A stretch of DNA of 60,366 nucleotides, counting the filler. It is 3 parts of 3 records of this genome, joined end to end, with 100 filler letters (N's around TTAATTAATTAA, not from the genome) between each part and the next. Parts side by side here need not be neighbours in the genome. Positions count along the whole stretch, not along the records: positions 19,177 to 42,941 come from SRR22947725_218; 2 more parts are not named here. One strand, given 5' to 3'. The position numbers were made by a program, and so were the translations under genes. Numbering within the stretch: the stretch's first letter is position 1; every line of letters begins with the position of its first letter. Under the pieces are notes generated by a model. That model searched no databases, was not told the DNA's origin, and was given only the letters and a program-made list of their open reading frames with translations. Below are positions 1 to 60,366 of the stretch, piece by piece.

Positions 1-1
1 T

Positions 2-997
2 CAATGTAGGGTTAAAATTCATTCTGGTGGTGGGGCTATACTTCCTACCGAACAAGGTCATATTAATAAAAGGGAAGCATCTTGCGGTGACAGATTATCT
101 TGTCAGGTTGCTGTTAAACAAGATATGGAAATTGAGGTGCCTGAAGAAGTTTTTGGCGTTAAAAAATGGAGATGTAAGGTTCGAAGTAATGACAACGTTG
201 CAACTTTTATTAAAGAATTAATACTTGAATTACCTGAAGGTGAAGATGTGAATTTTCGTGCAGGTGGTTATATACAAATAGAAGCTCCTAAATATTCTTT
301 ATCTTATAAAGATTACGAAGTAGGTAAAGAATATCACGAAGATTGGGATAGGTTTAAAATTTGGGACTTTAACGCTGAAAGTGATGAACCCATTGAAAGA
401 GCTTATTCTATGGCTAATTGTCCAGCTGAAAAAGGCATAGTTATGTTGAATGTTCGAATAGCTTCTCCTCCTCCAGGTTCAACAGGAATTCCAGCAGGTA
501 AAATGTCCTCTTATATATTTAATTTAAAAAAAGGTGATGAAGTTGTTATTTCAGGTCCTTTTGGTGAATTTTATGCTAGGGACACAGATAAAGAAATGGT
601 TTTTATAGGTGGTGGAGCAGGCATGGCTCCTATGAGAAGTCATCTTTTCGATCAGTTTAATAGAATTAAAACAGATCGTAAAGTTTCATTTTGGTATGGA
701 GCAAGGTCTAAGAAAGAAATGTTTTACGTTGAAGACTTTGATAAGTTAGCAGCTGAAAATAAAAATTTTACGTGGCATGTTGGTTTGTCTGACGCCATGC
801 CTGAAGATAAATGGACCGGTCACAAAGGATTTATCCATAATATACTTTTTGAACAATATTTAAAAGATCACCCAGCTCCTGAGGATTGTGAATATTACAT
901 GTGTGGTCCACCTATGATGAACCAATCTGTTATTAATATGTTATTGGATCTTGGGGTTGATAAAGATGACATCATGCTAGATGATTTTGGTGGATAG
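2..997 (+). CDS. nqrF: Na+-translocating NADH:quinone oxidoreductase subunit F (5'-truncated at window edge)
   Basis: Frame is open from base 2 ([17 protein letters not shown]...RLSCQV, end of 2Fe-2S domain) into ORF 125..997; [40 protein letters not shown] and C-terminal LDDFGG are NqrF hallmarks. Confidence 0.96.
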
Positions 998-1138
998 TTT
1001 ATTAATTTTAATAAATTATTTTTGTTTCACTTTATCTTTCAATATGCATAATGGTTAATATAAAATATTAGTTGTTTTGGATTTTATTTTTGTTACTTTT
1101 AAAAATTATTTATAAAAGTTTTAAGTAGATAAACTCAT

Positions 1139-2827
1139 ATGGAAATTTTTATTTTTATATTTCCTTTACTTAGTTTGTTAATTTCATTGTTACCATTTTC
1201 TAGTAATCACTTAAATATTGCATTTATTATAAATTGTTTTTGTATGATTTTTTCTTTTTGTTTAAGTGTTTTTCTTTTTATTAAATTATTTCAATTAAAC
1301 AACGATATTCCATTATATTTTTATCCCTTGATTGAATTTAATAAAGATTTTGTAGCATGGTCATTAAGATTAGATATATATGTGTCAACATTTGTATGCA
1401 TAGTAACATTTGTGTCTTCATTAGTGACTATATACTCAATTAATTTTTTTAAAGAACAGTATTTAAATTTAAAGTTAATAAGAAATGTTTCTTTGTTAAC
1501 AATTGGAATGTTAACTATAATTTCTTCAAACAACTTAATTCAATTTTTCATTGCGTGGCAAATAATTTTATTTTCTTTTTTTCTTCTTGTTAATCGTAAA
1601 AATGCGGACGAAACTTATATAAACAGTAGTAAAATTTTTTTACACAATCGTATTTCTGATTTAGCGTTTTTTTTTAGTGTCTATCTACTTTATAAACTAA
1701 ATAATTCTATTTATTTTGAAATTATTTTTGAAAATAATAACTTTGTTAACAATAATATTTTATTTTGGGGCATTACTATAAATAGGGCTGAATTAGCTGT
1801 GTTCCTTTTATTTTTTTCATGTTTATTAAGATTTAGACAGTTTTTTATCTCAAATTGTCTATATGACATTAAAAATTTAAATATACCTACACTTACCTTG
1901 ATTTTTTGTTCTGCATTACTTCCATTAATTATCTTTTATACATTTAGATTTTTTCCTTTAATTTTTTCTACTCCTAATTTTTTAAATACAATGATTCCTT
2001 TAAGTCTTTGTTTAATTTTCATTTTAATTTATTTATCATTTAACACATCAAACATTAAATATGTAATTTCTTACTTAGCTTTTTCTCAAGCATCTATAAT
2101 ATTTTATATTTTTTCAATCAAAGAATATCATGCTGCAATGTTTTATTATATTACCTTTTCTTTATCTACAACAATGCTTTATTTGTGTTTAGGCTATGTT
2201 ATGACAAAGATGAACAATGTTTCTAATGTTAAAGCAATGGGTGGTCTTGCCTTTAAAATGCCCTCTATGTTTTTATTCACCTTAATTGCATTTTTTTCGA
2301 CGTCTGGGGTTCCTTTTTTTTCAGGGTTTTATTCTCATGAAGTCATTATTTCAACTTTGTATTCTTCGGAGCAAGCTATTTTAGTTCCTTCTATGTTAAT
2401 GGGTATGAGTGCTTCTTTTTTGATTTCTTATGTTTTATTAAAAAATATAATATTGATATTTTTAGGAAAGAATAAGGGTAATATTCATGAATTTAATAAA
2501 ATCAATGAAAACTCATCTACAAACAAACTCATATTTTTTTGTTTGGGTTTATGTTTAGTTTTTGCTGGCTGGTTAACAAAAAACTTGTTTGACGGTATAA
2601 ATGCAGAACATTTATGGAATTCATTAATATATAATGATATTGATCTTTATACTAATTCCATTTTAAATTTGTCTGATAAAGTTAAATATTTTTTAACGTT
2701 TTTTAGTCTTTTAGGAATGTTTTTGGCTGTTGTAAATTATTTAATAATGCCATTTATATTGAATAATTATAAACTAAAATACTATAGAATATTTATTTTA
2801 TATAACAAATATTTTCTACGTTTTTAA
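1139..2827 (+). CDS. Divergent NuoL/ND5-like antiporter-family membrane protein (orphan, key charged residues substituted)
   Basis: Very hydrophobic 562 aa; NuoL-like segments WSLRLD, NRISD, IKYVISYLAFSQ, AAMF, MGGL, GVPFFSGFYS; directly upstream of birA, where the nuo operon normally ends. Confidence 0.8.
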   Translation: MEIFIFIFPLLSLLISLLPFSSNHLNIAFIINCFCMIFSFCLSVFLFIKLFQLNNDIPLYFYPLIEFNKDFVAWSLRLDIYVSTFVCIVTFVSSLVTIYSINFFKEQYLNLKLIRNVSLLTIGMLTIISSNNLIQFFIAWQIILFSFFLLVNRKNADETYINSSKIFLHNRISDLAFFFSVYLLYKLNNSIYFEIIFENNNFVNNNILFWGITINRAELAVFLLFFSCLLRFRQFFISNCLYDIKNLNIPTLTLIFCSALLPLIIFYTFRFFPLIFSTPNFLNTMIPLSLCLIFILIYLSFNTSNIKYVISYLAFSQASIIFYIFSIKEYHAAMFYYITFSLSTTMLYLCLGYVMTKMNNVSNVKAMGGLAFKMPSMFLFTLIAFFSTSGVPFFSGFYSHEVIISTLYSSEQAILVPSMLMGMSASFLISYVLLKNIILIFLGKNKGNIHEFNKINENSSTNKLIFFCLGLCLVFAGWLTKNLFDGINAEHLWNSLIYNDIDLYTNSILNLSDKVKYFLTFFSLLGMFLAVVNYLIMPFILNNYKLKYYRIFILYNKYFLRF

Positions 2828-2863
2828 ATGTGTTAAATCTTTTTTTAAATTACAGGATTTATT

Positions 2864-3589
2864 TTGTTAAATATTAACTTAAAGATATTAAATGTTTGTA
2901 CTAGCACTAATGATATTGCTTTCAATGCCGCTTTAAGTGGTGAAGTTGAAGGAACCTCTTATTTAGCTCATACACAAACTGAAGGAAGAGGAAGAAATCA
3001 AAACAAATGGACTTCTTCAAAAGGAAATTTATTCTTATCAACAATTATTAAGCCAAAAAGTGATAAATCTTTGTGGCATCAATTATCAGTGATAGTTGGT
3101 TTTTCAATAGTTCAAGTATTAGTTGACTTAGGAGTAAATAGTAATTTAATTGATCTAAAGTGGCCCAATGATGTATTAGTAGACAACAAGAAAATTTCTG
3201 GTGTTTTGTTAGAGTCTTCTGATAATTTTATAATAGTTGGTATAGGTTTAAATATTTTAAAAACTCCTATTCTTGAAACAAAGTGGGGTACTACAAAGTT
3301 AAAGGATCATTTAAAAGGTTCCATTAATATTAAAAATATAGGCTTAAAAATATTGAACAAAGTATTTTACAATTATTATTCTTGGGAAAAATTTGGTTTT
3401 GTCTTCTTTAAAGAAGACATTAATAAAAAAATGTTCAACATAAATAAAAACATAATTATAAACGTTAACTCAAAATCCAATCTTTTAAATGGTGTTTTTT
3501 TAGGTATAGGAGACAGTGGTGGTATTAAAGTAAAAACTAATTCAAAAATTACAGAATATTTATCTGTTGAGAATTTCACTTTTGTTTAG
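2864..3589 (+). CDS. birA: Biotin--[acetyl-CoA carboxylase] ligase, no N-terminal HTH
   Basis: STND, QTEGRGR, LKWPNDV, KKISGVL, VGIGLN motifs. Confidence 0.93.
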   Translation: MLNINLKILNVCTSTNDIAFNAALSGEVEGTSYLAHTQTEGRGRNQNKWTSSKGNLFLSTIIKPKSDKSLWHQLSVIVGFSIVQVLVDLGVNSNLIDLKWPNDVLVDNKKISGVLLESSDNFIIVGIGLNILKTPILETKWGTTKLKDHLKGSINIKNIGLKILNKVFYNYYSWEKFGFVFFKEDINKKMFNINKNIIINVNSKSNLLNGVFLGIGDSGGIKVKTNSKITEYLSVENFTFV

Positions 3590-3601
3590 ATTGGTCTTGT
3601 A

Positions 3602-4405
3602 ATGATTTTAGTTGTTGATTGTGGTAATACTAATACTGTTTTTGCTTTATACTCTTATGATAAAAGTATTAATAAAATAGCTTGTTGGAGAATACATAAT
3701 AATTCTAAGAGAACAGCTGACAGTTATTATCCGTGGCTTTCACAAATGTTAACATTATCTGATGTTAAAATTGATGATATTACTGGAATTTGTATTGCAT
3801 CTGTGGTTAATGAAACTCTTTTTAACATTAAAATATTTATCAAAAAATATTTCAAAATTAACCCATTGGTAATTGATAATGATATTTTAGGGTTAGGCTT
3901 AAAAGTAAACATTGATAACCCTGAAGAAGCAGGTGCTGACCGTTTGGTTAACTCATTTGCTATAAAATGTCTTAATTTATCTCCAGCTATAGTAATTGAT
4001 TTTGGAACTGCCACAACTTTTGATTTGGTTGGAATTGATGGAAGTTATAATGGCGGCATTATAGCTCCCGGTGTTAATTTATCACTAGAAGCTTTGTACT
4101 TGGCTGCTGCTAGGTTACCTAGAGTTGCCTTAAAACCTTTGTCTAATAAAAAGTCAATTATTGGAAAAAATACTGTCAATGCAATGGAATCAGGTATTTA
4201 TTGGGGTTATGTATCGATGATTGAAGGTCTTATAAATAAAATTAAAATTTTAGATGAATACAAAAACTATAAAGTTGTAGCAACTGGTGGTTTGAGTAAT
4301 TTATTTAAAAAATCATTGTGTTGTATTGATCATATTGAAGAAGATTTAACCTTAATTGGCTTAGTTAATTTATATTTACATAATTTCAATAATTTAAAAA
4401 AATAA
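3602..4405 (+). CDS. coaX: Type III pantothenate kinase
   Basis: VDCGNTN, GADR, IDFGTATTFD, GGIIAPG, ATGG motifs. Confidence 0.95.
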   Translation: MILVVDCGNTNTVFALYSYDKSINKIACWRIHNNSKRTADSYYPWLSQMLTLSDVKIDDITGICIASVVNETLFNIKIFIKKYFKINPLVIDNDILGLGLKVNIDNPEEAGADRLVNSFAIKCLNLSPAIVIDFGTATTFDLVGIDGSYNGGIIAPGVNLSLEALYLAAARLPRVALKPLSNKKSIIGKNTVNAMESGIYWGYVSMIEGLINKIKILDEYKNYKVVATGGLSNLFKKSLCCIDHIEEDLTLIGLVNLYLHNFNNLKK

Positions 4406-4421
4406 GATAAAAGGGTTTTAA

Positions 4422-6077
4422 ATGAGTTGGGTTAATTCAGATTTGTTATTTCTACCTGTTGGTGGCTCTGAGGAAATTGGAATGAATGCAAATTTGTATC
4501 ATTATCAAGATAAATGGATTTTAGTTGATTTAGGAATATCATTTCCTGATGAAACTGATTTAGGTATTGATGTGTTACTGCCTGATTTTGATTTTATTCA
4601 GTCTTTAGGTGATAAGTTTTTAGGTATTTTGTTAACTCATGGTCATGAAGACCATATAGGAGCAATACCTTATTTTGCTGATAAAATTAATTGCCCCATA
4701 TGGGGGACTGCTTTTACAATTGCTTTACTTAAGAGAAAATTAAGAGAAAGTAATAATAATACAAAACTAGTTCTGAATGTCCTTTCTATAGGTGAAAAGC
4801 TAAAACTAGGTGATTTTATAATTGACACTATTCAAACATCTCATTCAATTCCAGATCCAGTATCATTTTTAATATCAACTAAAGAAGGAAATATTTTTCA
4901 TTCAGGTGATTGGAAATTAGAACAAGCAAAAAATTTAAATGAAAATTTTGATTTTGATACTTATCGTTCATTAGGGAATAATGGTGTTTTAGCAATGATT
5001 TGTGATTCAACCAATTCTTTAGTTAAAGGAAAAACGCCTTCCGAAGATTTTGCTTATGAAGGTTTGTACAAAGTAGTTAAAGATAAACTAGGCGCTGTCC
5101 TTATTACATGCTTTTCTTCAAATATTAGTAGAGTTAAATCGATTTTAGATATAGCTTTAAAGACAGATCGTTCAATTTTAGTCATAGGCAGATCTTTACT
5201 TAGAGCTATAGACGCTGCTAAAGAGGTTGGTTACTTAAAACATGTTCCAGATTTTTTGACTTTAAAAGATTTTAACGTGATTTCTCGGTCTAACGTTTTA
5301 GTAATTGCTACTGGTTCTCAAGGTGAACCAAATTCAGCATTGTCAAGAATCTCTAGAAATACTGACAAATTTGTCAATTTAATAAAAGGGGATACTATAA
5401 TTTTTTCAAGTAGAAAGATTCCTGGCAACGAGAATGCTATATTAAAGGTACAGAATAGATTTCTTGATAACGGCGTAGAATTAATTACAGATGAAGATGC
5501 AGATATCCATGTATCTGGTCATCCATCTCGAGATGAGCTAATAGAAATGTATTCTTTTATAAAGCCTAAAATTTCAATACCTGTTCATGGCACAAGAGAA
5601 CATATTGAAGCACATGCTAAATTAGCTAATGATTGTCAAGTTCCTAATGTAATTAAACCAAAAAATGGAGATATTATAAAATTAAATGGTTTATCTCCGA
5701 CCGTTTTAGATACAAAAAAATTCATAACAAATGTTTTTGATGGTGGTGATGTAGTTCCTATTGATAATGATAGGTTTGTGTCCAGAAGACATACACTATG
5801 GAATGGCTTTGTTCATATCTCAATTGTAATTGATATGGATGGATACATAATTTCACCTCCACAAATAACACAGACAGGAGTGTCTGATAGAAATAATATA
5901 GAAGATTTTTTATTAGACTGTTCTTTAAAAATTGAAACTATTTTTAATAACGATAATTTTCAAAACAAAGATTCTGATGAGGAAATTTGTGATTATATCA
6001 AAAAAAATATTAGAAAAGATTTTAAGGCATTATTCCATAAAAGACCTTCAATGAATGTGCATTTAATTAGGGTTTAA
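4422..6077 (+). CDS. rnj: Ribonuclease J
   Basis: GGSEEIGMN, LTHGHEDHIG, HSIPD, GSQGEP, HVSGH, PVHG. Confidence 0.95.
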   Translation: MSWVNSDLLFLPVGGSEEIGMNANLYHYQDKWILVDLGISFPDETDLGIDVLLPDFDFIQSLGDKFLGILLTHGHEDHIGAIPYFADKINCPIWGTAFTIALLKRKLRESNNNTKLVLNVLSIGEKLKLGDFIIDTIQTSHSIPDPVSFLISTKEGNIFHSGDWKLEQAKNLNENFDFDTYRSLGNNGVLAMICDSTNSLVKGKTPSEDFAYEGLYKVVKDKLGAVLITCFSSNISRVKSILDIALKTDRSILVIGRSLLRAIDAAKEVGYLKHVPDFLTLKDFNVISRSNVLVIATGSQGEPNSALSRISRNTDKFVNLIKGDTIIFSSRKIPGNENAILKVQNRFLDNGVELITDEDADIHVSGHPSRDELIEMYSFIKPKISIPVHGTREHIEAHAKLANDCQVPNVIKPKNGDIIKLNGLSPTVLDTKKFITNVFDGGDVVPIDNDRFVSRRHTLWNGFVHISIVIDMDGYIISPPQITQTGVSDRNNIEDFLLDCSLKIETIFNNDNFQNKDSDEEICDYIKKNIRKDFKALFHKRPSMNVHLIRV

Positions 6078-6086
6078 GGAGATTAA

Positions 6087-6329
6087 ATGAGCTTAGTATC
6101 AATTTTTTTAGTATACTTAATGGTATGGATGATTGTATTTTTCATGTCTTTACCAATAGGAATAAATGTTTCTAGAAATTTAGAATTAGGTAACGCAAAT
6201 TCAGCTCCAACCAAGACACATTTAAAACTTAAAGTCTTACTTTGTACTATAGTTTCATTATTTCCAACATACTTAATATATTGGTTAGTTAAAACTGAAT
6301 ATTTATTTCTTATCATTCAAAATTTTTAA
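6087..6329 (+). CDS. DUF1467-family small membrane protein
   Basis: Y..WMIVFFMSLPIGI and GNANSAP motif; usual position after rnj; AGGAG RBS. Confidence 0.8.
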   Translation: MSLVSIFLVYLMVWMIVFFMSLPIGINVSRNLELGNANSAPTKTHLKLKVLLCTIVSLFPTYLIYWLVKTEYLFLIIQNF

Positions 6330-6431
6330 TTGCGGCTACTCTTAAACTTTATTTTTAATTTTGAAATTGAATTTTCTAACTTTCTGAGGTAGTTAATTTA
6401 TATAATCTTTTCTAGGCATGGTTTTATTAAT

Positions 6432-6860
6432 ATGAATAAAATAATATTTTTAGCTTCTGATCATGGTGGATTTTCTCTAAAAGAAACTATAAAAAAATAC
6501 TTGATTAATAATAAGATAAAAATTGAGGATTTAGGTTGTTCTTCTCTAGATGCTGTAGATTATCCCGATTACGCTAAATTGTTAGCAAGTAAAATAGAAA
6601 ATAATAATAATTCATTTGGGTTGTTGTTTTGTGGAACTGGAATAGGAATTTCTATGGCAGCGAATAGATTTTCTCATGTTAGAGCAGCTTTATGCACTTC
6701 TGTTGAAATGGCTTCAAAGAGCAGAAAACATAATGATGCAAATGTGTTAGCTTTAGGTGGTAGAATTTTAACAGAAGAATTATCAAAAGAGATTGTTTTC
6801 GAATTTTTAAATACTAAATTTGAAAAGGGAAGACATTTATTAAGAGTTAAAAAAATTTAA
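6432..6860 (+). CDS. rpiB: Ribose-5-phosphate isomerase B
   Basis: ASDHGG, DYPD, CGTGIG, HNDANVL, GRH. Confidence 0.96.
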   Translation: MNKIIFLASDHGGFSLKETIKKYLINNKIKIEDLGCSSLDAVDYPDYAKLLASKIENNNNSFGLLFCGTGIGISMAANRFSHVRAALCTSVEMASKSRKHNDANVLALGGRILTEELSKEIVFEFLNTKFEKGRHLLRVKKI

Positions 6861-6887
6861 ACAGAAAATACAAGTAGGGAATTTAAA

Positions 6888-8159
6888 ATGTTTTATAAAG
6901 AAGGCTTTTTTAACAAGGATATAAATAATTATGATGCCAGTTTATCAGAAATGTTAGATAAGGAACTTTATAGACAACAAAACCAAATTGAATTAATAGC
7001 ATCTGAAAATATTGTATCCAAGTCTGTATTACAAGCTCAAGGATCTGTTCTTACAAATAAATATGCAGAAGGCTATCCAGGAAAAAGGTATTATGGTGGG
7101 TGTGAATTTGTCGATGAAGTTGAACAACTTGCAATTGATAGAGCAAAAAAATTATTTAATGCAAATTTTGTTAATGTTCAACCACACTCAGGTGCTCAAG
7201 CAAATCAAGCTGTTTTTCTGGGTATTTTAAAACCAGGCGACACAATTCTTGGTATGAGTTTAGCAGCAGGTGGCCATTTAACTCATGGTGCCAAACCTAA
7301 TTTATCTGGAAAATGGTTTAACTCCATTCAATATGGTGTAAGAAAAGAAGATTCTCTTATAGATTTTGATGAAATTGAAAGATTATCTATTGAATATAAA
7401 CCAAAATTAATAATTGCTGGTGGATCCGCATATTCAAGAATAATAGATTTCCAAAAATTCAGAGAAATTGCTAATAAAATAAATGCGTATTTGCTTGTTG
7501 ATATGGCTCATTTTTCTGGTTTGGTTGCGGGTGGTGCTCATCCTAATCCGATTGAATTTGCAGATATAGTTACTACAACAACTCATAAAACTCTTAGATC
7601 TGGAAGAGGTGGTATGATTTTAACAAACAATTCTGATTTAATGAAAAAAATTAATTCAGCTGTATTTCCTGGACTTCAAGGTGGTCCACTTATGCATGTT
7701 ATTGCAGGAAAAGCTGCTGGTTTTGGTGAAGCTCTTTCAGATGAATTTAAGCTTTATGCAAAAAACATTGTTCTTAACGCTCAATGTCTATCAAACACCT
7801 TAATTGAAAGAGGGTATAAAATAGTTTCTGGAGGGACGGATAATCATATAGTTCTTTTAAGTTTACAAGATAAAAATATAACAGGAGCATCTGCTGAAGT
7901 GGCTTTAGAAAACTCTGGTTTAACTTGTAATAAAAATGGTGTTCCTTTTGATCCACTTCCACCAACTATTACTTCAGGCATTAGATTTGGTTCAGCAGCT
8001 GCTACTACAAGGGGTTTTAAAACAAATGAATTTAAGATGGTTGGAAATTTTATTGCTGACGTTTTAGATCATTTTGATAACAATATTTCTAATTCAGAAC
8101 AGGAAAAAATAATATCAGATAAAGTCAAAATTTTGTGTGATAAATTTCCAATTTATTAA
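6888..8159 (+). CDS. glyA: Serine hydroxymethyltransferase
   Basis: [39 protein letters not shown]. Confidence 0.98.
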
Positions 8160-8173
8160 TTTAGGAGATTAGA

Positions 8174-8626
8174 ATGAGATGCCCTTTTTGTGGTGAAGAA
8201 GATACTCAAGTAAAGGATTCAAGAGCTAGTGAAGATGGAGCTACAATAAGAAGAAGAAGGCTCTGTTCTAGCTGTGGTTCAAGGTTTACAACCTTTGAAA
8301 GAATTCAACTGAGAGACTTGATTGTAATTAAAAGAAATGGCAAAAAAAATCCATTTGATAGAGATAAGTTATCCAAATCTTTATTAATGGCACTAAGAAA
8401 ACGTCAAACTGATGATGACGCAATTGAAAGGGCTATAAATGGTATTGTAAGACAACTTGAGTCTAGAGGTGATAATGATATTCACTCAAAGTTAATTGGA
8501 GAATTAGTCATGAATGCTTTAGCTCAAATTGATAATGTTGCTTATATTAGATATGCATCTGTTTACAGAAATTTTAGAGAAGCAAGTGATTTTGGTAAGT
8601 TTGTTGAAAAAGAAATTAAAGATTAA
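8174..8626 (+). CDS. nrdR: Transcriptional repressor NrdR
   Basis: MRCPFC, VKDSR, RRRRLC..C..RFTTFE, ATP cone, AYIRYASVY. Confidence 0.97.
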
Positions 8627-8650
8627 ATTGATTTAGAATGATATGTCACT

Positions 8651-9757
8651 GTGAATCACAATAAATGGATGAAATATGCTATACTTGAAGCATTAAGATC
8701 TAAAGGGTCTACGGGAATGAATCCACCTGTAGGTTGCGTAATAGTCAAAAATGAACATATAATTTCTTCTGGAAGAACATCACCAGGAGGTCGGCCACAT
8801 GCTGAAGAAAACGCAATAAATAATGTTAAAAACAAAAAAAAATTAGTTGGTTCAACCATATATTTAACCCTTGAGCCGTGTGCTCACAAAAATAAAAATG
8901 GATTGTCATGTGCAGAACTGATCTGTACAACAGGTATTACTGAGGCTTATATTAGTTGTATTGATATGGACTCAAGAACTTTTAACAAAGGTATAAAAAT
9001 TCTCAAAAATAATAATATAAAAGTAATAGAGAATTTTATGAAAGATGAAAGTATATCGTTATATAATGGTTTTTTTTCAAGGTTAATATATAAAAAACCT
9101 TATATTACACTTAAAGTAGCTTGTTCATTAGATGGAAAAATAGCTTTAAAAAATAATAGGTCAAAATGGATAACAAATGGTCTAAGTCGCGCATATGTTC
9201 ATTTTATTAGATCACAAAATGATGCAATTTTGACTTCTAGTTCTACAATTATTTCTGACGATCCTTTAATGGATTGCAGATTAAAAGGACTAGAATATAG
9301 GAGCCCATTAAGAGTTATATTAGATAGATATTTAAAAGTATCAAAAAACCATAAAATATATAATGAATCACCTTATTCAGATATAGTTCTTTTTTCTGTA
9401 TCAAACATGAACAAACATCTAGATGAAAAAGAATTTGTATCAAAGATAAAATTAGAAGATAACATTTCTAATTTAGATTATTTTAATATTATCTTCAAAG
9501 ATTTAGCAAATAGAGGAATTAACAATTTATTAATTGAATGTGGTTCTAAACTGAATACAATTTTATTGTCATTGAATTTAATAGACCAATTACTTATATT
9601 TAGATCAGGTCATATTATTGGTAACGATGGCATTCCATTTGTAAATGAATTAAATTCTTTGGAAATGGAAAATCTCAATAATTATAAAATTTTATCAACA
9701 AGAACTTTTGGTAATGATGTATTAGAAATCAGAAAACTATCAAATGAAAGTCATTGA
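8651..9757 (+). CDS. ribD: Bifunctional pyrimidine deaminase/reductase
   Basis: NPPVGC, HAE, TLEPC, SLDGKIA, SKWIT; rib cluster context. Confidence 0.95.
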   Translation: MNHNKWMKYAILEALRSKGSTGMNPPVGCVIVKNEHIISSGRTSPGGRPHAEENAINNVKNKKKLVGSTIYLTLEPCAHKNKNGLSCAELICTTGITEAYISCIDMDSRTFNKGIKILKNNNIKVIENFMKDESISLYNGFFSRLIYKKPYITLKVACSLDGKIALKNNRSKWITNGLSRAYVHFIRSQNDAILTSSSTIISDDPLMDCRLKGLEYRSPLRVILDRYLKVSKNHKIYNESPYSDIVLFSVSNMNKHLDEKEFVSKIKLEDNISNLDYFNIIFKDLANRGINNLLIECGSKLNTILLSLNLIDQLLIFRSGHIIGNDGIPFVNELNSLEMENLNNYKILSTRTFGNDVLEIRKLSNESH

Positions 9758-10369
9758 ATGTTTACAGGAATTATCAGTCACATTGGGGAAATAAAGAGTA
9801 TAGACCATCCCGCCGATTGGGAGATATCTATTGAATTAAAAAATAATGATACTTCAAATCTTTCTATCAAAGAGCAAAAGTTAATAATTGGGACTTCTAT
9901 ATGTTGTTCAGGAATATGCTTAACATTAAAAAAAATATCTAATAATATTTTATTTTTTGACATTAGTAATGAGACGGCGTCAAAAACTAATTTTCTTGAT
10001 TGGAAAATTGGATCAATTCTTAATATTGAAAAATCACTTAAAGTGGGCGATGAGATAGGTGGGCATTTTGTTTATGGGCATGTCGACACAACGGCAAGTA
10101 TTCAATCAATACAACAAATTGAAGGCTCTTATAAAATTTCTTTTTTTATGGATAGTGATCATTTGAAATTTATAGCTTCTAAAGGTTCTGTTACTATTGA
10201 TGGGGTTTCATTGACAGTTAATGAAGTTGATTTAAATACTTTTAGTGTAAATATTATTCCTTTTACGTGGTCAAACACTAATTTTAAAAACTATGTTGTT
10301 AATACAAGTGTAAATATAGAAATAGATGTTTTAGCTAGATATTTAAATAGACTTAATGAAATTAAGTGA
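9758..10369 (+). CDS. ribE: Riboflavin synthase alpha chain
   Basis: MFTGII, GGHFVYGHVD, KGSVTIDGVSLTVN, VNIEID. Confidence 0.96.
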   Translation: MFTGIISHIGEIKSIDHPADWEISIELKNNDTSNLSIKEQKLIIGTSICCSGICLTLKKISNNILFFDISNETASKTNFLDWKIGSILNIEKSLKVGDEIGGHFVYGHVDTTASIQSIQQIEGSYKISFFMDSDHLKFIASKGSVTIDGVSLTVNEVDLNTFSVNIIPFTWSNTNFKNYVVNTSVNIEIDVLARYLNRLNEIK

Positions 10370-10402
10370 AAATATATAATTTAGTAAAATTTTGGAGTTT
10401 TA

Positions 10403-11500
10403 ATGACATTATCTAACATCGAAGAAGTCATAAAAGACGCTTCTGAAGGTAAAATTTTTATTTTAGTTGATGATGAAAATAGAGAAAATGAAGGTGATTT
10501 ATGTGTACTAGGTGAATATGCCACACCAGAATCTATTAACTTTATGGCTAAATATGGAAGAGGTCTTATCTGCCTATCTTTAACAAGGTCTCAATCAGAA
10601 AAATTAGGTCTTTCATTAATGGAAAGAAGGAATGAAGGCAGGTTTGAAACAGCATTTACTGTTTCGATTGAATCTAGAGAAGGTGTAACAACAGGTATTT
10701 CTGCATCGGACCGGTCACAGACAATAAAAACAGCAATAAACAAACATGCATTAAGTGGCGATATAACAACTCCTGGGCATGTTTTTCCACTCATTGCAAA
10801 AGATGGAGGTACACTAATAAGAGCAGGGCACACAGAGGCTGTAGTTGATATTGCCAAACTTGCTAATTCAAACCCATCTGGAGTTATTTGTGAAATAATG
10901 AATGATAATGGTGAAATGGCAAGGTTGCCAGATTTGATAAAATTTTCAAAAAAACACAATATTAAAATTGGTTCTATATCAGATTTAATTTCATATAGAC
11001 GAAAAAATGAAACGTTTATTACAAGAGTATCTGAATCAATTTTAGAAAGTAAATTTGGAGGTGATTGGAGAATAATAGTTTTTAAAAACATAATTGATAA
11101 CTCAGAGCATATGGCTCTAGTTAAAGGTGTTATTGATACTAAAGAAACTATTTTAGTTAGAGTTCATGCATTGGATTTGCTTTCTGATGTACTTGGTGAT
11201 CAATCTAGCAAAAGAAATGGCTCAGAATTATCTCTTGCTATGAATACAATAGCTAAAAATAAAAATGGTATAATTATATTAATAAGAGATTCTTCATCTG
11301 AATCTCTTTCTAAGAAAATTTCACAAATAATTGCTAAACCATCCCTAGAAAGTCAGAATGTAAGAGATATAGGAGTAGGAGCTCAAATTTTATTAGACCT
11401 TGGTGTAAAAAATATGACAGTATTATACAACTCATCAACTTCTGCAATAGGTTTAGATGGTTTTGGATTAACTATTAAGAACTGGAAAAAATTAGGTTAA
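10403..11500 (+). CDS. ribB: 3,4-dihydroxy-2-butanone-4-phosphate synthase fused to a degenerate GTP cyclohydrolase II domain (RibBX type)
   Basis: DDENRENEGD, TAFTVSI, TTGISA, PGHVFPL, RAGHTE; C-terminal RVH motif lacks the Zn-binding cysteines. Confidence 0.93.
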   Translation: MTLSNIEEVIKDASEGKIFILVDDENRENEGDLCVLGEYATPESINFMAKYGRGLICLSLTRSQSEKLGLSLMERRNEGRFETAFTVSIESREGVTTGISASDRSQTIKTAINKHALSGDITTPGHVFPLIAKDGGTLIRAGHTEAVVDIAKLANSNPSGVICEIMNDNGEMARLPDLIKFSKKHNIKIGSISDLISYRRKNETFITRVSESILESKFGGDWRIIVFKNIIDNSEHMALVKGVIDTKETILVRVHALDLLSDVLGDQSSKRNGSELSLAMNTIAKNKNGIIILIRDSSSESLSKKISQIIAKPSLESQNVRDIGVGAQILLDLGVKNMTVLYNSSTSAIGLDGFGLTIKNWKKLG

Positions 11501-11507
11501 TTAGTCA

Positions 11508-11963
11508 ATGTCAGTAAATAAAAATATACTCTTAGTATGTTCTCCATATTATCAACAGATTACAGATAATTTAATAAAGGGTGCAATAAAGGTCCTAAAA
11601 TCAAAATCTGTTGATTATAAACTCTTATATGTTCCAGGTGCTTTGGAAATTGCACCAGCGATTAAATTAATATATGAAAAATCAAAAAATAACCCTGTTA
11701 TTCATGGCTATATTGCTCTTGGATGTGTTATTAGAGGCGAAACTTATCATTTTGAAATTGTTTCAAATGAATCAGCAAGAGCTTTGTGTGAATTATCAAT
11801 TAAATTTTCAATTCCTATAGGTAATGGAATTTTAACTGTTGAAAATGAAAAGCAAGCATTAGAAAGGTCAGACCCCAAAAAATTAAATAAAGGTGCAGGA
11901 GCCGCTGAAGCGTGTTTATCATTAATGGATATAAAAAACAGTGATATCTATGACAAATCTTGA
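11508..11963 (+). CDS. ribH: 6,7-dimethyl-8-ribityllumazine synthase
   Basis: VPGALEI, LGCVIRGETYHF, GILT, NKG.GAA. Confidence 0.96.
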   Translation: MSVNKNILLVCSPYYQQITDNLIKGAIKVLKSKSVDYKLLYVPGALEIAPAIKLIYEKSKNNPVIHGYIALGCVIRGETYHFEIVSNESARALCELSIKFSIPIGNGILTVENEKQALERSDPKKLNKGAGAAEACLSLMDIKNSDIYDKS

Positions 11964-12420
11964 AACAAAATCATTAAATAATATTAGACATTTATCAATA
12001 AGAAAAAAAACAGCTTCTAGGATTTGTTCTACACAGGTTCTATATGAGGCTTCTTTTTTAATAAATGAAATTGACATAATTATTGAATATTACTTAAAAA
12101 ACCATTTAATACATGTACTATCGAGTTTAAATATTAAAAGTTTTGACAGAGATTTATTTAATTCGATTATTAAAGGAGTAGAAAAAAACTTACCAAAACT
12201 TGATCAAATTATATCAGATAACTTGTCTAAAGATTGGTCATTCGAAAGGCTAAGCAAAACTGAGATATCTATTTTAAGATCAGCTGCTTTTGAATTATGC
12301 CTTTTAAAACGATTTAATAAAGTAACTATTATTAATGAGTACATTAGTATTATTGAAGCTTTTGGTGGAAATACAAATTTTGCTAACGGAATATTAGAAA
12401 AAATTTCTTTGTCAAGCTGA
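11950..12420 (+). CDS. nusB: Transcription antitermination factor NusB
   Basis: Q.LYE, LSKDWSFERL, ILR.A.FEL, INEY, FANGILE; follows ribH; ATG at 11950 preferred over GTG 11941. Confidence 0.9.
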   Translation: MTNLETKSLNNIRHLSIRKKTASRICSTQVLYEASFLINEIDIIIEYYLKNHLIHVLSSLNIKSFDRDLFNSIIKGVEKNLPKLDQIISDNLSKDWSFERLSKTEISILRSAAFELCLLKRFNKVTIINEYISIIEAFGGNTNFANGILEKISLSS

Positions 12421-12435
12421 CGAAAAATATATAAA

Positions 12436-13371
12436 ATGAACGAATTTGAATTTATTAATAAATATTTTAAGCCGCTTACTTCTAAAGAAGCTCAAAACCT
12501 TATAAATGATGCTGCTTTATATAAACCAAAACTTAATACCGATATTGTAATAAGCACAGATACTTTAGCTGAAGGTATTCATTTTTTTGGTAATGAAAAT
12601 CCTAGAGATATAGCAAAAAAATGTTTAAGAGTAAATTTGTCTGATATGGCCGCAATGGGTGCTAAACCTGTTTTTTATAATTTATCTATAAGTGTTCCCA
12701 AAAACAAAGCAAATATTTTTATACCAGCATTTGCTAAAGGCTTAAAAGAAGATCAAGAAGCTTATAACATAAAATTAATTGGAGGAGACTTAACGGCCTC
12801 TTTAAAGCATATAAATATTACTATAACTATTTTTGGCGAAATACCATCTGATCAAGCAATATCAAGAAATGGAGCCAAGATCAATGATTTCTTATATGTA
12901 ACTGGTTATTTAGGCTTGTCGAAAGTAGGTCTTGATAACTATTCATCAAATTCTAAAGATCTTAGGCAAGCTAAACAAAAATATTTACTTCCTCAACCTC
13001 GTGTTAAGCTAGGAATGGAATTAAGAGACATTGCAACATCTATGATAGATGTTTCAGATGGTCTTGTACAAGACGCAACTCACTTAGCTATAAATTCCAA
13101 CTTATCATTAGAACTAAATATTAATCAATTACCATTACCTACTTTAAAATCTATACAAAAAAAAGAACTTTTAAATGCTGCTTTATATGGCGGTGATGAT
13201 TATGAATTATTATTTTCTTGTAAGGAAAATGAATCACGTTTAGAGGATCTTTCTAAACAGTGCGATGTAAAGATAACAAAAATAGGTGTTTTCAAAAAAT
13301 TTCAAAAAATATATTTAAATTTTAAAGGATTTAACGAATTGCCTAAAAAGATATCTTACTCACACTTTTAG
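12436..13371 (+). CDS. thiL: Thiamine-monophosphate kinase
   Basis: MNEFEFI, EGIHF, NLSDMAAMGA, IGGD, IDVSDGL, GGDDYEL. Confidence 0.96.
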   Translation: MNEFEFINKYFKPLTSKEAQNLINDAALYKPKLNTDIVISTDTLAEGIHFFGNENPRDIAKKCLRVNLSDMAAMGAKPVFYNLSISVPKNKANIFIPAFAKGLKEDQEAYNIKLIGGDLTASLKHINITITIFGEIPSDQAISRNGAKINDFLYVTGYLGLSKVGLDNYSSNSKDLRQAKQKYLLPQPRVKLGMELRDIATSMIDVSDGLVQDATHLAINSNLSLELNINQLPLPTLKSIQKKELLNAALYGGDDYELLFSCKENESRLEDLSKQCDVKITKIGVFKKFQKIYLNFKGFNELPKKISYSHF

Positions 13372-13802
13372 TCTTCGACATTTCTTCTTCTTAAATTATT
13401 TATTATGTCTTTCCAAAATTGTATTGAAGTATTATTTTTTTCTAGAGAGTTCTTTTTAGAAATTTTAACATTTTTGGAATCAAATTTGTTATATTTTTTA
13501 ATTTTGTTTACTATATTTTTATCATTAAATGTAATTTCAAAAACAACTAAATTTAATGTTTTTCTGTCACTTAAATTTTTATAACCTGTTACGTGAGAGA
13601 CATAGTAAACAGTGTTTTTATTGAAAACACTATCAAAAACTGGAGGTCCATATTTTTTTATTAAATTTGATTTTGTAGTTATTCCCTCTTCAATTTTAAT
13701 TTCATTAATTTTAACACTTGATAATCCAGTTTTTTGAATTTTTTGGCTACATGATGCATTAAAAAATATTACCAATATCAGAATAAATTTTAAATAAAAC
13801 AT
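13368..13802 (-). CDS. bamE: Outer membrane assembly lipoprotein BamE/SmpA
   Basis: Lipobox-like NASC, G.TTK..L...YGPP, YYVS; alphaproteobacterial position divergent from the Cbp3-like gene. Confidence 0.75.
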   Translation of the reverse strand: MFYLKFILILVIFFNASCSQKIQKTGLSSVKINEIKIEEGITTKSNLIKKYGPPVFDSVFNKNTVYYVSHVTGYKNLSDRKTLNLVVFEITFNDKNIVNKIKKYNKFDSKNVKISKKNSLEKNNTSIQFWKDIINNLRRRNVED

Positions 13803-13865
13803 GTACTTGGTCCTAATTTTGTTATAGAAGATAATTTTTTATATCACGTCATTAAATATATATAA

Positions 13866-14402
13866 ATGTTTTTAAACTCTTATCTCAATGCTAACTCAGA
13901 AAACCAAGCTTTAATTGATGGCATATACGAAAAAGTTGTATTAATTTCACGTAATAAGTCCTTTTATACAAAATTATCTGTTCCAGATACTATAGATGGT
14001 AGATTTGATCTTTTGGTTTTGTTTTCAGTCATTGTAATATTTTTTCTTAATCAATCTGGTGCTAATGGCAAATTATTATCACAAATGTTATTTGATAAAA
14101 TTTTTCTAGACCTTGACCTCAGTTTAAGGGAAGTGGGTGCAGGTGATGCAGGTGTTAATATCAAAATAAAAAAAATGGTTCAATCATATATGGGTCGTCA
14201 AAAAGTTTATTGTGAGAGCTTGGAAAACAAAGATTTTCAATCTTTGAAGAAATCCATAGCTAATAACGTATATCGAAACCTTGATAATTATTTAAATTAT
14301 CCAGATCTTCTTAATAATTATTGTAAAAAAGTATATCTTTTATTTTCTAATAAAAAAGAAGATTACTTTTCTTTAAATAAACTAGAGTTCCCTGACATTT
14401 GA
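13866..14402 (+). CDS. Ubiquinol-cytochrome c chaperone (Cbp3 family)
   Basis: VPDTIDGRFDLL, DLDLSLREVGAGD.GV..KIKKM...Y.GR...Y. Confidence 0.9.
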   Translation: MFLNSYLNANSENQALIDGIYEKVVLISRNKSFYTKLSVPDTIDGRFDLLVLFSVIVIFFLNQSGANGKLLSQMLFDKIFLDLDLSLREVGAGDAGVNIKIKKMVQSYMGRQKVYCESLENKDFQSLKKSIANNVYRNLDNYLNYPDLLNNYCKKVYLLFSNKKEDYFSLNKLEFPDI

Positions 14403-14502
14403 TTGTTAAATTTTGTATTATTAATTTTTAAATGTTAATAATTTGCATTAGTTAAGTGAAATTGTTAATAAATTATAACATTTTTACAATTCAAAATAAT
14501 TA

Positions 14503-15534
14503 ATGGAGTTTTTTTTGACCAAGCCTATTCATATATCCTTGGACGCTATGGGTGGTGATTATGCTCCAGACATCATAATTAACGGTGCAGCACAAGCTAA
14601 ATTACGTTATCCTAACTTGATTTTTTCTTTTTTTGGAGATCAAACTAAATTAAATCCTCTTACACATGCTTTAAATCTGTCTTCTTTTTCTAATGTAATT
14701 CATACTAATGAAGTAATTAATTCATCTGATAAGCCAAGTACTGCATTACGAAAAGGTAAGAATTCGTCAATGGGTATGTCAATACAGTTAGTAAAATCTG
14801 GAAAAGCTGATGCAATAGTTTCAGCGGGTAATACTGGCGCTTTAATGGCTATGTCTAAGTTGATTTTAAGGCCAATTGATGGAATAATTAGGCCGGCTAT
14901 TGCAGCTTGTTTTCCAACAATTAATGGTGAAAGCTGTATGTTAGATTTAGGAGCAAATATTGAATGTGATTACAAAAATTTAGTTCAGTTTGCGTTCATG
15001 GGACAAGCATTTGCTAGGATCGTGATGGGAGTAAAAGACCCTAGTGTATCTCTTCTCAATGTAGGAGAGGAAGAACAAAAAGGTCTTGATTATATTAAAG
15101 AAGCATCCAGAGTTTTATATTCTTTAAACAATGAAATAAATTATAAAGGATTTATAGAGGGCGATAAAATAGCAAAAGGTTTTTCTGATGTAATAGTTGC
15201 AGATGGTTTTAGCGGAAACATTTCTTTAAAAACTGCAGAAGGTACAGCACAACTTGTTACATCTTACTTAAAAGGTGCATTTTCTAGTTCTTTAAGCTCT
15301 AAGATTGGATATTTATTTGCTAAAAAAGCAATTAATAACTTTAAGTTGCAAATGGACCCTAGAAAATATAATGGAGCAGTATTTCTTGGATTAAATGGAG
15401 TTGCCGTCAAAAGTCATGGTGGAACGGACGCTTTTGGGTTTGCTAATGCTATTGGGGTGGCAGTTGATATGGTTCAACATAATTTTATTTCAGATTTGAA
15501 AAATAAAATAAGTAAATCAAATTTAAATTTTTAA
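14503..15534 (+). CDS. plsX: Phosphate acyltransferase PlsX
   Basis: LDAMGGD.AP, VSAGNTGA, RPAIA, LDLGAN, DGFSGN, KSHG. Confidence 0.97.
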   Translation: MEFFLTKPIHISLDAMGGDYAPDIIINGAAQAKLRYPNLIFSFFGDQTKLNPLTHALNLSSFSNVIHTNEVINSSDKPSTALRKGKNSSMGMSIQLVKSGKADAIVSAGNTGALMAMSKLILRPIDGIIRPAIAACFPTINGESCMLDLGANIECDYKNLVQFAFMGQAFARIVMGVKDPSVSLLNVGEEEQKGLDYIKEASRVLYSLNNEINYKGFIEGDKIAKGFSDVIVADGFSGNISLKTAEGTAQLVTSYLKGAFSSSLSSKIGYLFAKKAINNFKLQMDPRKYNGAVFLGLNGVAVKSHGGTDAFGFANAIGVAVDMVQHNFISDLKNKISKSNLNF

Positions 15535-15554
15535 ACTGTTTTTTAGGATTAATA

Positions 15555-16541
15555 ATGATTTCTAATAAGGTACTTTTAACAAGTTCAGGATCTTACCTTC
15601 CCAATAATATATATTCAAATGATGCCCTTTCAGAATTTATTGACACTTCTGATGAATGGATATTTAAAAGATCTGGTATTAAAAATAGACATTTTGTATC
15701 ACAGAATGAAACCACTTCTGATTTAGCTTTATACGCTGCTTTAAAAGCTATCGAAAATTCTACTTTAGACAAAGATGATATAAACCTAATAATTGTGGCT
15801 ACAACAACACCTGATAATACATTTCCTTCAACTGCAACAATGGTTCAAAAAAAATTAGATATTAAGGGTGCTGCGTTTGATATTCAAGCAGTTTGTGCAG
15901 GTTTTGTTTTTGCTCTATCCGTAGCTAAGTCATTGATGAAAGATAATAACTATAAAAATTGTCTTGTTATTGGAGCAGACTCAATGTCTAAACTTCTTGA
16001 TTGGAAAGATAGATCTACAGCTGTATTATTTGGTGACGGAGCAGGCGCAGTAATTTTAGAAAACAAAGAAAATATTGATAATAAACTTGATGATTGGGGA
16101 ATTTTATCTAATGTAATTCACTCTGACGGAGATTATTATGATCTTTTAAAAACTAATGGGGGAGTTTCTACAGATCAAAAAATTGGATTTATTGAAATGG
16201 CAGGGAAAGAAATATTCAAGCACGCAGTAGAAAAATTATCTCTGTCATTTCAAGAAGCTTTAAAGTTATCATATAAAAATATAAAACAAATAGATTGGTT
16301 GATTCCTCATCAGGCAAATCAAAGAATTTTGTTAGCTGTTGCTGATAGATTGAAAATTGATCCTGTTAAAGTAATTTCAACAGTAATGCACCATGGTAAC
16401 ACCTCAGCTGCTTCAATTCCATTGGCTCTAGATTATGCTATAAACAACAATAAAGTTAGAAACGGTAATCTTATTGGGTTTCAGGCTATTGGTGGAGGTT
16501 TAAGCTGGGGTGCTTCAGTTGTTAGATATGGTAAACCATAA
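15555..16541 (+). CDS. fabH: 3-oxoacyl-ACP synthase III
   Basis: DTSDEWI, AVCAGF, LFGDGAGA, PHQAN, GNTSAAS. Confidence 0.97.
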   Translation: MISNKVLLTSSGSYLPNNIYSNDALSEFIDTSDEWIFKRSGIKNRHFVSQNETTSDLALYAALKAIENSTLDKDDINLIIVATTTPDNTFPSTATMVQKKLDIKGAAFDIQAVCAGFVFALSVAKSLMKDNNYKNCLVIGADSMSKLLDWKDRSTAVLFGDGAGAVILENKENIDNKLDDWGILSNVIHSDGDYYDLLKTNGGVSTDQKIGFIEMAGKEIFKHAVEKLSLSFQEALKLSYKNIKQIDWLIPHQANQRILLAVADRLKIDPVKVISTVMHHGNTSAASIPLALDYAINNNKVRNGNLIGFQAIGGGLSWGASVVRYGKP

Positions 16542-16590
16542 AAATAAAAAAAATACTTTTATCTTATAAAATTTAGACTAATATGTTAGC

Positions 16591-16875
16591 ATGAATAAAA
16601 CTTTAACCAGAAATGAATTAATTGAAGTAATCAGTGATAAAGTGGGTATATCTTTAAATCATTCTTCTGAAATGATTGAAAATATATTTGATTTTATATT
16701 AACAGAACTTGAAAGTGGACATGATGTTAAAATTTCTTCTTTTGGTACTTTCAAAGTAAAGCATAAAAACCTAAGGATGGGAAGAAATCCTAAAACAGGT
16801 GTTGATGTTCCGATTAAGCCTAGAAATGTGGTTTCATTTTATTCTTCTAATGTTTTAAGGTCAAAATTTAAATAA
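16591..16875 (+). CDS. ihfA: Integration host factor alpha
   Basis: VKISSFG.F, R.GRNPKTG; follows fabH. Confidence 0.93.
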   Translation: MNKTLTRNELIEVISDKVGISLNHSSEMIENIFDFILTELESGHDVKISSFGTFKVKHKNLRMGRNPKTGVDVPIKPRNVVSFYSSNVLRSKFK

Positions 16876-16890
16876 TATTGATGTTTTTTT

Positions 16891-17229
16891 ATGTATGACG
16901 ATAACTCATATTTTACTATATCAAAGACAGCTGATTTAATTGGAGTACGTTCCCATGTTTTAAGATTCTGGGAAAAAAAATTTCTTTCACTTAATCCTAA
17001 AAAAGATATTAGTGGTAGAAGGTTTTATTCTTCTTCAGACATCAAATTTTTATTGTTTATTAAAAAACTACTGTATGTTGATGGGTTTACTATCAAAGGT
17101 GCAGTAAACTATATTATTGAGCAAAATAAGAACAAAACAACATATGAAGAAAAATGTGTTTCTGATGAGATCGATAAGGCATTAAATTTGTTAAAACAAG
17201 GAACTAATTTACTTAATAAAAATTTATAG
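16891..17229 (+). CDS. MerR-family regulator (ihfA-associated)
   Basis: HVLRFWE, GRRFY, LLY.DGFTIKGA. Confidence 0.9.
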   Translation: MYDDNSYFTISKTADLIGVRSHVLRFWEKKFLSLNPKKDISGRRFYSSSDIKFLLFIKKLLYVDGFTIKGAVNYIIEQNKNKTTYEEKCVSDEIDKALNLLKQGTNLLNKNL

Positions 17230-17234
17230 CTCTT

Positions 17235-19076
17235 TTACTGAACTTCGGTATTTAATAAGAAATTTTCTAAATCATTATAATTTCTTACTAGTTTATGTTT
17301 GGTTGCTAAGTTTTTTATAAAGTAATTAGAATAATCATTAAAAAAACTCTTTGATAAAGACAGGTTTAGATTATTATTAATTTCAATATTTTTTTGATAA
17401 TTATCAACTTTACGGTTTTTAACTTTAACAGCTATAACGCCATCAACTGTATTTAAAAAGTTTATATCTTTATTGTCTATTTCAAAAATATTAAAAATCA
17501 ATGAGTTGTCAGAAAAGTTGTCTAAACTTTTCTGATTTCTTTTAATGGTGCTGTTTGACTTAAGATTTTCATTTTTTGATAAGATTAATTTTTTTAATTT
17601 CGCTTTGGTTTGATTTACAACTTCAATTGAGGTCCATTGATCTAAGACTTTTTCTCTTACTTGTTCAAAAGCTAACATTTCTTTACTGTTTTCTCTTATT
17701 ACTTGAATTAATGCATAAGTATCGTTTTTTAAGTCAATTATATCACTTGTTTCATTTAATTTAGTCATCCAAATATTTTTTAAAAAGTCTTCACCTTTAT
17801 TAAAAAAAGTTTTGTTTTTAGTATATGAATGCAAAAAACTATCCTCAGAAACCTTATTGAGTTGTTTTACAAATATTTTCTTTTTAAATATATCAGATCT
17901 AGTAATTTCTTCTAGATTATTACCTTCGGCTATTAAATCTTCAATCAAATCAAGTTTTTCATATAGTATTTCAATAGATAATTCATTTAACAGATTTAGT
18001 TTAATGTCTTTAATAATATCTTCATATTTTATTTCAGTTTTAGAAATAATATTAACAATCTTGTAAACATTGAAACCAAACTCAGTTTTTAAAGGTCCAA
18101 TTACATCATTTTTTTTACCAGAAAACAAAGGTTCTGCACTTATGTCAGGTAACTCTTTTTTAGTAAGTAAGCCTAAACTTATATCATCTTTGGAAAGATT
18201 AAATATCTTTGACGCCGCAGTTTGGAATGGTGTACCGTCATTTATTAATTTTCTAAGCTCATCAACTTTATTTTTTTCTTGAGATGTAATTTGATAAATT
18301 TCTCTTTTTTCGGCTGTTATATATTTTGATTTATCGATTTCATATTTATCATCAATTTGTTTTTTTGTAATTTTTACTTGATCGTGAAAATCAGATGGTT
18401 TTATTTCAATATATTTAATATCTCTTGTCTTTGGGAAAACATAGGAGGATTTATTGGTTCTAAAAAACTCTTCTAAAGTTTTTATCTCAGGCTGTTGAAT
18501 ATCTTTTTTATTTAAGTATTTCATGAATTCAAATTCAATATCTCTTACTTCGTTTTGGTAATCAATTATAGCTTTAACAATTTTGTTGTCATAAGTGTGA
18601 TTTAACTGAAAAGGCATTGAAATTTGTTTAAAGTTTCCTTCTGTTTGAATCATTTCAAGGTATTTCTTTTCTGTTAAACCGGCGTTATTAAGAGATTGAA
18701 AATATTTATTTTCAGAAAATTTTCCAAGTGGATTTTTAAAAGCACTCTCATTTCTAACAGCTTTAGTTTGAACAGATAATGGAACATGTAAGTTAAGAAA
18801 ATCTGCTTCTTTATTAATAAGTATTTCTTGTTCGAATTTATTTAATACGTTTTGAAGCATCCCATTTTTTAAAGTATCTTGTAAAGATGGTCGTTGGGGT
18901 AGGGAGTATCTTAATTTATTTAGCTCGTAAATAACTTCTTCCGTTGATATTTCTTTATTTTCAACTGAAAGAACAGGTTTGTTATTAGCACCCCCAGTTA
19001 AATCACCAACACCCCATAAAGCAAAGCCACAAATTAAAAATCCTAAAAAAATTTTAAAAAAAATTGATTGAGTTTG
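17235..19076 (-). CDS. ppiD: PpiD/SurA-N periplasmic chaperone/PPIase (5'-truncated at contig end)
   Basis: Frame stays open upstream of 18860 to the contig edge, giving TM anchor KIFLGFLICGFALWGVGD; rotamase-like LGLL...GPLKTEFGF. Confidence 0.8.
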   Translation of the reverse strand, partial: QTQSIFFKIFLGFLICGFALWGVGDLTGGANNKPVLSVENKEISTEEVIYELNKLRYSLPQRPSLQDTLKNGMLQNVLNKFEQEILINKEADFLNLHVPLSVQTKAVRNESAFKNPLGKFSENKYFQSLNNAGLTEKKYLEMIQTEGNFKQISMPFQLNHTYDNKIVKAIIDYQNEVRDIEFEFMKYLNKKDIQQPEIKTLEEFFRTNKSSYVFPKTRDIKYIEIKPSDFHDQVKITKKQIDDKYEIDKSKYITAEKREIYQITSQEKNKVDELRKLINDGTPFQTAASKIFNLSKDDISLGLLTKKELPDISAEPLFSGKKNDVIGPLKTEFGFNVYKIVNIISKTEIKYEDIIKDIKLNLLNELSIEILYEKLDLIEDLIAEGNNLEEITRSDIFKKKIFVKQLNKVSEDSFLHSYTKNKTFFNKGEDFLKNIWMTKLNETSDIIDLKNDTYALIQVIRENSKEMLAFEQVREKVLDQWTSIEVVNQTKAKLKKLILSKNENLKSNSTIKRNQKSLDNFSDNSLIFNIFEIDNKDINFLNTVDGVIAVKVKNRKVDNYQKNIEINNNLNLSLSKSFFNDYSNYFIKNLATKHKLVRNYNDLENFLLNTEVQ

Positions 19077-19176
19077 NNNNNNNNNNNNNNNNNNNNNNNN
19101 NNNNNNNNNNNNNNNNNNNNTTAATTAATTAANNNNNNNNNNNNNNNNNNNNNNNNNNNNNNNNNNNNNNNNNNNN
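19077..19176. other. Artificial contig-joining spacer (N44-TTAATTAATTAA-N44)
   Basis: Ns flank a 12-mer with stops in all six frames; ppiD is cut at the edge; gene repertoire changes across it. Confidence 0.99.
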
Positions 19177-19178
19177 TT

Positions 19179-19206
19179 AAAAAGCCCAGTTTACTGGGCT
19201 TTTTTT
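19179..19206. terminator. Intrinsic, probably bidirectional, terminator
   Basis: AAAAAGCCCAG-TTTA-CTGGGCTTTTTTT: GC-rich stem flanked by A and T tracts. Confidence 0.85.
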
Positions 19207-19224
19207 ATGTCTATAATAAAGCCT

Positions 19225-19704
19225 ATGAAAAATAACTTTCCATATCAAGCGAAGAAAATTACAGTAACAAAAGACATGTGTGATCATAATGACCATATGA
19301 ATGTAGCTTATTATTATCAAGCTTTTGATTTAGGCTATACACCAATGTATTTTAATGAGATGGGATTTTCTGATGCATATTTTGAATCTGGTTTCTCAAC
19401 ATTTACTCTCGAAGATAATATTAGATACTTAAAAGAATTCAGGCTAGGTGATCTAATGCAACCAGCATTTTGTTTATATAATGTTAATAATAAACTAGTG
19501 CATATCGCAGGAGGCCTTTATGATAAAGATAATGCTCTATGCGCTATTTTTGAAACTATTTTAGGCCACATAGATATGAATAAGAGGCAAACTACAAATT
19601 TTTCTGATAACAGACTTAAAACCCTATTAAATTTAAAGGATGATCACGCTAATGGTTTTAAAATACCCTTTGAATTAAAATTAAAGATCAAAGACTTGGT
19701 TTAA
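19225..19704 (+). CDS. Thioesterase (4HBT/hotdog family)
   Basis: DHNDHMNVAYY, FTLE.NIRYLKE, HIDM..R; ATG 19225 preferred because 19207 abuts the terminator. Confidence 0.85.
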   Translation: MKNNFPYQAKKITVTKDMCDHNDHMNVAYYYQAFDLGYTPMYFNEMGFSDAYFESGFSTFTLEDNIRYLKEFRLGDLMQPAFCLYNVNNKLVHIAGGLYDKDNALCAIFETILGHIDMNKRQTTNFSDNRLKTLLNLKDDHANGFKIPFELKLKIKDLV

Positions 19705-19710
19705 TACATT

Positions 19711-20694
19711 ATGCAAAAATTACTAACAACCCTTTTTATAATTAGTCTTTCACTTCCAGCTGTTTCATCATTATCAATAATGACATATAACGTAGAAAAT
19801 TTGTTTGATACATTAGATGATGCAGGAAAAGACGATAAAGCCTATCTTCCCCTTGCCCAAAAGCAATCTAAAGAACACATTGAATCATGTAATAAGGTTA
19901 AAGTTCAAAAATGGAGAAATGAATGTCTATACTTTGATTGGACTGAAGATGCTAAAAATAAAAAATTAAAAAATATCAAAGAAGTAATTCTTTCAGCTAA
20001 ATCTGATGGGCCTGATGTAATTGCATTTCAGGAAATTGAAAACATTAATGTTCTCTCAGATTTATTCAATCTTTTAGCTCCTTATGGTTATGTAGACTTT
20101 TCTCTTATAGAGGGCAATGACTACAGAGGTATAGATACTGCATACATATCTAAATACCCATTAGAAAATAAGTCATTACATAAAATTATATTTTCTCCTG
20201 AATTTGCAACAAAAGATACTAGGCCTATATTTGAAGCTCAAATACGCATAGATAATATAACTTACAGACTTTATAACATTCATTTTCCAGCCCCATATCA
20301 TCCAGTTGGAATGAGGAAGGATGCATTTAATTCACTTAACTCTTTAACTGAAGCTCATAATGATCCGTTTATAGCTCTAGGTGATTTTAATGTTACAAGA
20401 GTAGAGGCAAATATAGAGAGAACCTTTTATAACATAGAAGATAAGTGGTTAATATCAAATCATGAGGGCTGTAATGACTGCCTGGGTTCACATTATTATT
20501 GGAGAGAGAAGTCGTGGTCTTATCTTGATAAGATTATGATCTCTAAGAAAAGAGGGCTCTCTTTTAAAATAGATTCTATAAAAACCGTTGTTGATGATAT
20601 AAACACTATTAATAGAATTCCAGAAGGATTTGATACGAAGTCTGGCCATGGAGTTTCAGATCATTTACCAGTTTATGCAGAAATAGTTCTTTAA
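19711..20694 (+). CDS. Secreted endonuclease/exonuclease/phosphatase-family protein
   Basis: Signal peptide; YNVENLFD, QEIEN, RGID, GDFN, LDKI, SDHLPV. Confidence 0.9.
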   Translation: MQKLLTTLFIISLSLPAVSSLSIMTYNVENLFDTLDDAGKDDKAYLPLAQKQSKEHIESCNKVKVQKWRNECLYFDWTEDAKNKKLKNIKEVILSAKSDGPDVIAFQEIENINVLSDLFNLLAPYGYVDFSLIEGNDYRGIDTAYISKYPLENKSLHKIIFSPEFATKDTRPIFEAQIRIDNITYRLYNIHFPAPYHPVGMRKDAFNSLNSLTEAHNDPFIALGDFNVTRVEANIERTFYNIEDKWLISNHEGCNDCLGSHYYWREKSWSYLDKIMISKKRGLSFKIDSIKTVVDDINTINRIPEGFDTKSGHGVSDHLPVYAEIVL

Positions 20695-21039
20695 TTAATT
20701 ATTAAGTCTATAGTTCCAAAGATGAGAGATTATCAATACTGTTCCAGAGAGTGCAGTAAGTATAATTTCGTAAAATATTGGTATAAACAACCCTACAAGT
20801 AATCCAGTAATTCCTATCAATGCAAGAAGCATAGGTTCCTTTTGCTTATGTTTTATATACCCAGAAGGAAAGCTCAACAATCCAATAATGAAAACTACTA
20901 AAAGTAGCAATGGATGTATTACTTCTTCAGAAGCTGTAATAAAACCAATAGACCCAACTCCTCCCCATAAAAAAAGACTAAATAAAATACAATGAACGAC
21001 ACAAAGTCCAGAGAATAAAATACCTAACCTATCTTTCAC
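20695..21039 (-). CDS. MerC-domain membrane protein
   Basis: DRLGI..SGLCVVHC, H, E..LT..G..L..H..N pattern; about 4 hydrophobic segments. Confidence 0.82.
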   Translation of the reverse strand: MKDRLGILFSGLCVVHCILFSLFLWGGVGSIGFITASEEVIHPLLLLVVFIIGLLSFPSGYIKHKQKEPMLLALIGITGLLVGLFIPIFYEIILTALSGTVLIISHLWNYRLNN

Positions 21040-21060
21040 GAAGAAATTTTTGAGAGGTTT

Positions 21061-21459
21061 TTAGTCTCTCCAACCACCTCTATCAAATATTCGCATATAT
21101 GTAAGCTGGTCATGCTCTGAATCATTTATGACTTTTGCATAATCTCCTGATTGAACTAAAACAACGTCACCAGATGATAAATCATATGAATCTTCATGTT
21201 GAATCCCATACGAAGGATCTGACCCATGGCCTTCTGTTGAGTTCATATACTCAATGACCTCCATAGTTCCTCTTCCGTTGGTAATAATATAAACAACATC
21301 TGAATCAATTAACTTATGTCCTTTTGTAGACTTACCAGGCTCAATAATAGTTCTACTAGCTATCACTCTTTCAAGCAAACTATTTGTCCAGACTGAGTAA
21401 TCACTTCCAGCTGTTTTTGGTGCACCACCAACTCTAAAATTATTATATTTTTTTGCCAT
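21061..21459 (-). CDS. Cupin-fold protein with degenerate metal site
   Basis: PGKSTKGH...VYII..G.G.M...GDVVLV..G...V.N cupin pattern; GAGG RBS. Confidence 0.7.
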   Translation of the reverse strand: MAKKYNNFRVGGAPKTAGSDYSVWTNSLLERVIASRTIIEPGKSTKGHKLIDSDVVYIITNGRGTMEVIEYMNSTEGHGSDPSYGIQHEDSYDLSSGDVVLVQSGDYAKVINDSEHDQLTYMRIFDRGGWRD

Positions 21460-21523
21460 ATCTTACCTCTTTGATCAATTATATGAATTTAAGTTAAAGT
21501 TACCATACTTTGAAGGTAGCCTG

Positions 21524-21553
21524 TTGTAAATCTTTATAAAATAATTATATAAT
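21524..21553 (+). promoter_or_regulatory. Putative sigma70 promoter for the metY leader
   Basis: TTGTAA (21524-29), 18 bp, TATAAT (21548-53); predicted start falls just before the riboswitch P1. Confidence 0.55.
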
Positions 21554-21560
21554 CTGTCAC

Positions 21561-21611
21561 CACGCTTTTTGATTCAGCTTGCTAGCGTGTAATAAATAAG
21601 CTAAAAAGAAG
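21561..21611 (+). ncRNA. SAM-II-class riboswitch aptamer (H-type pseudoknot)
   Basis: CACGCT/AGCGTG P1; U-rich L1; TTGC able to pair with GCTAA; A-rich L3 TAATAAA; 3' GCTAAAAAGAA; upstream of metY. Confidence 0.8.
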
Positions 21612-21677
21612 AATTCTTAAAAAAAATTCCTATTTTTTTATGCTGATAATATTAACTTTTATTATTAGGAAAATATC

Positions 21678-22973
21678 ATGACGAAAATATACAAAAACCC
21701 AGAAACAATTGGCTTGCATGCCGGTTGGAGAAAAGATGAGAATACAAATTCAGTTGCAGTTCCAATTCATCAAACTACCAGCTACGAATTTGATAGCACA
21801 GAACACGCTGCTAACTTATTTGGATTATCAGAATTAGGTAATATTTATTCGCGAATTATGAACCCAACATGTGATGTGCTTGAAAATAGATTAGCTGCAT
21901 TAGAAGGAGGGGTAATGGCGCTTGCAGTTTCTTCTGGCCAAGCAGCATCAGCATATGCTATTCAAAATCTTGCAAAGAATGGTGACAATATTGTTGCCTC
22001 ATCTCATCTTTATGGCGGGACATACAATCAATTTAAAAATGTCTTTAATGATATGGGAATAGAGGTAAGGTTTGTTGACCCATCTGATCCTAATAATTTT
22101 TTGAAACAAACAGATGATAAAACAAGAGCATATTATGGCGAAATTTTACCTAATCCAAGCTTCGAGGTATTTCCAATTCAAGAGGTTGCAGATCTAGGAA
22201 GGCCTCTAGGTATTCCGTTAATTGTTGACAATACAGCAGCTCCAATAATCTGTAAACCTATTGAGCATGGAGCAGCGGTTGTTATTCATTCCACTACTAA
22301 ATTTATTGGTGGTCATGGTACGTCCATAGGCGGAATAATAATAGATAGTGGTAATTTTGATTGGGAAAGTGCAGGAGCAGACAGACAACCCGCATTGAAT
22401 ACACCTGATCCTTCTTATGGAGGTGCTGTATGGGTTGAAGCAGTTAAACCTCTTGGACCAATTGCGTATCTTTTAAAAGCTAGAGTTACCTTATTAAGAG
22501 ATATGGGGGCAGCTATGAGCCCATTTAATGCTTTTATGTTCATTCAAGGACTTGAGACATTATCTTTAAGAATTAAGGAACATTCAAAAAATGCAGAAAA
22601 AGTTGCACAATTCTTATCCTCTCATGAGGCAGTCGAAAGAGTTATCTATCCTTCAGTGCAAACGGGCACTGCTAAAGAAAGGGCTGAGAAATATCTTAAA
22701 GGTGGAAATGGGGCACTTATGGGTGTTGAGCTTAAAGGCGGAGTAGAGTCTGGCAAGAAGTTTATTGACTCTTTAGAGCTTCTCTATCATGTTGCAAATA
22801 TAGGTGACTCAAAGTCCCTTGCTATTCATCCAGCAAGCACTACTCATAGTCAGCTGTCTCCAGAGGAGCAATTAGCAGCAGGGGTAACACCTGGCTTTGT
22901 TAGATTATCTATTGGTATAGAACATATTGATGATATTATTGAAGACATCAACCAGTCATTAGAGAAAATTTAA
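21678..22973 (+). CDS. metY: O-acetylhomoserine aminocarboxypropyltransferase (sulfhydrylase)
   Basis: PIHQTTSY, GNIYSRIMNPT, HSTTKFIGGHG (PLP Lys), LLRDMG, HVANIGD, HPASTTHSQL. Confidence 0.95.
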   Translation: MTKIYKNPETIGLHAGWRKDENTNSVAVPIHQTTSYEFDSTEHAANLFGLSELGNIYSRIMNPTCDVLENRLAALEGGVMALAVSSGQAASAYAIQNLAKNGDNIVASSHLYGGTYNQFKNVFNDMGIEVRFVDPSDPNNFLKQTDDKTRAYYGEILPNPSFEVFPIQEVADLGRPLGIPLIVDNTAAPIICKPIEHGAAVVIHSTTKFIGGHGTSIGGIIIDSGNFDWESAGADRQPALNTPDPSYGGAVWVEAVKPLGPIAYLLKARVTLLRDMGAAMSPFNAFMFIQGLETLSLRIKEHSKNAEKVAQFLSSHEAVERVIYPSVQTGTAKERAEKYLKGGNGALMGVELKGGVESGKKFIDSLELLYHVANIGDSKSLAIHPASTTHSQLSPEEQLAAGVTPGFVRLSIGIEHIDDIIEDINQSLEKI

Positions 22974-22978
22974 TCATT

Positions 22979-23485
22979 TTGAGCCAAGAATTAGTAACAT
23001 ATATTATTCTTGGCTCAAAAGCTCGTCTAACAAAAGTAAAGCATTTTAAAACAGATGTTCATGAACAATGTGTTCATTTAAATTATAATGACAATATTGA
23101 ACAAGCTATAGATTTAGCAGTTACAAAGTCTAATGGCGGCCTAATTGTATTACTTCCACCATCTTCAATACCAAATGTAGAAAGTAGAGCTACGCTTAAA
23201 AAGATATCATTAGTTAATGTATCTGCTTGGGGTTGGTTTAAATATAATAGTAAGCGTAAAAACCTAACTCAAAATTTAGGCAAGATATCTACATTTTTAA
23301 GCGGAGTCCCCGCTCTAGAGCAAGGCCTTTTTTTTAGTAAAAGATTATATTTTTCTATTGGTGGAATTGGTGAGGTTGGTAGCTCACCTTTCGCAGAAAT
23401 TTCTAAAAGATTTCAATCTCGTTTAGATCCTCAAAAACCTCTTCCAGCTCTTTCAATAAGAACAAAAAACCTTAAACTTAGTTAA
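22979..23485 (+). CDS. Hypothetical protein, remote GT2/TIGR04283-like glycosyltransferase remnant
   Basis: WGWF and EQGLFFSKRLYFSIGG resemble GDQGLF.R..F..GG of that family; no DxD motif seen; TTG start. Confidence 0.45.
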   Translation: MSQELVTYIILGSKARLTKVKHFKTDVHEQCVHLNYNDNIEQAIDLAVTKSNGGLIVLLPPSSIPNVESRATLKKISLVNVSAWGWFKYNSKRKNLTQNLGKISTFLSGVPALEQGLFFSKRLYFSIGGIGEVGSSPFAEISKRFQSRLDPQKPLPALSIRTKNLKLS

Positions 23486-24060
23486 TGGAGAGTTCATATT
23501 TAATAGAGGCCAGACAGCTAGCTTATAAAATTAATGAAGTTAAGTTATTTTCTAACTTTTCTTTTAACCTCAAAGCCGGTGAGGCATTGCATATAAAGGG
23601 ATCTAACGGCTCTGGTAAAACTACATTAATAAGAATTCTATGCGGAATAACTCCCTCAACAAAAGGAGAAATTTTAAAAAAAGATGACTTGGTATTTACC
23701 TACTTAGGACATAAAAATGCTCTTAAAACATACCTTAGCATTAGAGATAATATTTCCTTGCTAGGGCTTTCTAAAAATGAAGATCTTAAAACCCTTCTTA
23801 CTTCTCTTAATCTTCAAAACAAATTAGATGTAATTATTGCCAATCTATCTTTTGGACAGCAAAAAAAAGTTGCCCTTCTTAGAATTTTTTTAAGTAATTC
23901 AGATCTAATATTATTAGACGAACCATTTGTTGGGCTTGATTCTGCATCCCATAATCTGCTTTGTAAATTTCTTGATAGTAGATTGAATAATGGAGCGGGG
24001 CTTATATATACATCTCATATATCAGCAGGCATAGCTTCAAAAGACATATCAATAGATTAA
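23485..24060 (+). CDS. ccmA: Heme exporter ATP-binding subunit
   Basis: GSNGSGKTT, YLGHKNALK, LSFGQQKK, LLDEPF. Confidence 0.92.
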   Translation: MESSYLIEARQLAYKINEVKLFSNFSFNLKAGEALHIKGSNGSGKTTLIRILCGITPSTKGEILKKDDLVFTYLGHKNALKTYLSIRDNISLLGLSKNEDLKTLLTSLNLQNKLDVIIANLSFGQQKKVALLRIFLSNSDLILLDEPFVGLDSASHNLLCKFLDSRLNNGAGLIYTSHISAGIASKDISID

Positions 24061-24716
24061 TGAAATTATTACTACCATATACAAACGAAGCACTAAAACT
24101 TATTAAAAAAACAAGAGCTTGGATAGGCCCAATTCTTATATTTATCTTAATCATGGTAGCTTTTCCATTAACAGTTGAACTATCAAGCACAAATCTTTCA
24201 GATGCATTCTATCCAGTACTTTTTATATCCATCTTGCTTGTAATGATGCTTGCTACAGAAGATATTTTTCTTGAAGACTACGAAGATGGAAGTTTAGAAC
24301 TATTATTGATCTCAAAAAAATCATTGACGCAATGGGTTTTCATAAAAATATTCATACATTGGCTATTTATAGGGGCCCCCATATCCCTTCTAGGTGCTTT
24401 TTTCAATATTGGAGCTAATAATGATTTAAATTCGTCTTTAATGCTCCTCCCAGCACTTGGAATATCAACATATATTTTTTTAATTTTATTTTGCTTCGGT
24501 AACTCCCTTAGTCTTACTAAAGGTTCTGTTTTAGGAACCCTCATAACTTTACCTCTTACGCTTCCAATATTAGTTATTTTAGGCAAATTAACTTCTGCAA
24601 TAATCTTTAATATTAATTATTTTGAGTTTTTGATTCTGCTTTTTGGTATCTTATCGATTATAATATTCGCATTTCCTGCAATTATTTCTAGAATTATAAA
24701 AACACATTTGGAGTAA
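24060..24716 (+). CDS. ccmB: Heme exporter membrane subunit
   Basis: F.EDYEDGSLELL, K..IHWL..G.P, LPL.LPILV. Confidence 0.92.
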   Translation: MKLLLPYTNEALKLIKKTRAWIGPILIFILIMVAFPLTVELSSTNLSDAFYPVLFISILLVMMLATEDIFLEDYEDGSLELLLISKKSLTQWVFIKIFIHWLFIGAPISLLGAFFNIGANNDLNSSLMLLPALGISTYIFLILFCFGNSLSLTKGSVLGTLITLPLTLPILVILGKLTSAIIFNINYFEFLILLFGILSIIIFAFPAIISRIIKTHLE

Positions 24717-24740
24717 TTGTTAAGAGAAATCTTAATTATT

Positions 24741-25472
24741 GTGATAAAAAAGTTTATACATCAGTTTGCTTCTCCGAAGACTTATTTCTATCAAGTGGAT
24801 AGACTGTACCCATGGCTTTTATATATCTCTCTCTTTATATATTTATTTGCAATCATTTGGGGTCTTTTGTTTACACCTAAAGACTTTGTTCAAGGGCACT
24901 CATACAGGATAATATACTTTCATGTTCCTGCATCCTTTGTTGCACAGTCCTTGTATGCAGCTATGGCAATATCAAGTGCTGTATTTTTAATATGGAGAGT
25001 AAAACTTGCAGCATATCTAGCTAGATCAATAGCGCCCATTGGAGCAATGGTAACTTTTATAGCTTTGGTATCAGGCTCTATATGGGGGATACCTACTTGG
25101 GGGACTTGGTGGGAGTGGGATGCAAGAATCACATCTACGCTAATCTTATTTATAATGTATCTAGGACTAATATCTCTTCATAACTCTTTTAATAACTTCG
25201 ATAAGGCAGACAAACTCTTGGCCTATCTTGCAATTATAGGGTTCATTCAAATACCTATTATTAAGAAATCAGTTGATTGGTGGAGTTCTTTACACCAACC
25301 AGCTTCTATTACCATCTCAGATAAACCCTCAATCGATCCGTCTATGTTATATCCTTTATTTATGTCTATGATTGGCTTTACTGGTCTAGTGGCATGCCTT
25401 GTAATACTTTCATCTAAAGTTCAAATCTACATTAGAGAAAAAAATAAGAGTTGGGTAAAAGATCATGTCTAA
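24741..25472 (+). CDS. ccmC: Heme chaperone-loading membrane protein
   Basis: RIIYFHVP, WWD domain WGIPTWGTWWEWDARIT, SVDWWSSLHQ; GTG 24741 likely start. Confidence 0.96.
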   Translation: MIKKFIHQFASPKTYFYQVDRLYPWLLYISLFIYLFAIIWGLLFTPKDFVQGHSYRIIYFHVPASFVAQSLYAAMAISSAVFLIWRVKLAAYLARSIAPIGAMVTFIALVSGSIWGIPTWGTWWEWDARITSTLILFIMYLGLISLHNSFNNFDKADKLLAYLAIIGFIQIPIIKKSVDWWSSLHQPASITISDKPSIDPSMLYPLFMSMIGFTGLVACLVILSSKVQIYIREKNKSWVKDHV

Positions 25473-25623
25473 TTTTGCCTTTAGTTCATTATCAGATGTT
25501 TTAAATATGGATGGTCATGGGGTTTATGTATGGGCAGTTTTTAGCCTATTCCTTATTACAATTTCAACTTCATTTTATATTTTTAATTTGTTAATAAAAA
25601 AATATCAGAAAAGAGTTAAATGA
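25465..25623 (+). CDS. ccmD: Heme exporter protein D (52 aa, absent from ORF track)
   Basis: Hand translation MSNFAFSSLSDVLNMDGHGVYVWAVFSLFLITISTSFYIFNLLIKKYQKRVK; M.G.G.YVW motif; overlaps ccmC stop and ccmE start. Confidence 0.9.
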   Translation: MSNFAFSSLSDVLNMDGHGVYVWAVFSLFLITISTSFYIFNLLIKKYQKRVK

Positions 25624-26021
25624 AGGTTCATAGAAAAAAAAGACTCATAAATATTTTGTTGCTGTCATTGCTTTCAGGATCAGGTGTATTAATGGTTTTG
25701 TATGCCCTAAATTCTAATCTTGACTATTTCTTTACTCCATCTGAACTAATAACAGAAGAAATATCTGATAACAGAAGAGTAAAAGTTGGGGGTATGGTGC
25801 TTGAAGGTTCAGTTGATAGAGATAATACAACTATTAATTTTACAATTACAGATTACAGCGAAACTGTAGACGTGTCTTATACCGGCATAGTGCCAGACCT
25901 TTTCAAAGAAGGAAGCGGGGTGGTTGTTTTGGGCTATCTTAATGAAGGAAAGCTTGATGCAGAAAAGGTATTAGCAAAACATGATGAGAACTATATGCCA
26001 CCGGCTCTTAAAGAAAAATGA
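25620..26021 (+). CDS. ccmE: Heme chaperone
   Basis: FFTPSE, VGGMV..GSV, GIVPDLFKEG, LAKHDENYMP. Confidence 0.96.
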   Translation: MKVHRKKRLINILLLSLLSGSGVLMVLYALNSNLDYFFTPSELITEEISDNRRVKVGGMVLEGSVDRDNTTINFTITDYSETVDVSYTGIVPDLFKEGSGVVVLGYLNEGKLDAEKVLAKHDENYMPPALKEK

Positions 26022-27910
26022 TATTAGATATAGCACACTATTTATCTATTTTATCGACAGCAATTTTTATGCTTACTTTCACATTAGTACTAATTCTAGA
26101 TAGATCAGTATCCCATTCAACGTTACTTATAAAAAGATCTTACTCTCATGCTTTTCTGCTCTTTTTAATTTCCTTTCTTTTGTATGTGTATTTGGCCTTA
26201 ACAGATAACTTTTCTGTAAGTTATATAGCTCAGCACTCTAACTCCTTACTTCCTAACTTTTATAAAGTAACTTCGATTTGGAGTGCTCATGAGGGGTCAA
26301 TGTTTTTATGGATTATCTTTCTCTCTCTATGGGGGTTTATATTTAATTTATCGACTGACCGAGATTTAAAAGTTAAAAACCTTAGCATAGGTATCATTTC
26401 AATTATCATTGTTGGATTTCAGCTTTTTCTTTTAATAACTTCAAATCCCTTCGAAGTAGTTTTGCCTTTTGCTCCAGAAAATGGAGCTGATATAAATCCT
26501 GTCTTACAAGACCCAGCTCTCGCAATTCATCCTCCTACACTATATCTTGGCTATGTTGGATTTGTTATTCCTTTTGCATACGCTTTAGCATTTTTAATAA
26601 ATAAAGATCAATCAATAGAGTGGGAAAAAAAAGTTAAGTCATGGTCAGTTATGGCGTGGGTTTTCTTAACAATAGGTATTTCTTTGGGTTCATGGTGGGC
26701 TTATTATGAGCTAGGATGGGGCGGTTACTGGTTCTGGGATCCAGTAGAAAATGTAGCATTAATGCCATGGCTTGCCGCTACTGCTTTCCTTCACTCTTTG
26801 AGCGTAGCTTCAAAATCAAATGTATTAAGAATATGGACATTGTTACTTTCAATTATTGTCTTCTCTTTAAGTTTATTTGGAGCATTTATAGTTAGGTCAG
26901 GAATAATTGATAGCATACATTCTTTTGCAAATGATCCCCAAAGAGGGATGTACTTGCTAGCTTTTATAGCAGTAATTCTATTTGTATCTTTAGGTCTATT
27001 TGCCTCAAGGCTAAATATGTTTGAATCATCTAAAAATATTAAAGCACTCTCAAAAGAATCTTTTATTTCATTAAATAATATATTTTTTGGCGTGCTTATT
27101 TTTTCAACAATGATGGGAATTACATATCCGCTCATTTATGAGCTCATCTATGATCAAAAAATAAGTGTTGGAGCTCCTTTCTACAATGCAATATATGCCC
27201 CAATAACTATTTTGGCCACCATGATACTAGTTATATCAATAGACTCAAGGTGGGGAAGAACTATTGATACTGGAAGAAGCTTTAATATGTTATATATCTC
27301 ATTAGCTATCGGCCTAATCGGCCTTTCTCTAATAAGATATTTTGCTGGTGATATGTCATTTATCATAATGATTTCATTTTTAATGGGATTAATAATAATT
27401 TTTAGATACTTGATTTTAGTTGTTAAAAATATCCTTGAAAAAAAATATATCAATACTCCTAGTGTCATTGCTCACACTGGATTAGGGTTATTAATTTTAT
27501 CAATATCAGCAAATTCAATTTTAAGTAGTGAAAAGGTTTTTAACATGAAGCCTAATGAGGTTAGAGAATTTGAAAATATAAGAATTGAATTTAATGATCT
27601 TGAATTATTAAATAACTCTAATCATGACTCTATTAAAGCAACCTTTGCCCTTGATGCTAATGGTAAATCATTTTACCTTTCACCAGAAAAAAGAAAGTAT
27701 TTTGCTAGAGGGCAAATAACCTCAGAAACAGCAATAAAAATAATGCCTATGAGGGATATATATTTAACAATAGGCGAGCAGCTTGAAGGAGGTCAATGGG
27801 TTGTCAATGTTCAACTAAATTACTTTATTAGGTTTATATGGCTTTCAGCAGCAATGATGGCATTTTCAGGGTTATTAATAATAAGCAATATAATTAGGAG
27901 AAAATCATGA
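26018..27910 (+). CDS. ccmF: Cytochrome c heme lyase subunit
   Basis: W.AHEGS, HPP.LY.GYVG, WAYYELGWGGYWFWDPVEN, VRSG...SIHSFA. Confidence 0.97.
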   Translation: MILDIAHYLSILSTAIFMLTFTLVLILDRSVSHSTLLIKRSYSHAFLLFLISFLLYVYLALTDNFSVSYIAQHSNSLLPNFYKVTSIWSAHEGSMFLWIIFLSLWGFIFNLSTDRDLKVKNLSIGIISIIIVGFQLFLLITSNPFEVVLPFAPENGADINPVLQDPALAIHPPTLYLGYVGFVIPFAYALAFLINKDQSIEWEKKVKSWSVMAWVFLTIGISLGSWWAYYELGWGGYWFWDPVENVALMPWLAATAFLHSLSVASKSNVLRIWTLLLSIIVFSLSLFGAFIVRSGIIDSIHSFANDPQRGMYLLAFIAVILFVSLGLFASRLNMFESSKNIKALSKESFISLNNIFFGVLIFSTMMGITYPLIYELIYDQKISVGAPFYNAIYAPITILATMILVISIDSRWGRTIDTGRSFNMLYISLAIGLIGLSLIRYFAGDMSFIIMISFLMGLIIIFRYLILVVKNILEKKYINTPSVIAHTGLGLLILSISANSILSSEKVFNMKPNEVREFENIRIEFNDLELLNNSNHDSIKATFALDANGKSFYLSPEKRKYFARGQITSETAIKIMPMRDIYLTIGEQLEGGQWVVNVQLNYFIRFIWLSAAMMAFSGLLIISNIIRRKS

Positions 27911-28440
27911 AGCTTCTTCTTAAGATAATTATTTTTATAATTCCGCTTATCATTTTCTCTTTTTTCTACCTTTATCTTTCTAAAGACAATTCATATCCTG
28001 GTGCTGATTATAAAAAGTTTGATTTACCAGCCTTTGAGCTTCAAAGCCTATATGATGAAAATTTCATTTCTAATAATTTATTAGAGGGAACTTATTTGGT
28101 TAATGTGTGGGCAAGCTGGTGTATAACTTGCAGAGTAGAACACGGCTTTTTAACAGAGCTCTCTAATAATAATATCAATATAGTTGGATTAAATTATAAA
28201 GATAACAGGGATGATGCAATTGAATGGCTTGTTAAATATGGCAATCCTTATGAAGTTGTAATTCATGACTTGAAGGGAAGTCTTGCTTTAGATATGGGAG
28301 TGACTGGAGCACCAGAAACATTTTTAGTTTCAGATCAAAGAGTCATTGCTCATTATAGGGGCGAAATCAATAACATGATTTGGAATGACGTCTTTTTACC
28401 TGCAATCAAAGAAAGAGGTCTTGTCATAGATGCTAAATAA
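27907..28440 (+). CDS. ccmG: Thiol:disulfide interchange protein DsbE/CcmG
   Basis: NVWASWCITC, GLNYKD, GVTGAPETF. Confidence 0.95.
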   Translation: MKLLLKIIIFIIPLIIFSFFYLYLSKDNSYPGADYKKFDLPAFELQSLYDENFISNNLLEGTYLVNVWASWCITCRVEHGFLTELSNNNINIVGLNYKDNRDDAIEWLVKYGNPYEVVIHDLKGSLALDMGVTGAPETFLVSDQRVIAHYRGEINNMIWNDVFLPAIKERGLVIDAK

Positions 28441-28801
28441 ATTTTTATTCTTATTCTTTATCTCTTTCACTTTATTAGCTGAGTCTTACTATGATTTTCA
28501 GAATGATGAAGATGAAAAAAGATTCTTTAATTTAATAAAAGAAATAAGGTGTCCTAAATGTACAAGTGGGTCTTTAGCTAGCTCAAATGCTCCTGTATCT
28601 GAAGACTTAAAAAAAATAATTGCCGAGATGATTGAAGATAATAAATCTAATGAAGATATCAAGAGCTATATATCTGATAGATTTGGGAAAGAGACTCTAT
28701 ATGACACCCCCATAGAACCAAAGACTTATGCACTTTGGTATTCACCATTCGTATTTCTTCTTGCTTGCTTGATGATTTTCTTTTTTAGGAAAAAAGCCTA
28801 G
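28430..28801 (+). CDS. ccmH: Cytochrome c biogenesis protein CcmH (thiol-reductase domain)
   Basis: IRCPKC, SNAP...DL, RFG...LY.P, LW..P. Confidence 0.92.
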   Translation: MLNKFLFLFFISFTLLAESYYDFQNDEDEKRFFNLIKEIRCPKCTSGSLASSNAPVSEDLKKIIAEMIEDNKSNEDIKSYISDRFGKETLYDTPIEPKTYALWYSPFVFLLACLMIFFFRKKA

Positions 28802-29580
28802 TGTACATTTACTTTTTATTAACTATTTTTGCTTTTTTGCCTTTTGGAGCATATCTTCTTTCGCAAAAAACAAAAAATAAAGGCCTTGTTCTTGGTTTTT
28901 CTTTTTTTTATCTTCTGGCATGTTTATTAATTTACACGGGAAATTTTTACAGCTCAAACCCATATCAACTAAAAGAAGTAAATAAAAAAATAATTCAAAA
29001 AATATCTTCTGATGAGCCTATTGAGATTAACCTATACAATGAATTAACCGCATTTTCTGAAAAGAACCTTTCAAAAAATTGGATCCAACCTTATCTTTTA
29101 AATGCACTATCGCTAAAGAGCTTTAATTCAGCAGAAAGTCTCATATCTATTGCCGAAGATATTTACAGCGAGCCAAAAGAAAAGGTAATTTTCTATTCCA
29201 TGTATACACTATTAAGAGATACAAGATTTCCACTCTATTCTGAAGCGCGTTTGGATATAACATCAAGCCACCCCACCAACTGTAATCAAAATTCTTCTAT
29301 GGTAAGACTAGATATTGTAGATGGCCCAGGGGTGCCAATTGCAGAAAACTCTTTTTCAAATACCAGCGAATATTCTTTATCTAATAAAAACTCATTAATT
29401 CCAGGGTTTGATATTGCATCAGCGCTTCTAAATAATGAGTCTATAGAAATTTTTATTGAATTAAATTGCAAAGATAATAGCGAAATTTATCAATTTAATT
29501 CTATATTTATTTTTGATCCAAACTCACCATTAAATACTTATAAAATTAACTTAAATGATTGGTCTAAAAGGAAACAATAG
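28801..29580 (+). CDS. Divergent CcmI/CycH-like protein
   Basis: Two N-terminal TM segments; C-terminal GPGVPIA...LSNKNSLIPG resembles the CcmI GP.MPLA...L.D..AM.PG domain; last gene of ccm operon. Confidence 0.5.
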   Translation: MYIYFLLTIFAFLPFGAYLLSQKTKNKGLVLGFSFFYLLACLLIYTGNFYSSNPYQLKEVNKKIIQKISSDEPIEINLYNELTAFSEKNLSKNWIQPYLLNALSLKSFNSAESLISIAEDIYSEPKEKVIFYSMYTLLRDTRFPLYSEARLDITSSHPTNCNQNSSMVRLDIVDGPGVPIAENSFSNTSEYSLSNKNSLIPGFDIASALLNNESIEIFIELNCKDNSEIYQFNSIFIFDPNSPLNTYKINLNDWSKRKQ

Positions 29581-29591
29581 TTTAATATAAG

Positions 29592-29607
29592 TAGTTGTTA
29601 ACAACTA
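29592..29607. promoter_or_regulatory. Perfect 16-bp palindrome just upstream of smc (candidate operator)
   Basis: TAGTTGTTAACAACTA, ending 6 bp before the smc ATG. Confidence 0.45.
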
Positions 29608-29613
29608 ATAAAA

Positions 29614-32601
29614 ATGCAGCTTAAACACATAAAACTAGCGGGTTTTAAGAGTTTCGTAGACCCAACCAAAATAGGGTTTCCTACGAATTTAGTTGGCGTT
29701 GTCGGTCCAAATGGTTGTGGAAAATCTAATGTAATTGATGCAGTCAGATGGGTCCTTGGAGAGCTATCTGCAAAGAATCTTCGTGGTGAATCCATGGTTG
29801 ATGTAATATTCAATGGCACAGACTCCAGAAAGCCATCAGGTCAGTGCAGTATTGAGCTTCTATTTGATAATTCTAGTGGAAAGATTGGAGGAGAGTATGC
29901 ATCTTTTAATGAGATATCAATCAAAAGAGTTATGACAAGAGACGCACAGTCTACTTACTTTATTAACAACACAAAATGTCGAAGAAAAGATGTTCAGGAT
30001 ATATTCCTAGGCACTGGGTTAGGTCCAAGCTCTTATGCGATTATCGAGCAGGGCATGGTTAGTAAATTAGTGAGTGCTAAGCCTGAAGAATTAAGAACTC
30101 ATATTGAAGAAGCAGCAGGAGTTTCCAAGTATAGAGAAAGAAGAAGAGAAACAGAATCAAGAATAAAGAAAACAAAAGAAAATTTATCTAGGGTTAATGA
30201 TATAAGAGATGAAATTGCAAGATTGATAAAAAGATTAGAAAATCAAGCAAATGCAGCAGAGAAATATAACTCTCTAAAAGAAGAAGAGTCTGTAAATAAA
30301 TTTGATACTGCTATTCTATTGTCACTTCAAGCTAAAGAAGGTAAAGACAAATTTCAAAAGCAGTTAGATGGCCATAAAAGAGACTTATTGATAAAAGAGG
30401 CTGAAGCTGAGACAAAACAATCTCAGATAGATGAGTTTAGAACACAGAATGAATCAGTTGTAACAGCTTATGAGAATGCTCAAAAGAACTTTTATTCAAT
30501 AGGAGCAGAGATAGCAAAACATGAAGCTAATTTAAAAAATATAAATAGAGATGAGATAAGCAATAGAACTAATTTAGAGAGAGCAATAAAAGGCTTTCAG
30601 GAAGCATCAAAAAAAGAAGCTGCATTCAAAGATCTTAGCCCAAGAGAAAAAGAGTTAAAGTTAAATATATCTATTATAAAAGCTCTTGAGGCTTCTAAAA
30701 ATATAGAGAGCATAACCCTCCAAATCAAACCTCTTCAAAATAATAGTGCAAATAAACTTAAAGAAGTGGAAGAGTTTCAAAATAAAATTAATACTATAAA
30801 TAATGATAATATCTCTCTACTGCAAAACCTAGAAAATTCACAAAAAGAATCTTATGAAATTAATGCAGTCATAAAGAGCTTAAAAGATAATATTGAAAGA
30901 AATTACTCTATAGAATCAAAAACAAAATCAAATTTAGATATAGCAAAGAATAATTATGCAGATGCTCTAGAAAAAGAGAAAAACCTAGACAATCTAAGTC
31001 CTAAAGAAAAGGCAATGCATGTCTTAGATAGCATCATAAACGCATTAAATGAACTCAATATCAGCAAAGGTGGCTTGAAAGATAAGGCTGCCGAATTAAA
31101 GGGCTTGTTAAAAGACATACTGCAAATAGCTTCAGCTCAATCAAAGTCCTTAACAGAACAGTTTTTAAAACGACAGGAAGAATTAGAGGTGCTCTTAAAA
31201 CATACACGCAGTGATATAAATAAGACAGAAAAAGAACTCACAGAACATGAGTCAAACAAAATAAAAATTGATTCTAATTTAGAAAAGTTAAAAATAAACA
31301 AGAGTGATTTCGACAATAAAATTAAAGATATAGAAGAAGCAAAGACAAAGGTATCATTTGAGCTTAGAGCTATAGATTCTGAAATTAATAAATATAAATT
31401 AGATTTAAGAACTTATGAAATTAACCTAGAAAATGCTTCAAGCGCATTATCTAGGGCTGATATAAGCATTTCTGATCTTAACGTGACTGAATACGAGGGA
31501 ATGGACTTAGACCTTCTTGAGAACTCGCTTAATGAAGTGCAAACAAATATTTCTAAACTAGGAAATCTTAACTTTGCTTCACCAGAAGAGTACAAGCAAA
31601 GACAATCTGAGCTTGAATCACTAATAAATTCTGCACAGCTTGAAAAAAATTCAATTGAGAGTCTAATGTCTGAGCTTGTCCAGAAAAGCTCTGAATCTGA
31701 ATCTGTTTTGCTAGATATTCGACAAAAACAGTCTCATTTTAATGAAAGCCTTAGAGAGCTTGAAGGTAAAAAACAACTTGCATTGGTTGATGTAAAAAAT
31801 ATTACAGAAAAGATAACTGATACTAGATTAGAGTTAAAAACCTATGAAATTAATTTAGATAATGCTAATGAACAAATAAATAAATCAGGTTTAAAAGTTA
31901 GCGATATTGATTATGAAAAGTATCGAGATATGGAAGTCTCTAAATTACAAGATAATTTGGCTTTGATACAATCAAAAATTATTAGACTAGGCGCGATTAA
32001 TTTAGCTGCTCCAGATGAAATTTCTGCTGAAGTAAAAAGAAAAGAAGAGCTTGATATACAGTATGAAGATCTAACAAGCGCTTTAGATAAGCTGTCTTCA
32101 GCAATCAAAACTATTGATAACGAGACAAAATCAATGTTTAAAAATAGCTTTGATGCAGTAAACACAAGAATAAAAGAAGTTTTCCCAAAATTATTTGGAG
32201 GCGGTTTCGCTGAGCTTACCTTAACTGATGACGATCCTTTAAATGCAGGAGTTGTTTTAATGGCAAGACCACCAGGAAAAAAGAATTCCTCAATTTCTCA
32301 GTTATCAGGAGGAGAAAAAGCTTTAACAGCACTTTCTTTGGTTTTCTCTATCTTTGAGCTTAATCCTGCACCATTTTGTATGCTAGATGAAGTAGATGCA
32401 CCACTCGATGACCTAAACACATTGAGATTTATTAATATGGTAGAAGAGATGTCAAAAGATGTTCAGTTCATATTCATTACGCACAACAAGGTCTCAATGG
32501 AAAAAAGTGACTATCTCATGGGCGTAACCATGCAAGAACCAGGGGTGTCTAGACTTGTTTCAGTCGATATGAGCCAAGCACTTGAGTTTGTTGAGTCTTA
32601 G
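29614..32601 (+). CDS. smc: Chromosome segregation ATPase Smc; hinge-less, with internal arm duplications
   Basis: GFKSF, GPNGCGKSN, LRG..M.DVIF, IIEQG, EEAAG; C-head LSGGEK, LDEVDAPLD, ITH; upstream of zipA-ligA. Confidence 0.95.
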   Translation: MQLKHIKLAGFKSFVDPTKIGFPTNLVGVVGPNGCGKSNVIDAVRWVLGELSAKNLRGESMVDVIFNGTDSRKPSGQCSIELLFDNSSGKIGGEYASFNEISIKRVMTRDAQSTYFINNTKCRRKDVQDIFLGTGLGPSSYAIIEQGMVSKLVSAKPEELRTHIEEAAGVSKYRERRRETESRIKKTKENLSRVNDIRDEIARLIKRLENQANAAEKYNSLKEEESVNKFDTAILLSLQAKEGKDKFQKQLDGHKRDLLIKEAEAETKQSQIDEFRTQNESVVTAYENAQKNFYSIGAEIAKHEANLKNINRDEISNRTNLERAIKGFQEASKKEAAFKDLSPREKELKLNISIIKALEASKNIESITLQIKPLQNNSANKLKEVEEFQNKINTINNDNISLLQNLENSQKESYEINAVIKSLKDNIERNYSIESKTKSNLDIAKNNYADALEKEKNLDNLSPKEKAMHVLDSIINALNELNISKGGLKDKAAELKGLLKDILQIASAQSKSLTEQFLKRQEELEVLLKHTRSDINKTEKELTEHESNKIKIDSNLEKLKINKSDFDNKIKDIEEAKTKVSFELRAIDSEINKYKLDLRTYEINLENASSALSRADISISDLNVTEYEGMDLDLLENSLNEVQTNISKLGNLNFASPEEYKQRQSELESLINSAQLEKNSIESLMSELVQKSSESESVLLDIRQKQSHFNESLRELEGKKQLALVDVKNITEKITDTRLELKTYEINLDNANEQINKSGLKVSDIDYEKYRDMEVSKLQDNLALIQSKIIRLGAINLAAPDEISAEVKRKEELDIQYEDLTSALDKLSSAIKTIDNETKSMFKNSFDAVNTRIKEVFPKLFGGGFAELTLTDDDPLNAGVVLMARPPGKKNSSISQLSGGEKALTALSLVFSIFELNPAPFCMLDEVDAPLDDLNTLRFINMVEEMSKDVQFIFITHNKVSMEKSDYLMGVTMQEPGVSRLVSVDMSQALEFVES
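30292..31011 (+). repeat. Diverged tandem duplication (about 360 nt / 120 aa) in the Smc N-terminal coiled strand
   Basis: ENAQK/ENSQK (aa 287/407) and LSPREK/LSPKEK (aa 341/461; nt 30634/30994); outer boundaries approximate. Confidence 0.85.
31162..32019 (+). repeat. Diverged tandem duplication (about 429 nt / 143 aa) in the Smc C-terminal coiled strand
   Basis: KRQEELE/QRQSELE (aa 519/662), TYEINL (aa 600/743; nt 31411/31840), LGNLNFASP/LGAINLAAP (aa 649/792). Confidence 0.9.
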
Positions 32602-32602
32602 A

Positions 32603-35988
<3,386 letters not shown>

Positions 35989-35992
<4 letters not shown>

Positions 35993-38853
35993 ATATCCTT
36001 TAAAACAAAGCCTTGATCTAAGAATTCATCTCTGAATGACTCTCCTCCAATAACTGCCCTAGAGCCACTCCCAGATAAATATAATTTTGATACTCTGGAT
36101 AGATCATCAACAGTACAGTTTATGACGCTTTTCCTTAGGGCCAGTCTAGATTCTGGAGTTCTATATTCAAGCCTACTTGCATAGTCACTCGCAGCTTCGC
36201 CACTGGGAGAGAGTGGTTTATCTATAGATGATACAACACCCATAATTCCTTCCTCTAATTGAGATTCTGTTATTTGATCAATTGACCATAATCTAGCTTT
36301 TTGGAATTCACTAAATGTTTCTTTGCATTTAGGATCTCTATAAGAATAAAATTTAAAAACCCCATTATTAGAGTCCTGAGACGCCCCAGCTCCATAAGCA
36401 CCGCCTTTTTCTCTTATAGCAGAATGCAAATACCCATTTCGAAGAACTGATCCCAAAATCATCAAAGCAGCTGCATCTTCATGGTCCCAGTTAACCGTAG
36501 GAAAAGCTTCAGCACAAAAGCAAACCTGTGATCCAGTCATCCAAGCAATTTCCTGTTCCTGTGGAGAGATCAAATCAATATTTTTCCATGACTCCAAGAG
36601 TGGAGTCGTTAAGTCTAAGTTTAGCTTATCAGCTTCTAAGGAGCTTGCTGTAAAGGATATAGAAGGGGATTGACTGACTTTATTATGTATAGATATTAGT
36701 TTTCCAATAAATGATTTTAAATTTGATTCATTATCTATGTCTTTTGCTAAAGCGCTTATAAAAGAAATAGATTTAACCCCTGACATTCTTTCTAAAGTTG
36801 AGGATGCTTTATTAATTTGAGAAGATGCGCTATTCATCGCAAGAAGATGTCCATTTTGGATGATCCCTTTATCATTTGCAGAAGCTGTGAACTCTAAGAG
36901 CTCTTTAATTCTTTTTTTCTCAAAAAAGCTTGCATTCAAAATAGTGTCTTTGAGCAATTTTTGCATCAAAAATGAGTTTTTTTCTAGAGACTTTCCAGCT
37001 ATTTTAAGACCAACTCTATTTTTATCTTCATTTGATGAGGGAAGTAATACTATTGAAGCGCTGATACCTCCTGTTATTGTAGATTGATATTTTTGAACAT
37101 CTTCATATGTGTAATCTCCAATACCGATATCAGTTAAAATATTTGCATACATATTAAGAAAATCAATTTCACTATCGTCAAGTCCCTGAATTGGATATAT
37201 CAGTGAATGATAGACAATGCCGTTAGTACCAGTTTTGTAAATATATTTATTATTATTTAGGTCAGAGCTTGCATCTGGCTTAAGATATTTTCTTTGTGCA
37301 GGTATATCTGCAATTCCTACCTTTGGAAGTAATTCTGGATTATCTTCAGATTCCTGTCTCTCTTTTAGCTTTTTTGATAAATCAATGATTTTATTCTTTT
37401 CATCAATTGATAAATTTTTACTTTTTTGTTCTAACTCCCTATTTATTTTATCTTCATTCTTTTTATTAAAATTAGTATCTGGTGAAAGTGTAAATCGTAA
37501 TCTATGATTATTGTCTAGAAGCTTTTCCTTTATAAGAGTTTCTATATAGCCTTCTTTATTAAGATCATCTTTCAGTTTTTTAAAACTAGAATCTAAATCC
37601 AATATGCTCAAAGGATCATCTCTATGAATACACGCAGGTAGACAAGAGAGCATTAACTGAAGTCCAAAAGGCATTCCGCTTCCACCAATCTCGCGTTGCG
37701 ATATTTCCAGTTGATGAATAGATGATTCTATAAGCTCTTTATCAACACCATTTTTTACTAATTGCTCTAAGCACCCTAATATAAGATCTTGTATTTTCTT
37801 CTCATCACCACTTTTGGTGCCTTCCAATCCGGCAGCAAAAACTAACTCTTTTTGATCAGAGTCTAATCCTGTTAAAGGGGATAATGATTTACCCAGAGAT
37901 GTGCTTTCAAGAACCTTTCTTAGAGGAGAGGCAGAGTTGTCTAGTAACACATTAGACATCAGGTATGTGCCTAAAAGCTCTTCTGCATTATGACTTTCGC
38001 CTAATAACCATGACATAACAACATGATGATTCTCTTCGTCTCCTGGTTGAGGGTTATAGAGTTCAGTTGCTTCTAAAGGCGATGAAAACCTTTTTTCATT
38101 AGAAACAGCAATCTTTTTATTAAGAGGTTTAAATTTTGATAAAACATTTAAAGCTATAAATTCTTGTATTTCTTTTGGATCGACGTCTCCAGCAGTTAAG
38201 AAAATTGCATTTGAAGGGTGATAATGTGATTTATGGAAGTCAACCAATTCCTCATGAGTGAGTTTTAAGATATCTTCAGGATTCCCACCGCTGTTAAATC
38301 TGTATGTTGATGTTGGATATAGATGCTTAGACATACCATGCCAAAGTTGGCTAGTAACCGAGCTCATAGCCCCTTTCATTTCATTATAGACAACGCCCTT
38401 AATCTCAATTTTACTTGATATGTCATCTATATCTTTAAATTCAATTCTATGACCTTCTTGAGCAAAATCTAAATAATCCAAGTTTGGAAAAAATGAAGCA
38501 TCAAGATACACAGACAAAAGATTGTCAAAATCTTTTTTGTTTAATGTAGCAAATGGATAAGCAGTCCAATCGCTTGATGTAAAAGCATTCATAAAGGTGT
38601 TTAAAGACCTTCTTATCATCATAAAAAAAGGATCTCTAACAGGATATTTTTGAGAACCGCATAATGCAGTATGCTCTAGGATATGTGCAACACCTTTTGA
38701 ATCTTCAGGCACAGTTCTAAAAGCTACCATAAAAACCTTTTCGCCAGAATCTGAACCCAAATGAATATGAGGAAATCCAAATTCAGATTCTTCATAAACT
38801 TGTGCATTTATATCTAGTAAGGGAATATATTTTTGATCTTCTAAATTAAACAT
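35989..38853 (-). CDS. M16C insulinase-family (presequence protease-like) peptidase
   Basis: GVAHILEHTALCGS, NTFMNAFT, GVVYNEMKGA, IREKGGAYG, SYRDP. Confidence 0.95.
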
Positions 38854-38885
38854 AATAAACTTGTAAAATTAATAAAAAAAATTAA

Positions 38886-39395
38886 ATGAAATACTTAACT
38901 CTATTTTTAGCCTTCTTTTTAATAACTAGCTGCAGTATTAACCCTCAATCTTTTGTCGAGGTTGATAAAGTTGGAACTTTCAATCTTGATAATTATAGCG
39001 ATTTTAACATAAAGATAAATGAAACAAATCTCAGTTCAGATATTAACCCAATAGCACTCGAGAAATTTAGAGATGATCTTAAAAATGCACTAACTGAGAG
39101 AGGCATGCTTTTCAAGCCAGATTCTAGTCTTGTATTTGAGATAAACATAACTTCAAAAGATGAAATCGAAAGTGATAACTTCAATAATTACTATTCAAGA
39201 TACGGTTGGGATAGATATTACAGAGATGATATTCGAACAATTTCTAAATTTGCTTTAAGAATAAATCTAAAAGACATTAGCACTAACTCAACTTTATGGA
39301 CTGTTTACGCTGATTGGAGAAAAGGATCCAGTAAATCTCCAACCAAAGACGATGGTTCAAGCGCCTTGGTCGATGAAATTATCCTCAGCTTTTAA
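38886..39395 (+). CDS. Lipoprotein, DUF4136-like
   Basis: Lipobox ITSC; aromatic loop YYSRYGWDRYY; L.I.L.D......LW. Confidence 0.65.
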   Translation: MKYLTLFLAFFLITSCSINPQSFVEVDKVGTFNLDNYSDFNIKINETNLSSDINPIALEKFRDDLKNALTERGMLFKPDSSLVFEINITSKDEIESDNFNNYYSRYGWDRYYRDDIRTISKFALRINLKDISTNSTLWTVYADWRKGSSKSPTKDDGSSALVDEIILSF

Positions 39396-41172
39396 ATCTT
39401 GATGGACTCAGCGCCTCTTTAACATCTTTTCTAAGAGGACTAAATAACCCAAGAACTTCGCAAGTTATAAAATCTGCAAGAAGGGGAGCAAAACTTAAAC
39501 CTCTAGATGCTAAGGCCCCAATGCAATACACTTTCTCATGATCTAGTCTCCCAGCCAATGGAAGTCTATCTGGTGTGGTTGTTCTGATACCTGACCAAAA
39601 TTTCTTAATATTTTTTTCTTCAAATGAAATAATTTTTTTAGTTTTTTGTAATATCTCATCTTTCAATGCCTCATCTGATAATTTCTCTTCACCTTTTTCG
39701 TAAGATGAGCCGATCCAATTTATTTGATCTTGAGATGGGAGTATATATCCAGAGTGATTTAGAGGCTGTTTAATATCTTTAAGCTTATTATTATCAATGC
39801 CAACAATAGCTCCTTTCATGGTATTAACTTTATCCACATGATTATAAATGCCTGTTCCAGAGCAAATAACTAGATAATCATAAGAATCAGTATTTTTATA
39901 ATCCTTTATATTTAAATAAACCTTATTATTTTTAATTGAATGATTTTTATATTCTGAATTTGTATGGATTGTTATATTTTTATGATTTAGACATTTTGCG
40001 GATACTGCTTTTGGAGAAATTGCTCCACCAAACTTGCACAGCACACCATTATAAGATTGTGAAATATTGTTTTTATCATTAATGACTTCTTTATCAATTT
40101 CTTCAAATACATCAGACCTATTTATCTTTATAAGTCTATCAAGCCAATCTTTTCTATGATCTGAATTTGAAAGAAATAAAATACCGCTATTCACAAAATC
40201 TTTAAAATTATCAATATAAAAATTCAATGCAAAAAAATATGATTGAATTAGAAAGAAGGACCTTGGATCATCTCCTAGTGCTAATTTTGGGTACATAGCA
40301 GCCAAAGGGTTACTTGATGCCTCTGAAGCAATTTCAGAATTTTTTTCATAAACATCAACTCTGCAATTATTGTTGGCTAAATTTTTTGAAATTATTGAAG
40401 CTGCTAATCCTGAGCCTATTACTGCAACCTTATACGACGAATGGTGAGCTTTTTTGTTTTTGTTATATGTTCCAGCAAGCATATGTCTTTTTTTACTAAA
40501 ACCTTTTAATTTTTGAACTTCAAATCCACATTCCAATAAATTTCTTTTTACCATTCCAGATGAAGTATATGTTCCAAATGAAGTTTTCTCATGGCTTAGC
40601 AAAGCAACTTTCAAGAATACATTAGTTGTCCACATGTCGATATTTTTTCTTGGATCAAAGCCATCAAAATACCAAGCATCAACCATGCTCTTATTATGGA
40701 TTACACTATCTAAGCCATCTTCAATATTATCAATCACCAATAAAAGCGTAGCATTATATTCTTGTATTTTAATTTTATTGATGCCACCAAATAATACAGG
40801 AGCATATTTGAGATATAACTCTATAACGTCTTTTAATTCTGGATATAAAGATTGAATTTTCTTTATGTCTTTTCTTTTTGGGGCATATTTATCAAAGCTT
40901 ATAAAGTTTAGATGGGAACATTTGCTTTTAGTCTCTATCCAATTTTTAAGAGTTATAAAAAAATTTAAACCTAGACCAAAACCAAGCTCTCCAATATTGA
41001 ACTCCCGTTCTTCAATAGAACTCCATCTCTTTAATAAATTATTAGAATCTAAAAAAACGTGGGTAGTTTCATTGATAACATCATCTTGATAATATATATC
41101 ATCATATTTATCTGAAAATGGGTATCCTCTATCCCATGATATTTGATTTAACAAAGGTTTTATTGGTCTCAT
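39385..41172 (-). CDS. mnmC: Bifunctional tRNA mnm5s2U34 biosynthesis protein
   Basis: S..YDDIY, ELGFGLGLNF, DAWYFDGF.P, KRHML; FAD domain VIGSG, RTTTPDRLP, SRGL. Confidence 0.93.
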   Translation of the reverse strand: MRPIKPLLNQISWDRGYPFSDKYDDIYYQDDVINETTHVFLDSNNLLKRWSSIEEREFNIGELGFGLGLNFFITLKNWIETKSKCSHLNFISFDKYAPKRKDIKKIQSLYPELKDVIELYLKYAPVLFGGINKIKIQEYNATLLLVIDNIEDGLDSVIHNKSMVDAWYFDGFDPRKNIDMWTTNVFLKVALLSHEKTSFGTYTSSGMVKRNLLECGFEVQKLKGFSKKRHMLAGTYNKNKKAHHSSYKVAVIGSGLAASIISKNLANNNCRVDVYEKNSEIASEASSNPLAAMYPKLALGDDPRSFFLIQSYFFALNFYIDNFKDFVNSGILFLSNSDHRKDWLDRLIKINRSDVFEEIDKEVINDKNNISQSYNGVLCKFGGAISPKAVSAKCLNHKNITIHTNSEYKNHSIKNNKVYLNIKDYKNTDSYDYLVICSGTGIYNHVDKVNTMKGAIVGIDNNKLKDIKQPLNHSGYILPSQDQINWIGSSYEKGEEKLSDEALKDEILQKTKKIISFEEKNIKKFWSGIRTTTPDRLPLAGRLDHEKVYCIGALASRGLSFAPLLADFITCEVLGLFSPLRKDVKEALSPSRFKS

Positions 41173-41210
41173 ATTAGAGTTAGAATTTGGTTAGTTAACA
41201 TAAGGCGCAT

Positions 41211-42914
41211 ATGAAGTATTTTTCTATAATAGTATTACTAATTGTAACTTCTTGTTCTAAAGAGGTGAATGAATTGCCACAAATTCCTAAATCGTCAGGT
41301 GTTGAAGCTCTAATAGCCCATAGCCAGGAATTTAATAAAGAATTGTATTCTTTTAGTACGCCTGGAGGACTTATTCATATAGCTGTTGGTTATGGAATAG
41401 CAAACTCTATTATGGTTGAGGGGGAGGGCGGAAATATAATAATAGATGCTTCAGACAGCACATCTCAAGCAGCAAAAGTGCATGAATTATTTAAAAGTAA
41501 AAATAATAATCCAATAAAGGCAATTATTTACACACACAACCATGGAGATCATACATTTGGAGCCGAATATTATATAAATAATCAGCAAGAAAGACCGCAA
41601 ATTATCTCTCACGAAACAACAGATCATTATACTCAGCGCATTATGGGTATTATCAATCCAATAATTGCAAAGAGAAGCACTAGAATGTTCGGAACACTTC
41701 TTCCAGATGATCAATTTATAAATGCAGGCATTGGTTCAAGTTTAAATGTTTCTGATTCCCCAATAGGTTACATAAAGCCTGACACTGTTTTTAGAGATGA
41801 ATTAAAGATAACTATTGCAGGTATTGATCTAGAGTTGTATCACGCACCAGGCGAGACCAATGATCAGATTTTTGTTTGGCTACCTCAACATGAATCATTA
41901 ATGCCAGGAGACAATATCTACAATACATTTCCTAATCTTTATACAATCAGAGGAACAACTCATAGAAATGTCACTGGTTGGATAGATAGTTTGGATCATA
42001 TGAGATCCTTTAAACCAAAGTATCTATTTCCAAGTCATACCAAGCCTATTGAGGGTGAAGATGCTACAAAAGCTTTAATTGTCTACAGAGACGCTATTCA
42101 ATTTGTTCATGATCAAACTATAAGATTTATGAATAAAGGTTATTATCCAAATGAAATTGTTCAGATGATAAATCTTCCTCCTAATTTAGCATCCTCCCCT
42201 TTATTAAGAGAATTCTATGGAACAGTAAGATGGTCTGTAAAAAGCATTTATAATGGATATCTTGGATGGTTTGATGGAAACCCTTCTAGCCTTGATCCTC
42301 TTCCTAATAAATTAGAAGGACAAAAGATCGCATCTCTTGTTGGAGGAAATGAAATTCTATTTAGCAGTCTAGAAGCAGCTGTTAACAATGAAGATATGCA
42401 ATGGGCACTTCAACTTTCAGATTATTTACTTAACTTAGAGTTTAGAACAGTCGAAACTAATAAACTTAGAAAAGAAGCATTGCTATATATTGGCAGCAGG
42501 GCATCAAACCCAAATAAAAGAAATTATTTTTTAACTGCTGCGCTTGAGCTAGATCCTTCTTTTGAAGGATTCCCTGAGGTTAAAAAAAGTGATTCAATTT
42601 TAAATGAAATCAATTTAGATACTATTTTTAACATTTTAAGTGTTAGTTTTAATCCAGAAAACTCTCACAAAGGAACATATTCTGTTTGTTTCAGATTTAA
42701 ATCTGGTCAAGAAAGAGCTGCAACTATTAGAAACAGTGTTTTAGAGATTTCTAAAAATTTGCAACACTGCGATCTTAATATCAAAACTTCTGAAAGAGCT
42801 TTTAAAGAAACTTTAGCAGGTTTAAAAAACCCCGTTTTACAAGTAGCATCTGGAAAGATAGATGTTGAAGAAAGTGAGGTAGATTTTTTTAAATTTTTGG
42901 CTTTATTTAAATAA
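41211..42914 (+). CDS. Alkyl/aryl sulfatase (MBL fold, SdsA1/YjcS-like), lipoprotein
   Basis: Lipobox VTSC; YTHNHGDH, APGET.D, PNLYTIRG, PSH, HDQT, YLGWFDGNP; SCP2-like C-terminus. Confidence 0.9.
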   Translation: MKYFSIIVLLIVTSCSKEVNELPQIPKSSGVEALIAHSQEFNKELYSFSTPGGLIHIAVGYGIANSIMVEGEGGNIIIDASDSTSQAAKVHELFKSKNNNPIKAIIYTHNHGDHTFGAEYYINNQQERPQIISHETTDHYTQRIMGIINPIIAKRSTRMFGTLLPDDQFINAGIGSSLNVSDSPIGYIKPDTVFRDELKITIAGIDLELYHAPGETNDQIFVWLPQHESLMPGDNIYNTFPNLYTIRGTTHRNVTGWIDSLDHMRSFKPKYLFPSHTKPIEGEDATKALIVYRDAIQFVHDQTIRFMNKGYYPNEIVQMINLPPNLASSPLLREFYGTVRWSVKSIYNGYLGWFDGNPSSLDPLPNKLEGQKIASLVGGNEILFSSLEAAVNNEDMQWALQLSDYLLNLEFRTVETNKLRKEALLYIGSRASNPNKRNYFLTAALELDPSFEGFPEVKKSDSILNEINLDTIFNILSVSFNPENSHKGTYSVCFRFKSGQERAATIRNSVLEISKNLQHCDLNIKTSERAFKETLAGLKNPVLQVASGKIDVEESEVDFFKFLALFK

Positions 42915-42941
42915 TTTAAAATTATTTCATATTAAGTGTTG

Positions 42942-43041
42942 NNNNNNNNNNNNNNNNNNNNNNNNNNNNNNNNNNNNNNNNNNNNTTAATTAATTAANNN
43001 NNNNNNNNNNNNNNNNNNNNNNNNNNNNNNNNNNNNNNNNN
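42942..43041. other. Artificial contig-joining spacer (N44-TTAATTAATTAA-N44)
   Basis: Same structure as first spacer; GC content rises visibly after it. Confidence 0.99.
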
Positions 43042-43929
43042 GTAGCGGTCTTCAGGTTTCTTTTCAAGAAGCTTGCCAATGATGTGATTGAACATATTGG
43101 TTGTTTCAGGAACGAGCTCTTGAAGTGAGGGAGCTTTTTGGTCAACGTGCATGTGGACCATTTCAGCCAATGAGTCGGCTTCGAAAACAAAACGACCGGT
43201 AACAAGGTGGAAGAGGGTCGCTCCGAGACAGTAAAAGTCACTGCGGATGTCAACTTCAGTACCAAGGACTTGTTCAGGAGAAATGTACTGAGGTGTCCCA
43301 GCGATCGTATCTTCATCTTCTTCAGTTTCAACACCGCCGCGCAGAGAAAGTCCAAGGTCCATGACTTTGCAAGTACCGTCACTGGCAACCATAATATTTT
43401 CAGGTTTGATATCGCGGTGAACTAGGCGGCTTTTATTCCAAGCGTAGCCAAGAGCATTGGTGGTATCGATGGCGATGTCTATTGCATAAGATTCTATAAT
43501 GGAGCCTTCGCGCTTTAAAACGGAGCTTAAGTCAAGGCCTTCCACAAGCTCCATGGCAAAGAAAAGGACGCCATTTTCTATACCGACTTTATAAGCCTGG
43601 ATGATATTTAGATGGTTTAGGCTGGCGACAGAACGAGCTTCATTGATAAAGTCGACTTGGAATTTTTCGTCTTCGAGGAATTGCGGGTGTAAGATCTTGA
43701 GAGCGACTTGCCGGTCAAGTGAGAATTGGTAAGCGATGTAGACATTACCCATGCCTCCGCTGCCGAGTAAGTTCTCAATGAGGAAGTCGTCTATGGCAAC
43801 ACCAGGGCCAAATTCTACAGGGACTTCACAGGCACCTTCACAATGCCCGCACATGACGGCTTCATCACCGTATTCTGCGATTAAAATACCCCCACAATGA
43901 GCACACTGAAACTTTACACTATTATCCAC
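43042..43929 (-). CDS. Hanks-type Ser/Thr protein kinase with N-terminal Zn ribbon (3'-truncated)
   Basis: CAHC...CGHC; LGSGGMG.VY, VALK, HRDIKPEN, DLGL, GTPQYISPE. Confidence 0.93.
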
Positions 43930-44098
43930 GATTTTATCCAGATTTCTTCCAAACGGATTTTAAGCTAATATCTACAATTCTTAAAGATACGCAAAAAATG
44001 ACAGAATAGTGACTAGTCTAGGCAAAAAACATGCTATTTATCATGGATTTTGCTTAAATACTTGATAGAGAGTTGTAGAACGATATTTATTTGATGTG

Positions 44099-44992
44099 TT
44101 ACTTTTTGAGTTTCTCGTTAAAAAACTTTAAAATAACGGCATTTGCTTCAGGAGTAAGGAACTCTTTACCGCCGTGTTTTGCGCCTTTGATGATATGTAA
44201 TTGGCTCGAAGCTCCGACTTCCTTTAATTTTTTATGCAGTTTCAAGCTTTGCTCAAGGGGAACCCCTGGGTCTAAGTCTCCATGCATGATCAAAAAAGGC
44301 GGGTCATTTTTTGAAACATTCCAATAGGCAGAAGCTTCTTTGGCAAGTTCAGGAACATCTCTAACAGTTTTGCCGAGAAGTTTAGCGCCATTACTTTGTG
44401 AGACTTGCTCGAGTGTTCTTTTTTCACTGACAACGTTTGGAGGCATAGTGAGTAAATCGCTAGGGCCGTACCAGTCAAGAACTGCTTGGACTTGGCTTGA
44501 TATTTCTTCACTTTTTGGCAAATCCTGGGTACCAAGAACAGCCACTAAATGACCTCCAGCAGAACCACCCCAAGCGGCAATTTTTGTGCCGTCAAGTCCG
44601 TACTTCGCGGCATTTTTTCTGAGAAAGCGCACGGCTGCTCGGCAATCGTTAATTTGTGCTGGCCATTGGTGAGGAATAAGGCGGTAATTGATAGAGGCAA
44701 TAGCGAAGCCATGTTCTACAAGCCATAAGCCTTTATGCTTTTCTTTACTGCCATTTTTCCAGCCGCCACCATGAACCCACATGACGACTGGCGCTTTACC
44801 CTTGTACTCTTTAGGTAGGTAGAGGTCTAAGTGCAGAGCTTGACCATCGTTAACGGTGTATTCTATATCCTTCATTACTTGAATATATTCGGGAATCTTC
44901 TTCCCTTTTTTCTTTTTATTTTGCTGGGCATTTACATTGAAAGCGACAACGAAACTGATGAAAAATGAAATGATATAAACCGCTTTATTCAT
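44099..44992 (-). CDS. Secreted alpha/beta hydrolase (esterase/lipase-like)
   Basis: Signal peptide; HGGGW, GGSAGGHL, HGDLD..VP, terminal His. Confidence 0.9.
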   Translation of the reverse strand: MNKAVYIISFFISFVVAFNVNAQQNKKKKGKKIPEYIQVMKDIEYTVNDGQALHLDLYLPKEYKGKAPVVMWVHGGGWKNGSKEKHKGLWLVEHGFAIASINYRLIPHQWPAQINDCRAAVRFLRKNAAKYGLDGTKIAAWGGSAGGHLVAVLGTQDLPKSEEISSQVQAVLDWYGPSDLLTMPPNVVSEKRTLEQVSQSNGAKLLGKTVRDVPELAKEASAYWNVSKNDPPFLIMHGDLDPGVPLEQSLKLHKKLKEVGASSQLHIIKGAKHGGKEFLTPEANAVILKFFNEKLKK

Positions 44993-45029
44993 GTATAATC
45001 CTTTTTAAAATTTTTGCTTGTATATAAAC

Positions 45030-45056
45030 ATACGTGCTCAATGAGAATAAATGACA
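45030..45056 (-). promoter_or_regulatory. Putative alternative (ECF-like) sigma promoter TGTCA-N17-CGTAT
   Basis: Bipartite motif; variants recur upstream of neighbouring minus-strand genes (43987-44014, 46610-46636, 48593-48620). Confidence 0.45.
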
Positions 45057-45087
45057 TGACAAAGAATTTTACTAGTGGTTGCCTTTG

Positions 45088-46581
45088 TTACTTGCCTTCT
45101 TTCATCCACTTGAGGTATAGCTCGGAATTTCGCCGGTAATTTTCACGGGAGTTTTTATTGTGTATGGATTTCATCTGGTCTTCTGTTTCTGAAATATAGA
45201 CTTCAATGCTTTCCGGTCCGGGGTCACCTGTTTGCTTTATCCAGGTATCGAGTTGAGCCCGGTGCTTTTTGAGTATGGTCGCGTATTCGGGATCGTTGGC
45301 GAGATTCTTAATTTGCCAAGGGTCACCCCCATAGAGGTAGAGCTCCTCTTGTGGGCGAGTTGGGGCGAAGAGTATTTTTTCTGTAAGTTCGCTGACTTTG
45401 CCTTCTTTATGAAGCTGACGAAGACGTTTGATGATGAGTTTACTGTCTTTGTAGTTACTCGGCATGAGAAATGGTCTTTCAGGGTAGAAATTCTTAATGT
45501 AGAGGAACTTTTCTGTGCGCACAGAGCGAATGCGGTCAGCAGCATCACCACAACGATCACGGGCTGCAAAAACAGCTTCTTTCTGGGAGTAGTTGGGTGC
45601 TAGTATATCTTGGCCTTCCATTTTTTGAGGGATGTTGATGCCGGCAGCAGCAAGAGAGAGGGCCGCGATATCGATAGACTCGACGAGATCGTGACGCCTT
45701 TGATTTTGAGGAATGCCTGGCCCGCTGATAATCAGTGGTATATGAGTGCCTTCATCATAGAGAAACTGCTTGCCACGAGCGTGACTTATACCATGGTCTG
45801 TAAAGAATATGATGAGCGTATTTTCAAGTAGCTTTTCTTTTTTTAGCCTAGCGAGTACCCGACCGACATGATGATCGGTAATTTTTACGGAATCGAGATA
45901 AGTCGCCCAGTCTTGAAGTATGATGGGGTCTTGAGGATAGTAGAGTGGGAGCTGAATCTTCGCTGGATCGGTCTTTTGTTTAAATTCTTTGAGCATGCGC
46001 TTTTCGGTTATTTCATAGTGTTTGGCACTGGCTCCGCGAATTTTGCCCCCGTGTAACTGGACTTGCATGAAGAAAGGTTGCTCTTTGTTACGACCGGCCC
46101 AATCATGGCTATTGTAGATCGATTTATCCCAGTTGAAATTATAGTCGGATTTCCCAAGGCGGTCAGATTTCGTGGGGCTGCCGGTATGGTTAATACCGGG
46201 TAAACCACTGCCCATGCAGGTCCAATAACCGGCTTCTTGAAAAAGTTTTGGAATGGGGTGAACCCCTTGGGGAAGTTCAATGCGGTGTTCTCCACGACCA
46301 CTGCGGTGATGGTGTGCACCTATGGAGTTTTGATACATGCCAGTAATTAAAGAGGAGCGAAATGTTGAGCAAACAGGCGAAGTTGCATAAGCCCTTTTGA
46401 AAAGAAGCCCCTTTTGGGCGAGGCTATCAACATGTGGTGTTGTAATGACGTTTTCTCCGTAACAGGAGAAGTTTGCCGACATATCGTCGACAACAAACCA
46501 GAGGATGTTGGGTTTCTCTTGAGCTTGTATAAGGGTGCCAGAGAGTAAGCTGAAAAGCAAAGCGAGTGTAATAGTTTTCAT
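45088..46581 (-). CDS. Formylglycine-dependent (S1) sulfatase
   Basis: Signal peptide; KPNILW.VVDD, PVCSTFRSSLITG, TDHG, RGKQFLY, DPWQ.KNLA. Confidence 0.92.
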   Translation of the reverse strand: MKTITLALLFSLLSGTLIQAQEKPNILWFVVDDMSANFSCYGENVITTPHVDSLAQKGLLFKRAYATSPVCSTFRSSLITGMYQNSIGAHHHRSGRGEHRIELPQGVHPIPKLFQEAGYWTCMGSGLPGINHTGSPTKSDRLGKSDYNFNWDKSIYNSHDWAGRNKEQPFFMQVQLHGGKIRGASAKHYEITEKRMLKEFKQKTDPAKIQLPLYYPQDPIILQDWATYLDSVKITDHHVGRVLARLKKEKLLENTLIIFFTDHGISHARGKQFLYDEGTHIPLIISGPGIPQNQRRHDLVESIDIAALSLAAAGINIPQKMEGQDILAPNYSQKEAVFAARDRCGDAADRIRSVRTEKFLYIKNFYPERPFLMPSNYKDSKLIIKRLRQLHKEGKVSELTEKILFAPTRPQEELYLYGGDPWQIKNLANDPEYATILKKHRAQLDTWIKQTGDPGPESIEVYISETEDQMKSIHNKNSRENYRRNSELYLKWMKEGK

Positions 46582-46651
46582 AGAAGGCCTTTTTTATCTT
46601 TGTGTAGTGATAGGCAAAACCTTTTGAAATCTTACAGCTCGCTTGATAAAA

Positions 46652-48496
46652 TTATTTTCCTTCGATCAGGTATTCCACGCGGTGCTTAACGAGGCCGCCA
46701 AGTTTTGACCACTTTGCTTTCTTGACCATGGCCGGAGTTATCTTCATTCCGGTGGCGTCCTTGAGAAGAACGACGCTGTTTAAAATAAGGTTGGCCTCAA
46801 TAGGGTCAGTACAATCATCCAAGATGTCCATGACTAAAGGCAAAGGATCGGCGGCGCCCGTTAAGCCGAGGAATTCGGCGGCTCGAGTGCGAACGAGGCG
46901 ATTGGGGTCTGACTTGGCTAATTTTTTAGCCTTTTCATAAAAAGAACTCGATTTTTTACCAAAACTACTACAAACGATTAAACCCCAATAGCGCTCCATT
47001 GGGTCTTCGGCATTTAGAGCCGTACTGATCTGAGCTTTGGCTTCCGGGTAGGGGGCTAATTGTAGATCGGCGATAGCGGCTAATTTAGCAATTTGGTCTT
47101 GGTTTTTTTCGAGGAGTTCGACAACATTCCCGTTGCATGGAGTGAGTGCTGTCTCAGGTAAGAAACTGACGTCAGGCAATTCTCTGACAGTATTTTTCAT
47201 TTGGCGGCGCATATCGGCGAGTATTTGTGAATAGGCCGGGTCTTTGGCGAGATTATTGACTTCATGAGGGTCTTTTTCTATATCAAACAATTGCTCGGGG
47301 TCGCGGGCTTTAAAGAAAGCAGATTGGGTCGCGTTGAGCTTTCCTGATTGGGCCAGGTCACGCCATTCGCGAAAGGCCGCTTGCTTATAGCGATAGAAGT
47401 TGTGGAGGCCATCGAAATTAAAAGGCTGGTAGTTGCGCCAGTAAGTATATTTCCCTTTGCGAAGAAAGCGTACTTGATCATACTTTTCATCGAAGCGGTC
47501 GGCATAACCTAAGGCGCTATCGCGAGAGTTCAGCTCTTTCAAAGTGACGCCTTGACCAAGAAATGGTTTGCCATCGATTTGTTGGGGGATATCTATGCCA
47601 GCGAGATTAAGAACTGTTGCCGAAAGATCCACAAACTGTACAAAGCCATCTATGCGAGAGCCGCGTTTGGCCGGAACGAGGTGCTGCCAGTTTTTAGGAA
47701 CGTAAACGACCATGGCGACTTGTAGACCGTCGTTGTGGGCGTAGCCCTTGCCACCAGGAAGAACGCCACCGTGATCGCCATAGTGAAAAATAAAAGTATC
47801 CTCCATAAGGCCGTCATCTTCTAGTTGCTTGATGATGCGGCCCATTTCAGCGTCGACTATATGATTGCGGGTAATGTACTCCGCATATTTTTGGCGCATA
47901 AGAGGGGTGTCTGGATGATAAGGGAAGAGTTGGACATCTTCCGGTTTTACAATGAGTTCTTTACCTTTGGGGAGGTCCTTAAAGAGTTGACCTTCATGGG
48001 TGGTACCGTGATTTTGAACGTGAAAGAAAGGTTGCCCTGGTTTTCTTTTGCGAAAAGTTGCTTTTCTTGAGCTTTCATCCCAGATGCCATCGACGTGTTC
48101 TTTGACGTAATTGTAGTCTTGCTTGCTATTATTAGTTGTGTAGTAACCGGCTTCGCGCAGGTAGGCTGGAAAAAGTTTTAAGCCTTTAGGTGGCTGAACT
48201 TTGACTTGGGGACGGTGAAAGTGAGCACCGGTTCTTGGACCGTAGATTCCGGAAATAATAGTACTACGGGCAGCAGAACAGACGGGGGCATTTGAATAAG
48301 CATTATTGAAAACCAAACCATTTTTAGCCAGCTTTTCGATATTGGGCATGGGGGCACCAAATTCTGGATTGTAGAGTCGGTACCAGCAGGCAGAGTTATC
48401 TTCAGTCGTGATCCATACTATGTTGGGGCGCTTTTGTTCCGCAACGGTTGTTGAAATGATTAAAAAATAGATGAGAATTGAAGTCCATCTTGACAT
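46652..48496 (-). CDS. S1 sulfatase with C-terminal HEAT-like extension
   Basis: RPNIVWI..ED, PVCSAARSTIISG, GDHG, DPHEVNNLA; helical tail with VRTRAAEFL. Confidence 0.92.
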   Translation of the reverse strand: MSRWTSILIYFLIISTTVAEQKRPNIVWITTEDNSACWYRLYNPEFGAPMPNIEKLAKNGLVFNNAYSNAPVCSAARSTIISGIYGPRTGAHFHRPQVKVQPPKGLKLFPAYLREAGYYTTNNSKQDYNYVKEHVDGIWDESSRKATFRKRKPGQPFFHVQNHGTTHEGQLFKDLPKGKELIVKPEDVQLFPYHPDTPLMRQKYAEYITRNHIVDAEMGRIIKQLEDDGLMEDTFIFHYGDHGGVLPGGKGYAHNDGLQVAMVVYVPKNWQHLVPAKRGSRIDGFVQFVDLSATVLNLAGIDIPQQIDGKPFLGQGVTLKELNSRDSALGYADRFDEKYDQVRFLRKGKYTYWRNYQPFNFDGLHNFYRYKQAAFREWRDLAQSGKLNATQSAFFKARDPEQLFDIEKDPHEVNNLAKDPAYSQILADMRRQMKNTVRELPDVSFLPETALTPCNGNVVELLEKNQDQIAKLAAIADLQLAPYPEAKAQISTALNAEDPMERYWGLIVCSSFGKKSSSFYEKAKKLAKSDPNRLVRTRAAEFLGLTGAADPLPLVMDILDDCTDPIEANLILNSVVLLKDATGMKITPAMVKKAKWSKLGGLVKHRVEYLIEGK

Positions 48497-48702
48497 GATT
48501 GGGGTCCTGTATTTTCATTAAATATGATGATGTCTAGATTCTAAATAATATCAGTAGACTATTCATTAGTGAGTTAATTATATATTGTATTTATACGACA
48601 GTAGATGACATAAGAGGACAATTTTTTGTTGGCTCACTGAATTATTGCAGGGCTTCCCTCTAGACTTGGTGCATTTTAATGTGTATAAAAGTCGTATTAA
48701 TA

Positions 48703-49089
48703 ATGAGTTGCGAGCGCGTTTTGAAAATTTTGATTGTTGACGATCACGATGCAAATTTAAAAGTTCTTAGTGTGATTCTTAAGAAGTCTTTTAAGGATTT
48801 GCATGTGGATTGTGCCGAGAATGGCCGTCAAGCAGTCGATTTAACTCTTGAAGAAAAATACGACTTAATCCTGATGGATATTAATATGCCCGTGATGGAT
48901 GGTTGTGAAGCAACGGGGAAAATTCGTCAGCAATATCCAGAGCAAAATATAATTGCCATGACAGCAGTGAGTAAACAACGCTTAGCAGAAATAGAAGACA
49001 TGAAGTTGTTTGAACTCATTATCCCTAAGCCTTTCAACCCCGCGAACTTAATCGAAACATTAAAAAATTACTTACCCCAAGACTCTTAG
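48703..49089 (+). CDS. Single-domain response regulator (CheY-like)
   Basis: ILIVDD, ILMDINMPVMDG, AMTA, KPF; start uncertain (48679 or 48703). Confidence 0.9.
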   Translation: MSCERVLKILIVDDHDANLKVLSVILKKSFKDLHVDCAENGRQAVDLTLEEKYDLILMDINMPVMDGCEATGKIRQQYPEQNIIAMTAVSKQRLAEIEDMKLFELIIPKPFNPANLIETLKNYLPQDS

Positions 49090-49106
49090 TCAGACCTGTG
49101 GATTTT

Positions 49107-49568
49107 TTAATACTGAAATGGCCAGGGATTTTTGAGTAGTTTTGAGTTGAAGTAGCGGTAATCAAAGGTGACTTCTTCAGTGATCCAATCTGGAATCGGT
49201 GGTTGAGCATCTTCGCTTTCCATTTCGACTTCAGCCACAATAAGGCCTTTGTTTTGCCCTTCAAAGACGTCTACTTCCCAATCGTAGCCTTCATAAGGAA
49301 TGACATAGCGCGTTTTGACAATGCGTTGTATGCCGCAGAATTCATCGAGCATGGCGAGGGCATCTTCCATGGGGATTTTATACTCAAACTCAGTACGGGA
49401 TATGCCTTTGGTCTTACCTTTGACGGTGAGCCAGGCTTTTTTGTTACCGGTGCGTATTCTGACAGTTGAGCTACTTTTGGCAATGTACCCCTGTTGGATT
49501 TCCATGCCTTTGTATCCTTTCCAGGGCTCCCCTTTGACGAGGAATTTTCGCTCAATTTCTTTTGACAT
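49107..49568 (-). CDS. CYTH-domain protein
   Basis: EIERKFLV, QGY, VRIR, R.EFEY.IP, K.RY, WEVDVF, AEVE. Confidence 0.93.
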   Translation of the reverse strand: MSKEIERKFLVKGEPWKGYKGMEIQQGYIAKSSSTVRIRTGNKKAWLTVKGKTKGISRTEFEYKIPMEDALAMLDEFCGIQRIVKTRYVIPYEGYDWEVDVFEGQNKGLIVAEVEMESEDAQPPIPDWITEEVTFDYRYFNSKLLKNPWPFQY

Positions 49569-49769
49569 CTAGTAACTCCAGTAGCTTTTTTTGAATATTT
49601 AAAAATACATCTAAAAAGAGGGACATCAATTGAGCTTATTAAAATATCTTAATGATGGGGGACAATGGCAGATGATTAGGCTTTTATTTTTTGGTCTTTC
49701 CAGTTGCATTTCACGCATTTTACTAGAGTTTAGGGGCATATAAATTATTGATTAGAAAAGGTTTTGAAT

Positions 49770-50870
49770 ATGGCTGGATTATCCTGTGGAATTGTTGGTT
49801 TGCCGAATGTAGGTAAGTCGACTTTATTTAATGCAATTACTAAAGCGGGTGCTGAAGCGGCAAATTACCCTTTTTGTACTATTGACCCCAATGTTGGTGT
49901 TGTTACTGTTCCTGATGTACGAGTGGAGCGCTTGGTCGAATTGGTACAGCCTAAAAATACTCAGTACGCGACGATTGAGTTTGTTGATATCGCCGGTTTG
50001 GTTCGCGGAGCGTCTAAAGGGGAAGGCCGCGGTAATCAGTTTTTAGATAATATTCATCATGTGGATGCGATTGTGCATGTTGTCCGCTGCTTTCAAAATG
50101 ATAATGTTGTCCACGTTGACGGTAAGGTTGATCCAGTTGCAGATATCGATACCATTAATTTGGAGTTAATTCTGGCCGATTTGGATCGTTGCGATAAGAC
50201 AATTGAACGCTTGTCTAAGAAAGCGAAAGGCAATGACGCAACTGCTAAGAAGCAAATGGAAGTCATGAAGAAGATGGCGGCTCACTTAGAAGAAAATTTA
50301 AGTTTGCGTGTTCTTGATTTGACTGATGACGAAAAAGAATCGGTAGAAGAGTACAAATTTTTGACCGATAAGCCGATAATTTATGTGGCGAATGTCGGAG
50401 AAGATGATCTTCCTGCGATGGAGAATGACATGGTTCAAAAAGTCCGGGATTTCGCCGCGACAGAAAATGCCGAAGTTGTTCCTGTTTGTGCTGCTATCGA
50501 GGAAGAAATCGCTCAGTTAGATGCCGAAGAATCAAAAGAGTTTTTAGAGTCTTTAGGCCTAGATGAGTCTGGCTTAGATCGCTTAATTAAGAAGAGTTAT
50601 TCGACTCTTGGTTTAATTACTTACCTTACTGCGGGTGAAGTTGAAGTGAGAGCTTGGACCATTCGCGAAGGTTGGACGGCGCCGCAGGCAGCGAGTGTGA
50701 TTCACTCAGATTTTGAAAAATTATTCATTCGCGCAGAAGTTAAGAATTTTGCAGATTTTGATCGCCTTGGTTCAGAAAAGGCCGTTAAAGAGGCGGGTTT
50801 GATGCGCGTTGAAGGTAAAGAATATATCGTTAAAGATGGCGATATAATGTTATTCCTCAACGGAAAATAA
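49770..50870 (+). CDS. ychF: Redox-regulated ATPase YchF
   Basis: GIVGLPNVGKSTLFNA, NYPFCTIDPN, DIAGLV, EVRAWTI, EGKEYIVKDGD. Confidence 0.97.
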   Translation: MAGLSCGIVGLPNVGKSTLFNAITKAGAEAANYPFCTIDPNVGVVTVPDVRVERLVELVQPKNTQYATIEFVDIAGLVRGASKGEGRGNQFLDNIHHVDAIVHVVRCFQNDNVVHVDGKVDPVADIDTINLELILADLDRCDKTIERLSKKAKGNDATAKKQMEVMKKMAAHLEENLSLRVLDLTDDEKESVEEYKFLTDKPIIYVANVGEDDLPAMENDMVQKVRDFAATENAEVVPVCAAIEEEIAQLDAEESKEFLESLGLDESGLDRLIKKSYSTLGLITYLTAGEVEVRAWTIREGWTAPQAASVIHSDFEKLFIRAEVKNFADFDRLGSEKAVKEAGLMRVEGKEYIVKDGDIMLFLNGK

Positions 50871-50873
50871 TTC

Positions 50874-52673
50874 ATGGCTTCTCGCCAGGATAGAATGAGT
50901 AATTATCAGCAGGTTATTGAAAGCTTGCGCCAAGAAGGTGACGCCTTTAAAGCGGGTGAAGGTAAATTTACGGCTTTGCGCGTTGTAACTTTCGGGGCGG
51001 CTTGTTTAACCCTGGCTTATGCTGTTCTTGCTGGTGGGATAAGTCCTTGGTGGACGGTCATTCCCGGCGTGATGTTTGTTTTTGTGGTGATGTTACACGA
51101 AAATCAGTTGCGTACGACGGCTAGAAATCAGAAAAAGATCGATTTTTACGAGCGTGGTTGCCGGCGGATAGCGGGTGACTGGCATGAAGATGGTTTACAA
51201 GGAACAGACTTTGCCGATAAAGACCATTTATTTTCTGGCGATTTAAATCTTTTTGGCAAGGCTTCTCTTTTTCAAAAGCTTTGTCTTTGTACAACGGCCT
51301 TTGGTCGTCAACGCTTGGCAGATTGGCTTAAGAATCCTGCCGATAAAGATATTATTGCCGTTCGGCAAGAGGCCTTAAAGGAGCTTGCCGAGGACCGTTC
51401 GCTTATTGCTTCTTTCGCCGAATTAGATAGCGAAGAAACGGCTCATTTGGAGATCAGTGTTTTAAAATCCTGGTCGGCAGAAGGAACAGACCTTTATCAT
51501 CCCCTAGCTTATTTTATGTCTTTATTTATGGGCATGTTATCGGTTGTTACTTTAATCGCGTGGATTCCTTTTCAGCAGAGTGCGTGGCCGTTTTTCATCT
51601 GTTTAGCGATAGATTTATTGATTGGTAATATTTATGTCGGTCGAATTGCCAAGGTAACGGAAGGAATTTCCTCTAAAGAGAAAAATTTAAAGAAGTTATC
51701 TCAAGTATTAAAAGTTCTTGAAGCAGGCTCATATGAAAGTGCTTTGATGAAAAGAATTACATCTGAAATTCGCACTGATAATGTAAAGGCTTCGGAGCGC
51801 ATAAAGCAAATTGCTTACTTAATCGATACTTTTGAAAATACTCGTTCTAATCTGGCCATTCAGCCTTTTAATTTATTGTTGCATATAAACTTGCGTAATG
51901 CCATGAAAATTGAACGCTGGCGGCAGATGGCAGGGGCTAGTATTCCGCAATGGGTTGAGGCCGCAGCCGATTTTGAAGCTTTAGTTTCTTTAGGTGTTTT
52001 TGCACATGAGAATCCAGACTATGATTATCCCACTTTTGTAGAGAATGGACCTTTTTTAAAGGCAGCTTCTTTAGGACACCCGTTATTGAAAGCGGAGAAT
52101 TGTGTACGCAATGATGTCAATTTAGGGGAGCCGACACAGTTGTTGCTAATCAGTGGATCCAATATGGCGGGTAAATCGACTTTTTTAAGAACTGTCGGGG
52201 TGAATATTGTTCTTGCTCAGGCGGGGGCTCCAGTCAATGCTTCAGGTATGAGCTTGTCTTCTTTATCCTTAGGCTGTTCTATTCAGATCGAGGACTCGTT
52301 GTCGGAGGGAATTTCTCATTTCTATGCAGAGATCCTGCGTTTGAAAAAGCTAGTTGATTTAGCGCAAGAAAAAAATGATAATGTGCTGTTTTTCTTTGAT
52401 GAAATTTTACACGGCACTAACTCAAGTGATCGCTGCAATGGGGCATCTGCGGTAATTCGCAGTTTGGTTGAAGGAGGAGCTGCCGGTTTTGTAACGACTC
52501 ATGACTTATCATTGACGGCGATAGCCGATGATTTGGGCGACAAAGCGCGGAATGTTCATTTTGAAGATCAATTTGCCGACGGTAAGATGACTTTTGATTA
52601 TAAGATGAAAGAAGGCGTTGTGACGCACGGCAATGCTTTGCAATTGATGCGTTCGTTGGGTTTAGAAGTTTAA
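50874..52673 (+). CDS. Membrane-anchored MutS-like ATPase (no mismatch-binding domain)
   Basis: Two hydrophobic helix pairs; SGSNMAGKST, SHFYAEI, FDEILHGTN, TTHD. Confidence 0.88.
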   Translation: MASRQDRMSNYQQVIESLRQEGDAFKAGEGKFTALRVVTFGAACLTLAYAVLAGGISPWWTVIPGVMFVFVVMLHENQLRTTARNQKKIDFYERGCRRIAGDWHEDGLQGTDFADKDHLFSGDLNLFGKASLFQKLCLCTTAFGRQRLADWLKNPADKDIIAVRQEALKELAEDRSLIASFAELDSEETAHLEISVLKSWSAEGTDLYHPLAYFMSLFMGMLSVVTLIAWIPFQQSAWPFFICLAIDLLIGNIYVGRIAKVTEGISSKEKNLKKLSQVLKVLEAGSYESALMKRITSEIRTDNVKASERIKQIAYLIDTFENTRSNLAIQPFNLLLHINLRNAMKIERWRQMAGASIPQWVEAAADFEALVSLGVFAHENPDYDYPTFVENGPFLKAASLGHPLLKAENCVRNDVNLGEPTQLLLISGSNMAGKSTFLRTVGVNIVLAQAGAPVNASGMSLSSLSLGCSIQIEDSLSEGISHFYAEILRLKKLVDLAQEKNDNVLFFFDEILHGTNSSDRCNGASAVIRSLVEGGAAGFVTTHDLSLTAIADDLGDKARNVHFEDQFADGKMTFDYKMKEGVVTHGNALQLMRSLGLEV

Positions 52674-52681
52674 GGCGGTTA

Positions 52682-54634
52682 ATGAATCCTGAAAAGAAAT
52701 CTTTTTTTGAATCACCTGAGTGGCAGGCATTTATTAAGCCTTTTAAACAAATCTTTGGTGCCTTTCGCTCTAAGGATAATGCCGCCGCAGAATCTCCCCA
52801 AGACCTACCGAAGGCAGCTACGCCCCGGTCATTACCAAGCGCTAAAGTTACCCCCAAAAAAGTGAAGCCTGCCCAGCAGCAGGAAGCCGATATTGAAAAT
52901 GAGCTGGTCAAGCCTAAAGAACCTGAACCGAGTAAAGAGGAACTTTTAAAGCTTCAGAAAGAACAAGAAGAGAAGCGTCAAGAGTTTCTACTTAGCAAAT
53001 TTGAACAGCGTAAAGCTGAACGCGAAAAGCGGCGTCAAGAATTGGGCGAACTCCCTGAGACCGTCATCGATGAAGAGCGAGTATCTTTAGCAGAGAAACA
53101 GGATTTCCCGCAGTACAGCTTAGAAGATTTTATGAATTCAGAAGAAGAGGATGAAGCAGCCCCTGTTCGAGAATTTAATTTGCCGGCTGGCGGCTTACAG
53201 TTACCGCGTTTGGAGATGTTAGATGAGGTTCCAGAGAAGCGCGAAAGAGACCAGGAAGAGATAAAGCGCAAAGAAGATTTAGTCCAGGATACCCTCGATA
53301 GTTTTAGGATTGATGCGACGGTGATGGGCTCTGTACAGGGGCCGCGCATAACGCGCATAGAAATCCGTCCGGCACAAGGCGTAAATGTTGATGCTATTGC
53401 GAATCTTAATAAGAATATTGCGATGGAGTTGGAAGCTGCCAGTTTGCGGGTGTTGGCGCCTATTCCAGGTCGTCCTTTTGTGGGCATAGAAGTTCCGAAC
53501 GATCATCCGGAGAAGGTGGCACTACGGGAACTTTTGGCTAGCCCCGATTGGCGGCATGATGATCACTCGATTCCTCTTGCTCTCGGTAAGAACACTTCGG
53601 GTGAAATTCGCGTTTTGGATTTAGCAAAAGCACCTCATTTGTTAATTGCAGGTGCTACTGGTGCCGGTAAGTCTGTCTGTATTAATACAATTGTTATGTC
53701 GATGGTTTTCCGTTTATCACCTGAAGAATTGCAACTCATTTTAGTGGATCCTAAAGTGGTTGAACTGACGGCTTACCAGAAGATGCCTCACTTGATTGCA
53801 CCAGTCATTACCGATACTAAGAAAGTCCCCTCGATGTTAAAGTGGGTGGTGGCTGAAATGAAGCGCCGTTATAAGATACTGGCGGCAGTTGGAGCTAGAA
53901 ATATTGCCGGCTTTAATAGTCGACCAGTGTCGACAGACAAAGCTTATACGGAAGATGGCGATGAGATCCCTCAGAAGTTTCCTTTTATGGTCATTATTAT
54001 CGATGAACTTGCCGATATTATGATGACAGCAGGAGCAGATGTAGAGATGGCTCTGGCGCAGATTGCACAGTTATCGCGGGCAGTTGGAATTCATACAATT
54101 ATTGCGACTCAAAGGCCGAGTGTAAATGTTATAACCGGTATAATTAAAGCCAATTATCCCACGAGAATTGCTTTTCAGGTTTCATCGCATGTTGATTCAA
54201 GAACGATTCTCGACGGCAAGGGTGCGGAGCAGTTACTTGGGCGCGGTGATATGCTTTATTCTCCCCCGGGGGCGTCGGTTATTGAGCGCTTGCAAGGAGC
54301 CATGCTAGAAGATGCCGAAATAGATAAGTGTGTCGATTTCTTGTCAGAACAGATGGATACTTGCTTTGAACCTTCTTTGGAGAGAATACTGACAGGTAAT
54401 TTTGATGACGAGCCGAATTCTGGAGCCGCGGCTTCAGTCAGTGGCGAAGATGGTGATTTATTAAAAGAAGCAATGGAGATCATTGCTCGAGACCGCAAGG
54501 CATCAACTTCTTATTTGCAGCGTCGCTTGCGCATTGGTTATAACCGAGCGGCGACCTTAGTTGAGCAACTTGAGGAGATGGGCGTTATTGGCCCACAGGT
54601 TGGCTCTGCACCGCGCGAAATATTTATTGATTAG
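52682..54634 (+). CDS. ftsK: FtsK/SpoIIIE DNA translocase without N-terminal TM domain
   Basis: PHLLIAGATGAGKS, VDPK, IIIDELAD, ATQRPS, GAEQLLGRGDML, gamma domain LQRRLRIGYNRAA; charged N-terminus. Confidence 0.92.
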   Translation: MNPEKKSFFESPEWQAFIKPFKQIFGAFRSKDNAAAESPQDLPKAATPRSLPSAKVTPKKVKPAQQQEADIENELVKPKEPEPSKEELLKLQKEQEEKRQEFLLSKFEQRKAEREKRRQELGELPETVIDEERVSLAEKQDFPQYSLEDFMNSEEEDEAAPVREFNLPAGGLQLPRLEMLDEVPEKRERDQEEIKRKEDLVQDTLDSFRIDATVMGSVQGPRITRIEIRPAQGVNVDAIANLNKNIAMELEAASLRVLAPIPGRPFVGIEVPNDHPEKVALRELLASPDWRHDDHSIPLALGKNTSGEIRVLDLAKAPHLLIAGATGAGKSVCINTIVMSMVFRLSPEELQLILVDPKVVELTAYQKMPHLIAPVITDTKKVPSMLKWVVAEMKRRYKILAAVGARNIAGFNSRPVSTDKAYTEDGDEIPQKFPFMVIIIDELADIMMTAGADVEMALAQIAQLSRAVGIHTIIATQRPSVNVITGIIKANYPTRIAFQVSSHVDSRTILDGKGAEQLLGRGDMLYSPPGASVIERLQGAMLEDAEIDKCVDFLSEQMDTCFEPSLERILTGNFDDEPNSGAAASVSGEDGDLLKEAMEIIARDRKASTSYLQRRLRIGYNRAATLVEQLEEMGVIGPQVGSAPREIFID

Positions 54635-55151
54635 ATTCTTTTTTCGGACGTTTGTCGAGTATAGCTTGCTTATCAACGGCATCGATAGAGATGTCATCGC
54701 CGGCGCCATTTGAATTGACTTTATCAGCCCCAGTTGACCATATGGTAAATTCTTTGCCATTAGTGGTGTAGAGATAAGGTAATCTCCAAGGGTCTAAAGG
54801 GGTCATGGGGTCGGCATTTGGAGCGGCATAGTTGTCATGAGAAGTGGTGATAGCAACGCCTTTGTAGTCGATGAACATGTCGCGCGGTTCAGTATTTTCT
54901 TTTGAGGGCATGATTTTAGAAAATTGTTCACCAAAATTTAAGACGTAATCTTTCTGTTGGGCGGGGTAATGGCCGTGATGGTGTTTGTATTGTTCTACAG
55001 CAGATTTTATAGCTTTAAGGTCGATAAGAACTTTGTAGTTTTCACGGGCAGAAGACATGCGCAGTGAATTTTTAAGGATGACTAAGGTGGCGAGTCCTAG
55101 GGCGAGTCCTAAACCGATGGTGACAGGCCAGTTTGTCTTTTTTGGATTCAT
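54624..55151 (-). CDS. GspG/pseudopilin-domain protein
   Basis: N-terminal TM; DL.AIK.A...Y....G.YP, DPW..PY.Y, WS.G.D....GDDI. Confidence 0.7.
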   Translation of the reverse strand: MNPKKTNWPVTIGLGLALGLATLVILKNSLRMSSARENYKVLIDLKAIKSAVEQYKHHHGHYPAQQKDYVLNFGEQFSKIMPSKENTEPRDMFIDYKGVAITTSHDNYAAPNADPMTPLDPWRLPYLYTTNGKEFTIWSTGADKVNSNGAGDDISIDAVDKQAILDKRPKKESNQ

Positions 55152-56188
55152 AGTAAGTTTTGTTTTTTCAGTATTTTTGTCGTTGCAGTCGAAATATGTG
55201 GTAACTCTGAAAGTGGGAAATAAGTCAGTTGCCTATTTTCATAGTCTGGGACTTCTTTTAAAAGTTCACTTTCAGTTTTATTTACGGCGTAATTGTAGAT
55301 TCGGTATTTGGTAATACCAGTCTTTAAGACCGTGGATGCTGGTATTTTCGCATCGCATAGAGGGTACTGTTTAAAGTTTGCTGGGTTTTGCAAGGCGGCA
55401 GTCGGTAATTCCCACTGGTCTGTCAACCATTCTTTAGCGCCTTTTTTGTAAAGGAGAATTTCATTTTGATCATTTATGGAGATGACGCGTAATAGATGTA
55501 GGTCGATAAGCTTTTGGGCTTTTTTCGTTCTAACGGGTAATTGTTCTTGGGTATTGTTTTTTCTAGCTTTGCAGTTGGTGTTTAGAGGGCATGTGAGGCA
55601 AAGTGGATTTTTAACGCGGCAGATAACTCGGCCAAGATCCATAAGAGCTTCATTTACTTTCCGGGGACCGATCTTATCGATTATAGCGAAGAACTCTTCT
55701 TGCTCGAGAAGTTGGCGGATATCTTGATCGAGGCCTTTTTCATAGGGGGTGAAAATTTCAAAATAACGGCTCAGAACTCGCTTGAGGTTGCCATCCACAG
55801 CGAGCGCCGGAAGGTCGTGGCCAATAGCACGTAGAGCGCTTGCAGTGTAAGGGCCAACGCCATTTATTTCTTGAAGTTCACTTTCGTCCTTAGGAAAGTC
55901 TTTGTCGGCTAGGTATTGGGCAGCTTTCAATAAGTTTACAGCGCGCCTGTAGTAGCCTAGGCCTTGCCAAGCTGAGCGTAAAGTATCGTCATCTGCGGCA
56001 GCGAGTGAATTGATATCGGGGAATTTTTTGAGGAATTCCGAGAACTTAGGAAGGACGGTTGAGACGGTCGTCTGCTGCAGCATGATTTCAGAAACAAGGG
56101 TGCTGTAAAGCGTGCGATTTTGGCGCCAGGGCAGGAGAGAGTATTCTTCTTCGGACCATTCGGCTAGTTGTTGAAAGTCACTTTGCAT
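55148..56188 (-). CDS. mutY: A/G-specific adenine glycosylase
   Basis: LPWR, VSEIMLQQT, W.GLGYY.RA, GVGPYTA, VDGN..RV..R, C-x6-C-x2-C-x5-C; start moved to MQSDF (56188). Confidence 0.93.
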   Translation of the reverse strand: MQSDFQQLAEWSEEEYSLLPWRQNRTLYSTLVSEIMLQQTTVSTVLPKFSEFLKKFPDINSLAAADDDTLRSAWQGLGYYRRAVNLLKAAQYLADKDFPKDESELQEINGVGPYTASALRAIGHDLPALAVDGNLKRVLSRYFEIFTPYEKGLDQDIRQLLEQEEFFAIIDKIGPRKVNEALMDLGRVICRVKNPLCLTCPLNTNCKARKNNTQEQLPVRTKKAQKLIDLHLLRVISINDQNEILLYKKGAKEWLTDQWELPTAALQNPANFKQYPLCDAKIPASTVLKTGITKYRIYNYAVNKTESELLKEVPDYENRQLTYFPLSELPHISTATTKILKKQNLL

Positions 56189-56594
56189 GGCTAGTTGGGT
56201 CGAAGTAGATAAATTCCAGTGTGTAGTCGTTGGGGTCGGTGAAGTAGACACTGCCGCCATCCCAGCGTTCGTAGGCCTTTTTAGTAATTTCGATTTCGTG
56301 CTCAATTAATTTTTCTTGTAGATTAAAGACATCTTGCATGGAAGGGGCTTGAAAGCCAAAATGAGTAAAGGCTTTACCCTTTTTAGTCGGGCGCATGTCG
56401 CGATTAAAGGCTTCGCTGCCACCGGGGTATTGGAGAAGGGCAAAAACTGATGCGTCGCCGATTGAGAAAAAGCAATCGTGTTGGCGTTGTTCGCTGATTT
56501 TTAGGCCGAGGATTTCGGTGTAGAATTTGATTGAGCTTTCAAGGTCTGCTACAGAAAGTCCAAAGTGATTGATGCCAGTTACTGAAAATGTCAT
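56178..56594 (-). CDS. VOC/glyoxalase-family protein
   Basis: GINHFGLSV.DLE.S..FY..ILG, HFGF, SVYFTDP....LE. Confidence 0.88.
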   Translation of the reverse strand: MTFSVTGINHFGLSVADLESSIKFYTEILGLKISEQRQHDCFFSIGDASVFALLQYPGGSEAFNRDMRPTKKGKAFTHFGFQAPSMQDVFNLQEKLIEHEIEITKKAYERWDGGSVYFTDPNDYTLEFIYFDPTSHAK

Positions 56595-56659
56595 GGGTTT
56601 TTTAGGGGAATATAGACAGTTTCATCGGAGGTGAAAGAAGGAACGTTGATTTTCTTGAC

Positions 56660-57688
56660 TTAAATAAGGGATCGGCGGCCAGCAATGCGGCTAAGCTCAA
56701 GAATTTCTTCGTGATATTCGATCTTTGTTAACCATGTGCCAGGCCAACCTTCGGTACCATTGTAGGCGCCACAAAGAGCACCCGTTATAGCGGCGAGAGT
56801 GTCAGAGGGGCCATTGCTGAATGCGGCTCTTTGAACGGCGTTTTCGGGATTGTCTGGATTAAGTAAAAAACAGTAAGTTCCTATGGCGAGAGCATCTTCG
56901 GCATCCCAGCCTTCACCGAGTAATTCACAGGGGTCATAATGCTCTTTGTCAGTATTGATGAATTCGCTGGCCAATTGAAGTTTTTGAAGGCATTTTTTGA
57001 AGCCTTTCTCTAGGTATTCTTCGGCGGAAGAATAGCCCGGGAATTGCCAGAAACTGTCACCAATATTGCTCGACCAGTAGTTACGTTGATCTCGGGAAAT
57101 ATTGTGGAAGTGCTGGATCAGGGTTTTGGTGTGATTGCCACTTAGAAGCCATGAGATACCTTCGTTGAGCAGACAGCAAGCGACAATAGTTTCAGGAGCG
57201 GCATGAGTGAGTATGACTGACTCTTGAGTGAGTTGCCAGCGTTGCTCCTGTTGTTTATCGGGGTGCCCAAGCCAATAAGCAATAGGAATACTTCTGACTA
57301 GAGCCGAGCTTGAGTTCATGGAGGTGTTTGTGGCGCTACTCCAGTGAAGACCGTTTGACAATCGTTCAATGGCTTTGAGATTTTGCTGGCAAGTTGGTCG
57401 ATTATTCCTTGGTTCGAGGAACCAGAGGTTGAGGAACTGTATGAAAATATCTATGGGGCGCTCTGCAGTGACGGCTTTTTGCATGGCGAGAGCGGTGTAA
57501 ACAGCCAATTGAGTATCGTCTCCGACAAAGAGAGTTTGTTCATCTTCATCAAAATTTAAACCCAAGTAATTGTCACAATAGCTATCGGCGATCTCATTGA
57601 CGGTGATGCTATTGACTTTGGAGCCAAGAGCATCGCCAAAAGCAAGGCCGTAAAATGAAGCTAGAATTTTATTCGCAGTTTGTTCCAT
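56660..57688 (-). CDS. ADP-ribosylglycohydrolase (DraG/ARH) family protein
   Basis: GLAFGDALG, DDTQ, LTH, GEGW.AE.ALA, SDTLAAITGAL.GA..G; start moved to MEQTA (57688). Confidence 0.85.
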   Translation of the reverse strand: MEQTANKILASFYGLAFGDALGSKVNSITVNEIADSYCDNYLGLNFDEDEQTLFVGDDTQLAVYTALAMQKAVTAERPIDIFIQFLNLWFLEPRNNRPTCQQNLKAIERLSNGLHWSSATNTSMNSSSALVRSIPIAYWLGHPDKQQEQRWQLTQESVILTHAAPETIVACCLLNEGISWLLSGNHTKTLIQHFHNISRDQRNYWSSNIGDSFWQFPGYSSAEEYLEKGFKKCLQKLQLASEFINTDKEHYDPCELLGEGWDAEDALAIGTYCFLLNPDNPENAVQRAAFSNGPSDTLAAITGALCGAYNGTEGWPGTWLTKIEYHEEILELSRIAGRRSLI

Positions 57689-57823
57689 AATAGAGAATCT
57701 ATGCCACTGAAATGAGTTGCTGTCAATAGCGGGCCTTTGATAACTACGGCTTAACATTTTATTTGTGAATACTGCCATTAGAGTAGATTTTATAAATAAA
57801 TTGAGTTTTAGGAGAAGTGATTT

Positions 57824-58432
57824 ATGCGCATTTTTTGTATCGGGCGCAATTATGCCGCACATGCCGCTGAATTGAAAAACGAAGTGCCATCAGAGCCGGT
57901 AGTTTTTATAAAGCCAGAGACTTGTTTAGTTGAGGCTGGAAAAGATCTGAAATTCCCGAATCATGGGGAGAACCTCCACCACGAAGCAGAGATCGTAGTG
58001 AAGATAGGTCGCGATGGCAGCCACATTTTGGAAGAGGATGCCGCTGATTATATATCTCACCTAGGGCTTGGTATTGATTTAACTTTGCGGGATGTGCAAG
58101 AATCCTTGAAAGCTAAGCGTTTACCGTGGGAGAAAGCCAAGGCTTTTGATGGAAGTTCGCCGTTGGCTGATTTACTTCCTTACACAGGTCAAGCATTGGA
58201 GTCTTTGCATGTAGCCTGTGAAGTTAATGGGCAATTACGGCAAGATGGCGATAGTTCTGAGATGATTTTTTCAATTCCTAAGATTATTTCTCATCTCAGT
58301 GAAATTTGGCAATTAACAGCAGGAGACTTGATTTATACGGGGACTCCCAGTGGTGTCGCTTCTTTGCAAAAAGGGGATAATATCCGCATCTTTAGTCGGG
58401 ATCTTGGCGAAGCGTCTTGGGAAATCTGTTGA
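57824..58432 (+). CDS. Fumarylacetoacetate hydrolase family protein
   Basis: CIGRNY..H..E, PVVFIKP, HHEAE, DLTLRD.Q, PWEKAKAFD, GDLIYTGTP. Confidence 0.93.
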   Translation: MRIFCIGRNYAAHAAELKNEVPSEPVVFIKPETCLVEAGKDLKFPNHGENLHHEAEIVVKIGRDGSHILEEDAADYISHLGLGIDLTLRDVQESLKAKRLPWEKAKAFDGSSPLADLLPYTGQALESLHVACEVNGQLRQDGDSSEMIFSIPKIISHLSEIWQLTAGDLIYTGTPSGVASLQKGDNIRIFSRDLGEASWEIC

Positions 58433-58529
58433 TTTCCTCATAAAAGCTTTTTCTGAGAGGGCGATTTTCAGCTTGAAACGTGTATAATAGGCGGGTCTTT
58501 TTGAGTTAGAGTTAGCAGGAGTTTGGCGG

Positions 58530-60035
58530 GTGCCGATCGATATAAGCAAAGAAGAAGTTTATAAGCATATACAATCCGGGGTGGATCAAGCCCTTAAGGA
58601 ATTTCGTCGCGAATACCTGCCGTCGCGAATTTTGACCGATATGATTGATACCTGGCCCGAGCCCGAAGTTGAGCTTTTCTTGGCTTCTTATCCAGAGACT
58701 CCCAGTATTCTTATCGAACGCATGGCTTATATGAGCAAGCAACCTGAAGTTTTATGTGCTATTGCTTCTCATCCTCGGACATCCGCTAAAATCATGCAGG
58801 ACCTAGCTTCACATAAAGAAGTTGAGGTTCGCCAAATGCTGGCGGTCAATAAGCAGATTTCGCCTCAGACGGCGGCCTTACTTTCTGAAGATGAATCGGT
58901 GATTGTAAAGATGTTGTTAGCTGCTAATCCATCTTTGCCATCGCGAGTTAAAAACCATTTGTTGACAGACCCCAATGCTATCGTTCGCGGTGTTTTTGCC
59001 GATAGTAAAATGATGGATGAAGATGCTTTGAATAAGCTTTTGATGGATCCGGATTTTTTAATTAAAGCCAAAGTCGCAGTTAAGGCGAAAGTCAGCGATG
59101 AACTTTTACTGAAGTGGGCTGATAGCGATGAGTTTTTGGCTCAATTATTTTTAATGGCTCGTAAGAATCTCCCCCCGAAAGTTCTCGAGTCTTTAAGTTT
59201 TAGTTCACATTCGGAAGTGCAAATACAGGCTTTGAAGACGAAGACTTTAGCGGAAGACGAACAATTAGGCTGGGCTCGTAGTGAGGATGTCTTGTTGCGC
59301 CGTGAAATTGCCTCAAAACCGGAATTGACAGTCAAGGTTCAAAAGATCTTGGCCGAAGATGCCGATCTTTCAGTGCGTCAGAGTTTAGCGGCGAATATGG
59401 CCATTAGTGACGAAGTTAAAGAACTGCTGGCAGTCAATAATCAGGGTTTAAGTGAAATTTTAATAGAGCAACAGCAGTTGCCGGCGACAGCTTTAAGTGA
59501 ACTCTGCCGTCATGGGGATGAGAAGACATTATTCGAATTGGCATTAACAGCAGAATTAAATGATGAGCAGGTGGGTATATTAGCCAATAAAGGCGATCTC
59601 GAACTTATTTTTATTTTGGCGCGCCGCCATTTGGTGACGACTCAGCTGCAGCGTGAACGGGTTGTTGAATTAGTGAATTCGCGCATGCCAACTTTGATTG
59701 CATTTTGTATTAAAAGCAGTTGCTTGAAGGTCGCGGAATTGTCGAAGTTTTTGGTGCACCCTTGTTATCAAGTAAAATTAGCTCTGATGGAAAATCCGAA
59801 TATTAATCGCCCTCAACTTTTAGAATTAGCCGAAGATGAGCATAAAACTGTTTCGGCCAAGGCTTTTGAGATGTTACAAGCATTGACCAAAGAGCCACAG
59901 GTAGCAGTAGACGAAGTTATTGAGGAGCCGGCAGTGGAAGTTGTAGATGAATCCGTCGTTGAAGAAGCCCCTACAAAGAAAATTTTGAAGAAAATCATTA
60001 AGAAAGTAGTTAAGAAAAAGAAAGGAGATGACTGA
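58530..60035 (+). CDS. Helical-repeat (LRV/HEAT-like) protein with charged tail
   Basis: Recurrent approx. 24-aa units of type L..LA.D....VR..LA.NP; acidic then Lys-rich C-terminus. Confidence 0.7.
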   Translation: MPIDISKEEVYKHIQSGVDQALKEFRREYLPSRILTDMIDTWPEPEVELFLASYPETPSILIERMAYMSKQPEVLCAIASHPRTSAKIMQDLASHKEVEVRQMLAVNKQISPQTAALLSEDESVIVKMLLAANPSLPSRVKNHLLTDPNAIVRGVFADSKMMDEDALNKLLMDPDFLIKAKVAVKAKVSDELLLKWADSDEFLAQLFLMARKNLPPKVLESLSFSSHSEVQIQALKTKTLAEDEQLGWARSEDVLLRREIASKPELTVKVQKILAEDADLSVRQSLAANMAISDEVKELLAVNNQGLSEILIEQQQLPATALSELCRHGDEKTLFELALTAELNDEQVGILANKGDLELIFILARRHLVTTQLQRERVVELVNSRMPTLIAFCIKSSCLKVAELSKFLVHPCYQVKLALMENPNINRPQLLELAEDEHKTVSAKAFEMLQALTKEPQVAVDEVIEEPAVEVVDESVVEEAPTKKILKKIIKKVVKKKKGDD

Positions 60036-60036
60036 T

Positions 60037-60366
60037 ATGGCTAAGGCAAAGCAGCCGTTATCATTTATTGATATTGTTACCCGGGCGGATGCCGATATAA
60101 TCCGCCAGGCATTGGAAGCGCGTGAAAAAATCGATGATTTGTTGGTTATTCGCGAAGAAGCTTATAAAAAGATTTATGAAATAGAGACAGAGATTGATGG
60201 TCTGTGTGGCGATGAAGGTGTTTTCGAGTTTGAAGAGGCGCCTTATCCTGTTGCTGGTATGACCAAGAAAGTGTCTAAGCCCAAACCAAAGCCGAAGCCG
60301 GCACCAGTGGAAGAAGAGCAGGCAGACGAACCTGCAGTTGAAGATGTTGTGGAAGAAGAAAAATCT
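60037..60366 (+). CDS. Hypothetical protein (3'-truncated, absent from ORF track)
   Basis: AGGAG RBS, ATG 60037, open to window end: MAKAKQPLSFIDIVTRADADIIRQALEAREKID...KPKPKPKPAPVEEE. Confidence 0.75.
   Translation, partial: MAKAKQPLSFIDIVTRADADIIRQALEAREKIDDLLVIREEAYKKIYEIETEIDGLCGDEGVFEFEEAPYPVAGMTKKVSKPKPKPKPAPVEEEQADEPAVEDVVEEEKS

Follow-up and report, generated by a model that had tools for sequence, protein, structure and literature searches.

A truncated NuoL remnant between the Na+-NQR operon and birA in low-GC SAR116 bacteria

The window analysed here is a stretch of 60,366 nucleotides joined end to end from three parts of one genome, and its first 8,159 positions carry the locus described in this work (Table 1). 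At the left edge lies the 3' part of nqrF, which shares 98% identity with the nqrF located after nqrA-E in locus L002. Beyond an AT-rich spacer comes an intact open reading frame of 562 codons with an ATG start and a G+C content of 22.4%. The remaining five frames of this interval contain 26-74 stops, and of 5058 single-nucleotide substitutions, 292 (5.8%) would introduce a stop codon, so that the open frame is not a product of chance. The closest named relative of the low-GC SAR116 bacteria hosting the locus is Candidatus Levibacter, which is described as streamlined, with a coding density of 95.9%, and for which a culture with a closed genome is available (PMC12421898). Genome G001 was considered as the nearest kin and dismissed: in the nqrF part of positions 1..6000 it is only 70% identical at the nucleotide level, it holds no PF00361 gene, and the 30% of words that it shares with the window stem from positions 19.2-42.9 kb, which belong to another contig. 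In G001, nqrF is followed by an ORF that, by eye, resembles ApbE.

Table 1. Features in positions 1..8159 of the window. Residue numbers, here and in the text, are those of the protein encoded in the window.
Feature	Position	Strand	Remark
nqrF, 3' part	2..997	+	Open-ended ORF; last of the genes in the acquired Na+-NQR operon
AT-rich spacer between nqrF and the remnant, 141 nt	998..1138	+	Read from the sequence
nuoL remnant, 562 aa	1139..2827	+	TM1-TM15 of NuoL, without the lateral helix or TM16
Codon Q141	1559..1561	+	TM5 Glu site; alignment with true NuoL
Codons R231-F232-R233	1829..1837	+	TM7 Lys site; fixed Arg for Lys and a second fixed Arg for Ala
Codon F256	1904..1906	+	TM8 His site; alignment with true NuoL
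Codons Y336 to T344	2144..2170	+	TM11 His/His/Lys triad, here Y336, F340, T344
Codon H400	2336..2338	+	TM12 terminal Lys site; alignment with true NuoL
C-terminal YNKYFLRF and stop	2801..2827	+	First residues of the lateral helix; alignment
birA	2864..3589	+	Pfam PF03099
coaX	3602..4405	+	Pfam PF03309
RNase J (rnj)	4422..6077	+	Pfam PF22505
rpiB and glyA	6432..8159	+	Further conserved right flank; served as rate controls

The 562-residue protein has the NuoL-type domain architecture, combining Proton_antipo_N (PF00662, 1.7e-5) with Proton_antipo_M (PF00361, 1.5e-29). Its top NCBIfam models are those of NuoL, matched over model positions 4-557 of 630, with scores that lie far under the curated cut-offs (188.8 bits against 407.5 for TIGR01974 and 188.6 against 556 for NF005141). 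The models of Mrp subunits score weakly (MrpA, 60.9 bits with a cut-off of 937; MrpD, 54.3 with a cut-off of 542), as do those of NdhF (NF005626, 96.5 bits against 963; TIGR01960, 33 against 588.7). DabA (PF10070), the partner of DabB, was found in none of the four genomes searched for it (G002, G017, G009 and G069), the control search being positive in 2 of 14 genomes. When a profile of the family was compared with PDB chains, the best match was Paracoccus NuoL (8qby_L, 8.9e-69), and the AlphaFold2 model (pLDDT 74.3, pTM 0.81) likewise has its best fold matches in Paracoccus NuoL (9g9y_L and 8qby_L, TMq 0.77-0.78). The initial annotation, made from the sequence alone, had described an intact NuoL homologue, which is borne out, and the protein does not belong to the MrpA, DabB or NdhF groups; the ORF encodes a NuoL remnant, not a member of a new transporter family. 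The accompanying label of an orphan was checked in relatives, where it holds with a qualification: G002, a complete genome that hosts an orthologue with 89% identity, is without NuoH, and its other PF00361 genes are confined to a complete-looking Mrp-like operon with three such subunits of its own, about 200 kb from the remnant.

Alignment with true NuoL reproduced all the substitutions previously read by eye at the TM5, TM7, TM8, TM11 and TM12 sites, the TM5 Glu replaced by Q141 being E144 in the E. coli numbering of that reading. The motifs listed as retained (N170/R171/D174, M367/G368 and G390/P392/F394/G396/S399) are indeed present. The claim that the protein ends where the lateral helix starts is likewise sound, given that the terminal YNKYFLRF aligns with NKWYFDE of true NuoL. 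The product is thus about 80 residues shorter than NuoL; the degenerate full-length protein P0112 reads YNKWFLRK at the same end point and then continues.

The columns of Q141, R231, F256, Y336, F340, T344 and H400 all show at least 90% conservation among the 37 true NuoL sequences that served as the reference set, and in the remnant family, represented by 39 deduplicated sequences, only one of these seven positions, the Lys-to-R231 change, is fixed. At the TM5 position, 51% of the family have Q and other sub-lineages Y; the TM8 His position is variable (F in 46%), all three TM11 positions vary, and at the TM12 position N accounts for 54%, with H in the window and K in P0018, P0024 and P0025. 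Both R231 and R233 are at least 90% fixed in the remnants at sites that are 100% Lys and Ala, respectively, in true NuoL. True NuoL has 98 columns with at least 90% conservation; the remnants retain 17 of them, have a different fixed residue in 8, vary in 70 and lack 3. The family, which is only 35% identical, nevertheless has 74 columns with conservation of 95% or more, including D79, R171, D174 and the TM12 break motif G390-P392-G396-S399. Of these near-invariant columns, 32 are specific to the remnants, among them the fixed Arg233 and the N445..H450..K454 loop. Overall, the conservation profile is flat and correlates with that of NuoL at only r = 0.205, and the TM7b-TM8 segment, the most conserved part of NuoL (0.87), is among the least conserved in the remnants (0.57).

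No other gene of the block evolves as fast as the remnant. Compared with the protein encoded in the window, it is 89% identical in L002 but drops to 35-40% identity across sub-clades, over which NqrF remains 91-92% and GlyA 83-86% identical. In pairs with dS below 0.85, dN/dS is 0.18-0.33, compared to 0.055-0.077 for the working nuoL of sister genomes (L060-L063), that is, selective constraint is about four times weaker. Internal stops were found neither in the 17 full-length copies detected among 151 genomes nor in a further set of remnant proteins of 562-566 aa, and synonymous sites are near saturation across the three sub-clades that retain the 1.7 kb gene. These observations uphold the earlier view that the gene is not a dead pseudogene. 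Frameshifts or a dN/dS near 1 in close relatives, which the initial annotation had linked to a decaying relic, were not seen, but whole-gene loss in close relatives was.

Comparison of gene orders points to the origin of the remnant. It lies directly after nqrF in all 17 loci compared, and the order nqrF-remnant-birA-coaX-rnj-rpiB-glyA is shared by all 15 loci that reach glyA. In SAR116 genomes with complex I, nuoL and nuoN or nuoM precede birA-coaX-rnj-rpiB-glyA in each of the seven nuo loci, with nuoM and nuoN both confirmed in six (L060-L062 and L064-L066). Other alphaproteobacteria also have nuoL before birA-coaX-rnj, with nuoM and nuoN in between, each of these two being recognised in some of the loci. 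In the ancestral arrangement the gap between nuoN and birA is 4 nt. On the left side, an EamA gene, 58% identical between the two genomes, precedes nuoA in G069 and nqrM/apbE/nqrA in G002. NqrM and ApbE, the known maturation factors of NQR, are encoded as separate genes in G002. NqrA was detected in all seven nqr-bearing genomes searched and not in G069, whereas NuoH was detected in none of the seven, including the complete G002, and is present in G069, the nuo control.

Two further arrangements flank the truncated state. Genome G042 has NqrA, with NuoH undetected, and carries a degenerate but full-length nuoL, nuoM and nuoN followed by birA-coaX; this nuoL already shows the Glu-to-Gln, Lys-to-Arg and His-to-Tyr changes. 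The same degenerate nuoL-nuoM-nuoN is found on the metagenome contig L091, which ends inside nuoN, and dN/dS between the full-length degenerate nuoL of G042 and L091 is 0.245. The adjacency of nqrF and nuoL in G042 is putative, as the contig ends after nqrF and before the full-length nuoL do not overlap. In all six examinable nqr genomes that are without the remnant, birA follows nqrF after 55-99 nt, i.e. the gene has been excised cleanly, and because these genomes form two groups on flanking-gene trees, we conclude that excision took place in one or two independent events in sister lineages. The remnant is therefore dispensable, and it is neither essential nor an obligatory NQR subunit. The arrangements make up an erosion series that leads from nuoA-N, via nqr with nuoLMN and nqr with a truncated nuoL, to nqr alone.

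For the nuoL tree that we accept, P0112 and P0114 were added and the outgroups from NuoM, NuoN and Mrp were left out; in it, 16 remnants nest inside low-GC SAR116 NuoL (SH-aLRT 98-100). None of the genomes searched carries P0114, the best match being 52% identical. With the NuoM, NuoN and Mrp outgroups, the remnants appeared as sister to all NuoL on a stem of 1.49, a placement that we attribute to long-branch attraction; an AU test did not reject the grouping of the remnants with SAR116 NuoL (p = 0.457). An independent truncation in the lineage of the window was considered and is not favoured: the nuoL data reject the joining of P0112 with the window's sub-clade (delta lnL 197.6), a nesting that the flanking-gene tree had suggested. 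The flanking-gene tree roots G042 inside the nqr clade, whereas the nuoL tree places its NuoL outside all remnants, so that the order of events depends on the position of the root; the conflict can be reconciled, albeit with uncertainty, if the root itself is uncertain.

Regulatory signals at the locus are sparse. No terminator-like site was found on the plus strand in the spacer before the remnant or between the remnant and birA, promoter-like sites in the spacer are no more frequent than in shuffled sequences, and promoter and terminator scans, including those for a birA promoter, yielded nothing beyond chance. An SD-like motif is absent before the remnant ATG in all seven loci considered (the window and six others), and birA has an SD-like site in all seven. 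A GTTTTGAGTA-like motif occurs before the remnant ATG in L002, and in less exact form in the window and in L003; a similar motif precedes birA in L054-L056, a weak hint on the deletion junctions. Four RNA-labelled sequencing runs of one study hold the locus and were set aside as evidence of transcription: flat coverage on positions 1..8200 and contigs of 38-71 kb indicate that these libraries contain DNA.

Taken together, these results are best accommodated, with a probability of roughly 0.6, by a model in which the remnant is a non-pumping vestige under residual selection. Under this model, a horizontally acquired nqrM-apbE-nqrABCDEF cassette would have replaced nuoA-K within the nuo locus of the ancestor of one low-GC SAR116 clade, between the conserved flanks formed by the EamA gene on the left and birA-coaX-rnj on the right, initially leaving nuoL-nuoM-nuoN behind. 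In the line of the window, a second deletion would then have removed nuoM, nuoN and the end of nuoL, which encodes the lateral helix and TM16, leaving a NuoL stump of 15 helices immediately before birA-coaX-rnj. The protein would still be made and would still adopt a NuoL-like fold. We infer that it no longer translocates protons or sodium because the pathway residues of TM5 (Glu), TM8 (His), TM11 (His/His/Lys) and TM12 (Lys) are gone, along with the redox module and any neighbouring antiporter subunit. The view, present from the outset, that the protein does not serve as a pump subunit in a functioning complex I is supported by these losses, from that of the lateral helix and from the absence of NuoH in the seven nqr-bearing relatives. 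Persistence could be explained by location: the remnant has the nqr operon on one side and essential genes on the other, and no terminator-like site separates them. Interruption of its frame would then probably have a polar effect on the genes that follow, whether through a stop codon or a frameshift, so that only clean excision would be tolerated. As long as the remnant is translated, selection would keep the protein foldable and insertable into the membrane, which would account for a dN/dS near 0.25.

Several observations run counter to this model. A dN/dS of about 0.25 means that most amino acid changes are rejected, which is much for a protein without a job; 1.7 kb have been retained in three sub-clades of streamlined genomes; 74 columns are near-invariant, 32 of them specific to the remnants; and H400, or the Lys that replaces it in a few sequences, might in principle still be able to carry protons. 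The first three would be readily understood if the stump had been exapted as a new stand-alone membrane protein, maybe a non-obligatory NQR accessory, an assembly scaffold or a regulator, probably co-transcribed with Na+-NQR and acting through a surface composed of R231/R233/Q234, Y242, the N445-K454 loop and the invariant N-terminus MEI..FP..S. The 32 remnant-specific columns, the eight NuoL-invariant columns fixed as another residue, a dN/dS well under 1, the constant place after nqrF in 17 loci and the predicted intact fold all fit such a role. Nevertheless, we regard exaptation as unlikely, as we do the more specific proposal of a re-used scaffold that works through this surface, with the twin arginines R231/R233 of TM7, together with Na+-NQR or in sodium-cycle homeostasis. 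The position was inherited from nuoL and not newly acquired; the gene evolves faster than any other in the block, under constraint about four times weaker than that on nuoL and no stronger than that on the full-length degenerate nuoL of G042 and L091; conservation is evenly spread, with no concentrated site; and the start codon is preceded by no SD-like motif in any of the seven loci. Together with the clean excision in all six examinable remnant-less genomes, these features speak against the repurposed subunit that had been envisaged at first. A role within NQR, suggested at the same time, does not hold in its obligatory form, given the nqr genomes that do without the remnant and the separate presence of NqrM and ApbE.

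Selection on the protein might, conversely, be only apparent. If the amino acid sequence were irrelevant and the frame stayed open because premature termination would silence birA-coaX-rnj, a dN/dS below 1 could result from generic demands on a translated hydrophobic polypeptide. Such a trap agrees with the flat conservation profile, with the lack of terminator-like sites between nqrF, the remnant and birA, and with the finding that all losses seen are whole-gene excisions, there being no broken copy among the 17 in 151 genomes; the 4-nt gap between nuoN and birA further indicates that co-transcription is old. We nonetheless deem this explanation, taken by itself, very unlikely, because hydrophobicity alone should not produce 74 near-invariant columns and a dN/dS as low as 0.18-0.33, many of these columns are polar residues within predicted helices (N131, N132, R171, D174, R231, R233 and Q234), the predicted fold is that of NuoL, and birA has its own SD-like site in each of the seven loci. 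A residual transport activity, whereby the stump would let H+, Na+ or K+ through, either passively or as a uniporter or leak, by way of the polar cluster D79, N131/N132, R171, D174 and R231 as well as TM7 and TM12, both of them broken helices, could aid sodium or pH homeostasis in a sodium-cycle cell. The conservation of D79, R171, D174 and the TM12 break motif (at least 95%) and the His or occasional Lys at the exit position are compatible with this, and a C-terminally truncated E. coli NuoL reportedly mediates Na+ uptake. Isolated antiporter-like modules are also described as conducting protons on their own, but the engineered construct ceases to conduct once just its TM12 Lys is lost (PMC11496545). 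Moreover, a working channel would be expected to fix its pathway residues, and the family fails to conserve six of the seven classical ones; the conservation of TM7b-TM8 has dropped from 0.87 to 0.57, the gene is dispensable in sister lineages, and G002 possesses a separate, complete-looking Mrp-type operon. We therefore consider residual transport highly improbable.

If the remnant is indeed a vestige under residual selection, the locus records the stepwise dismantling of a 14-gene respiratory complex after its replacement, and the remnant separates the residues required for the fold, in the form of the 17 surviving columns out of 98, from those required for pumping. Should exaptation be true instead, it would be a natural antiporter-like module in a non-pumping role and, as such, a new use of the fold. 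To label it 'NADH-quinone oxidoreductase subunit L' or 'proton-conducting transporter' in annotations of these genomes would lead reconstructions of metabolism astray.

Among known systems, the remnant is closest to NuoL/ND5/Nqo12, with which it shares PF00662 and PF00361, the fold, the genome position, the NRxxD and MGG motifs and the TM12 break motif. Unlike these subunits, it is about 80 residues shorter, has lost the proton wire, has Arg for the TM7 Lys, scores less than half the NCBIfam cut-offs, evolves with a dN/dS about four times higher and is without a complex I partner (NuoH) in the relatives searched. MrpA/MrpD and DabB, the known antiporter-like subunits that work outside complex I, belong to the same PF00361 superfamily; these families keep the charged pathway residues, and the remnant lies outside any mrp operon. 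The replacement of nuo by nqr, with nuoL beside nqr, has been reported for SAR116 LGC2-C and LGC2-D, the nqr genes being likened to those of HTCC2181 (Roda-Garcia et al. 2021, PMC8547437), and that nuoL is of the same family, clade and position as the remnant. In its account of this locus, that paper notes only the presence of the gene, and a literature search on SAR116, NQR, complex I, NuoL and Levibacter returned no paper on the degeneration of an nqr-adjacent nuoL. What is added here, relative to that account, is the decay of the gene through truncation and residue loss, the selection acting on it, the lineages in which it was cleanly deleted and the nuoLMN intermediate, so that the reported nuo-to-nqr switch in low-GC SAR116 is refined. 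A further parallel is the isolated Thermus Nqo12 without its transverse helix, which is likewise a lone NuoL-type subunit that folds in the membrane; it is described as conducting protons, with conduction abolished by K385I at the TM12 Lys, and a Glu-to-Gln change at the TM5 position is described as speeding conduction in antiporter-like modules (Beghiah et al. 2024, PMC11496545). That engineered protein keeps the Lys/His/Glu wire, whereas the natural remnant is without the TM12 Lys and most of the wire. The remnant thus appears as a natural counterpart of the engineered 'dissected' antiporter modules, a NuoL devoid of proton wire, partners and lateral helix that selection has kept foldable for a long time.

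The open reading frame that we call the remnant (see the table) encodes an intact NuoL homologue, as the initial annotation had claimed. Its DNA has a G+C content of 22.4%, the other five frames contain 26 to 74 stops, and 292 of the 5058 possible single-base changes would create a stop; an open frame of such length is therefore maintained rather than accidental. The protein matches PF00361 (1.5e-29) and PF00662, the NuoL/MrpA-type N-terminal domain (1.7e-5), and two NuoL models of NCBIfam score far above every other model, at less than half of their cut-offs (188.8 vs 407.5 and 188.6 vs 556) and with a match that ends at position 557 of 630. Every substitution listed in the initial annotation is present in the alignment with true NuoL, the complex I subunit; for the E. 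coli residue numbers of the pathway positions, we assume those of that annotation and of common usage. The protein was also correctly said to end at the start of the lateral helix, given that its C-terminus, ...YNKYFLRF, aligns exactly at NKWYFDE, the opening motif of that helix.

Coordinates of the remnant and residue changes of its protein (remnant protein numbering, from the alignment with true NuoL)
Feature	Position	Strand	Remark
Degenerate nuoL remnant ORF	1139..2827	+	562 codons, ATG start
TM5 Glu	Q141
TM7 Lys	R231
TM8 His	F256
TM11 His, His, Lys	Y336, F340, T344
TM12 Lys	H400
Replacements fixed in remnants (8)	R231, R233, S227, L230, Y242, S343, S387, K435		from K, A, G, G, P, F, A, R, respectively

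A word-indexed search returned about 60 proteins of 560-566 aa that share 35-99% identity with the window protein, and true NuoL (630-670 aa) at just 22-28%. When 1.84 billion cluster representatives were searched exhaustively with HMMER, only three full-length remnant clusters (P0006, P0111, P0020) and one fragment were found, and the next matches were ordinary NuoL. All named relatives belong to SAR116, with 89% identity in the complete chromosome of Candidatus Levibacter sp. Uisw_134_01 (genome G002, locus L002) and 35-40% in single-cell and metagenome genomes. Among 151 surveyed genomes of the SAR116-containing order, 17 encode a full-length remnant (618-850 bits; open frames of 560-586 aa with no stops), about 100 a normal NuoL (about 250-340 bits, 643-661 aa), and about 30 neither.

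The window consists of three contigs joined by N runs around TTAATTAATTAA linkers (19077..19175 and near 42.9 kb; 176 N in all), and only part 1 (1 to ~19,076), which is Levibacter-like at 97% nucleotide identity to G002, belongs with the finding. Part 2 (~19.18 to 42.94 kb) shows 98% nucleotide identity to the 1.3-Mb genome G001, which carries an nqr operon itself; part 3 (43 to 60.4 kb, 40-47% G+C), which encodes sulfatases, a Ser/Thr kinase, FtsK, a MutS-like protein, YchF and a pseudopilin, matches neither G001 nor G002 (the latter searched to 50 kb). In contig C57 of G017 (L094, 3..1654), a NuoM/ND4-like frame with three in-frame TGA codons adjoins, by eye, an ATP synthase alpha-like gene; it resembles a piece of mitochondrial DNA (TGA = Trp) that was binned into that genome, not a bacterial nuoM pseudogene.

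The gene order nqrF-remnant-birA-coaX-rnj-rpiB-glyA is found in all 15 loci that extend downstream to glyA (genes identified by Pfam). Where alphaproteobacteria have complex I, nuoL is followed by nuoM and nuoN and then by birA-coaX-rnj. All seven SAR116 nuo loci contain nuoL, another antiporter-like gene and birA-coaX-rnj-rpiB-glyA; six of them (L060-L062, L064-L066) were shown to carry both nuoM and nuoN, and in L060 a gap of only 4 nt separates nuoN from birA. The left flank is common to both arrangements: an EamA-family gene, with 58% identity between the nuo control genome G069 and Levibacter, precedes nuoA in the former and nqrM(-), apbE(-) and nqrABCDEF in the latter. Because both flanks are shared, an nqrM-apbE-nqr cassette must have replaced nuoA-K within the old locus, with nuoM and nuoN gone and nuoL left behind. 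Complex I is lost in the nqr-bearing relatives: NuoH was found in none of the seven nqr-bearing genomes searched, the closed G002 included, and is present in G069, and the pattern of NqrA is the opposite, with presence in the seven genomes and absence from G069.

An Mrp-like operon of G002 (L041, 8418..15740; 772.4-779.7 kb of the chromosome) encodes three PF00361 subunits (569, 484 and 497 aa), an MbhD/MbhE-type protein, and small ORFs that by eye are MrpB-, MrpC-, MrpG- and MrpE-like; it is found in genomes with and without the remnant (570-aa matches). Membership of the remnant in this operon was ruled out, the two being ~200 kb apart in G002, as was a DAB system, with DabA in none of four genomes searched.

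In an initial tree that included NuoM, NuoN and Mrp as outgroups, the remnants branched at the base of all NuoL on a stem of length 1.49; their union with SAR116 NuoL was not rejected by the AU test (p = 0.457). When these outgroups were dropped and the less diverged 644-aa proteins P0112 and P0114 were added, 16 remnants nested within low-GC SAR116 NuoL (SH-aLRT 98-100), with the topology (L060-L062, (P0114, (P0112, remnants))). Among solved structures, the family profile best matches the alphaproteobacterial Paracoccus NuoL (8.9e-69), compared to 84 bits for MrpA and 142-145 bits for NdhF, and the AlphaFold2 model of the remnant (pLDDT 74.3, pTM 0.81) superposes best on that same chain (TMq 0.77-0.78). 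P0114, available as a protein only, branches on the stem that leads from working NuoL of low-GC SAR116 to P0112; it retains E, K, H, H, H and K, has Thr at the TM12 Lys and a degenerate lateral-helix start, and is absent from the genomes searched, where its best match has 52% identity.

After each set had been deduplicated at 90% identity, we compared 37 true NuoL with 39 remnants. True NuoL has 98 columns with a conservation of at least 90%; 17 of these persist in the remnants, chiefly Gly, Pro and Trp along with D79, R171, D174 and R270, while another residue is fixed in 8, 70 are variable and 3 absent. Six of the seven classical pathway positions vary inside the family. No gene of the block evolves faster than the remnant: with the near-identical L002 excluded, identity to the window protein is 35-40%, compared to 91-92% for NqrF, 83-86% for GlyA, 68-74% for CoaX, 67-72% for RNase J and 54-57% for BirA. 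By our own arithmetic from tree branch lengths, the remnant evolves at ~3.7 times the rate of the flanking housekeeping proteins and working SAR116 NuoL at ~0.45 times, that is, a roughly eight-fold acceleration.

Selection has not vanished, however. Pairwise Nei-Gojobori dN/dS of the remnant is 0.18-0.33 in pairs with dS below 0.85 (window vs L002, 0.051/0.20 = 0.26); the values for the flanking genes in the same table are at most ~0.05 (nqrF), 0.04-0.13 (glyA), 0.06-0.18 (coaX), 0.08-0.23 (rnj) and 0.08-0.46 (birA), and working nuoL of the sister genomes (L060-L063) shows 0.055-0.077. The constraint on the remnant is therefore about four times weaker than that on working NuoL, yet far from neutral, and this range, together with the intact full-length copies, agrees with the earlier view that the gene is not a dead pseudogene. 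Conservation, with 74 columns at or above 95%, is flat in 30-residue windows (0.53-0.72; r = 0.205 with the NuoL profile), and TM7b-TM8, the most conserved NuoL stretch (0.87), scores 0.57 in remnants.

At locus L014 (G057; 5891..8361), a jump in dN relative to close relatives is restricted to the remnant and birA (0.421 and 0.271 against L010, with 0.062 for coaX), which would fit a recombination import covering both genes. In four RNA-labelled runs (X1-X4), the first half of the remnant (window 1262..2200) is covered solely by 200-290-nt contigs and its neighbours assemble to at least 1 kb, and the MAG contigs of G145, G133, G021, G005, G137 and G115 (L042, L048, L050, L051, L043, L049) stop just past nqrF. 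These breaks suggest high within-population diversity of the gene.

An earlier stage of the decay is represented by P0112, which shows 42% identity to working L060 NuoL and 35% to the window protein. Its TM5 Glu is lost (GWQ), its TM7 Lys is replaced by Arg (IRSAQ) and its TM8 His by Tyr. In the TM11 triad, F and N stand at the second His and at Lys, and the first His is retained, as are the TM12 Lys and a degenerate lateral-helix region starting YNKWFLRK. Judging by these residues, the Glu-to-Gln and Lys-to-Arg changes appear to predate truncation. A gene 96% identical to P0112 is present in G042, which has NqrA and in which NuoH was not detected. On the metagenome contig L091, intact ORFs of nuoM-like (500 aa) and nuoN-like genes lie downstream of P0112-type nuoL, and in G042 a nuoN-like gene is followed by birA and coaX; nqrF and nuoL of that genome, both at contig ends without overlap, are presumably adjacent. 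The nuoL-nuoM-nuoN trio of this nqr-bearing SAR116 lineage (L091 1..4158; G042 contigs C319, C288, C167 = L077, L092, L098) is complete but degenerate. The NuoM-like protein retains 112 of 182 conserved columns; among conserved charged or His residues, it retains 13 of 22. For the NuoN-like protein, these counts are 48 of 96 and 9 of 13. Between L091 and G042, the dN/dS of L, M and N is 0.245, 0.169 and 0.394, respectively, values that are noisy because dS is only ~0.04. The NuoM-like protein has the TM5 Glu and the TM7 and TM8 Lys, and Asp at the TM12 Glu.

Taken together, these loci form a probable erosion series from nuoA-N through nqr with nuoLMN and nqr with truncated nuoL to nqr alone. 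The nuoL data strongly reject a grouping of P0112 with the window's sub-clade (delta lnL 197.6), and a single truncation event is therefore favoured. In the outgroup-rooted birA+coaX tree, G042 is instead nested beside the remnant-free L058 and L059; the two trees would agree if the root of the nqr clade were placed on the branch leading to G042, alone or together with L058 and L059, a placement compatible with the long outgroup branch. The orphan LMN module may still work, for example as a stand-alone antiporter, and could be of more interest than the stump.

The remnant is dispensable. Among the ~30 genomes without a NuoL-type match, 12 have nqrF, and in all six of these with adequate flank (G017, G009, G048, G127, G039, G045) birA follows nqrF directly, at a gap of 55-99 nt; in the remaining six, the contig stops immediately past nqrF. 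On flanking-gene trees, the nqr-bearing genomes are one clade (SH-aLRT 99 and 96), sister to nuo-bearing low-GC genomes, and the remnant-free genomes form two separate groups, which points to a single excision or to two independent ones: two are needed by the tree as it stands, but its well-supported branches force just one. No internal stop or frameshift was seen among the copies examined, and loss was a clean excision in every case. A GTTTTGAGTA-like motif lies immediately 5' of the remnant ATG in L002, less exactly in the window (1117..1138) and L003, and immediately 5' of birA in three remnant-free genomes (L054-L056 spacers). This motif, which is short, might tentatively fit excision from the remnant start codon to the birA start codon.

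The persistence of the remnant needs explaining because the host genomes are streamlined, with a Levibacter coding density of 95.9% (PMC12421898). The remnant lies between the nqr operon and the essential birA-coaX-rnj genes, which had been joined to the nuo operon as early as the ancestor, and a scan found no terminator-like site between nqrF, the remnant and birA-coaX-rnj. If this position is what preserves the gene, nonsense and frameshift mutations would have polar effects on these downstream genes, so that just precise excision, the sole type of loss observed, would be tolerated. While translated, the remnant would be kept foldable by selection as a 15-helix membrane protein, which would fit the evenly spread conservation, the mainly structural nature of the surviving residues and a dN/dS comparable to that of LMN-stage nuoL. 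Polarity and foldability may thus account for its retention. The remnant could equally have taken on a new job, as a dN/dS near 0.25 and 32 remnant-specific invariant columns, the new Arg233 among them, would suggest. An obligatory link with NQR, however, is opposed by the encoding of ApbE and NqrM by separate genes, by six nqr genomes without the remnant, and by G001 (nqrF at 70% nucleotide identity), from which PF00361 genes are entirely absent. The evidence best supports a vestigial NuoL stump that can still fold, with the dismantling of complex I caught midway; the initial annotation was right in that the protein is neither a pump nor dead, and a repurposed transporter or NQR subunit is the less well supported part of its interpretation. 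A nuoL gene beside nqr in SAR116 is already in print (PMC8547437); new here are the degeneration of the remnant, the residual selection, the excision in one or two events, and the surviving nuoLMN stage.

Thermus Nqo12, when isolated and stripped of its transverse helix, folds and conducts protons; K385I, at the TM12 Lys, abolishes this conduction, and E132Q speeds it (PMC11496545). Unlike Nqo12, most remnants are without the TM12 Lys, the TM11 triad and the TM8 His are also gone, and none of these positions is fixed in the family. Unlike NuoL of complex I, the remnant has neither a redox module nor a neighbouring antiporter subunit. Given these lost or unfixed residues and missing partners, the remnant presumably no longer moves ions.

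Follow-up and report, generated by a model that had tools for sequence, protein, structure and literature searches.

The Smc protein encoded in the window (the whole 60,366-nucleotide stretch of DNA that was analyzed) was confirmed, by sequence comparison and by its predicted fold, to lack the central alpha/beta hinge domain. The best overall explanation, to which a probability of approximately 0.6 was assigned, is that this protein is an orthologous hinge-less Smc with modular hairpin arms and a helical contact at the tip. The hinge is regarded as a core part of every SMC complex, in which it serves as the constitutive dimer interface, as a DNA-binding site and, in cohesin, as an entry gate. 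The gene and its ATPase head regions are located as follows.

29,614..32,601, + strand: smc ORF encoding a hinge-less protein of 995 aa
29,614..30,108, + strand: N-terminal half of the ATPase head (aa 1-165) with Walker A GPNGCGKSN, defined by Pfam, PDB matches and invariant alignment columns
32,119..32,598, + strand: C-terminal half of the ATPase head (aa 836-995) with the signature LSGGEKAL, Walker B LDEVDAPLD and H957

The assignment of the 995-aa protein as the Smc orthologue of a gammaproteobacterium of the SAR86 cluster was supported by the TIGR02168 profile, the tree and the locus. TIGR02168 SMC_prok_B (NCBIfam) matched at 834.8 bits, above the equivalog cutoff of 567.35, in three stretches, the best of which aligned aa 2-506 with positions 1-514 of the 1181-position profile. 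Pfam SMC_N matched with an E-value of 3.6e-55, and the top PDB sequence matches were the Smc head constructs 5xg3, 3zgx and 5h68, down to E 2e-107. These three results bore out the original prediction that both head halves are canonical. The ABC-type head was found to be complete (Walker A, Q-loop, signature LSGGxK, Walker B and H-loop), and its catalytic motifs were invariant columns in both Smc alignments (A1 and A2). In the tree, the SAR86 hinge-less Smc branched inside gammaproteobacterial Smc on a long stem of 1.19 changes per column.

Other SMC-like families were also considered. Membership in MukB/MksB was excluded by the profiles and by the position in the tree with gammaproteobacterial Smc; neither MukB nor Mks families were present among the Pfam and NCBIfam matches of the 995-aa protein. 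The best score of the Rad50 NCBIfam models was 54.8 bits, whereas their cutoffs are at least 700, and the RecN model was absent among the 18 NCBIfam families matched at E ≤ 1. RecN and Rad50/SbcC resemble the SAR86 protein in combining a head with a coiled coil that has no globular hinge. However, RecN is about 550 aa long, the SAR86 protein has far longer arms than RecN, and the tree and the locus indicate that it is orthologous to Smc.

The two genes downstream of smc are the following.

32,582..33,250, + strand: zipA, 222 aa (ZipA_C 1e-13, Pfam), the first 20 nt of which are shared with the end of smc
33,253..35,406, + strand: ligA, 717 aa, encoding an NAD-dependent DNA ligase (Pfam DNA_ligase_aden 3.4e-94, along with further ligase domains)

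The locus was indeed the normal smc-zipA-ligA locus that had been predicted. Among 60 SAR86 loci, zipA lay downstream of smc in all 60 and ccm genes lay upstream in 56; ligA was present in the window. The smc-zipA order is the gammaproteobacterial norm and is kept in SAR86. A scan of 55 further ORFs in the window found no scpA/scpB, parB or second SMC-type complex. A compositional break was observed in the window at about 44 kb, and a tRNA scan of the window aimed at this GC break found none.

To define the distribution of the protein, a species-level sample of SAR86 loci was used, comprising single-cell genomes, metagenome-assembled genomes and one complete chromosome (OX044367.1). Smc ORFs that passed both motif checks were obtained from 58 of the 60 loci, and all of them were hinge-less in length: 29 were 995 aa long, 25 were 732 aa, two were 730 aa, and one each was 727 and 733 aa. 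The remaining two were L002, which was cut by a contig end, and L032, a 732-aa ORF that failed one motif check. Among the best 120 homologues listed, 119 were 995 aa and one was 977 aa long, and PF06470 was matched in none of these. Many SAR86 loci carried AG- or AH- single-cell isolate labels, which we take to denote the GORG-Tropics single-cell collection.

It could be supposed that a collapsed repeat, a chimeric contig or a gene-calling error deleted the hinge, and the contig of the window is not above suspicion elsewhere because of the compositional break. However, the hinge-less architecture recurred in independent single-cell genomes, metagenome-assembled genomes and a complete chromosome from many studies, the length was exactly 995 aa in 119 of the 120 listed database clusters, and the Smc of L001, encoded on a 1.26-Mb contig, was 99% identical to the query. 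An artefact is thus refuted in practice, with a probability close to nil.

PF06470 SMC_hinge (Pfam) did not match the 995-aa protein even at E ≤ 1, and its 54 PDB sequence matches, judged by their names and matched residue ranges, included no stand-alone hinge construct. The hinge profile was likewise unmatched at E < 0.01 in three of the five canonical-length relatives scanned (P0126, P0128 and P0135), so a missing Pfam match alone is weak evidence. The region between the heads contained no Cys, no CxxC and no G-x6-G-x3-GG motif, and CxxC was absent between the heads in all 59 SAR86 Smc sequences; among 143 canonical gammaproteobacterial Smc, the regular expression for the glycine motif found a match in just 5. 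Therefore, the case for hinge loss rests on length arithmetic, profile comparison and predicted fold. In alignment A1, the coil positions that precede and follow the hinge were only about 81 aa apart in the SAR86 protein, where canonical relatives have an alpha/beta hinge of roughly 170 aa. When SAR86 apex profiles were compared by hhalign with the hinge regions of the 143 canonical Smc, aa 400-560 reached a probability of 3.6% and aa 434-514 one of 0.15%. A degenerate hinge was undetectable at the apex, as hhalign aligned only a 12-column motif of the post-hinge coil, 'FLKRQEELEVL' (the 3.6% match).

The element that replaces the hinge is located as follows.

30,913..31,155, + strand: apex module at the hinge position (aa 434-514), defined by alignment A1, AlphaFold2, conservation and its dissimilarity to canonical hinges

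In the AlphaFold2 model of the 995-aa protein, aa 170-861 were all-helical, with no strands and with a 7-residue tip loop at 481-487. The 732-aa form was predicted to have the same apex design, with a tip loop at 361-367 and again no strands. The predicted order of the apex is the end of the N helix, a proline kink (460-461), a helix (462-480), the loop and the start of the return helix, which carries the conserved 'IASxQSKSxT'. Joint breaks were predicted at 758-798, where the joint motif aligned with that of canonical Smc, and the predicted boundaries gave an arm of about 315-350 aa. These models were of moderate quality (mean pLDDT 72.1 and 73.4, pTM 0.29 and 0.40; 37-38 sequences), and their heads were poor. 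The antiparallel fold-back of the arm was inferred from the predicted secondary structure and from Foldseek matches to SMC-like structures at low TM-scores of 0.17-0.22. The Foldseek search of the full-length model against PDB returned generic SMC matches only (TM-score ≤ 0.22) and was uninformative on the apex.

The original prediction had placed a helical apex of approximately 50 aa at 31,012-31,161, which correspond to aa 467-516 of the ORF, and the peptide quoted there matched letter for letter. The absence of hinge and Rad50 hook and the helical character of the apex agreed with the null Pfam and hhalign results, the lack of CxxC and the AlphaFold2 model. The size required correction, since the replacing element spans about 81 aa, of which the 50 aa are a part. 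The proposal that Smc dimerizes through a small helical bundle found no support. The density of conserved hydrophobic residues at the apex was ordinary: it was 0.288, the arms averaged 0.249, and 143 of the 481 windows along the arm reached at least the apex value; because this value lies within the ordinary arm range, the signature of a four-helix bundle is absent. Prediction of two copies of aa 400-560 as a complex by ESMFold2, run without alignment or controls, gave a score of 0.02 against a mark of 0.32, which says nothing on pairing.

The apex nevertheless contained two islands of conservation, 460-469 (0.78) and 500-509 (0.71), compared with 0.34 in the tip loop and 0.2-0.4 in the flanks. 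A hinge-independent tip contact might be formed by the conserved faces that the two apex helices present at aa 460-475 and 494-514; it would keep the arms closed around DNA and would be comparable in role to the Rad50 zinc hook or the RecN coiled-coil contact. This step of the proposed mechanism is tentative, with somewhat less than even odds, and the conserved residues may serve solely to stabilize the kink and cap. A plausible but less probable alternative is that the apices make no contact at all: the hairpins would be joined only at the heads, by the ATP sandwich and the kleisin bridge, with the arms perhaps zipped along their sides. The SMC compartment would then be open on top, and only the kleisin compartment could hold DNA topologically. 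Such an open tip agrees with the lack of excess conserved hydrophobics, with the variable tip loop, and with the conservation of the neck and heads, which exceeds that of all other parts and would be expected if every contact with a partner lay close to the heads. It also agrees with the fact that three or more related length families (732/995, 810 and 827 aa) have lost the hinge and show no obvious domain in its stead. However, the two apex helices each carry conserved islands of polar and hydrophobic residues, which would need explaining, and hinge-dimerization mutants of Bacillus subtilis Smc are defective.

The arm length, which is rigidly fixed in each class, also counts against an open tip. 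SAR86 Smc fell into two length classes, one of 995 aa and one of about 732 aa. The 30 Smc of 995 aa (the query and 29 loci) aligned without a single gap, and the sister hinge-less families were 810 and 827 aa long, the former with at least 106 proteins of exactly 810 aa (P0130 and those listed). This suggests that both arm ends must be in register with something.

The difference between the 995-aa and 732-aa forms was exactly 120 aa in the N arm plus 143 aa in the C arm, and each arm of the longer form was found to contain a tandem repeat.

30,334..30,693, + strand: N-arm repeat copy 1 (aa 241-360), with the kink 'DLSPREKE' at its end (hhalign; AlphaFold2 break at 335-342)
30,694..31,053, + strand: N-arm repeat copy 2 (aa 361-480), ending in the apex kink 'NLSPKEKA' (460-467) and helix A (462-480) (hhalign, AlphaFold2)
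31,156..31,584, + strand: C-arm repeat copy 1 (aa 515-657), ending in 'LGNLNFASPEE' (hhalign), absent from the 732-aa form
31,585..32,013, + strand: C-arm repeat copy 2 (aa 658-800), head-proximal, with the joint motif 'LGAINLAAPDE' (hhalign, alignment, AlphaFold2)

The N-arm copies matched in register by hhalign with a probability of 98.0 (E 1.6e-13), and their 47-aa windows 314-360 and 434-480 matched with a probability of 97.1 (E 1.5e-10); the boundaries of these repeats are an interpretation of the hhalign comparisons. The C-arm copies matched over columns 1-143 on 1-143 with a probability of 99.9 (E 2.6e-33). In contrast, ten cross-arm or reversed controls gave probabilities of at most 11% and E-values of at least 0.0027. 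One 120-aa N-arm unit was missing in the 732-aa form, and the identity to its single C-arm unit was 0.57 for copy 2 and 0.30 for copy 1. C-arm copy 1 consisted of a helix of about 100 aa and a second, joint-like element, and its predicted breaks at 615-631 and 649-656 mirrored those of the canonical joint. The predicted patterns of helices and breaks recurred between the arm copies and between the two forms. A third, older N-arm copy was rejected, as window 194-240 was insignificant against 314-360 and 434-480 (probabilities 1.8 and 0.2). A single nested insertion for both arm blocks was also rejected, because a contiguous copy would bring a second tip (297 aa, not 263).

The 995-aa forms constituted one side of a branch with SH-aLRT 93 in a quick tree, in which the short forms were unresolved at the base. 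The difference in length could stem from a duplication on the way to the 995-aa forms or from a loss on the way to the 732-aa forms. The description of the protein as a minimal condensin was adequate for the short form, half of the family, but not for the 995-aa form, whose arm is near the canonical length.

Two further alternatives were considered. The first is that the gene lost its function in chromosome organization after hinge loss and is decaying or has another ATPase role. The long stem branch and the streamlined SAR86 genomes (contigs and chromosome of about 1.2-1.3 Mb) are in line with such a relict. On the other hand, the ORF was intact in all 58 loci with invariant catalytic motifs, and its length was exactly conserved. 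Mean pairwise identity among 19 non-redundant 995-aa sequences was 0.94 for the N head, 0.91 for the C head and 0.99 for the neck (aa 166-193), across species that were only about 65% identical overall. Matched duplications that re-extend the arm are also hard to explain without selection on arm geometry, and a relict was considered quite improbable. The second alternative is a domain-swapped rod, in which two chains would form one intermolecular antiparallel coil with a composite head at each end (N half of one chain, C half of the other). Nothing in the sequence forbids it, and the tip loop is short (7 aa) and unconserved. However, AlphaFold2 placed a loop rather than a continuous helix at the matching position in both forms, and, by arithmetic and the predicted breaks, the N-arm kink and the joint-like breaks of the C arm face each other only if the chain folds back. 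To our knowledge, all solved structures of the SMC family fold back intramolecularly. Such a rod appears highly improbable.

The preferred mechanism, a hinge-less Smc with modular hairpin arms, may be described as follows. The hinge dimerization domain would have been deleted in the ancestor of the SAR86 clade. Each chain would fold back on itself into a long antiparallel coiled coil capped by a small helical element, namely a proline kink, a 19-aa helix, a 7-aa variable loop and a return helix. An arm module would comprise an N helix of about 117 aa paired with a C helix of about 100 aa plus a 43-aa joint element, with one module in the 732-aa form and two in the 995-aa form. The second module likely arose when 120 aa of the N arm and 143 aa of the C arm were duplicated in tandem, by which a near-canonical arm length would have been regained. 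Two hairpins would be joined at the heads by ATP and, presumably, the kleisin ScpA, and the protein would still act as an ATP-driven chromosome organizer. These steps, which precede the tip contact, were considered very probable.

The SAR86 protein shares the head motifs, the neck, the joint 'LGxINLAAxxE' and long helical arms with canonical bacterial Smc (Smc-ScpAB, for example of B. subtilis or Pseudomonas). Its length is quantized, at about 732 or 995 aa, whereas canonical Smc measure about 1150-1180 aa, and its arms, unlike theirs, are built from duplicated modules. A functional chimera of B. subtilis Smc with the hinge swapped for the Rad50 zinc hook has been described (PMC5344682, legend to Fig. 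5), and it may be regarded, by analogy, as a precedent that a generic tip dimerizer suffices. According to the part of that paper available, function was retained only at arm lengths spaced some 100 aa apart, or roughly one superhelical period; the module that separates the two SAR86 forms is similar in size. The Mini-Smc and Smc(Zh) proteins of that work, as described there, are laboratory constructs that have a shortened arm or a dimerizer other than the hinge at the tip and that retain a defined dimerization domain, whereas the SAR86 apex has no zinc hook. For Deinococcus radiodurans RecN, dimerization via hydrophobic coiled-coil contacts is stated in the accessible text of PMC6856136.

Among the papers listed by a literature search, none dealt with SAR86 Smc, and the sole relevant one on hinge-less SMC was PMC12153180 (Environ Microbiome 2025). 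The original prediction had named a prior description as counting against it, and one was found in part: that paper, in its available portion, describes a hinge-less oceanic SMC under another taxonomic label. The cluster combines a head with an antiparallel coiled coil lacking CxxC, is very abundant in Tara/OM-RGC, does not co-occur with regular SMC in GORG-Tropics single-cell genomes, and was assigned to the class Actinomycetes, near actinobacterial seed sequences. The SAR86 protein fits this description, being marine, with head and coil but neither hinge nor CxxC; however, by record titles and tree it belongs to Gammaproteobacteria. The comparison is one of descriptions, as the supplements consulted list OM-RGC identifiers without sequences, and the two may or may not be one family. 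The length classes, duplications and locus described here are not mentioned in the accessible part of PMC12153180. The two length classes with matched arm duplicates and the hinge-less sister families of 810 and 827 aa are new here.

The SAR86 family corrects or complements the sole prior report, in which, as far as its available text goes, the label is actinobacterial and no genomic context is given (PMC12153180). The present family is tied to SAR86 and to an ordinary smc-zipA locus, and its relatives include proteins of 810 and 827 aa. With two exact length classes that lie one duplicated module per arm apart, it represents a natural experiment on arm-length periodicity, which has otherwise been seen only in engineered B. 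subtilis Smc, judging from the part of PMC5344682 consulted.

SAR86 is one of the most abundant bacterial clades of the surface ocean, and an ecologically dominant bacterial order that keeps a well-conserved hinge-less Smc offers a natural test of which SMC functions depend on a closed tip. It is conceivable, though doubtful, that the SAR86 chromosome is organized by Smc without any tip dimerization domain and that the arm consists of duplicable modules of approximately one superhelical period, gained or lost in matched pairs, which would parallel in nature the arm-length series engineered in B. subtilis. If there is indeed no tip dimerization domain, a closed hinge would be dispensable for a natural bacterial SMC motor.

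The following open reading frame (ORF) was found:

29614-32601, plus strand: smc ORF, encoding a protein of 995 aa

The original prediction had described an Smc carrying a helical apex of approximately 50 aa in place of the hinge, and the apex peptide quoted there was matched letter for letter at 31012-31161, corresponding to aa 467-516 of this ORF. The ORF matched Pfam SMC_N (3.6e-55) and scored 834.8 bits with the NCBIfam equivalog TIGR02168 (SMC_prok_B; cutoff 567.35), and the solved structures matching it best were Smc head constructs, e.g., 5xg3, 3zgx and 5h68. Both head halves were canonical, as had been claimed: in alignments with relatives, Walker A, the signature motif, Walker B and the H-loop were invariant columns.

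The smc-zipA-ligA locus was also confirmed. Downstream of smc, zipA and then NAD-dependent ligA (33253-35406) were found, and the ccm cytochrome-c maturation genes were located upstream. The zipA ORF, as listed with a TTG start, overlapped the last 20 nt of smc (32582-32601), which suggests translational coupling. The ZipA protein of the window was short (222 aa). Within the 60-kb window, scpA, scpB, parB, mukBEF/mksBEF and a second smc were not found.

A scan of species-representative genomes yielded 60 loci carrying smc, labelled as SAR86 cluster bacteria, Gammaproteobacteria or Proteobacteria. Single-cell genomes were among them, as was one complete chromosome of 1.30 Mb (OX044367.1); one locus (L001), on the 1.26-Mb contig CALSPZ010000001.1, was 99% identical to the window. 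The zipA gene was located downstream of smc in all 60 loci, and ccmF, dsbE and ccmH were upstream in 56 of them; ligA was detected by tblastn in only 12. At the one locus inspected for this (L011), the slot of ligA was occupied by a gene for a 428-aa ATP-dependent DNA ligase (12828-14114; PF01068, 1.6e-23, and PF14743). The Smc ORF was 995 aa long in 29 loci, 732 aa in 25, 730 aa in two, and 727 and 733 aa in one each; this count leaves aside L002, where the contig end cuts the ORF, and L032, whose 732-aa ORF failed one motif check. Among the best 120 database clusters listed, 119 were exactly 995 aa long and one was 977 aa long, and none carried the hinge family PF06470.

Several other features of the window were recorded. 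At approximately 44 kb, the G+C content rose from ~30-34% to 40-47% and remained high to the window end (~43000-60366). This stretch, possibly a genomic island or the product of a chimeric join, contained genes for two sulfatases, a lipase/esterase, a response regulator and a MutS-family ATPase, together with ychF, ftsK, mutY and a pseudopilin-like gene. No tRNA was found at the boundary, and the matching L001 locus stops short of it. The MutS-family protein (50874-52673; 599 aa) matched MutS models solely in the C-terminal ATPase part of the models (aa 356-584, aligned to profile positions 534-764 of 793), and N-terminal domains for mismatch binding are seemingly absent from it. At 4422-6077, a ribonuclease of the RNase J family was encoded (TIGR00649, 409.3 bits; cutoff 400); this family is not known to be typical of Gammaproteobacteria.

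The absence of the hinge was examined by several approaches. In the Pfam scan, PF06470 gave no match to the 995-aa ORF even at E≤1. This criterion, which the original prediction had named as a check, is weak when taken alone, since three of the five canonical-length gammaproteobacterial Smc proteins scanned (P0126, P0128 and P0135) likewise had no match at E<0.01 and still aligned through the hinge with hinge-positive relatives. Therefore, Pfam-based 'no hinge' calls are unreliable in gammaproteobacterial Smc. The missing glycine motif is similarly weak by itself, as the regular expression found it in no more than 5 of the 143 canonical Smc proteins from Gammaproteobacteria. Alignment with canonical relatives placed ~81 residues (aa 434-514) between the end of the pre-hinge coil and the post-hinge motif 'FLKRQEELEVL', whereas the canonical proteins have ~170 aa at this place. 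When a profile of the SAR86 apex was compared with the hinge region of the 143 canonical proteins, the probability was 3.6% for aa 400-560 and 0.15% for aa 434-514, and the aligned columns comprised the post-hinge coil motif only. No stand-alone hinge construct occurred among the 54 matched PDB sequences, as judged by names and matched ranges. An AlphaFold2 model of the 995-aa form (37-sequence alignment; mean pLDDT 72.1, arms mostly 80-92) predicted only helix from aa 170 to 861, with the apex composed of a helix at 343-459, a kink at the 'LSP' proline (460-461), a helix at 462-480, a loop at 481-487 and a helix at 488-614. Considering the null profile comparison, the ~81-aa spacing and the all-helical model together, it could be concluded that the hinge is missing, as predicted. 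There was no cysteine between the heads, and therefore a Rad50-type CxxC zinc hook is also absent.

The 732-aa and 995-aa forms differed by exactly two blocks flanking the apex, of which the N-arm block measured 120 aa and the C-arm block 143 aa; both blocks are tandem duplicates. Comparison of the repeat copies by hhalign, using 30 ungapped 995-aa sequences, gave a probability of 98.0 (E 1.6e-13) for the N arm and 99.9 (E 2.6e-33, columns 1-143 on 1-143) for the C arm, and ten cross-arm or reversed controls gave probabilities of ≤11.1 and E values of ≥0.0027. Window tests placed the N repeat at approximately aa 241-360 and 361-480; therefore, copy 2 ends at the tip loop. The mid-arm kink 'DLSPREKE' (340-346) and the apex kink 'NLSPKEKA' were sisters in these tests. 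In the AlphaFold2 models, the N unit consisted of a helix of ~117 aa with the kink and the C unit of a helix of ~100 aa with a 43-aa joint element, the breaks at 615-656 being mirrored at 758-798; the model of the 732-aa form (pLDDT 73.4) had the same cap and one module. By arithmetic, the N-arm kink (335-342) would lie opposite the duplicated joint in the fold-back. In the short form, the unrepeated arm units matched the head-proximal segments of the long form (identity 0.65-0.69 and 0.57), and the two apices matched each other; the extra material of the long form was more diverged.

Among the 995-aa proteins, pairwise identity averaged 0.94 and 0.91 in the heads, 0.77 and 0.68 in the proximal repeats, 0.51 and 0.49 in the distal repeats and 0.58 in the apex. 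The neck was conserved like the head (0.99), and the cap contained two conserved islands, 460-469 (0.78) and 500-509 (0.71), around a variable loop (0.34). The SAR86 Smc has an intact, strongly conserved ATPase and arms of rigidly fixed length.

Relatives of other lengths were sought among 1.84 billion representatives. This search found two hinge-less proteins, P0130 (810 aa) and P0245 (827 aa), and a 990-aa relative (P0175) with shorter arms that kept the hinge (PF06470, 1.1e-05); otherwise, the 150 entries listed were mostly canonical (1110-1220 aa), and three shorter entries matched the query only in part. Where the source is named, P0130, P0245 and P0175 came from gammaproteobacterial MAGs. 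Among the matches listed for the 810-aa family, at least 105 proteins besides P0130 were exactly 810 aa long, identity over the arm region was 65-100%, and PF06470 was absent from all; this family is large and rigid in length. By arithmetic, the arms of the short form span ~200 aa and those of the long form ~330 aa, and a span of ~237 aa results for the 810-aa family. Bürmann et al. (PMC5344682) describe natural arm-length modes of 238 and 341 aa, as well as a functional arm periodicity of ~91-99 aa.

The stem of the hinge-less SAR86 clade was very long (1.19) in a quick maximum-likelihood tree (726 columns, LG+G4). The 810/827-aa pair was the sister of this clade (SH-aLRT 97), a placement to be read with caution because two long branches meet there. 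The 995-aa forms fell on one side of a branch (SH-aLRT 93), and the short forms lay at the base in an order that was not resolved. The simplest reading is a single hinge loss before the SAR86 and 810/827-aa families split, followed by a presumed arm re-extension in the 995-aa lineage.

The hinge-less Smc would presumably still be a chromosome-organising ATPase working with a kleisin. The far ends of two molecules might be held by a helical tip contact at the apex, which is tentatively favoured (probability roughly 0.4) because a chimeric B. subtilis Smc whose hinge was exchanged for a zinc hook is functional, so that a generic tip dimeriser can suffice (PMC5344682), and because D. radiodurans RecN is described as pairing via its coiled coils (PMC6856136). 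An open-tipped Smc joined at the heads and by the kleisin only is the main alternative and seems only somewhat less probable; the hydrophobic density of the apex is ordinary, and the computed data favour neither arrangement. The original interpretation was supported in part: it held for an Smc orthologue without a hinge, and dimerisation of this protein through a helical bundle gained no support from the apex composition.

The hinge-less SAR86 Smc was partly anticipated in print. A 2025 study (PMC12153180) describes 'hinge-less' SMC that lack CxxC and form a small OM-RGC cluster (cluster 9) of very high abundance. The cluster was modelled there with AlphaFold and annotated as Actinomycetes, and in single-cell genomes of GORG-Tropics it did not occur together with regular SMC. 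Compared by description, this cluster may be either the SAR86 family with a questionable label or another case, from Actinobacteria. Beyond this study, no other relevant paper on hinge-less SMC or SAR86 Smc was found in the literature searched. Apparently, neither the assignment to SAR86 nor the native smc-zipA locus has been published, and the same applies to the discrete length classes, the matched duplications and the sister families of 810 and 827 aa. It is concluded that the window gene encodes a genuine Smc orthologue of SAR86, which is conserved, has no hinge and carries modular arms with duplications.

What the first reader, a model, noticed from the sequence alone, without database searches (positions are those of the whole stretch)
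30292..32019. Smc arms lengthened by matched nested duplications on both antiparallel strands
Seen: architecture is headN-N1-N2-apex-C2-C1-headC. The N strand repeats with a 120-aa period (ENAQK/ENSQK, LSPREK/LSPKEK) and the C strand with a 143-aa period (RQ.ELE, TYEINL.NA, LG.(L/I)N.A.P). The head-proximal 'LG.VN..A' joint-region motif therefore occurs twice. Established: N and C strands pair antiparallel, and Smc function depends on arm length. Inference: an ancestor of about 730 aa (995 minus 263) regained arm length by duplicating a whole two-stranded module, giving two joint-like elements; the 23-aa surplus on the C side would be the non-coiled loop. One simple tandem duplication cannot give this nested order, and the copies are too diverged to be an assembly artefact.
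Basis: partly seen in the sequence, partly recalled or inferred. Interest (0 to 1): 0.85.

Follow-up and report, generated by a model that had tools for sequence, protein, structure and literature searches.

The report
Hingeless Smc with duplicated arm module
A marine bacterium's chromosome-organising Smc protein has no hinge domain, and its coiled-coil arm was lengthened by a matched extra segment in each of its two strands, so close relatives carry one of two discrete arm lengths.

Summary
The 995-aa Smc (29614..32601) has two 120-aa units on the N strand and two 143-aa units on the C strand, in mirror order. They score far above shuffles and above real Smc coiled-coil background.

Among 118 family genomes with a match I count 74 short frames, 38 long and 6 partial, and none intermediate. 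Extracted proteins are 727-733 or 995/996 aa, and the alignment gaps are exactly 120 and 143 aa.

The head-proximal units are orthologous to the single units of short forms. The distal units form one clade each, which indicates a single origin.

AlphaFold secondary structure places the C-side 23-aa surplus in a loop and a break that copy the Smc joint.

ScpA and ScpB are present.

Long and short forms are interleaved within genera. How the module arose and spread remains unresolved.

The parts
29614..32601 (+). smc gene: 995-aa hingeless Smc (stop codon included)
   Evidence: TIGR02168 scores 834.8 bits against a cut-off of 567. Pfam finds SMC_N only, with no SMC_hinge.
29614..30123 (+). N-terminal head half (residues 1-170), with Walker A GPNGCGKS
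   Evidence: Residues 2-223 align to the B. subtilis Smc head.
30124..30291 (+). Head-proximal N helix before the repeats (residues 171-226)
   Evidence: AF2 helix H171-331.
30292..30651 (+). Na, head-proximal N-strand unit (residues 227-346). It ends in the LSPREK break.
   Evidence: Orthologous to the single N unit of short forms. Helix break at 332-343.
30652..31011 (+). Nb, distal (added) N-strand unit (residues 347-466). It ends in LSPKEK.
   Evidence: 28% identical to Na. All Nb form one clade, support 97/90. It evolves fast.
31012..31152 (+). Apex cap in place of a hinge (residues 467-513): a short helix, a 7-residue turn at 481-487, then the start of the C helix. It contains no Cys.
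   Evidence: The hinge HMM is not found. The apex groups by genus rather than by length class.
31153..31581 (+). Ca, distal (added) C-strand unit (residues 514-656), with TYEINLENA, a loop at 615-631, a short helix at 632-651 and LGNLNFAS
   Evidence: All Ca form one clade, support 98/98.
31582..32010 (+). Cb, head-proximal C-strand unit (residues 657-799), with TYEINLDNA, a loop at 758-774, a helix at 775-791 and LGAINLAA. This is the native Smc joint.
   Evidence: Orthologous to the single C unit of short forms. LGAINLAAP aligns to B. subtilis LGTVNLGS.
32011..32598 (+). C-terminal head half (residues 800-995), with signature LSGGEK and Walker B LDEVDAPLD
   Evidence: Residues 783-994 align to 5xg3 residues 223-435.

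Best explanation
This is the orthologue of bacterial Smc, the ATPase of the Smc-ScpAB condensin, in an order of small, AT-rich marine Gammaproteobacteria. In this order Smc has lost the hinge domain, and the N and C arm strands are joined by a short helical cap.

In this protein the antiparallel arm consists of two modules laid end to end. Module 1 (Na 227-346 with Cb 657-799) is the original one. It is shared with the 727-733-aa Smc of sister genera and contains the native head-proximal joint. Module 2 (Nb 347-466 with Ca 514-656) is a diverged copy of module 1 placed between module 1 and the cap.

Because the two strands run antiparallel, the copies lie in mirror order in the gene. This needs two in-frame tandem duplications, of 360 nt and 429 nt, or one complex event that made both.

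The addition gives each strand about 110-120 helical residues, roughly 17 nm. This takes the arm from about 185 to about 315 residues per strand, near the canonical length of about 340. The extra 23 residues on the C side are the loop and break of a second, joint-like interruption. In the model this interruption faces the LSPREK break of the N strand, so the long form has a mid-arm discontinuity that the short form lacks.

Shown here: the repeats, the two length classes, the orthology of the proximal units, the single origin of the distal units, the absence of a hinge, and the presence of ScpA and ScpB in relatives.

Inferred: the Nb/Ca pairing, the direction short to long, selection for discrete arm lengths, and the idea that the mid-arm break acts as a flexible joint.
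For: Repeats:
- The stated periods are exact, with z 11.6 and 16.2 against shuffles. The two diagonals score 162 and 229 against a third best of 61.
- They are specific to long forms. Six canonical Smc reach at most 123 and seven short or mid forms at most 67.

Length classes:
- Extracted proteins are 995/996 aa (10 complete) and 727-733 aa (12) in the family. The other families give 732-736, 809-810 and 821-827 aa.
- The alignment shows gaps of exactly 120 and 143 aa.
- Of 118 family genomes with a match, my tally is 38 long, 74 short and 6 partial frames, with none intermediate.
- Five further long forms in genus g9 are also exactly 995 aa, with the motifs at the same positions.
- Long and short forms sit at the same locus.

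Orthology and origin:
- Na and Cb group with the short-form units genus by genus. Nb is one clade (97/90) and Ca is one clade (98/98). The inner topology of Ca, g9 | (g6,(g1,g5)), mirrors the RpoB tree.
- AU tests reject lineage-specific duplications: p 0.004 for all g9 C units as one clade and p 0.0002 for g1+g5. These groups were named after the tree had been seen.

Structure:
- AF2 secondary structure shows the same element order in both C units (long helix, loop with a mini-helix, 17-20-residue helix, break) and an LSP break ending each N unit.
- Model residues 353-608 superpose on a solved Smc arm segment, 5xg2 (237 aligned, rmsd 4.6, Z 13.9).
- The short model's best match is 5xei, an Smc head with coiled coil and joint (E 4.8e-23).
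- LGAINLAAP aligns to the B. subtilis joint region.

Hinge and partners:
- PF06470 is not in the protein. It is not found in 0 of 151 genomes of the order, against 78 of 101 in the class sample.
- The region between Nb and Ca is only 47 residues.
- ScpA and ScpB are found in 5 of 5 genomes tested.

Constraint:
- Interiors of Nb and Ca are 20-26% identical between genera, while the Na|Nb junction is 75% identical.

Literature:
Against: Distribution:
- The distribution is patchy. On a single-marker RpoB tree (quick method) the long/short label needs 5-6 changes. Long and short forms are interleaved inside g9 and g6.
- A simple 'one gain, then vertical descent' account therefore fails. Repeated loss, allele exchange or long-lived polymorphism must be added.

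Origin:
- Nb and Ca attach near the base of the family tree, not beside any living Na or Cb. The event is thus old, or the donor was a diverged allele, or long-branch effects mislead.
- No single-strand intermediate (about 852 or 875 aa) was seen, so the path through two duplications is undocumented.

Structure:
- AF2 confidence is middling (pLDDT 72 and 71; pTM 0.34 and 0.38) and no coordinates were available. Strand pairing is inferred from element lengths and from one structural alignment, whose Z is near the level common for long helices.

Arm-length step:
- The added 110-120 helical residues do not equal the 91-99-aa period reported for B. subtilis.

Other:
- The window's own assembly is not held, so ScpA and ScpB were shown only in relatives.
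Confidence: 0.85

Rival explanations
1. The long form is the older state within the family. Many or all short forms of the family are secondary, made by loss of one N and one C unit or by replacement with a short allele. The window would then show retention, not recent lengthening.
For: The Nb and Ca clades branch near the family root, and their inner topology mirrors the RpoB tree. Long forms occur in both major branches of the family: g9 on one side and g6, g1, g5 on the other. G173, a short form in g9, carries an N-unit tail like the Na tail of g9 long forms. The other short forms carry an Nb-like tail. This fits a different in-phase deletion.
Against: The sister family f4 has 732-736-aa proteins with no internal repeat. 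Today's copies share no DNA homology that could drive precise deletion. About nine precise double losses would be needed on the RpoB tree. A duplication is still required at the origin.
Confidence: 0.25
2. The extra module was not copied from the gene's own arm. It came from a diverged smc allele: a fragment carrying N unit, cap and C unit recombined into the cap of a resident allele (hairpin-in-hairpin insertion). This would give matched strands in one event.
For: Nb and Ca never nest with the Na or Cb of their own genus. In g9 long forms the Na tail resembles the G173 allele type, while the Nb tail resembles the other g9 short type. smc allele types within g9 disagree with RpoB, so alleles do move. 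A single event explains the lack of single-strand intermediates.
Against: The cap between Nb and Ca groups by genus, not with the other long forms: g6 long and short together, support 93/88. No remnant of a second cap is present at the unit junctions. Faster evolution of the distal module could by itself pull Nb and Ca to the base of the tree.
Confidence: 0.15
3. The apparent repeats are coiled-coil heptad background or an assembly artefact.
For: Coiled coils do give off-diagonal signal. Canonical Smc reach gapless scores of 79-123.
Against: Scores of 162-396 occur only at offsets 120 and 143, and only in long forms. 0 of 500 shuffles reach the observed scores. The copies are 24-51% identical in protein and not repeated in DNA. 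115 of the best 120 database relatives are 995 aa. Contigs from other runs span the units without indels.
Confidence: 0.01

Closest known systems
Bacterial Smc of Smc-ScpAB (NCBIfam TIGR02168, SMC_prok_B), for example B. subtilis Smc
   Same: Heads with Walker A, signature and Walker B motifs. A long intramolecular antiparallel coiled coil. A head-proximal joint carrying the LG.(V/I)N motif. ScpA and ScpB in the genomes. Gene order smc, zipA, ligA.
   Different: There is no hinge domain; a cap of about 47 residues joins the strands. The arm is built from one module (short form) or two modules (this protein). Total length is 727-996 aa, against about 1154-1265 aa elsewhere in the class.
Engineered B. 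subtilis Mini-Smc and Smc(Zh) hinge-replacement chimeras (Burmann et al. 2017, PMC5344682)
   Same: Smc with resized arms and with the hinge replaced can work. Only discrete arm lengths are tolerated, in steps of about 100 aa. The natural long and short classes without intermediates look like the same rule.
   Different: Those constructs are laboratory-made and keep a dimerising hinge or zinc hook. Here the variants are natural, the step is 120/143 aa including a copied joint, and the cap has no Cys, so it cannot be a zinc hook.
RecN and Rad50/SbcC, SMC-like ATPases without an Smc hinge (architectures recalled, not tested here)
   Same: ABC-type head, antiparallel coiled coil, and a small apex instead of a globular hinge.
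   Different: The heads here score as Smc proper (834.8 bits; Rad50 models reach at most 55 bits, far under their cut-offs). The kleisin partners are ScpA and ScpB. There is no CxxC hook.

Membership tests
Smc (Smc-ScpAB condensin ATPase) | Whole-protein match to the curated equivalog model above its cut-off | tested here: met
   TIGR02168 scores 834.8 bits against a cut-off of 567.35.
Smc (Smc-ScpAB condensin ATPase) | Split ABC head: N-terminal Walker A, C-terminal signature LSGG and Walker B | tested here: met
   GPNGCGKS, LSGGEK and LDEVDAPLD are read. PF02463 matches at E 3.6e-55. Residues 2-223 and 783-994 align to the B. subtilis Smc head 5xg3.
Smc (Smc-ScpAB condensin ATPase) | Long antiparallel intramolecular coiled-coil arm with a head-proximal joint | tested here: met
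   Near-continuous helices from 171 to 861, with breaks. The short model's best match is 5xei, head plus coiled coil plus joint. Residues 353-608 superpose on arm segment 5xg2. The models have middling confidence.
Smc (Smc-ScpAB condensin ATPase) | Central globular hinge dimerisation domain (PF06470) | tested here: not met
   No hit at E<=1 in this protein or in four short or mid relatives. 0 of 151 genomes of the order have a hit, against 78 of 101 in the class. Only 47 residues lie between Nb and Ca, and they are helical with a 7-residue turn. The HMM also misses some full-length Smc of the class, so the lack of room is the stronger argument.
Smc (Smc-ScpAB condensin ATPase) | Kleisin ScpA and kite ScpB encoded in the genome | tested here: met
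   PF02616 and PF04079 are above their cut-offs in 5 of 5 genomes, including the nearest relative G001. The window's own assembly is not held.
Rad50/SbcC | CxxC zinc hook at the coiled-coil apex | tested here: not met
   Residues 467-513 contain no Cys. Rad50 models score at most 55 bits, against cut-offs of 700 or more.

The most novel reading that the evidence does not exclude
Two claims together. First, a whole order of abundant marine bacteria runs Smc-ScpAB without any hinge, so the hinge is dispensable in nature. Second, arm length there is quantised. A one-module and a two-module allele, with nothing in between, have coexisted and been exchanged within genera since near the root of the family. 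This would be a natural dimorphism maintained by selection. The two-module form would carry a second joint that acts as a mid-arm elbow.
Probability: 0.3. Interest if true: 0.9.

Novelty: new variant of a known kind. Interest (0 to 1): 0.8.

Why it matters
Two open questions in the SMC field are what the hinge is for and why arm length is so tightly conserved. So far they have been approached mainly with engineered B. subtilis proteins.

This lineage offers a natural version of those experiments. The hinge is gone from the whole order, the partners ScpA and ScpB are kept, and close relatives carry arms of one module or two with no intermediates.

The pair of orthologues, 732 and 995 aa, makes several things directly testable:
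- whether a hingeless Smc dimerises, entraps DNA and extrudes loops;
- whether arm length must change by a whole two-stranded module;
- what a second joint does.

It also documents a way for antiparallel coiled coils to grow, by matched duplications in mirror order. I did not find this described in three literature searches on hingeless Smc or in one on arm duplication.

Tried and rejected
- **Own genome search** failed because the assembly is not held. Relatives around G001 were used.
- **Complex prediction** with two copies of residues 425-575 (cap plus stem) gave no verdict (score 0.00), and the alignment was not used by the tool. It says nothing for or against cap-mediated dimerisation.
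- **Cross-correlation of conservation profiles** of the N strand and the reversed C strand gave broad, weak peaks (r 0.5-0.6) at pairing sums that disagree with the element-length estimate. I do not use it.
- **The 'skips 375' joint in RNA-library contigs X14 and X15** has sides of only 27-31 nt. It belongs to another organism's contig, whose loose end reads like a g9 N-unit start. It is not a deletion variant of this gene.
- **Contiguous transfer of Nb, cap and Ca between genera** was considered and set aside for g6, because the cap groups by genus.
- **Independent duplications per lineage** were rejected by the Nb and Ca clades and by AU tests.
- **Literature searches** for a natural hingeless Smc or for arm duplication found nothing relevant. 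Supplements were not opened.
Full report
**The gene and its neighbours**

The finding lies inside one ORF, 29614..32601 on the + strand, encoding 995 aa. NCBIfam scores it as Smc: TIGR02168 gives 834.8 bits against a cut-off of 567. Pfam finds only the SMC_N head domain and generic P-loop families, with no SMC_hinge.

The neighbours are ccmF, ccmG/dsbE and ccmH-like genes, then a 259-aa ORF with no family, upstream of smc. Downstream are a weak ZipA match and LigA. The same order (ccmH, 259-aa ORF, smc, zipA) is found around both long and short orthologues in relatives.

**The observation**

- The two N halves align without gaps, score 127 (z 11.6). The two C halves score 204 (z 16.2). In both cases 0 of 500 composition shuffles reach the observed score.
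- A scan of every gapless diagonal gives 229 at offset 143 and 162 at offset 120. The third best is 61 and the 99th percentile is 48.
- Shuffles do not keep heptad structure, so I ran the same scan on real arms. Six canonical Smc from other orders of the class top out at 79-123, each with several near-equal diagonals. Seven short or mid-length Smc of this order top out at 44-67. Six long forms give 173-396 at offset 143 and 162-314 at offset 120. The signal is therefore specific, not coiled-coil background.
- At DNA level only one 43-nt stretch (84% identity, spacing 429 nt) is repeated in register with the units.
- Contigs of independent public runs cross the units without indels.
- 115 of the 120 best relatives in the large protein collection are exactly 995 aa. 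The other five are 775-954 aa. An assembly artefact is excluded.

**The predicted length classes**

The window's own assembly is not held; the nearest genome, G001, carries a 99% identical protein.

From 38 relatives I extracted the Smc genes:

| Group | Number | Length (aa) |
|---|---|---|
| Family f1, long | 10 complete, plus one fragment cut at a contig end | 995/996 |
| Family f1, short | 12 | 727-733 |
| Family f4 | 5 | 732-736 |
| Family f3 | 5 | 809-810 |
| Family f2 | 6 | 821-827 |

In the alignment the short forms differ from the long ones by two clean gaps of exactly 120 and 143 aa, and 995 - 263 = 732.

A survey of 139 genomes of the family found a match in 118. By my tally of the open frames:

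- 38 are long (996-1010 aa frames). This covers 6 in g1, plus a fragment that one search shows to be long; all 24 in g5; 3 in g6; and 5 in g9.
- 74 are short (729-749 aa frames). This covers all 33 in g4, 9 in g7, 9 in g8, 3 in g10, 1 each in g2 and g3, 2 in g6 and 16 in g9.
- 6 are partial frames of 152-876 aa.
- No complete frame lies between the classes.
- No genome showed both forms.

The five g9 long forms are also exactly 995 aa, with the motifs at the same positions.

**Which copy is which**

Units are defined in window residues as Na 227-346, Nb 347-466, cap 467-513, Ca 514-656 and Cb 657-799.

Maximum-likelihood trees place Na and Cb with the single units of short forms, genus by genus. 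For example, g6 long and short group together with support 99/96 for N. All Nb form one clade (97/90) and all Ca form one clade (98/98). Inside the Ca clade the order is g9 | (g6,(g1,g5)), which is also the order in an RpoB tree.

AU tests reject trees in which all C units of g9 (p 0.004) or of g1+g5 (p 0.0002) are held together. Separate duplications in each lineage are therefore not supported. These groups were named after the tree had been seen.

The distal module is the added one and arose once.

Identity between the two copies varies by genus:

| Genus | Identity between the copies |
|---|---|
| g1 | 24-32% |
| g5 | 30-34% |
| g6 | 32-43% |
| g9 | 40-51% |

The distal module evolves faster. 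Within g1 (window against G005), Na is 82% identical and Nb 44%; Cb is 71% and Ca 54%. Between genera the interiors of Nb and Ca are 20-26% identical, whereas the Na|Nb junction (LSP.EK-ELKLNI) is 75% identical.

**Structure**

AlphaFold2 models of the long form (pLDDT 72, pTM 0.34) and of a 732-aa short form (pLDDT 71, pTM 0.38) are of middling confidence. Only secondary structure and confidence values were returned, not coordinates.

- In the short form the N strand is one helix (171-333), then a break at LSP, an 18-residue helix, a 5-residue turn and a long C helix. This is followed by a 17-residue loop containing a mini-helix, a 17-residue helix, the LGAINLAAP break, and the helix that enters the head.
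- The long form repeats this pattern. Each N unit ends in an LSP break (332-343 and 460-463). Each C unit ends in loop, short helix and LG.(L/I)N.A.P break (615-656 and 758-798).
- The short model's best Foldseek match is 5xei, an Smc head with coiled coil and joint (E 4.8e-23).
- Residues 353-608 of the long model superpose on 5xg2, a solved Smc arm segment (237 of 237 residues aligned, rmsd 4.6, Z 13.9). This supports Nb pairing with Ca around the turn at 481-487. The tool warns that such Z values are not rare for long helices.
- LGAINLAAP aligns with LGTVNLGS of B. subtilis Smc. By my arithmetic from the native numbering, this falls in residues 922-1011. Diebold-Durand et al. describe that stretch as the C-terminal part of the 'Smc joint': a continuous N helix contacted by helix-loop repeats, which tilts the arm by about 11 degrees and orients the heads (PMC5526789, passages seen).

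The long form therefore carries a second copy of the joint's C-strand elements in mid-arm. In the model this copy lies at the level of the N-strand LSPREK break. That it acts as a flexible elbow is my inference.

**No hinge**

The segment between Nb and Ca is 47 residues, helical with a 7-residue turn, and has no Cys.

- The hinge model PF06470 gives no hit at E<=1 in this protein or in short and mid relatives.
- It gives none at E<=0.1 anywhere in five genomes.
- It gives none at E<=0.01 in 151 genomes of the order. This sample includes 55 of high quality and spans 21 genera in four families.
- In a sample of the class it is found in 78 of 101 genomes. The two members of this order in that sample are among those without it.
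- The HMM is not perfectly sensitive. For example, G060, G062 and G070 have Smc frames of about 1156-1230 aa but no hinge hit. The decisive point here is the lack of room for a hinge.
- Elsewhere in the class, Smc frames not cut at a contig end are about 1154-1265 aa (one of 1441).
- One genome of these class samples, G080, is marked unpublished. It contributes one count to the tallies, and no claim depends on it.
- ScpA and ScpB are found above their cut-offs in 5 of 5 genomes tested, one or two per family.

The order thus keeps a complete Smc-ScpAB set with a hingeless Smc of 727-827 aa, and part of one family has re-extended the arm.

**Relation to known work**

Burmann et al. found that prokaryotic Smc arm lengths are multimodal, with modes at 238, 341 and 515 aa and minor ones at 163 and 423 aa. 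B. subtilis Smc works with short or long but not intermediate arms, with a period of 91 aa, close to the roughly 99-aa superhelical period. A chimera with a Rad50 zinc hook in place of the hinge is functional (PMC5344682; sections 8 and 9 and passages read).

By my rough count the arms here are about 185 residues per strand in the short form, 226-235 in the mid forms and 315 in the long form. These values are near but not on the modes at 163, 238 and 341. The added 110-120 helical residues are of the same order as the reported period but not equal to it.

Three full-text searches for a natural hingeless Smc and one for arm duplication found nothing on this. Supplements were not opened and could hold length tables that include such sequences.

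**What remains open**

On the RpoB tree (single marker, quick method) the long/short label needs 5-6 changes. G150 (long) is sister to G015 (short) in g9. In g6 two short genomes branch around a long pair.

The shared parts of smc in g9 fall into two allele types that do not follow RpoB. The five long forms plus the short G173 make one type, and the other short forms make the second. The cap groups by genus, not by class.

Nb and Ca attach near the base of the family tree.

These facts fit an old single origin, followed by exchange or sorting of long and short alleles within genera. Repeated reversion, or an origin from a diverged allele, are not excluded.

No single-strand intermediate was seen. 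Whether the two duplications were one event or two is unknown.

How a hingeless Smc dimerises is also unknown.

Noticed in passing
window 44001-60366: G+C rises from about 0.30 to 0.40-0.47 for the last 16 kb. Genes there include a sulfatase-like protein, a 599-aa MutS-related protein and an FtsK-like translocase. This could be an island or a join of unlike DNA. The nearest held genome shares only 30% of the window's sampled words.
   Followed up: no
window 28801-29580: A 259-aa ORF with predicted membrane helices and no NCBIfam family lies between ccmH and smc. It is conserved in that position in relatives at 29-98% identity. It may be a CcmI-like subunit; that is my guess.
   Followed up: partly
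window 32582-33250: The ZipA-like ORF overlaps the end of smc by 20 nt. It matches the ZipA model only in its C-terminal 80 residues, at 33 bits against a cut-off of 120.
   Followed up: no
window 33253-35406: LigA is 717 aa. It matches the 652-position TIGR00575 model in two stretches (9-418 to profile positions 1-405). This suggests an insertion of some tens of residues after the adenylation and OB part.
   Followed up: no
L024-L034 (families f2 and f3): Smc of two sister families is 809-827 aa, about 80-95 residues longer than the short form, mostly around the cap. No internal repeat and no hinge hit were found. This is a third natural arm length in the order.
   Followed up: partly
Cap region of short forms (L017, L018, L019, L021, L022, L023): Genera g3, g7, g8 and g10 have a cap 4-5 residues shorter (42-43 against 47 aa) than g1, g2, g4, g5, g6 and g9. 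This split does not follow the RpoB tree. It is another hint of mosaic history inside smc.
   Followed up: no
window 30239-30269 and 30645-30671 (runs X14, X15): A contig of about 1 kb from another organism matches the stretch just before Na and then the start of Nb, with 15 other letters between. This gives a net skip of 360 nt, which is 120 aa. Its loose end reads like the N-unit start of a g9 relative. The start of Nb has thus kept a sequence close to that of g9 N units.
   Followed up: partly
G031 (family f4), ScpA locus: The ScpA match covers only profile positions 1-91 in a 160-aa frame, unlike the full-length matches in the other four genomes. That genome has 8000 withheld bases.
   Followed up: no
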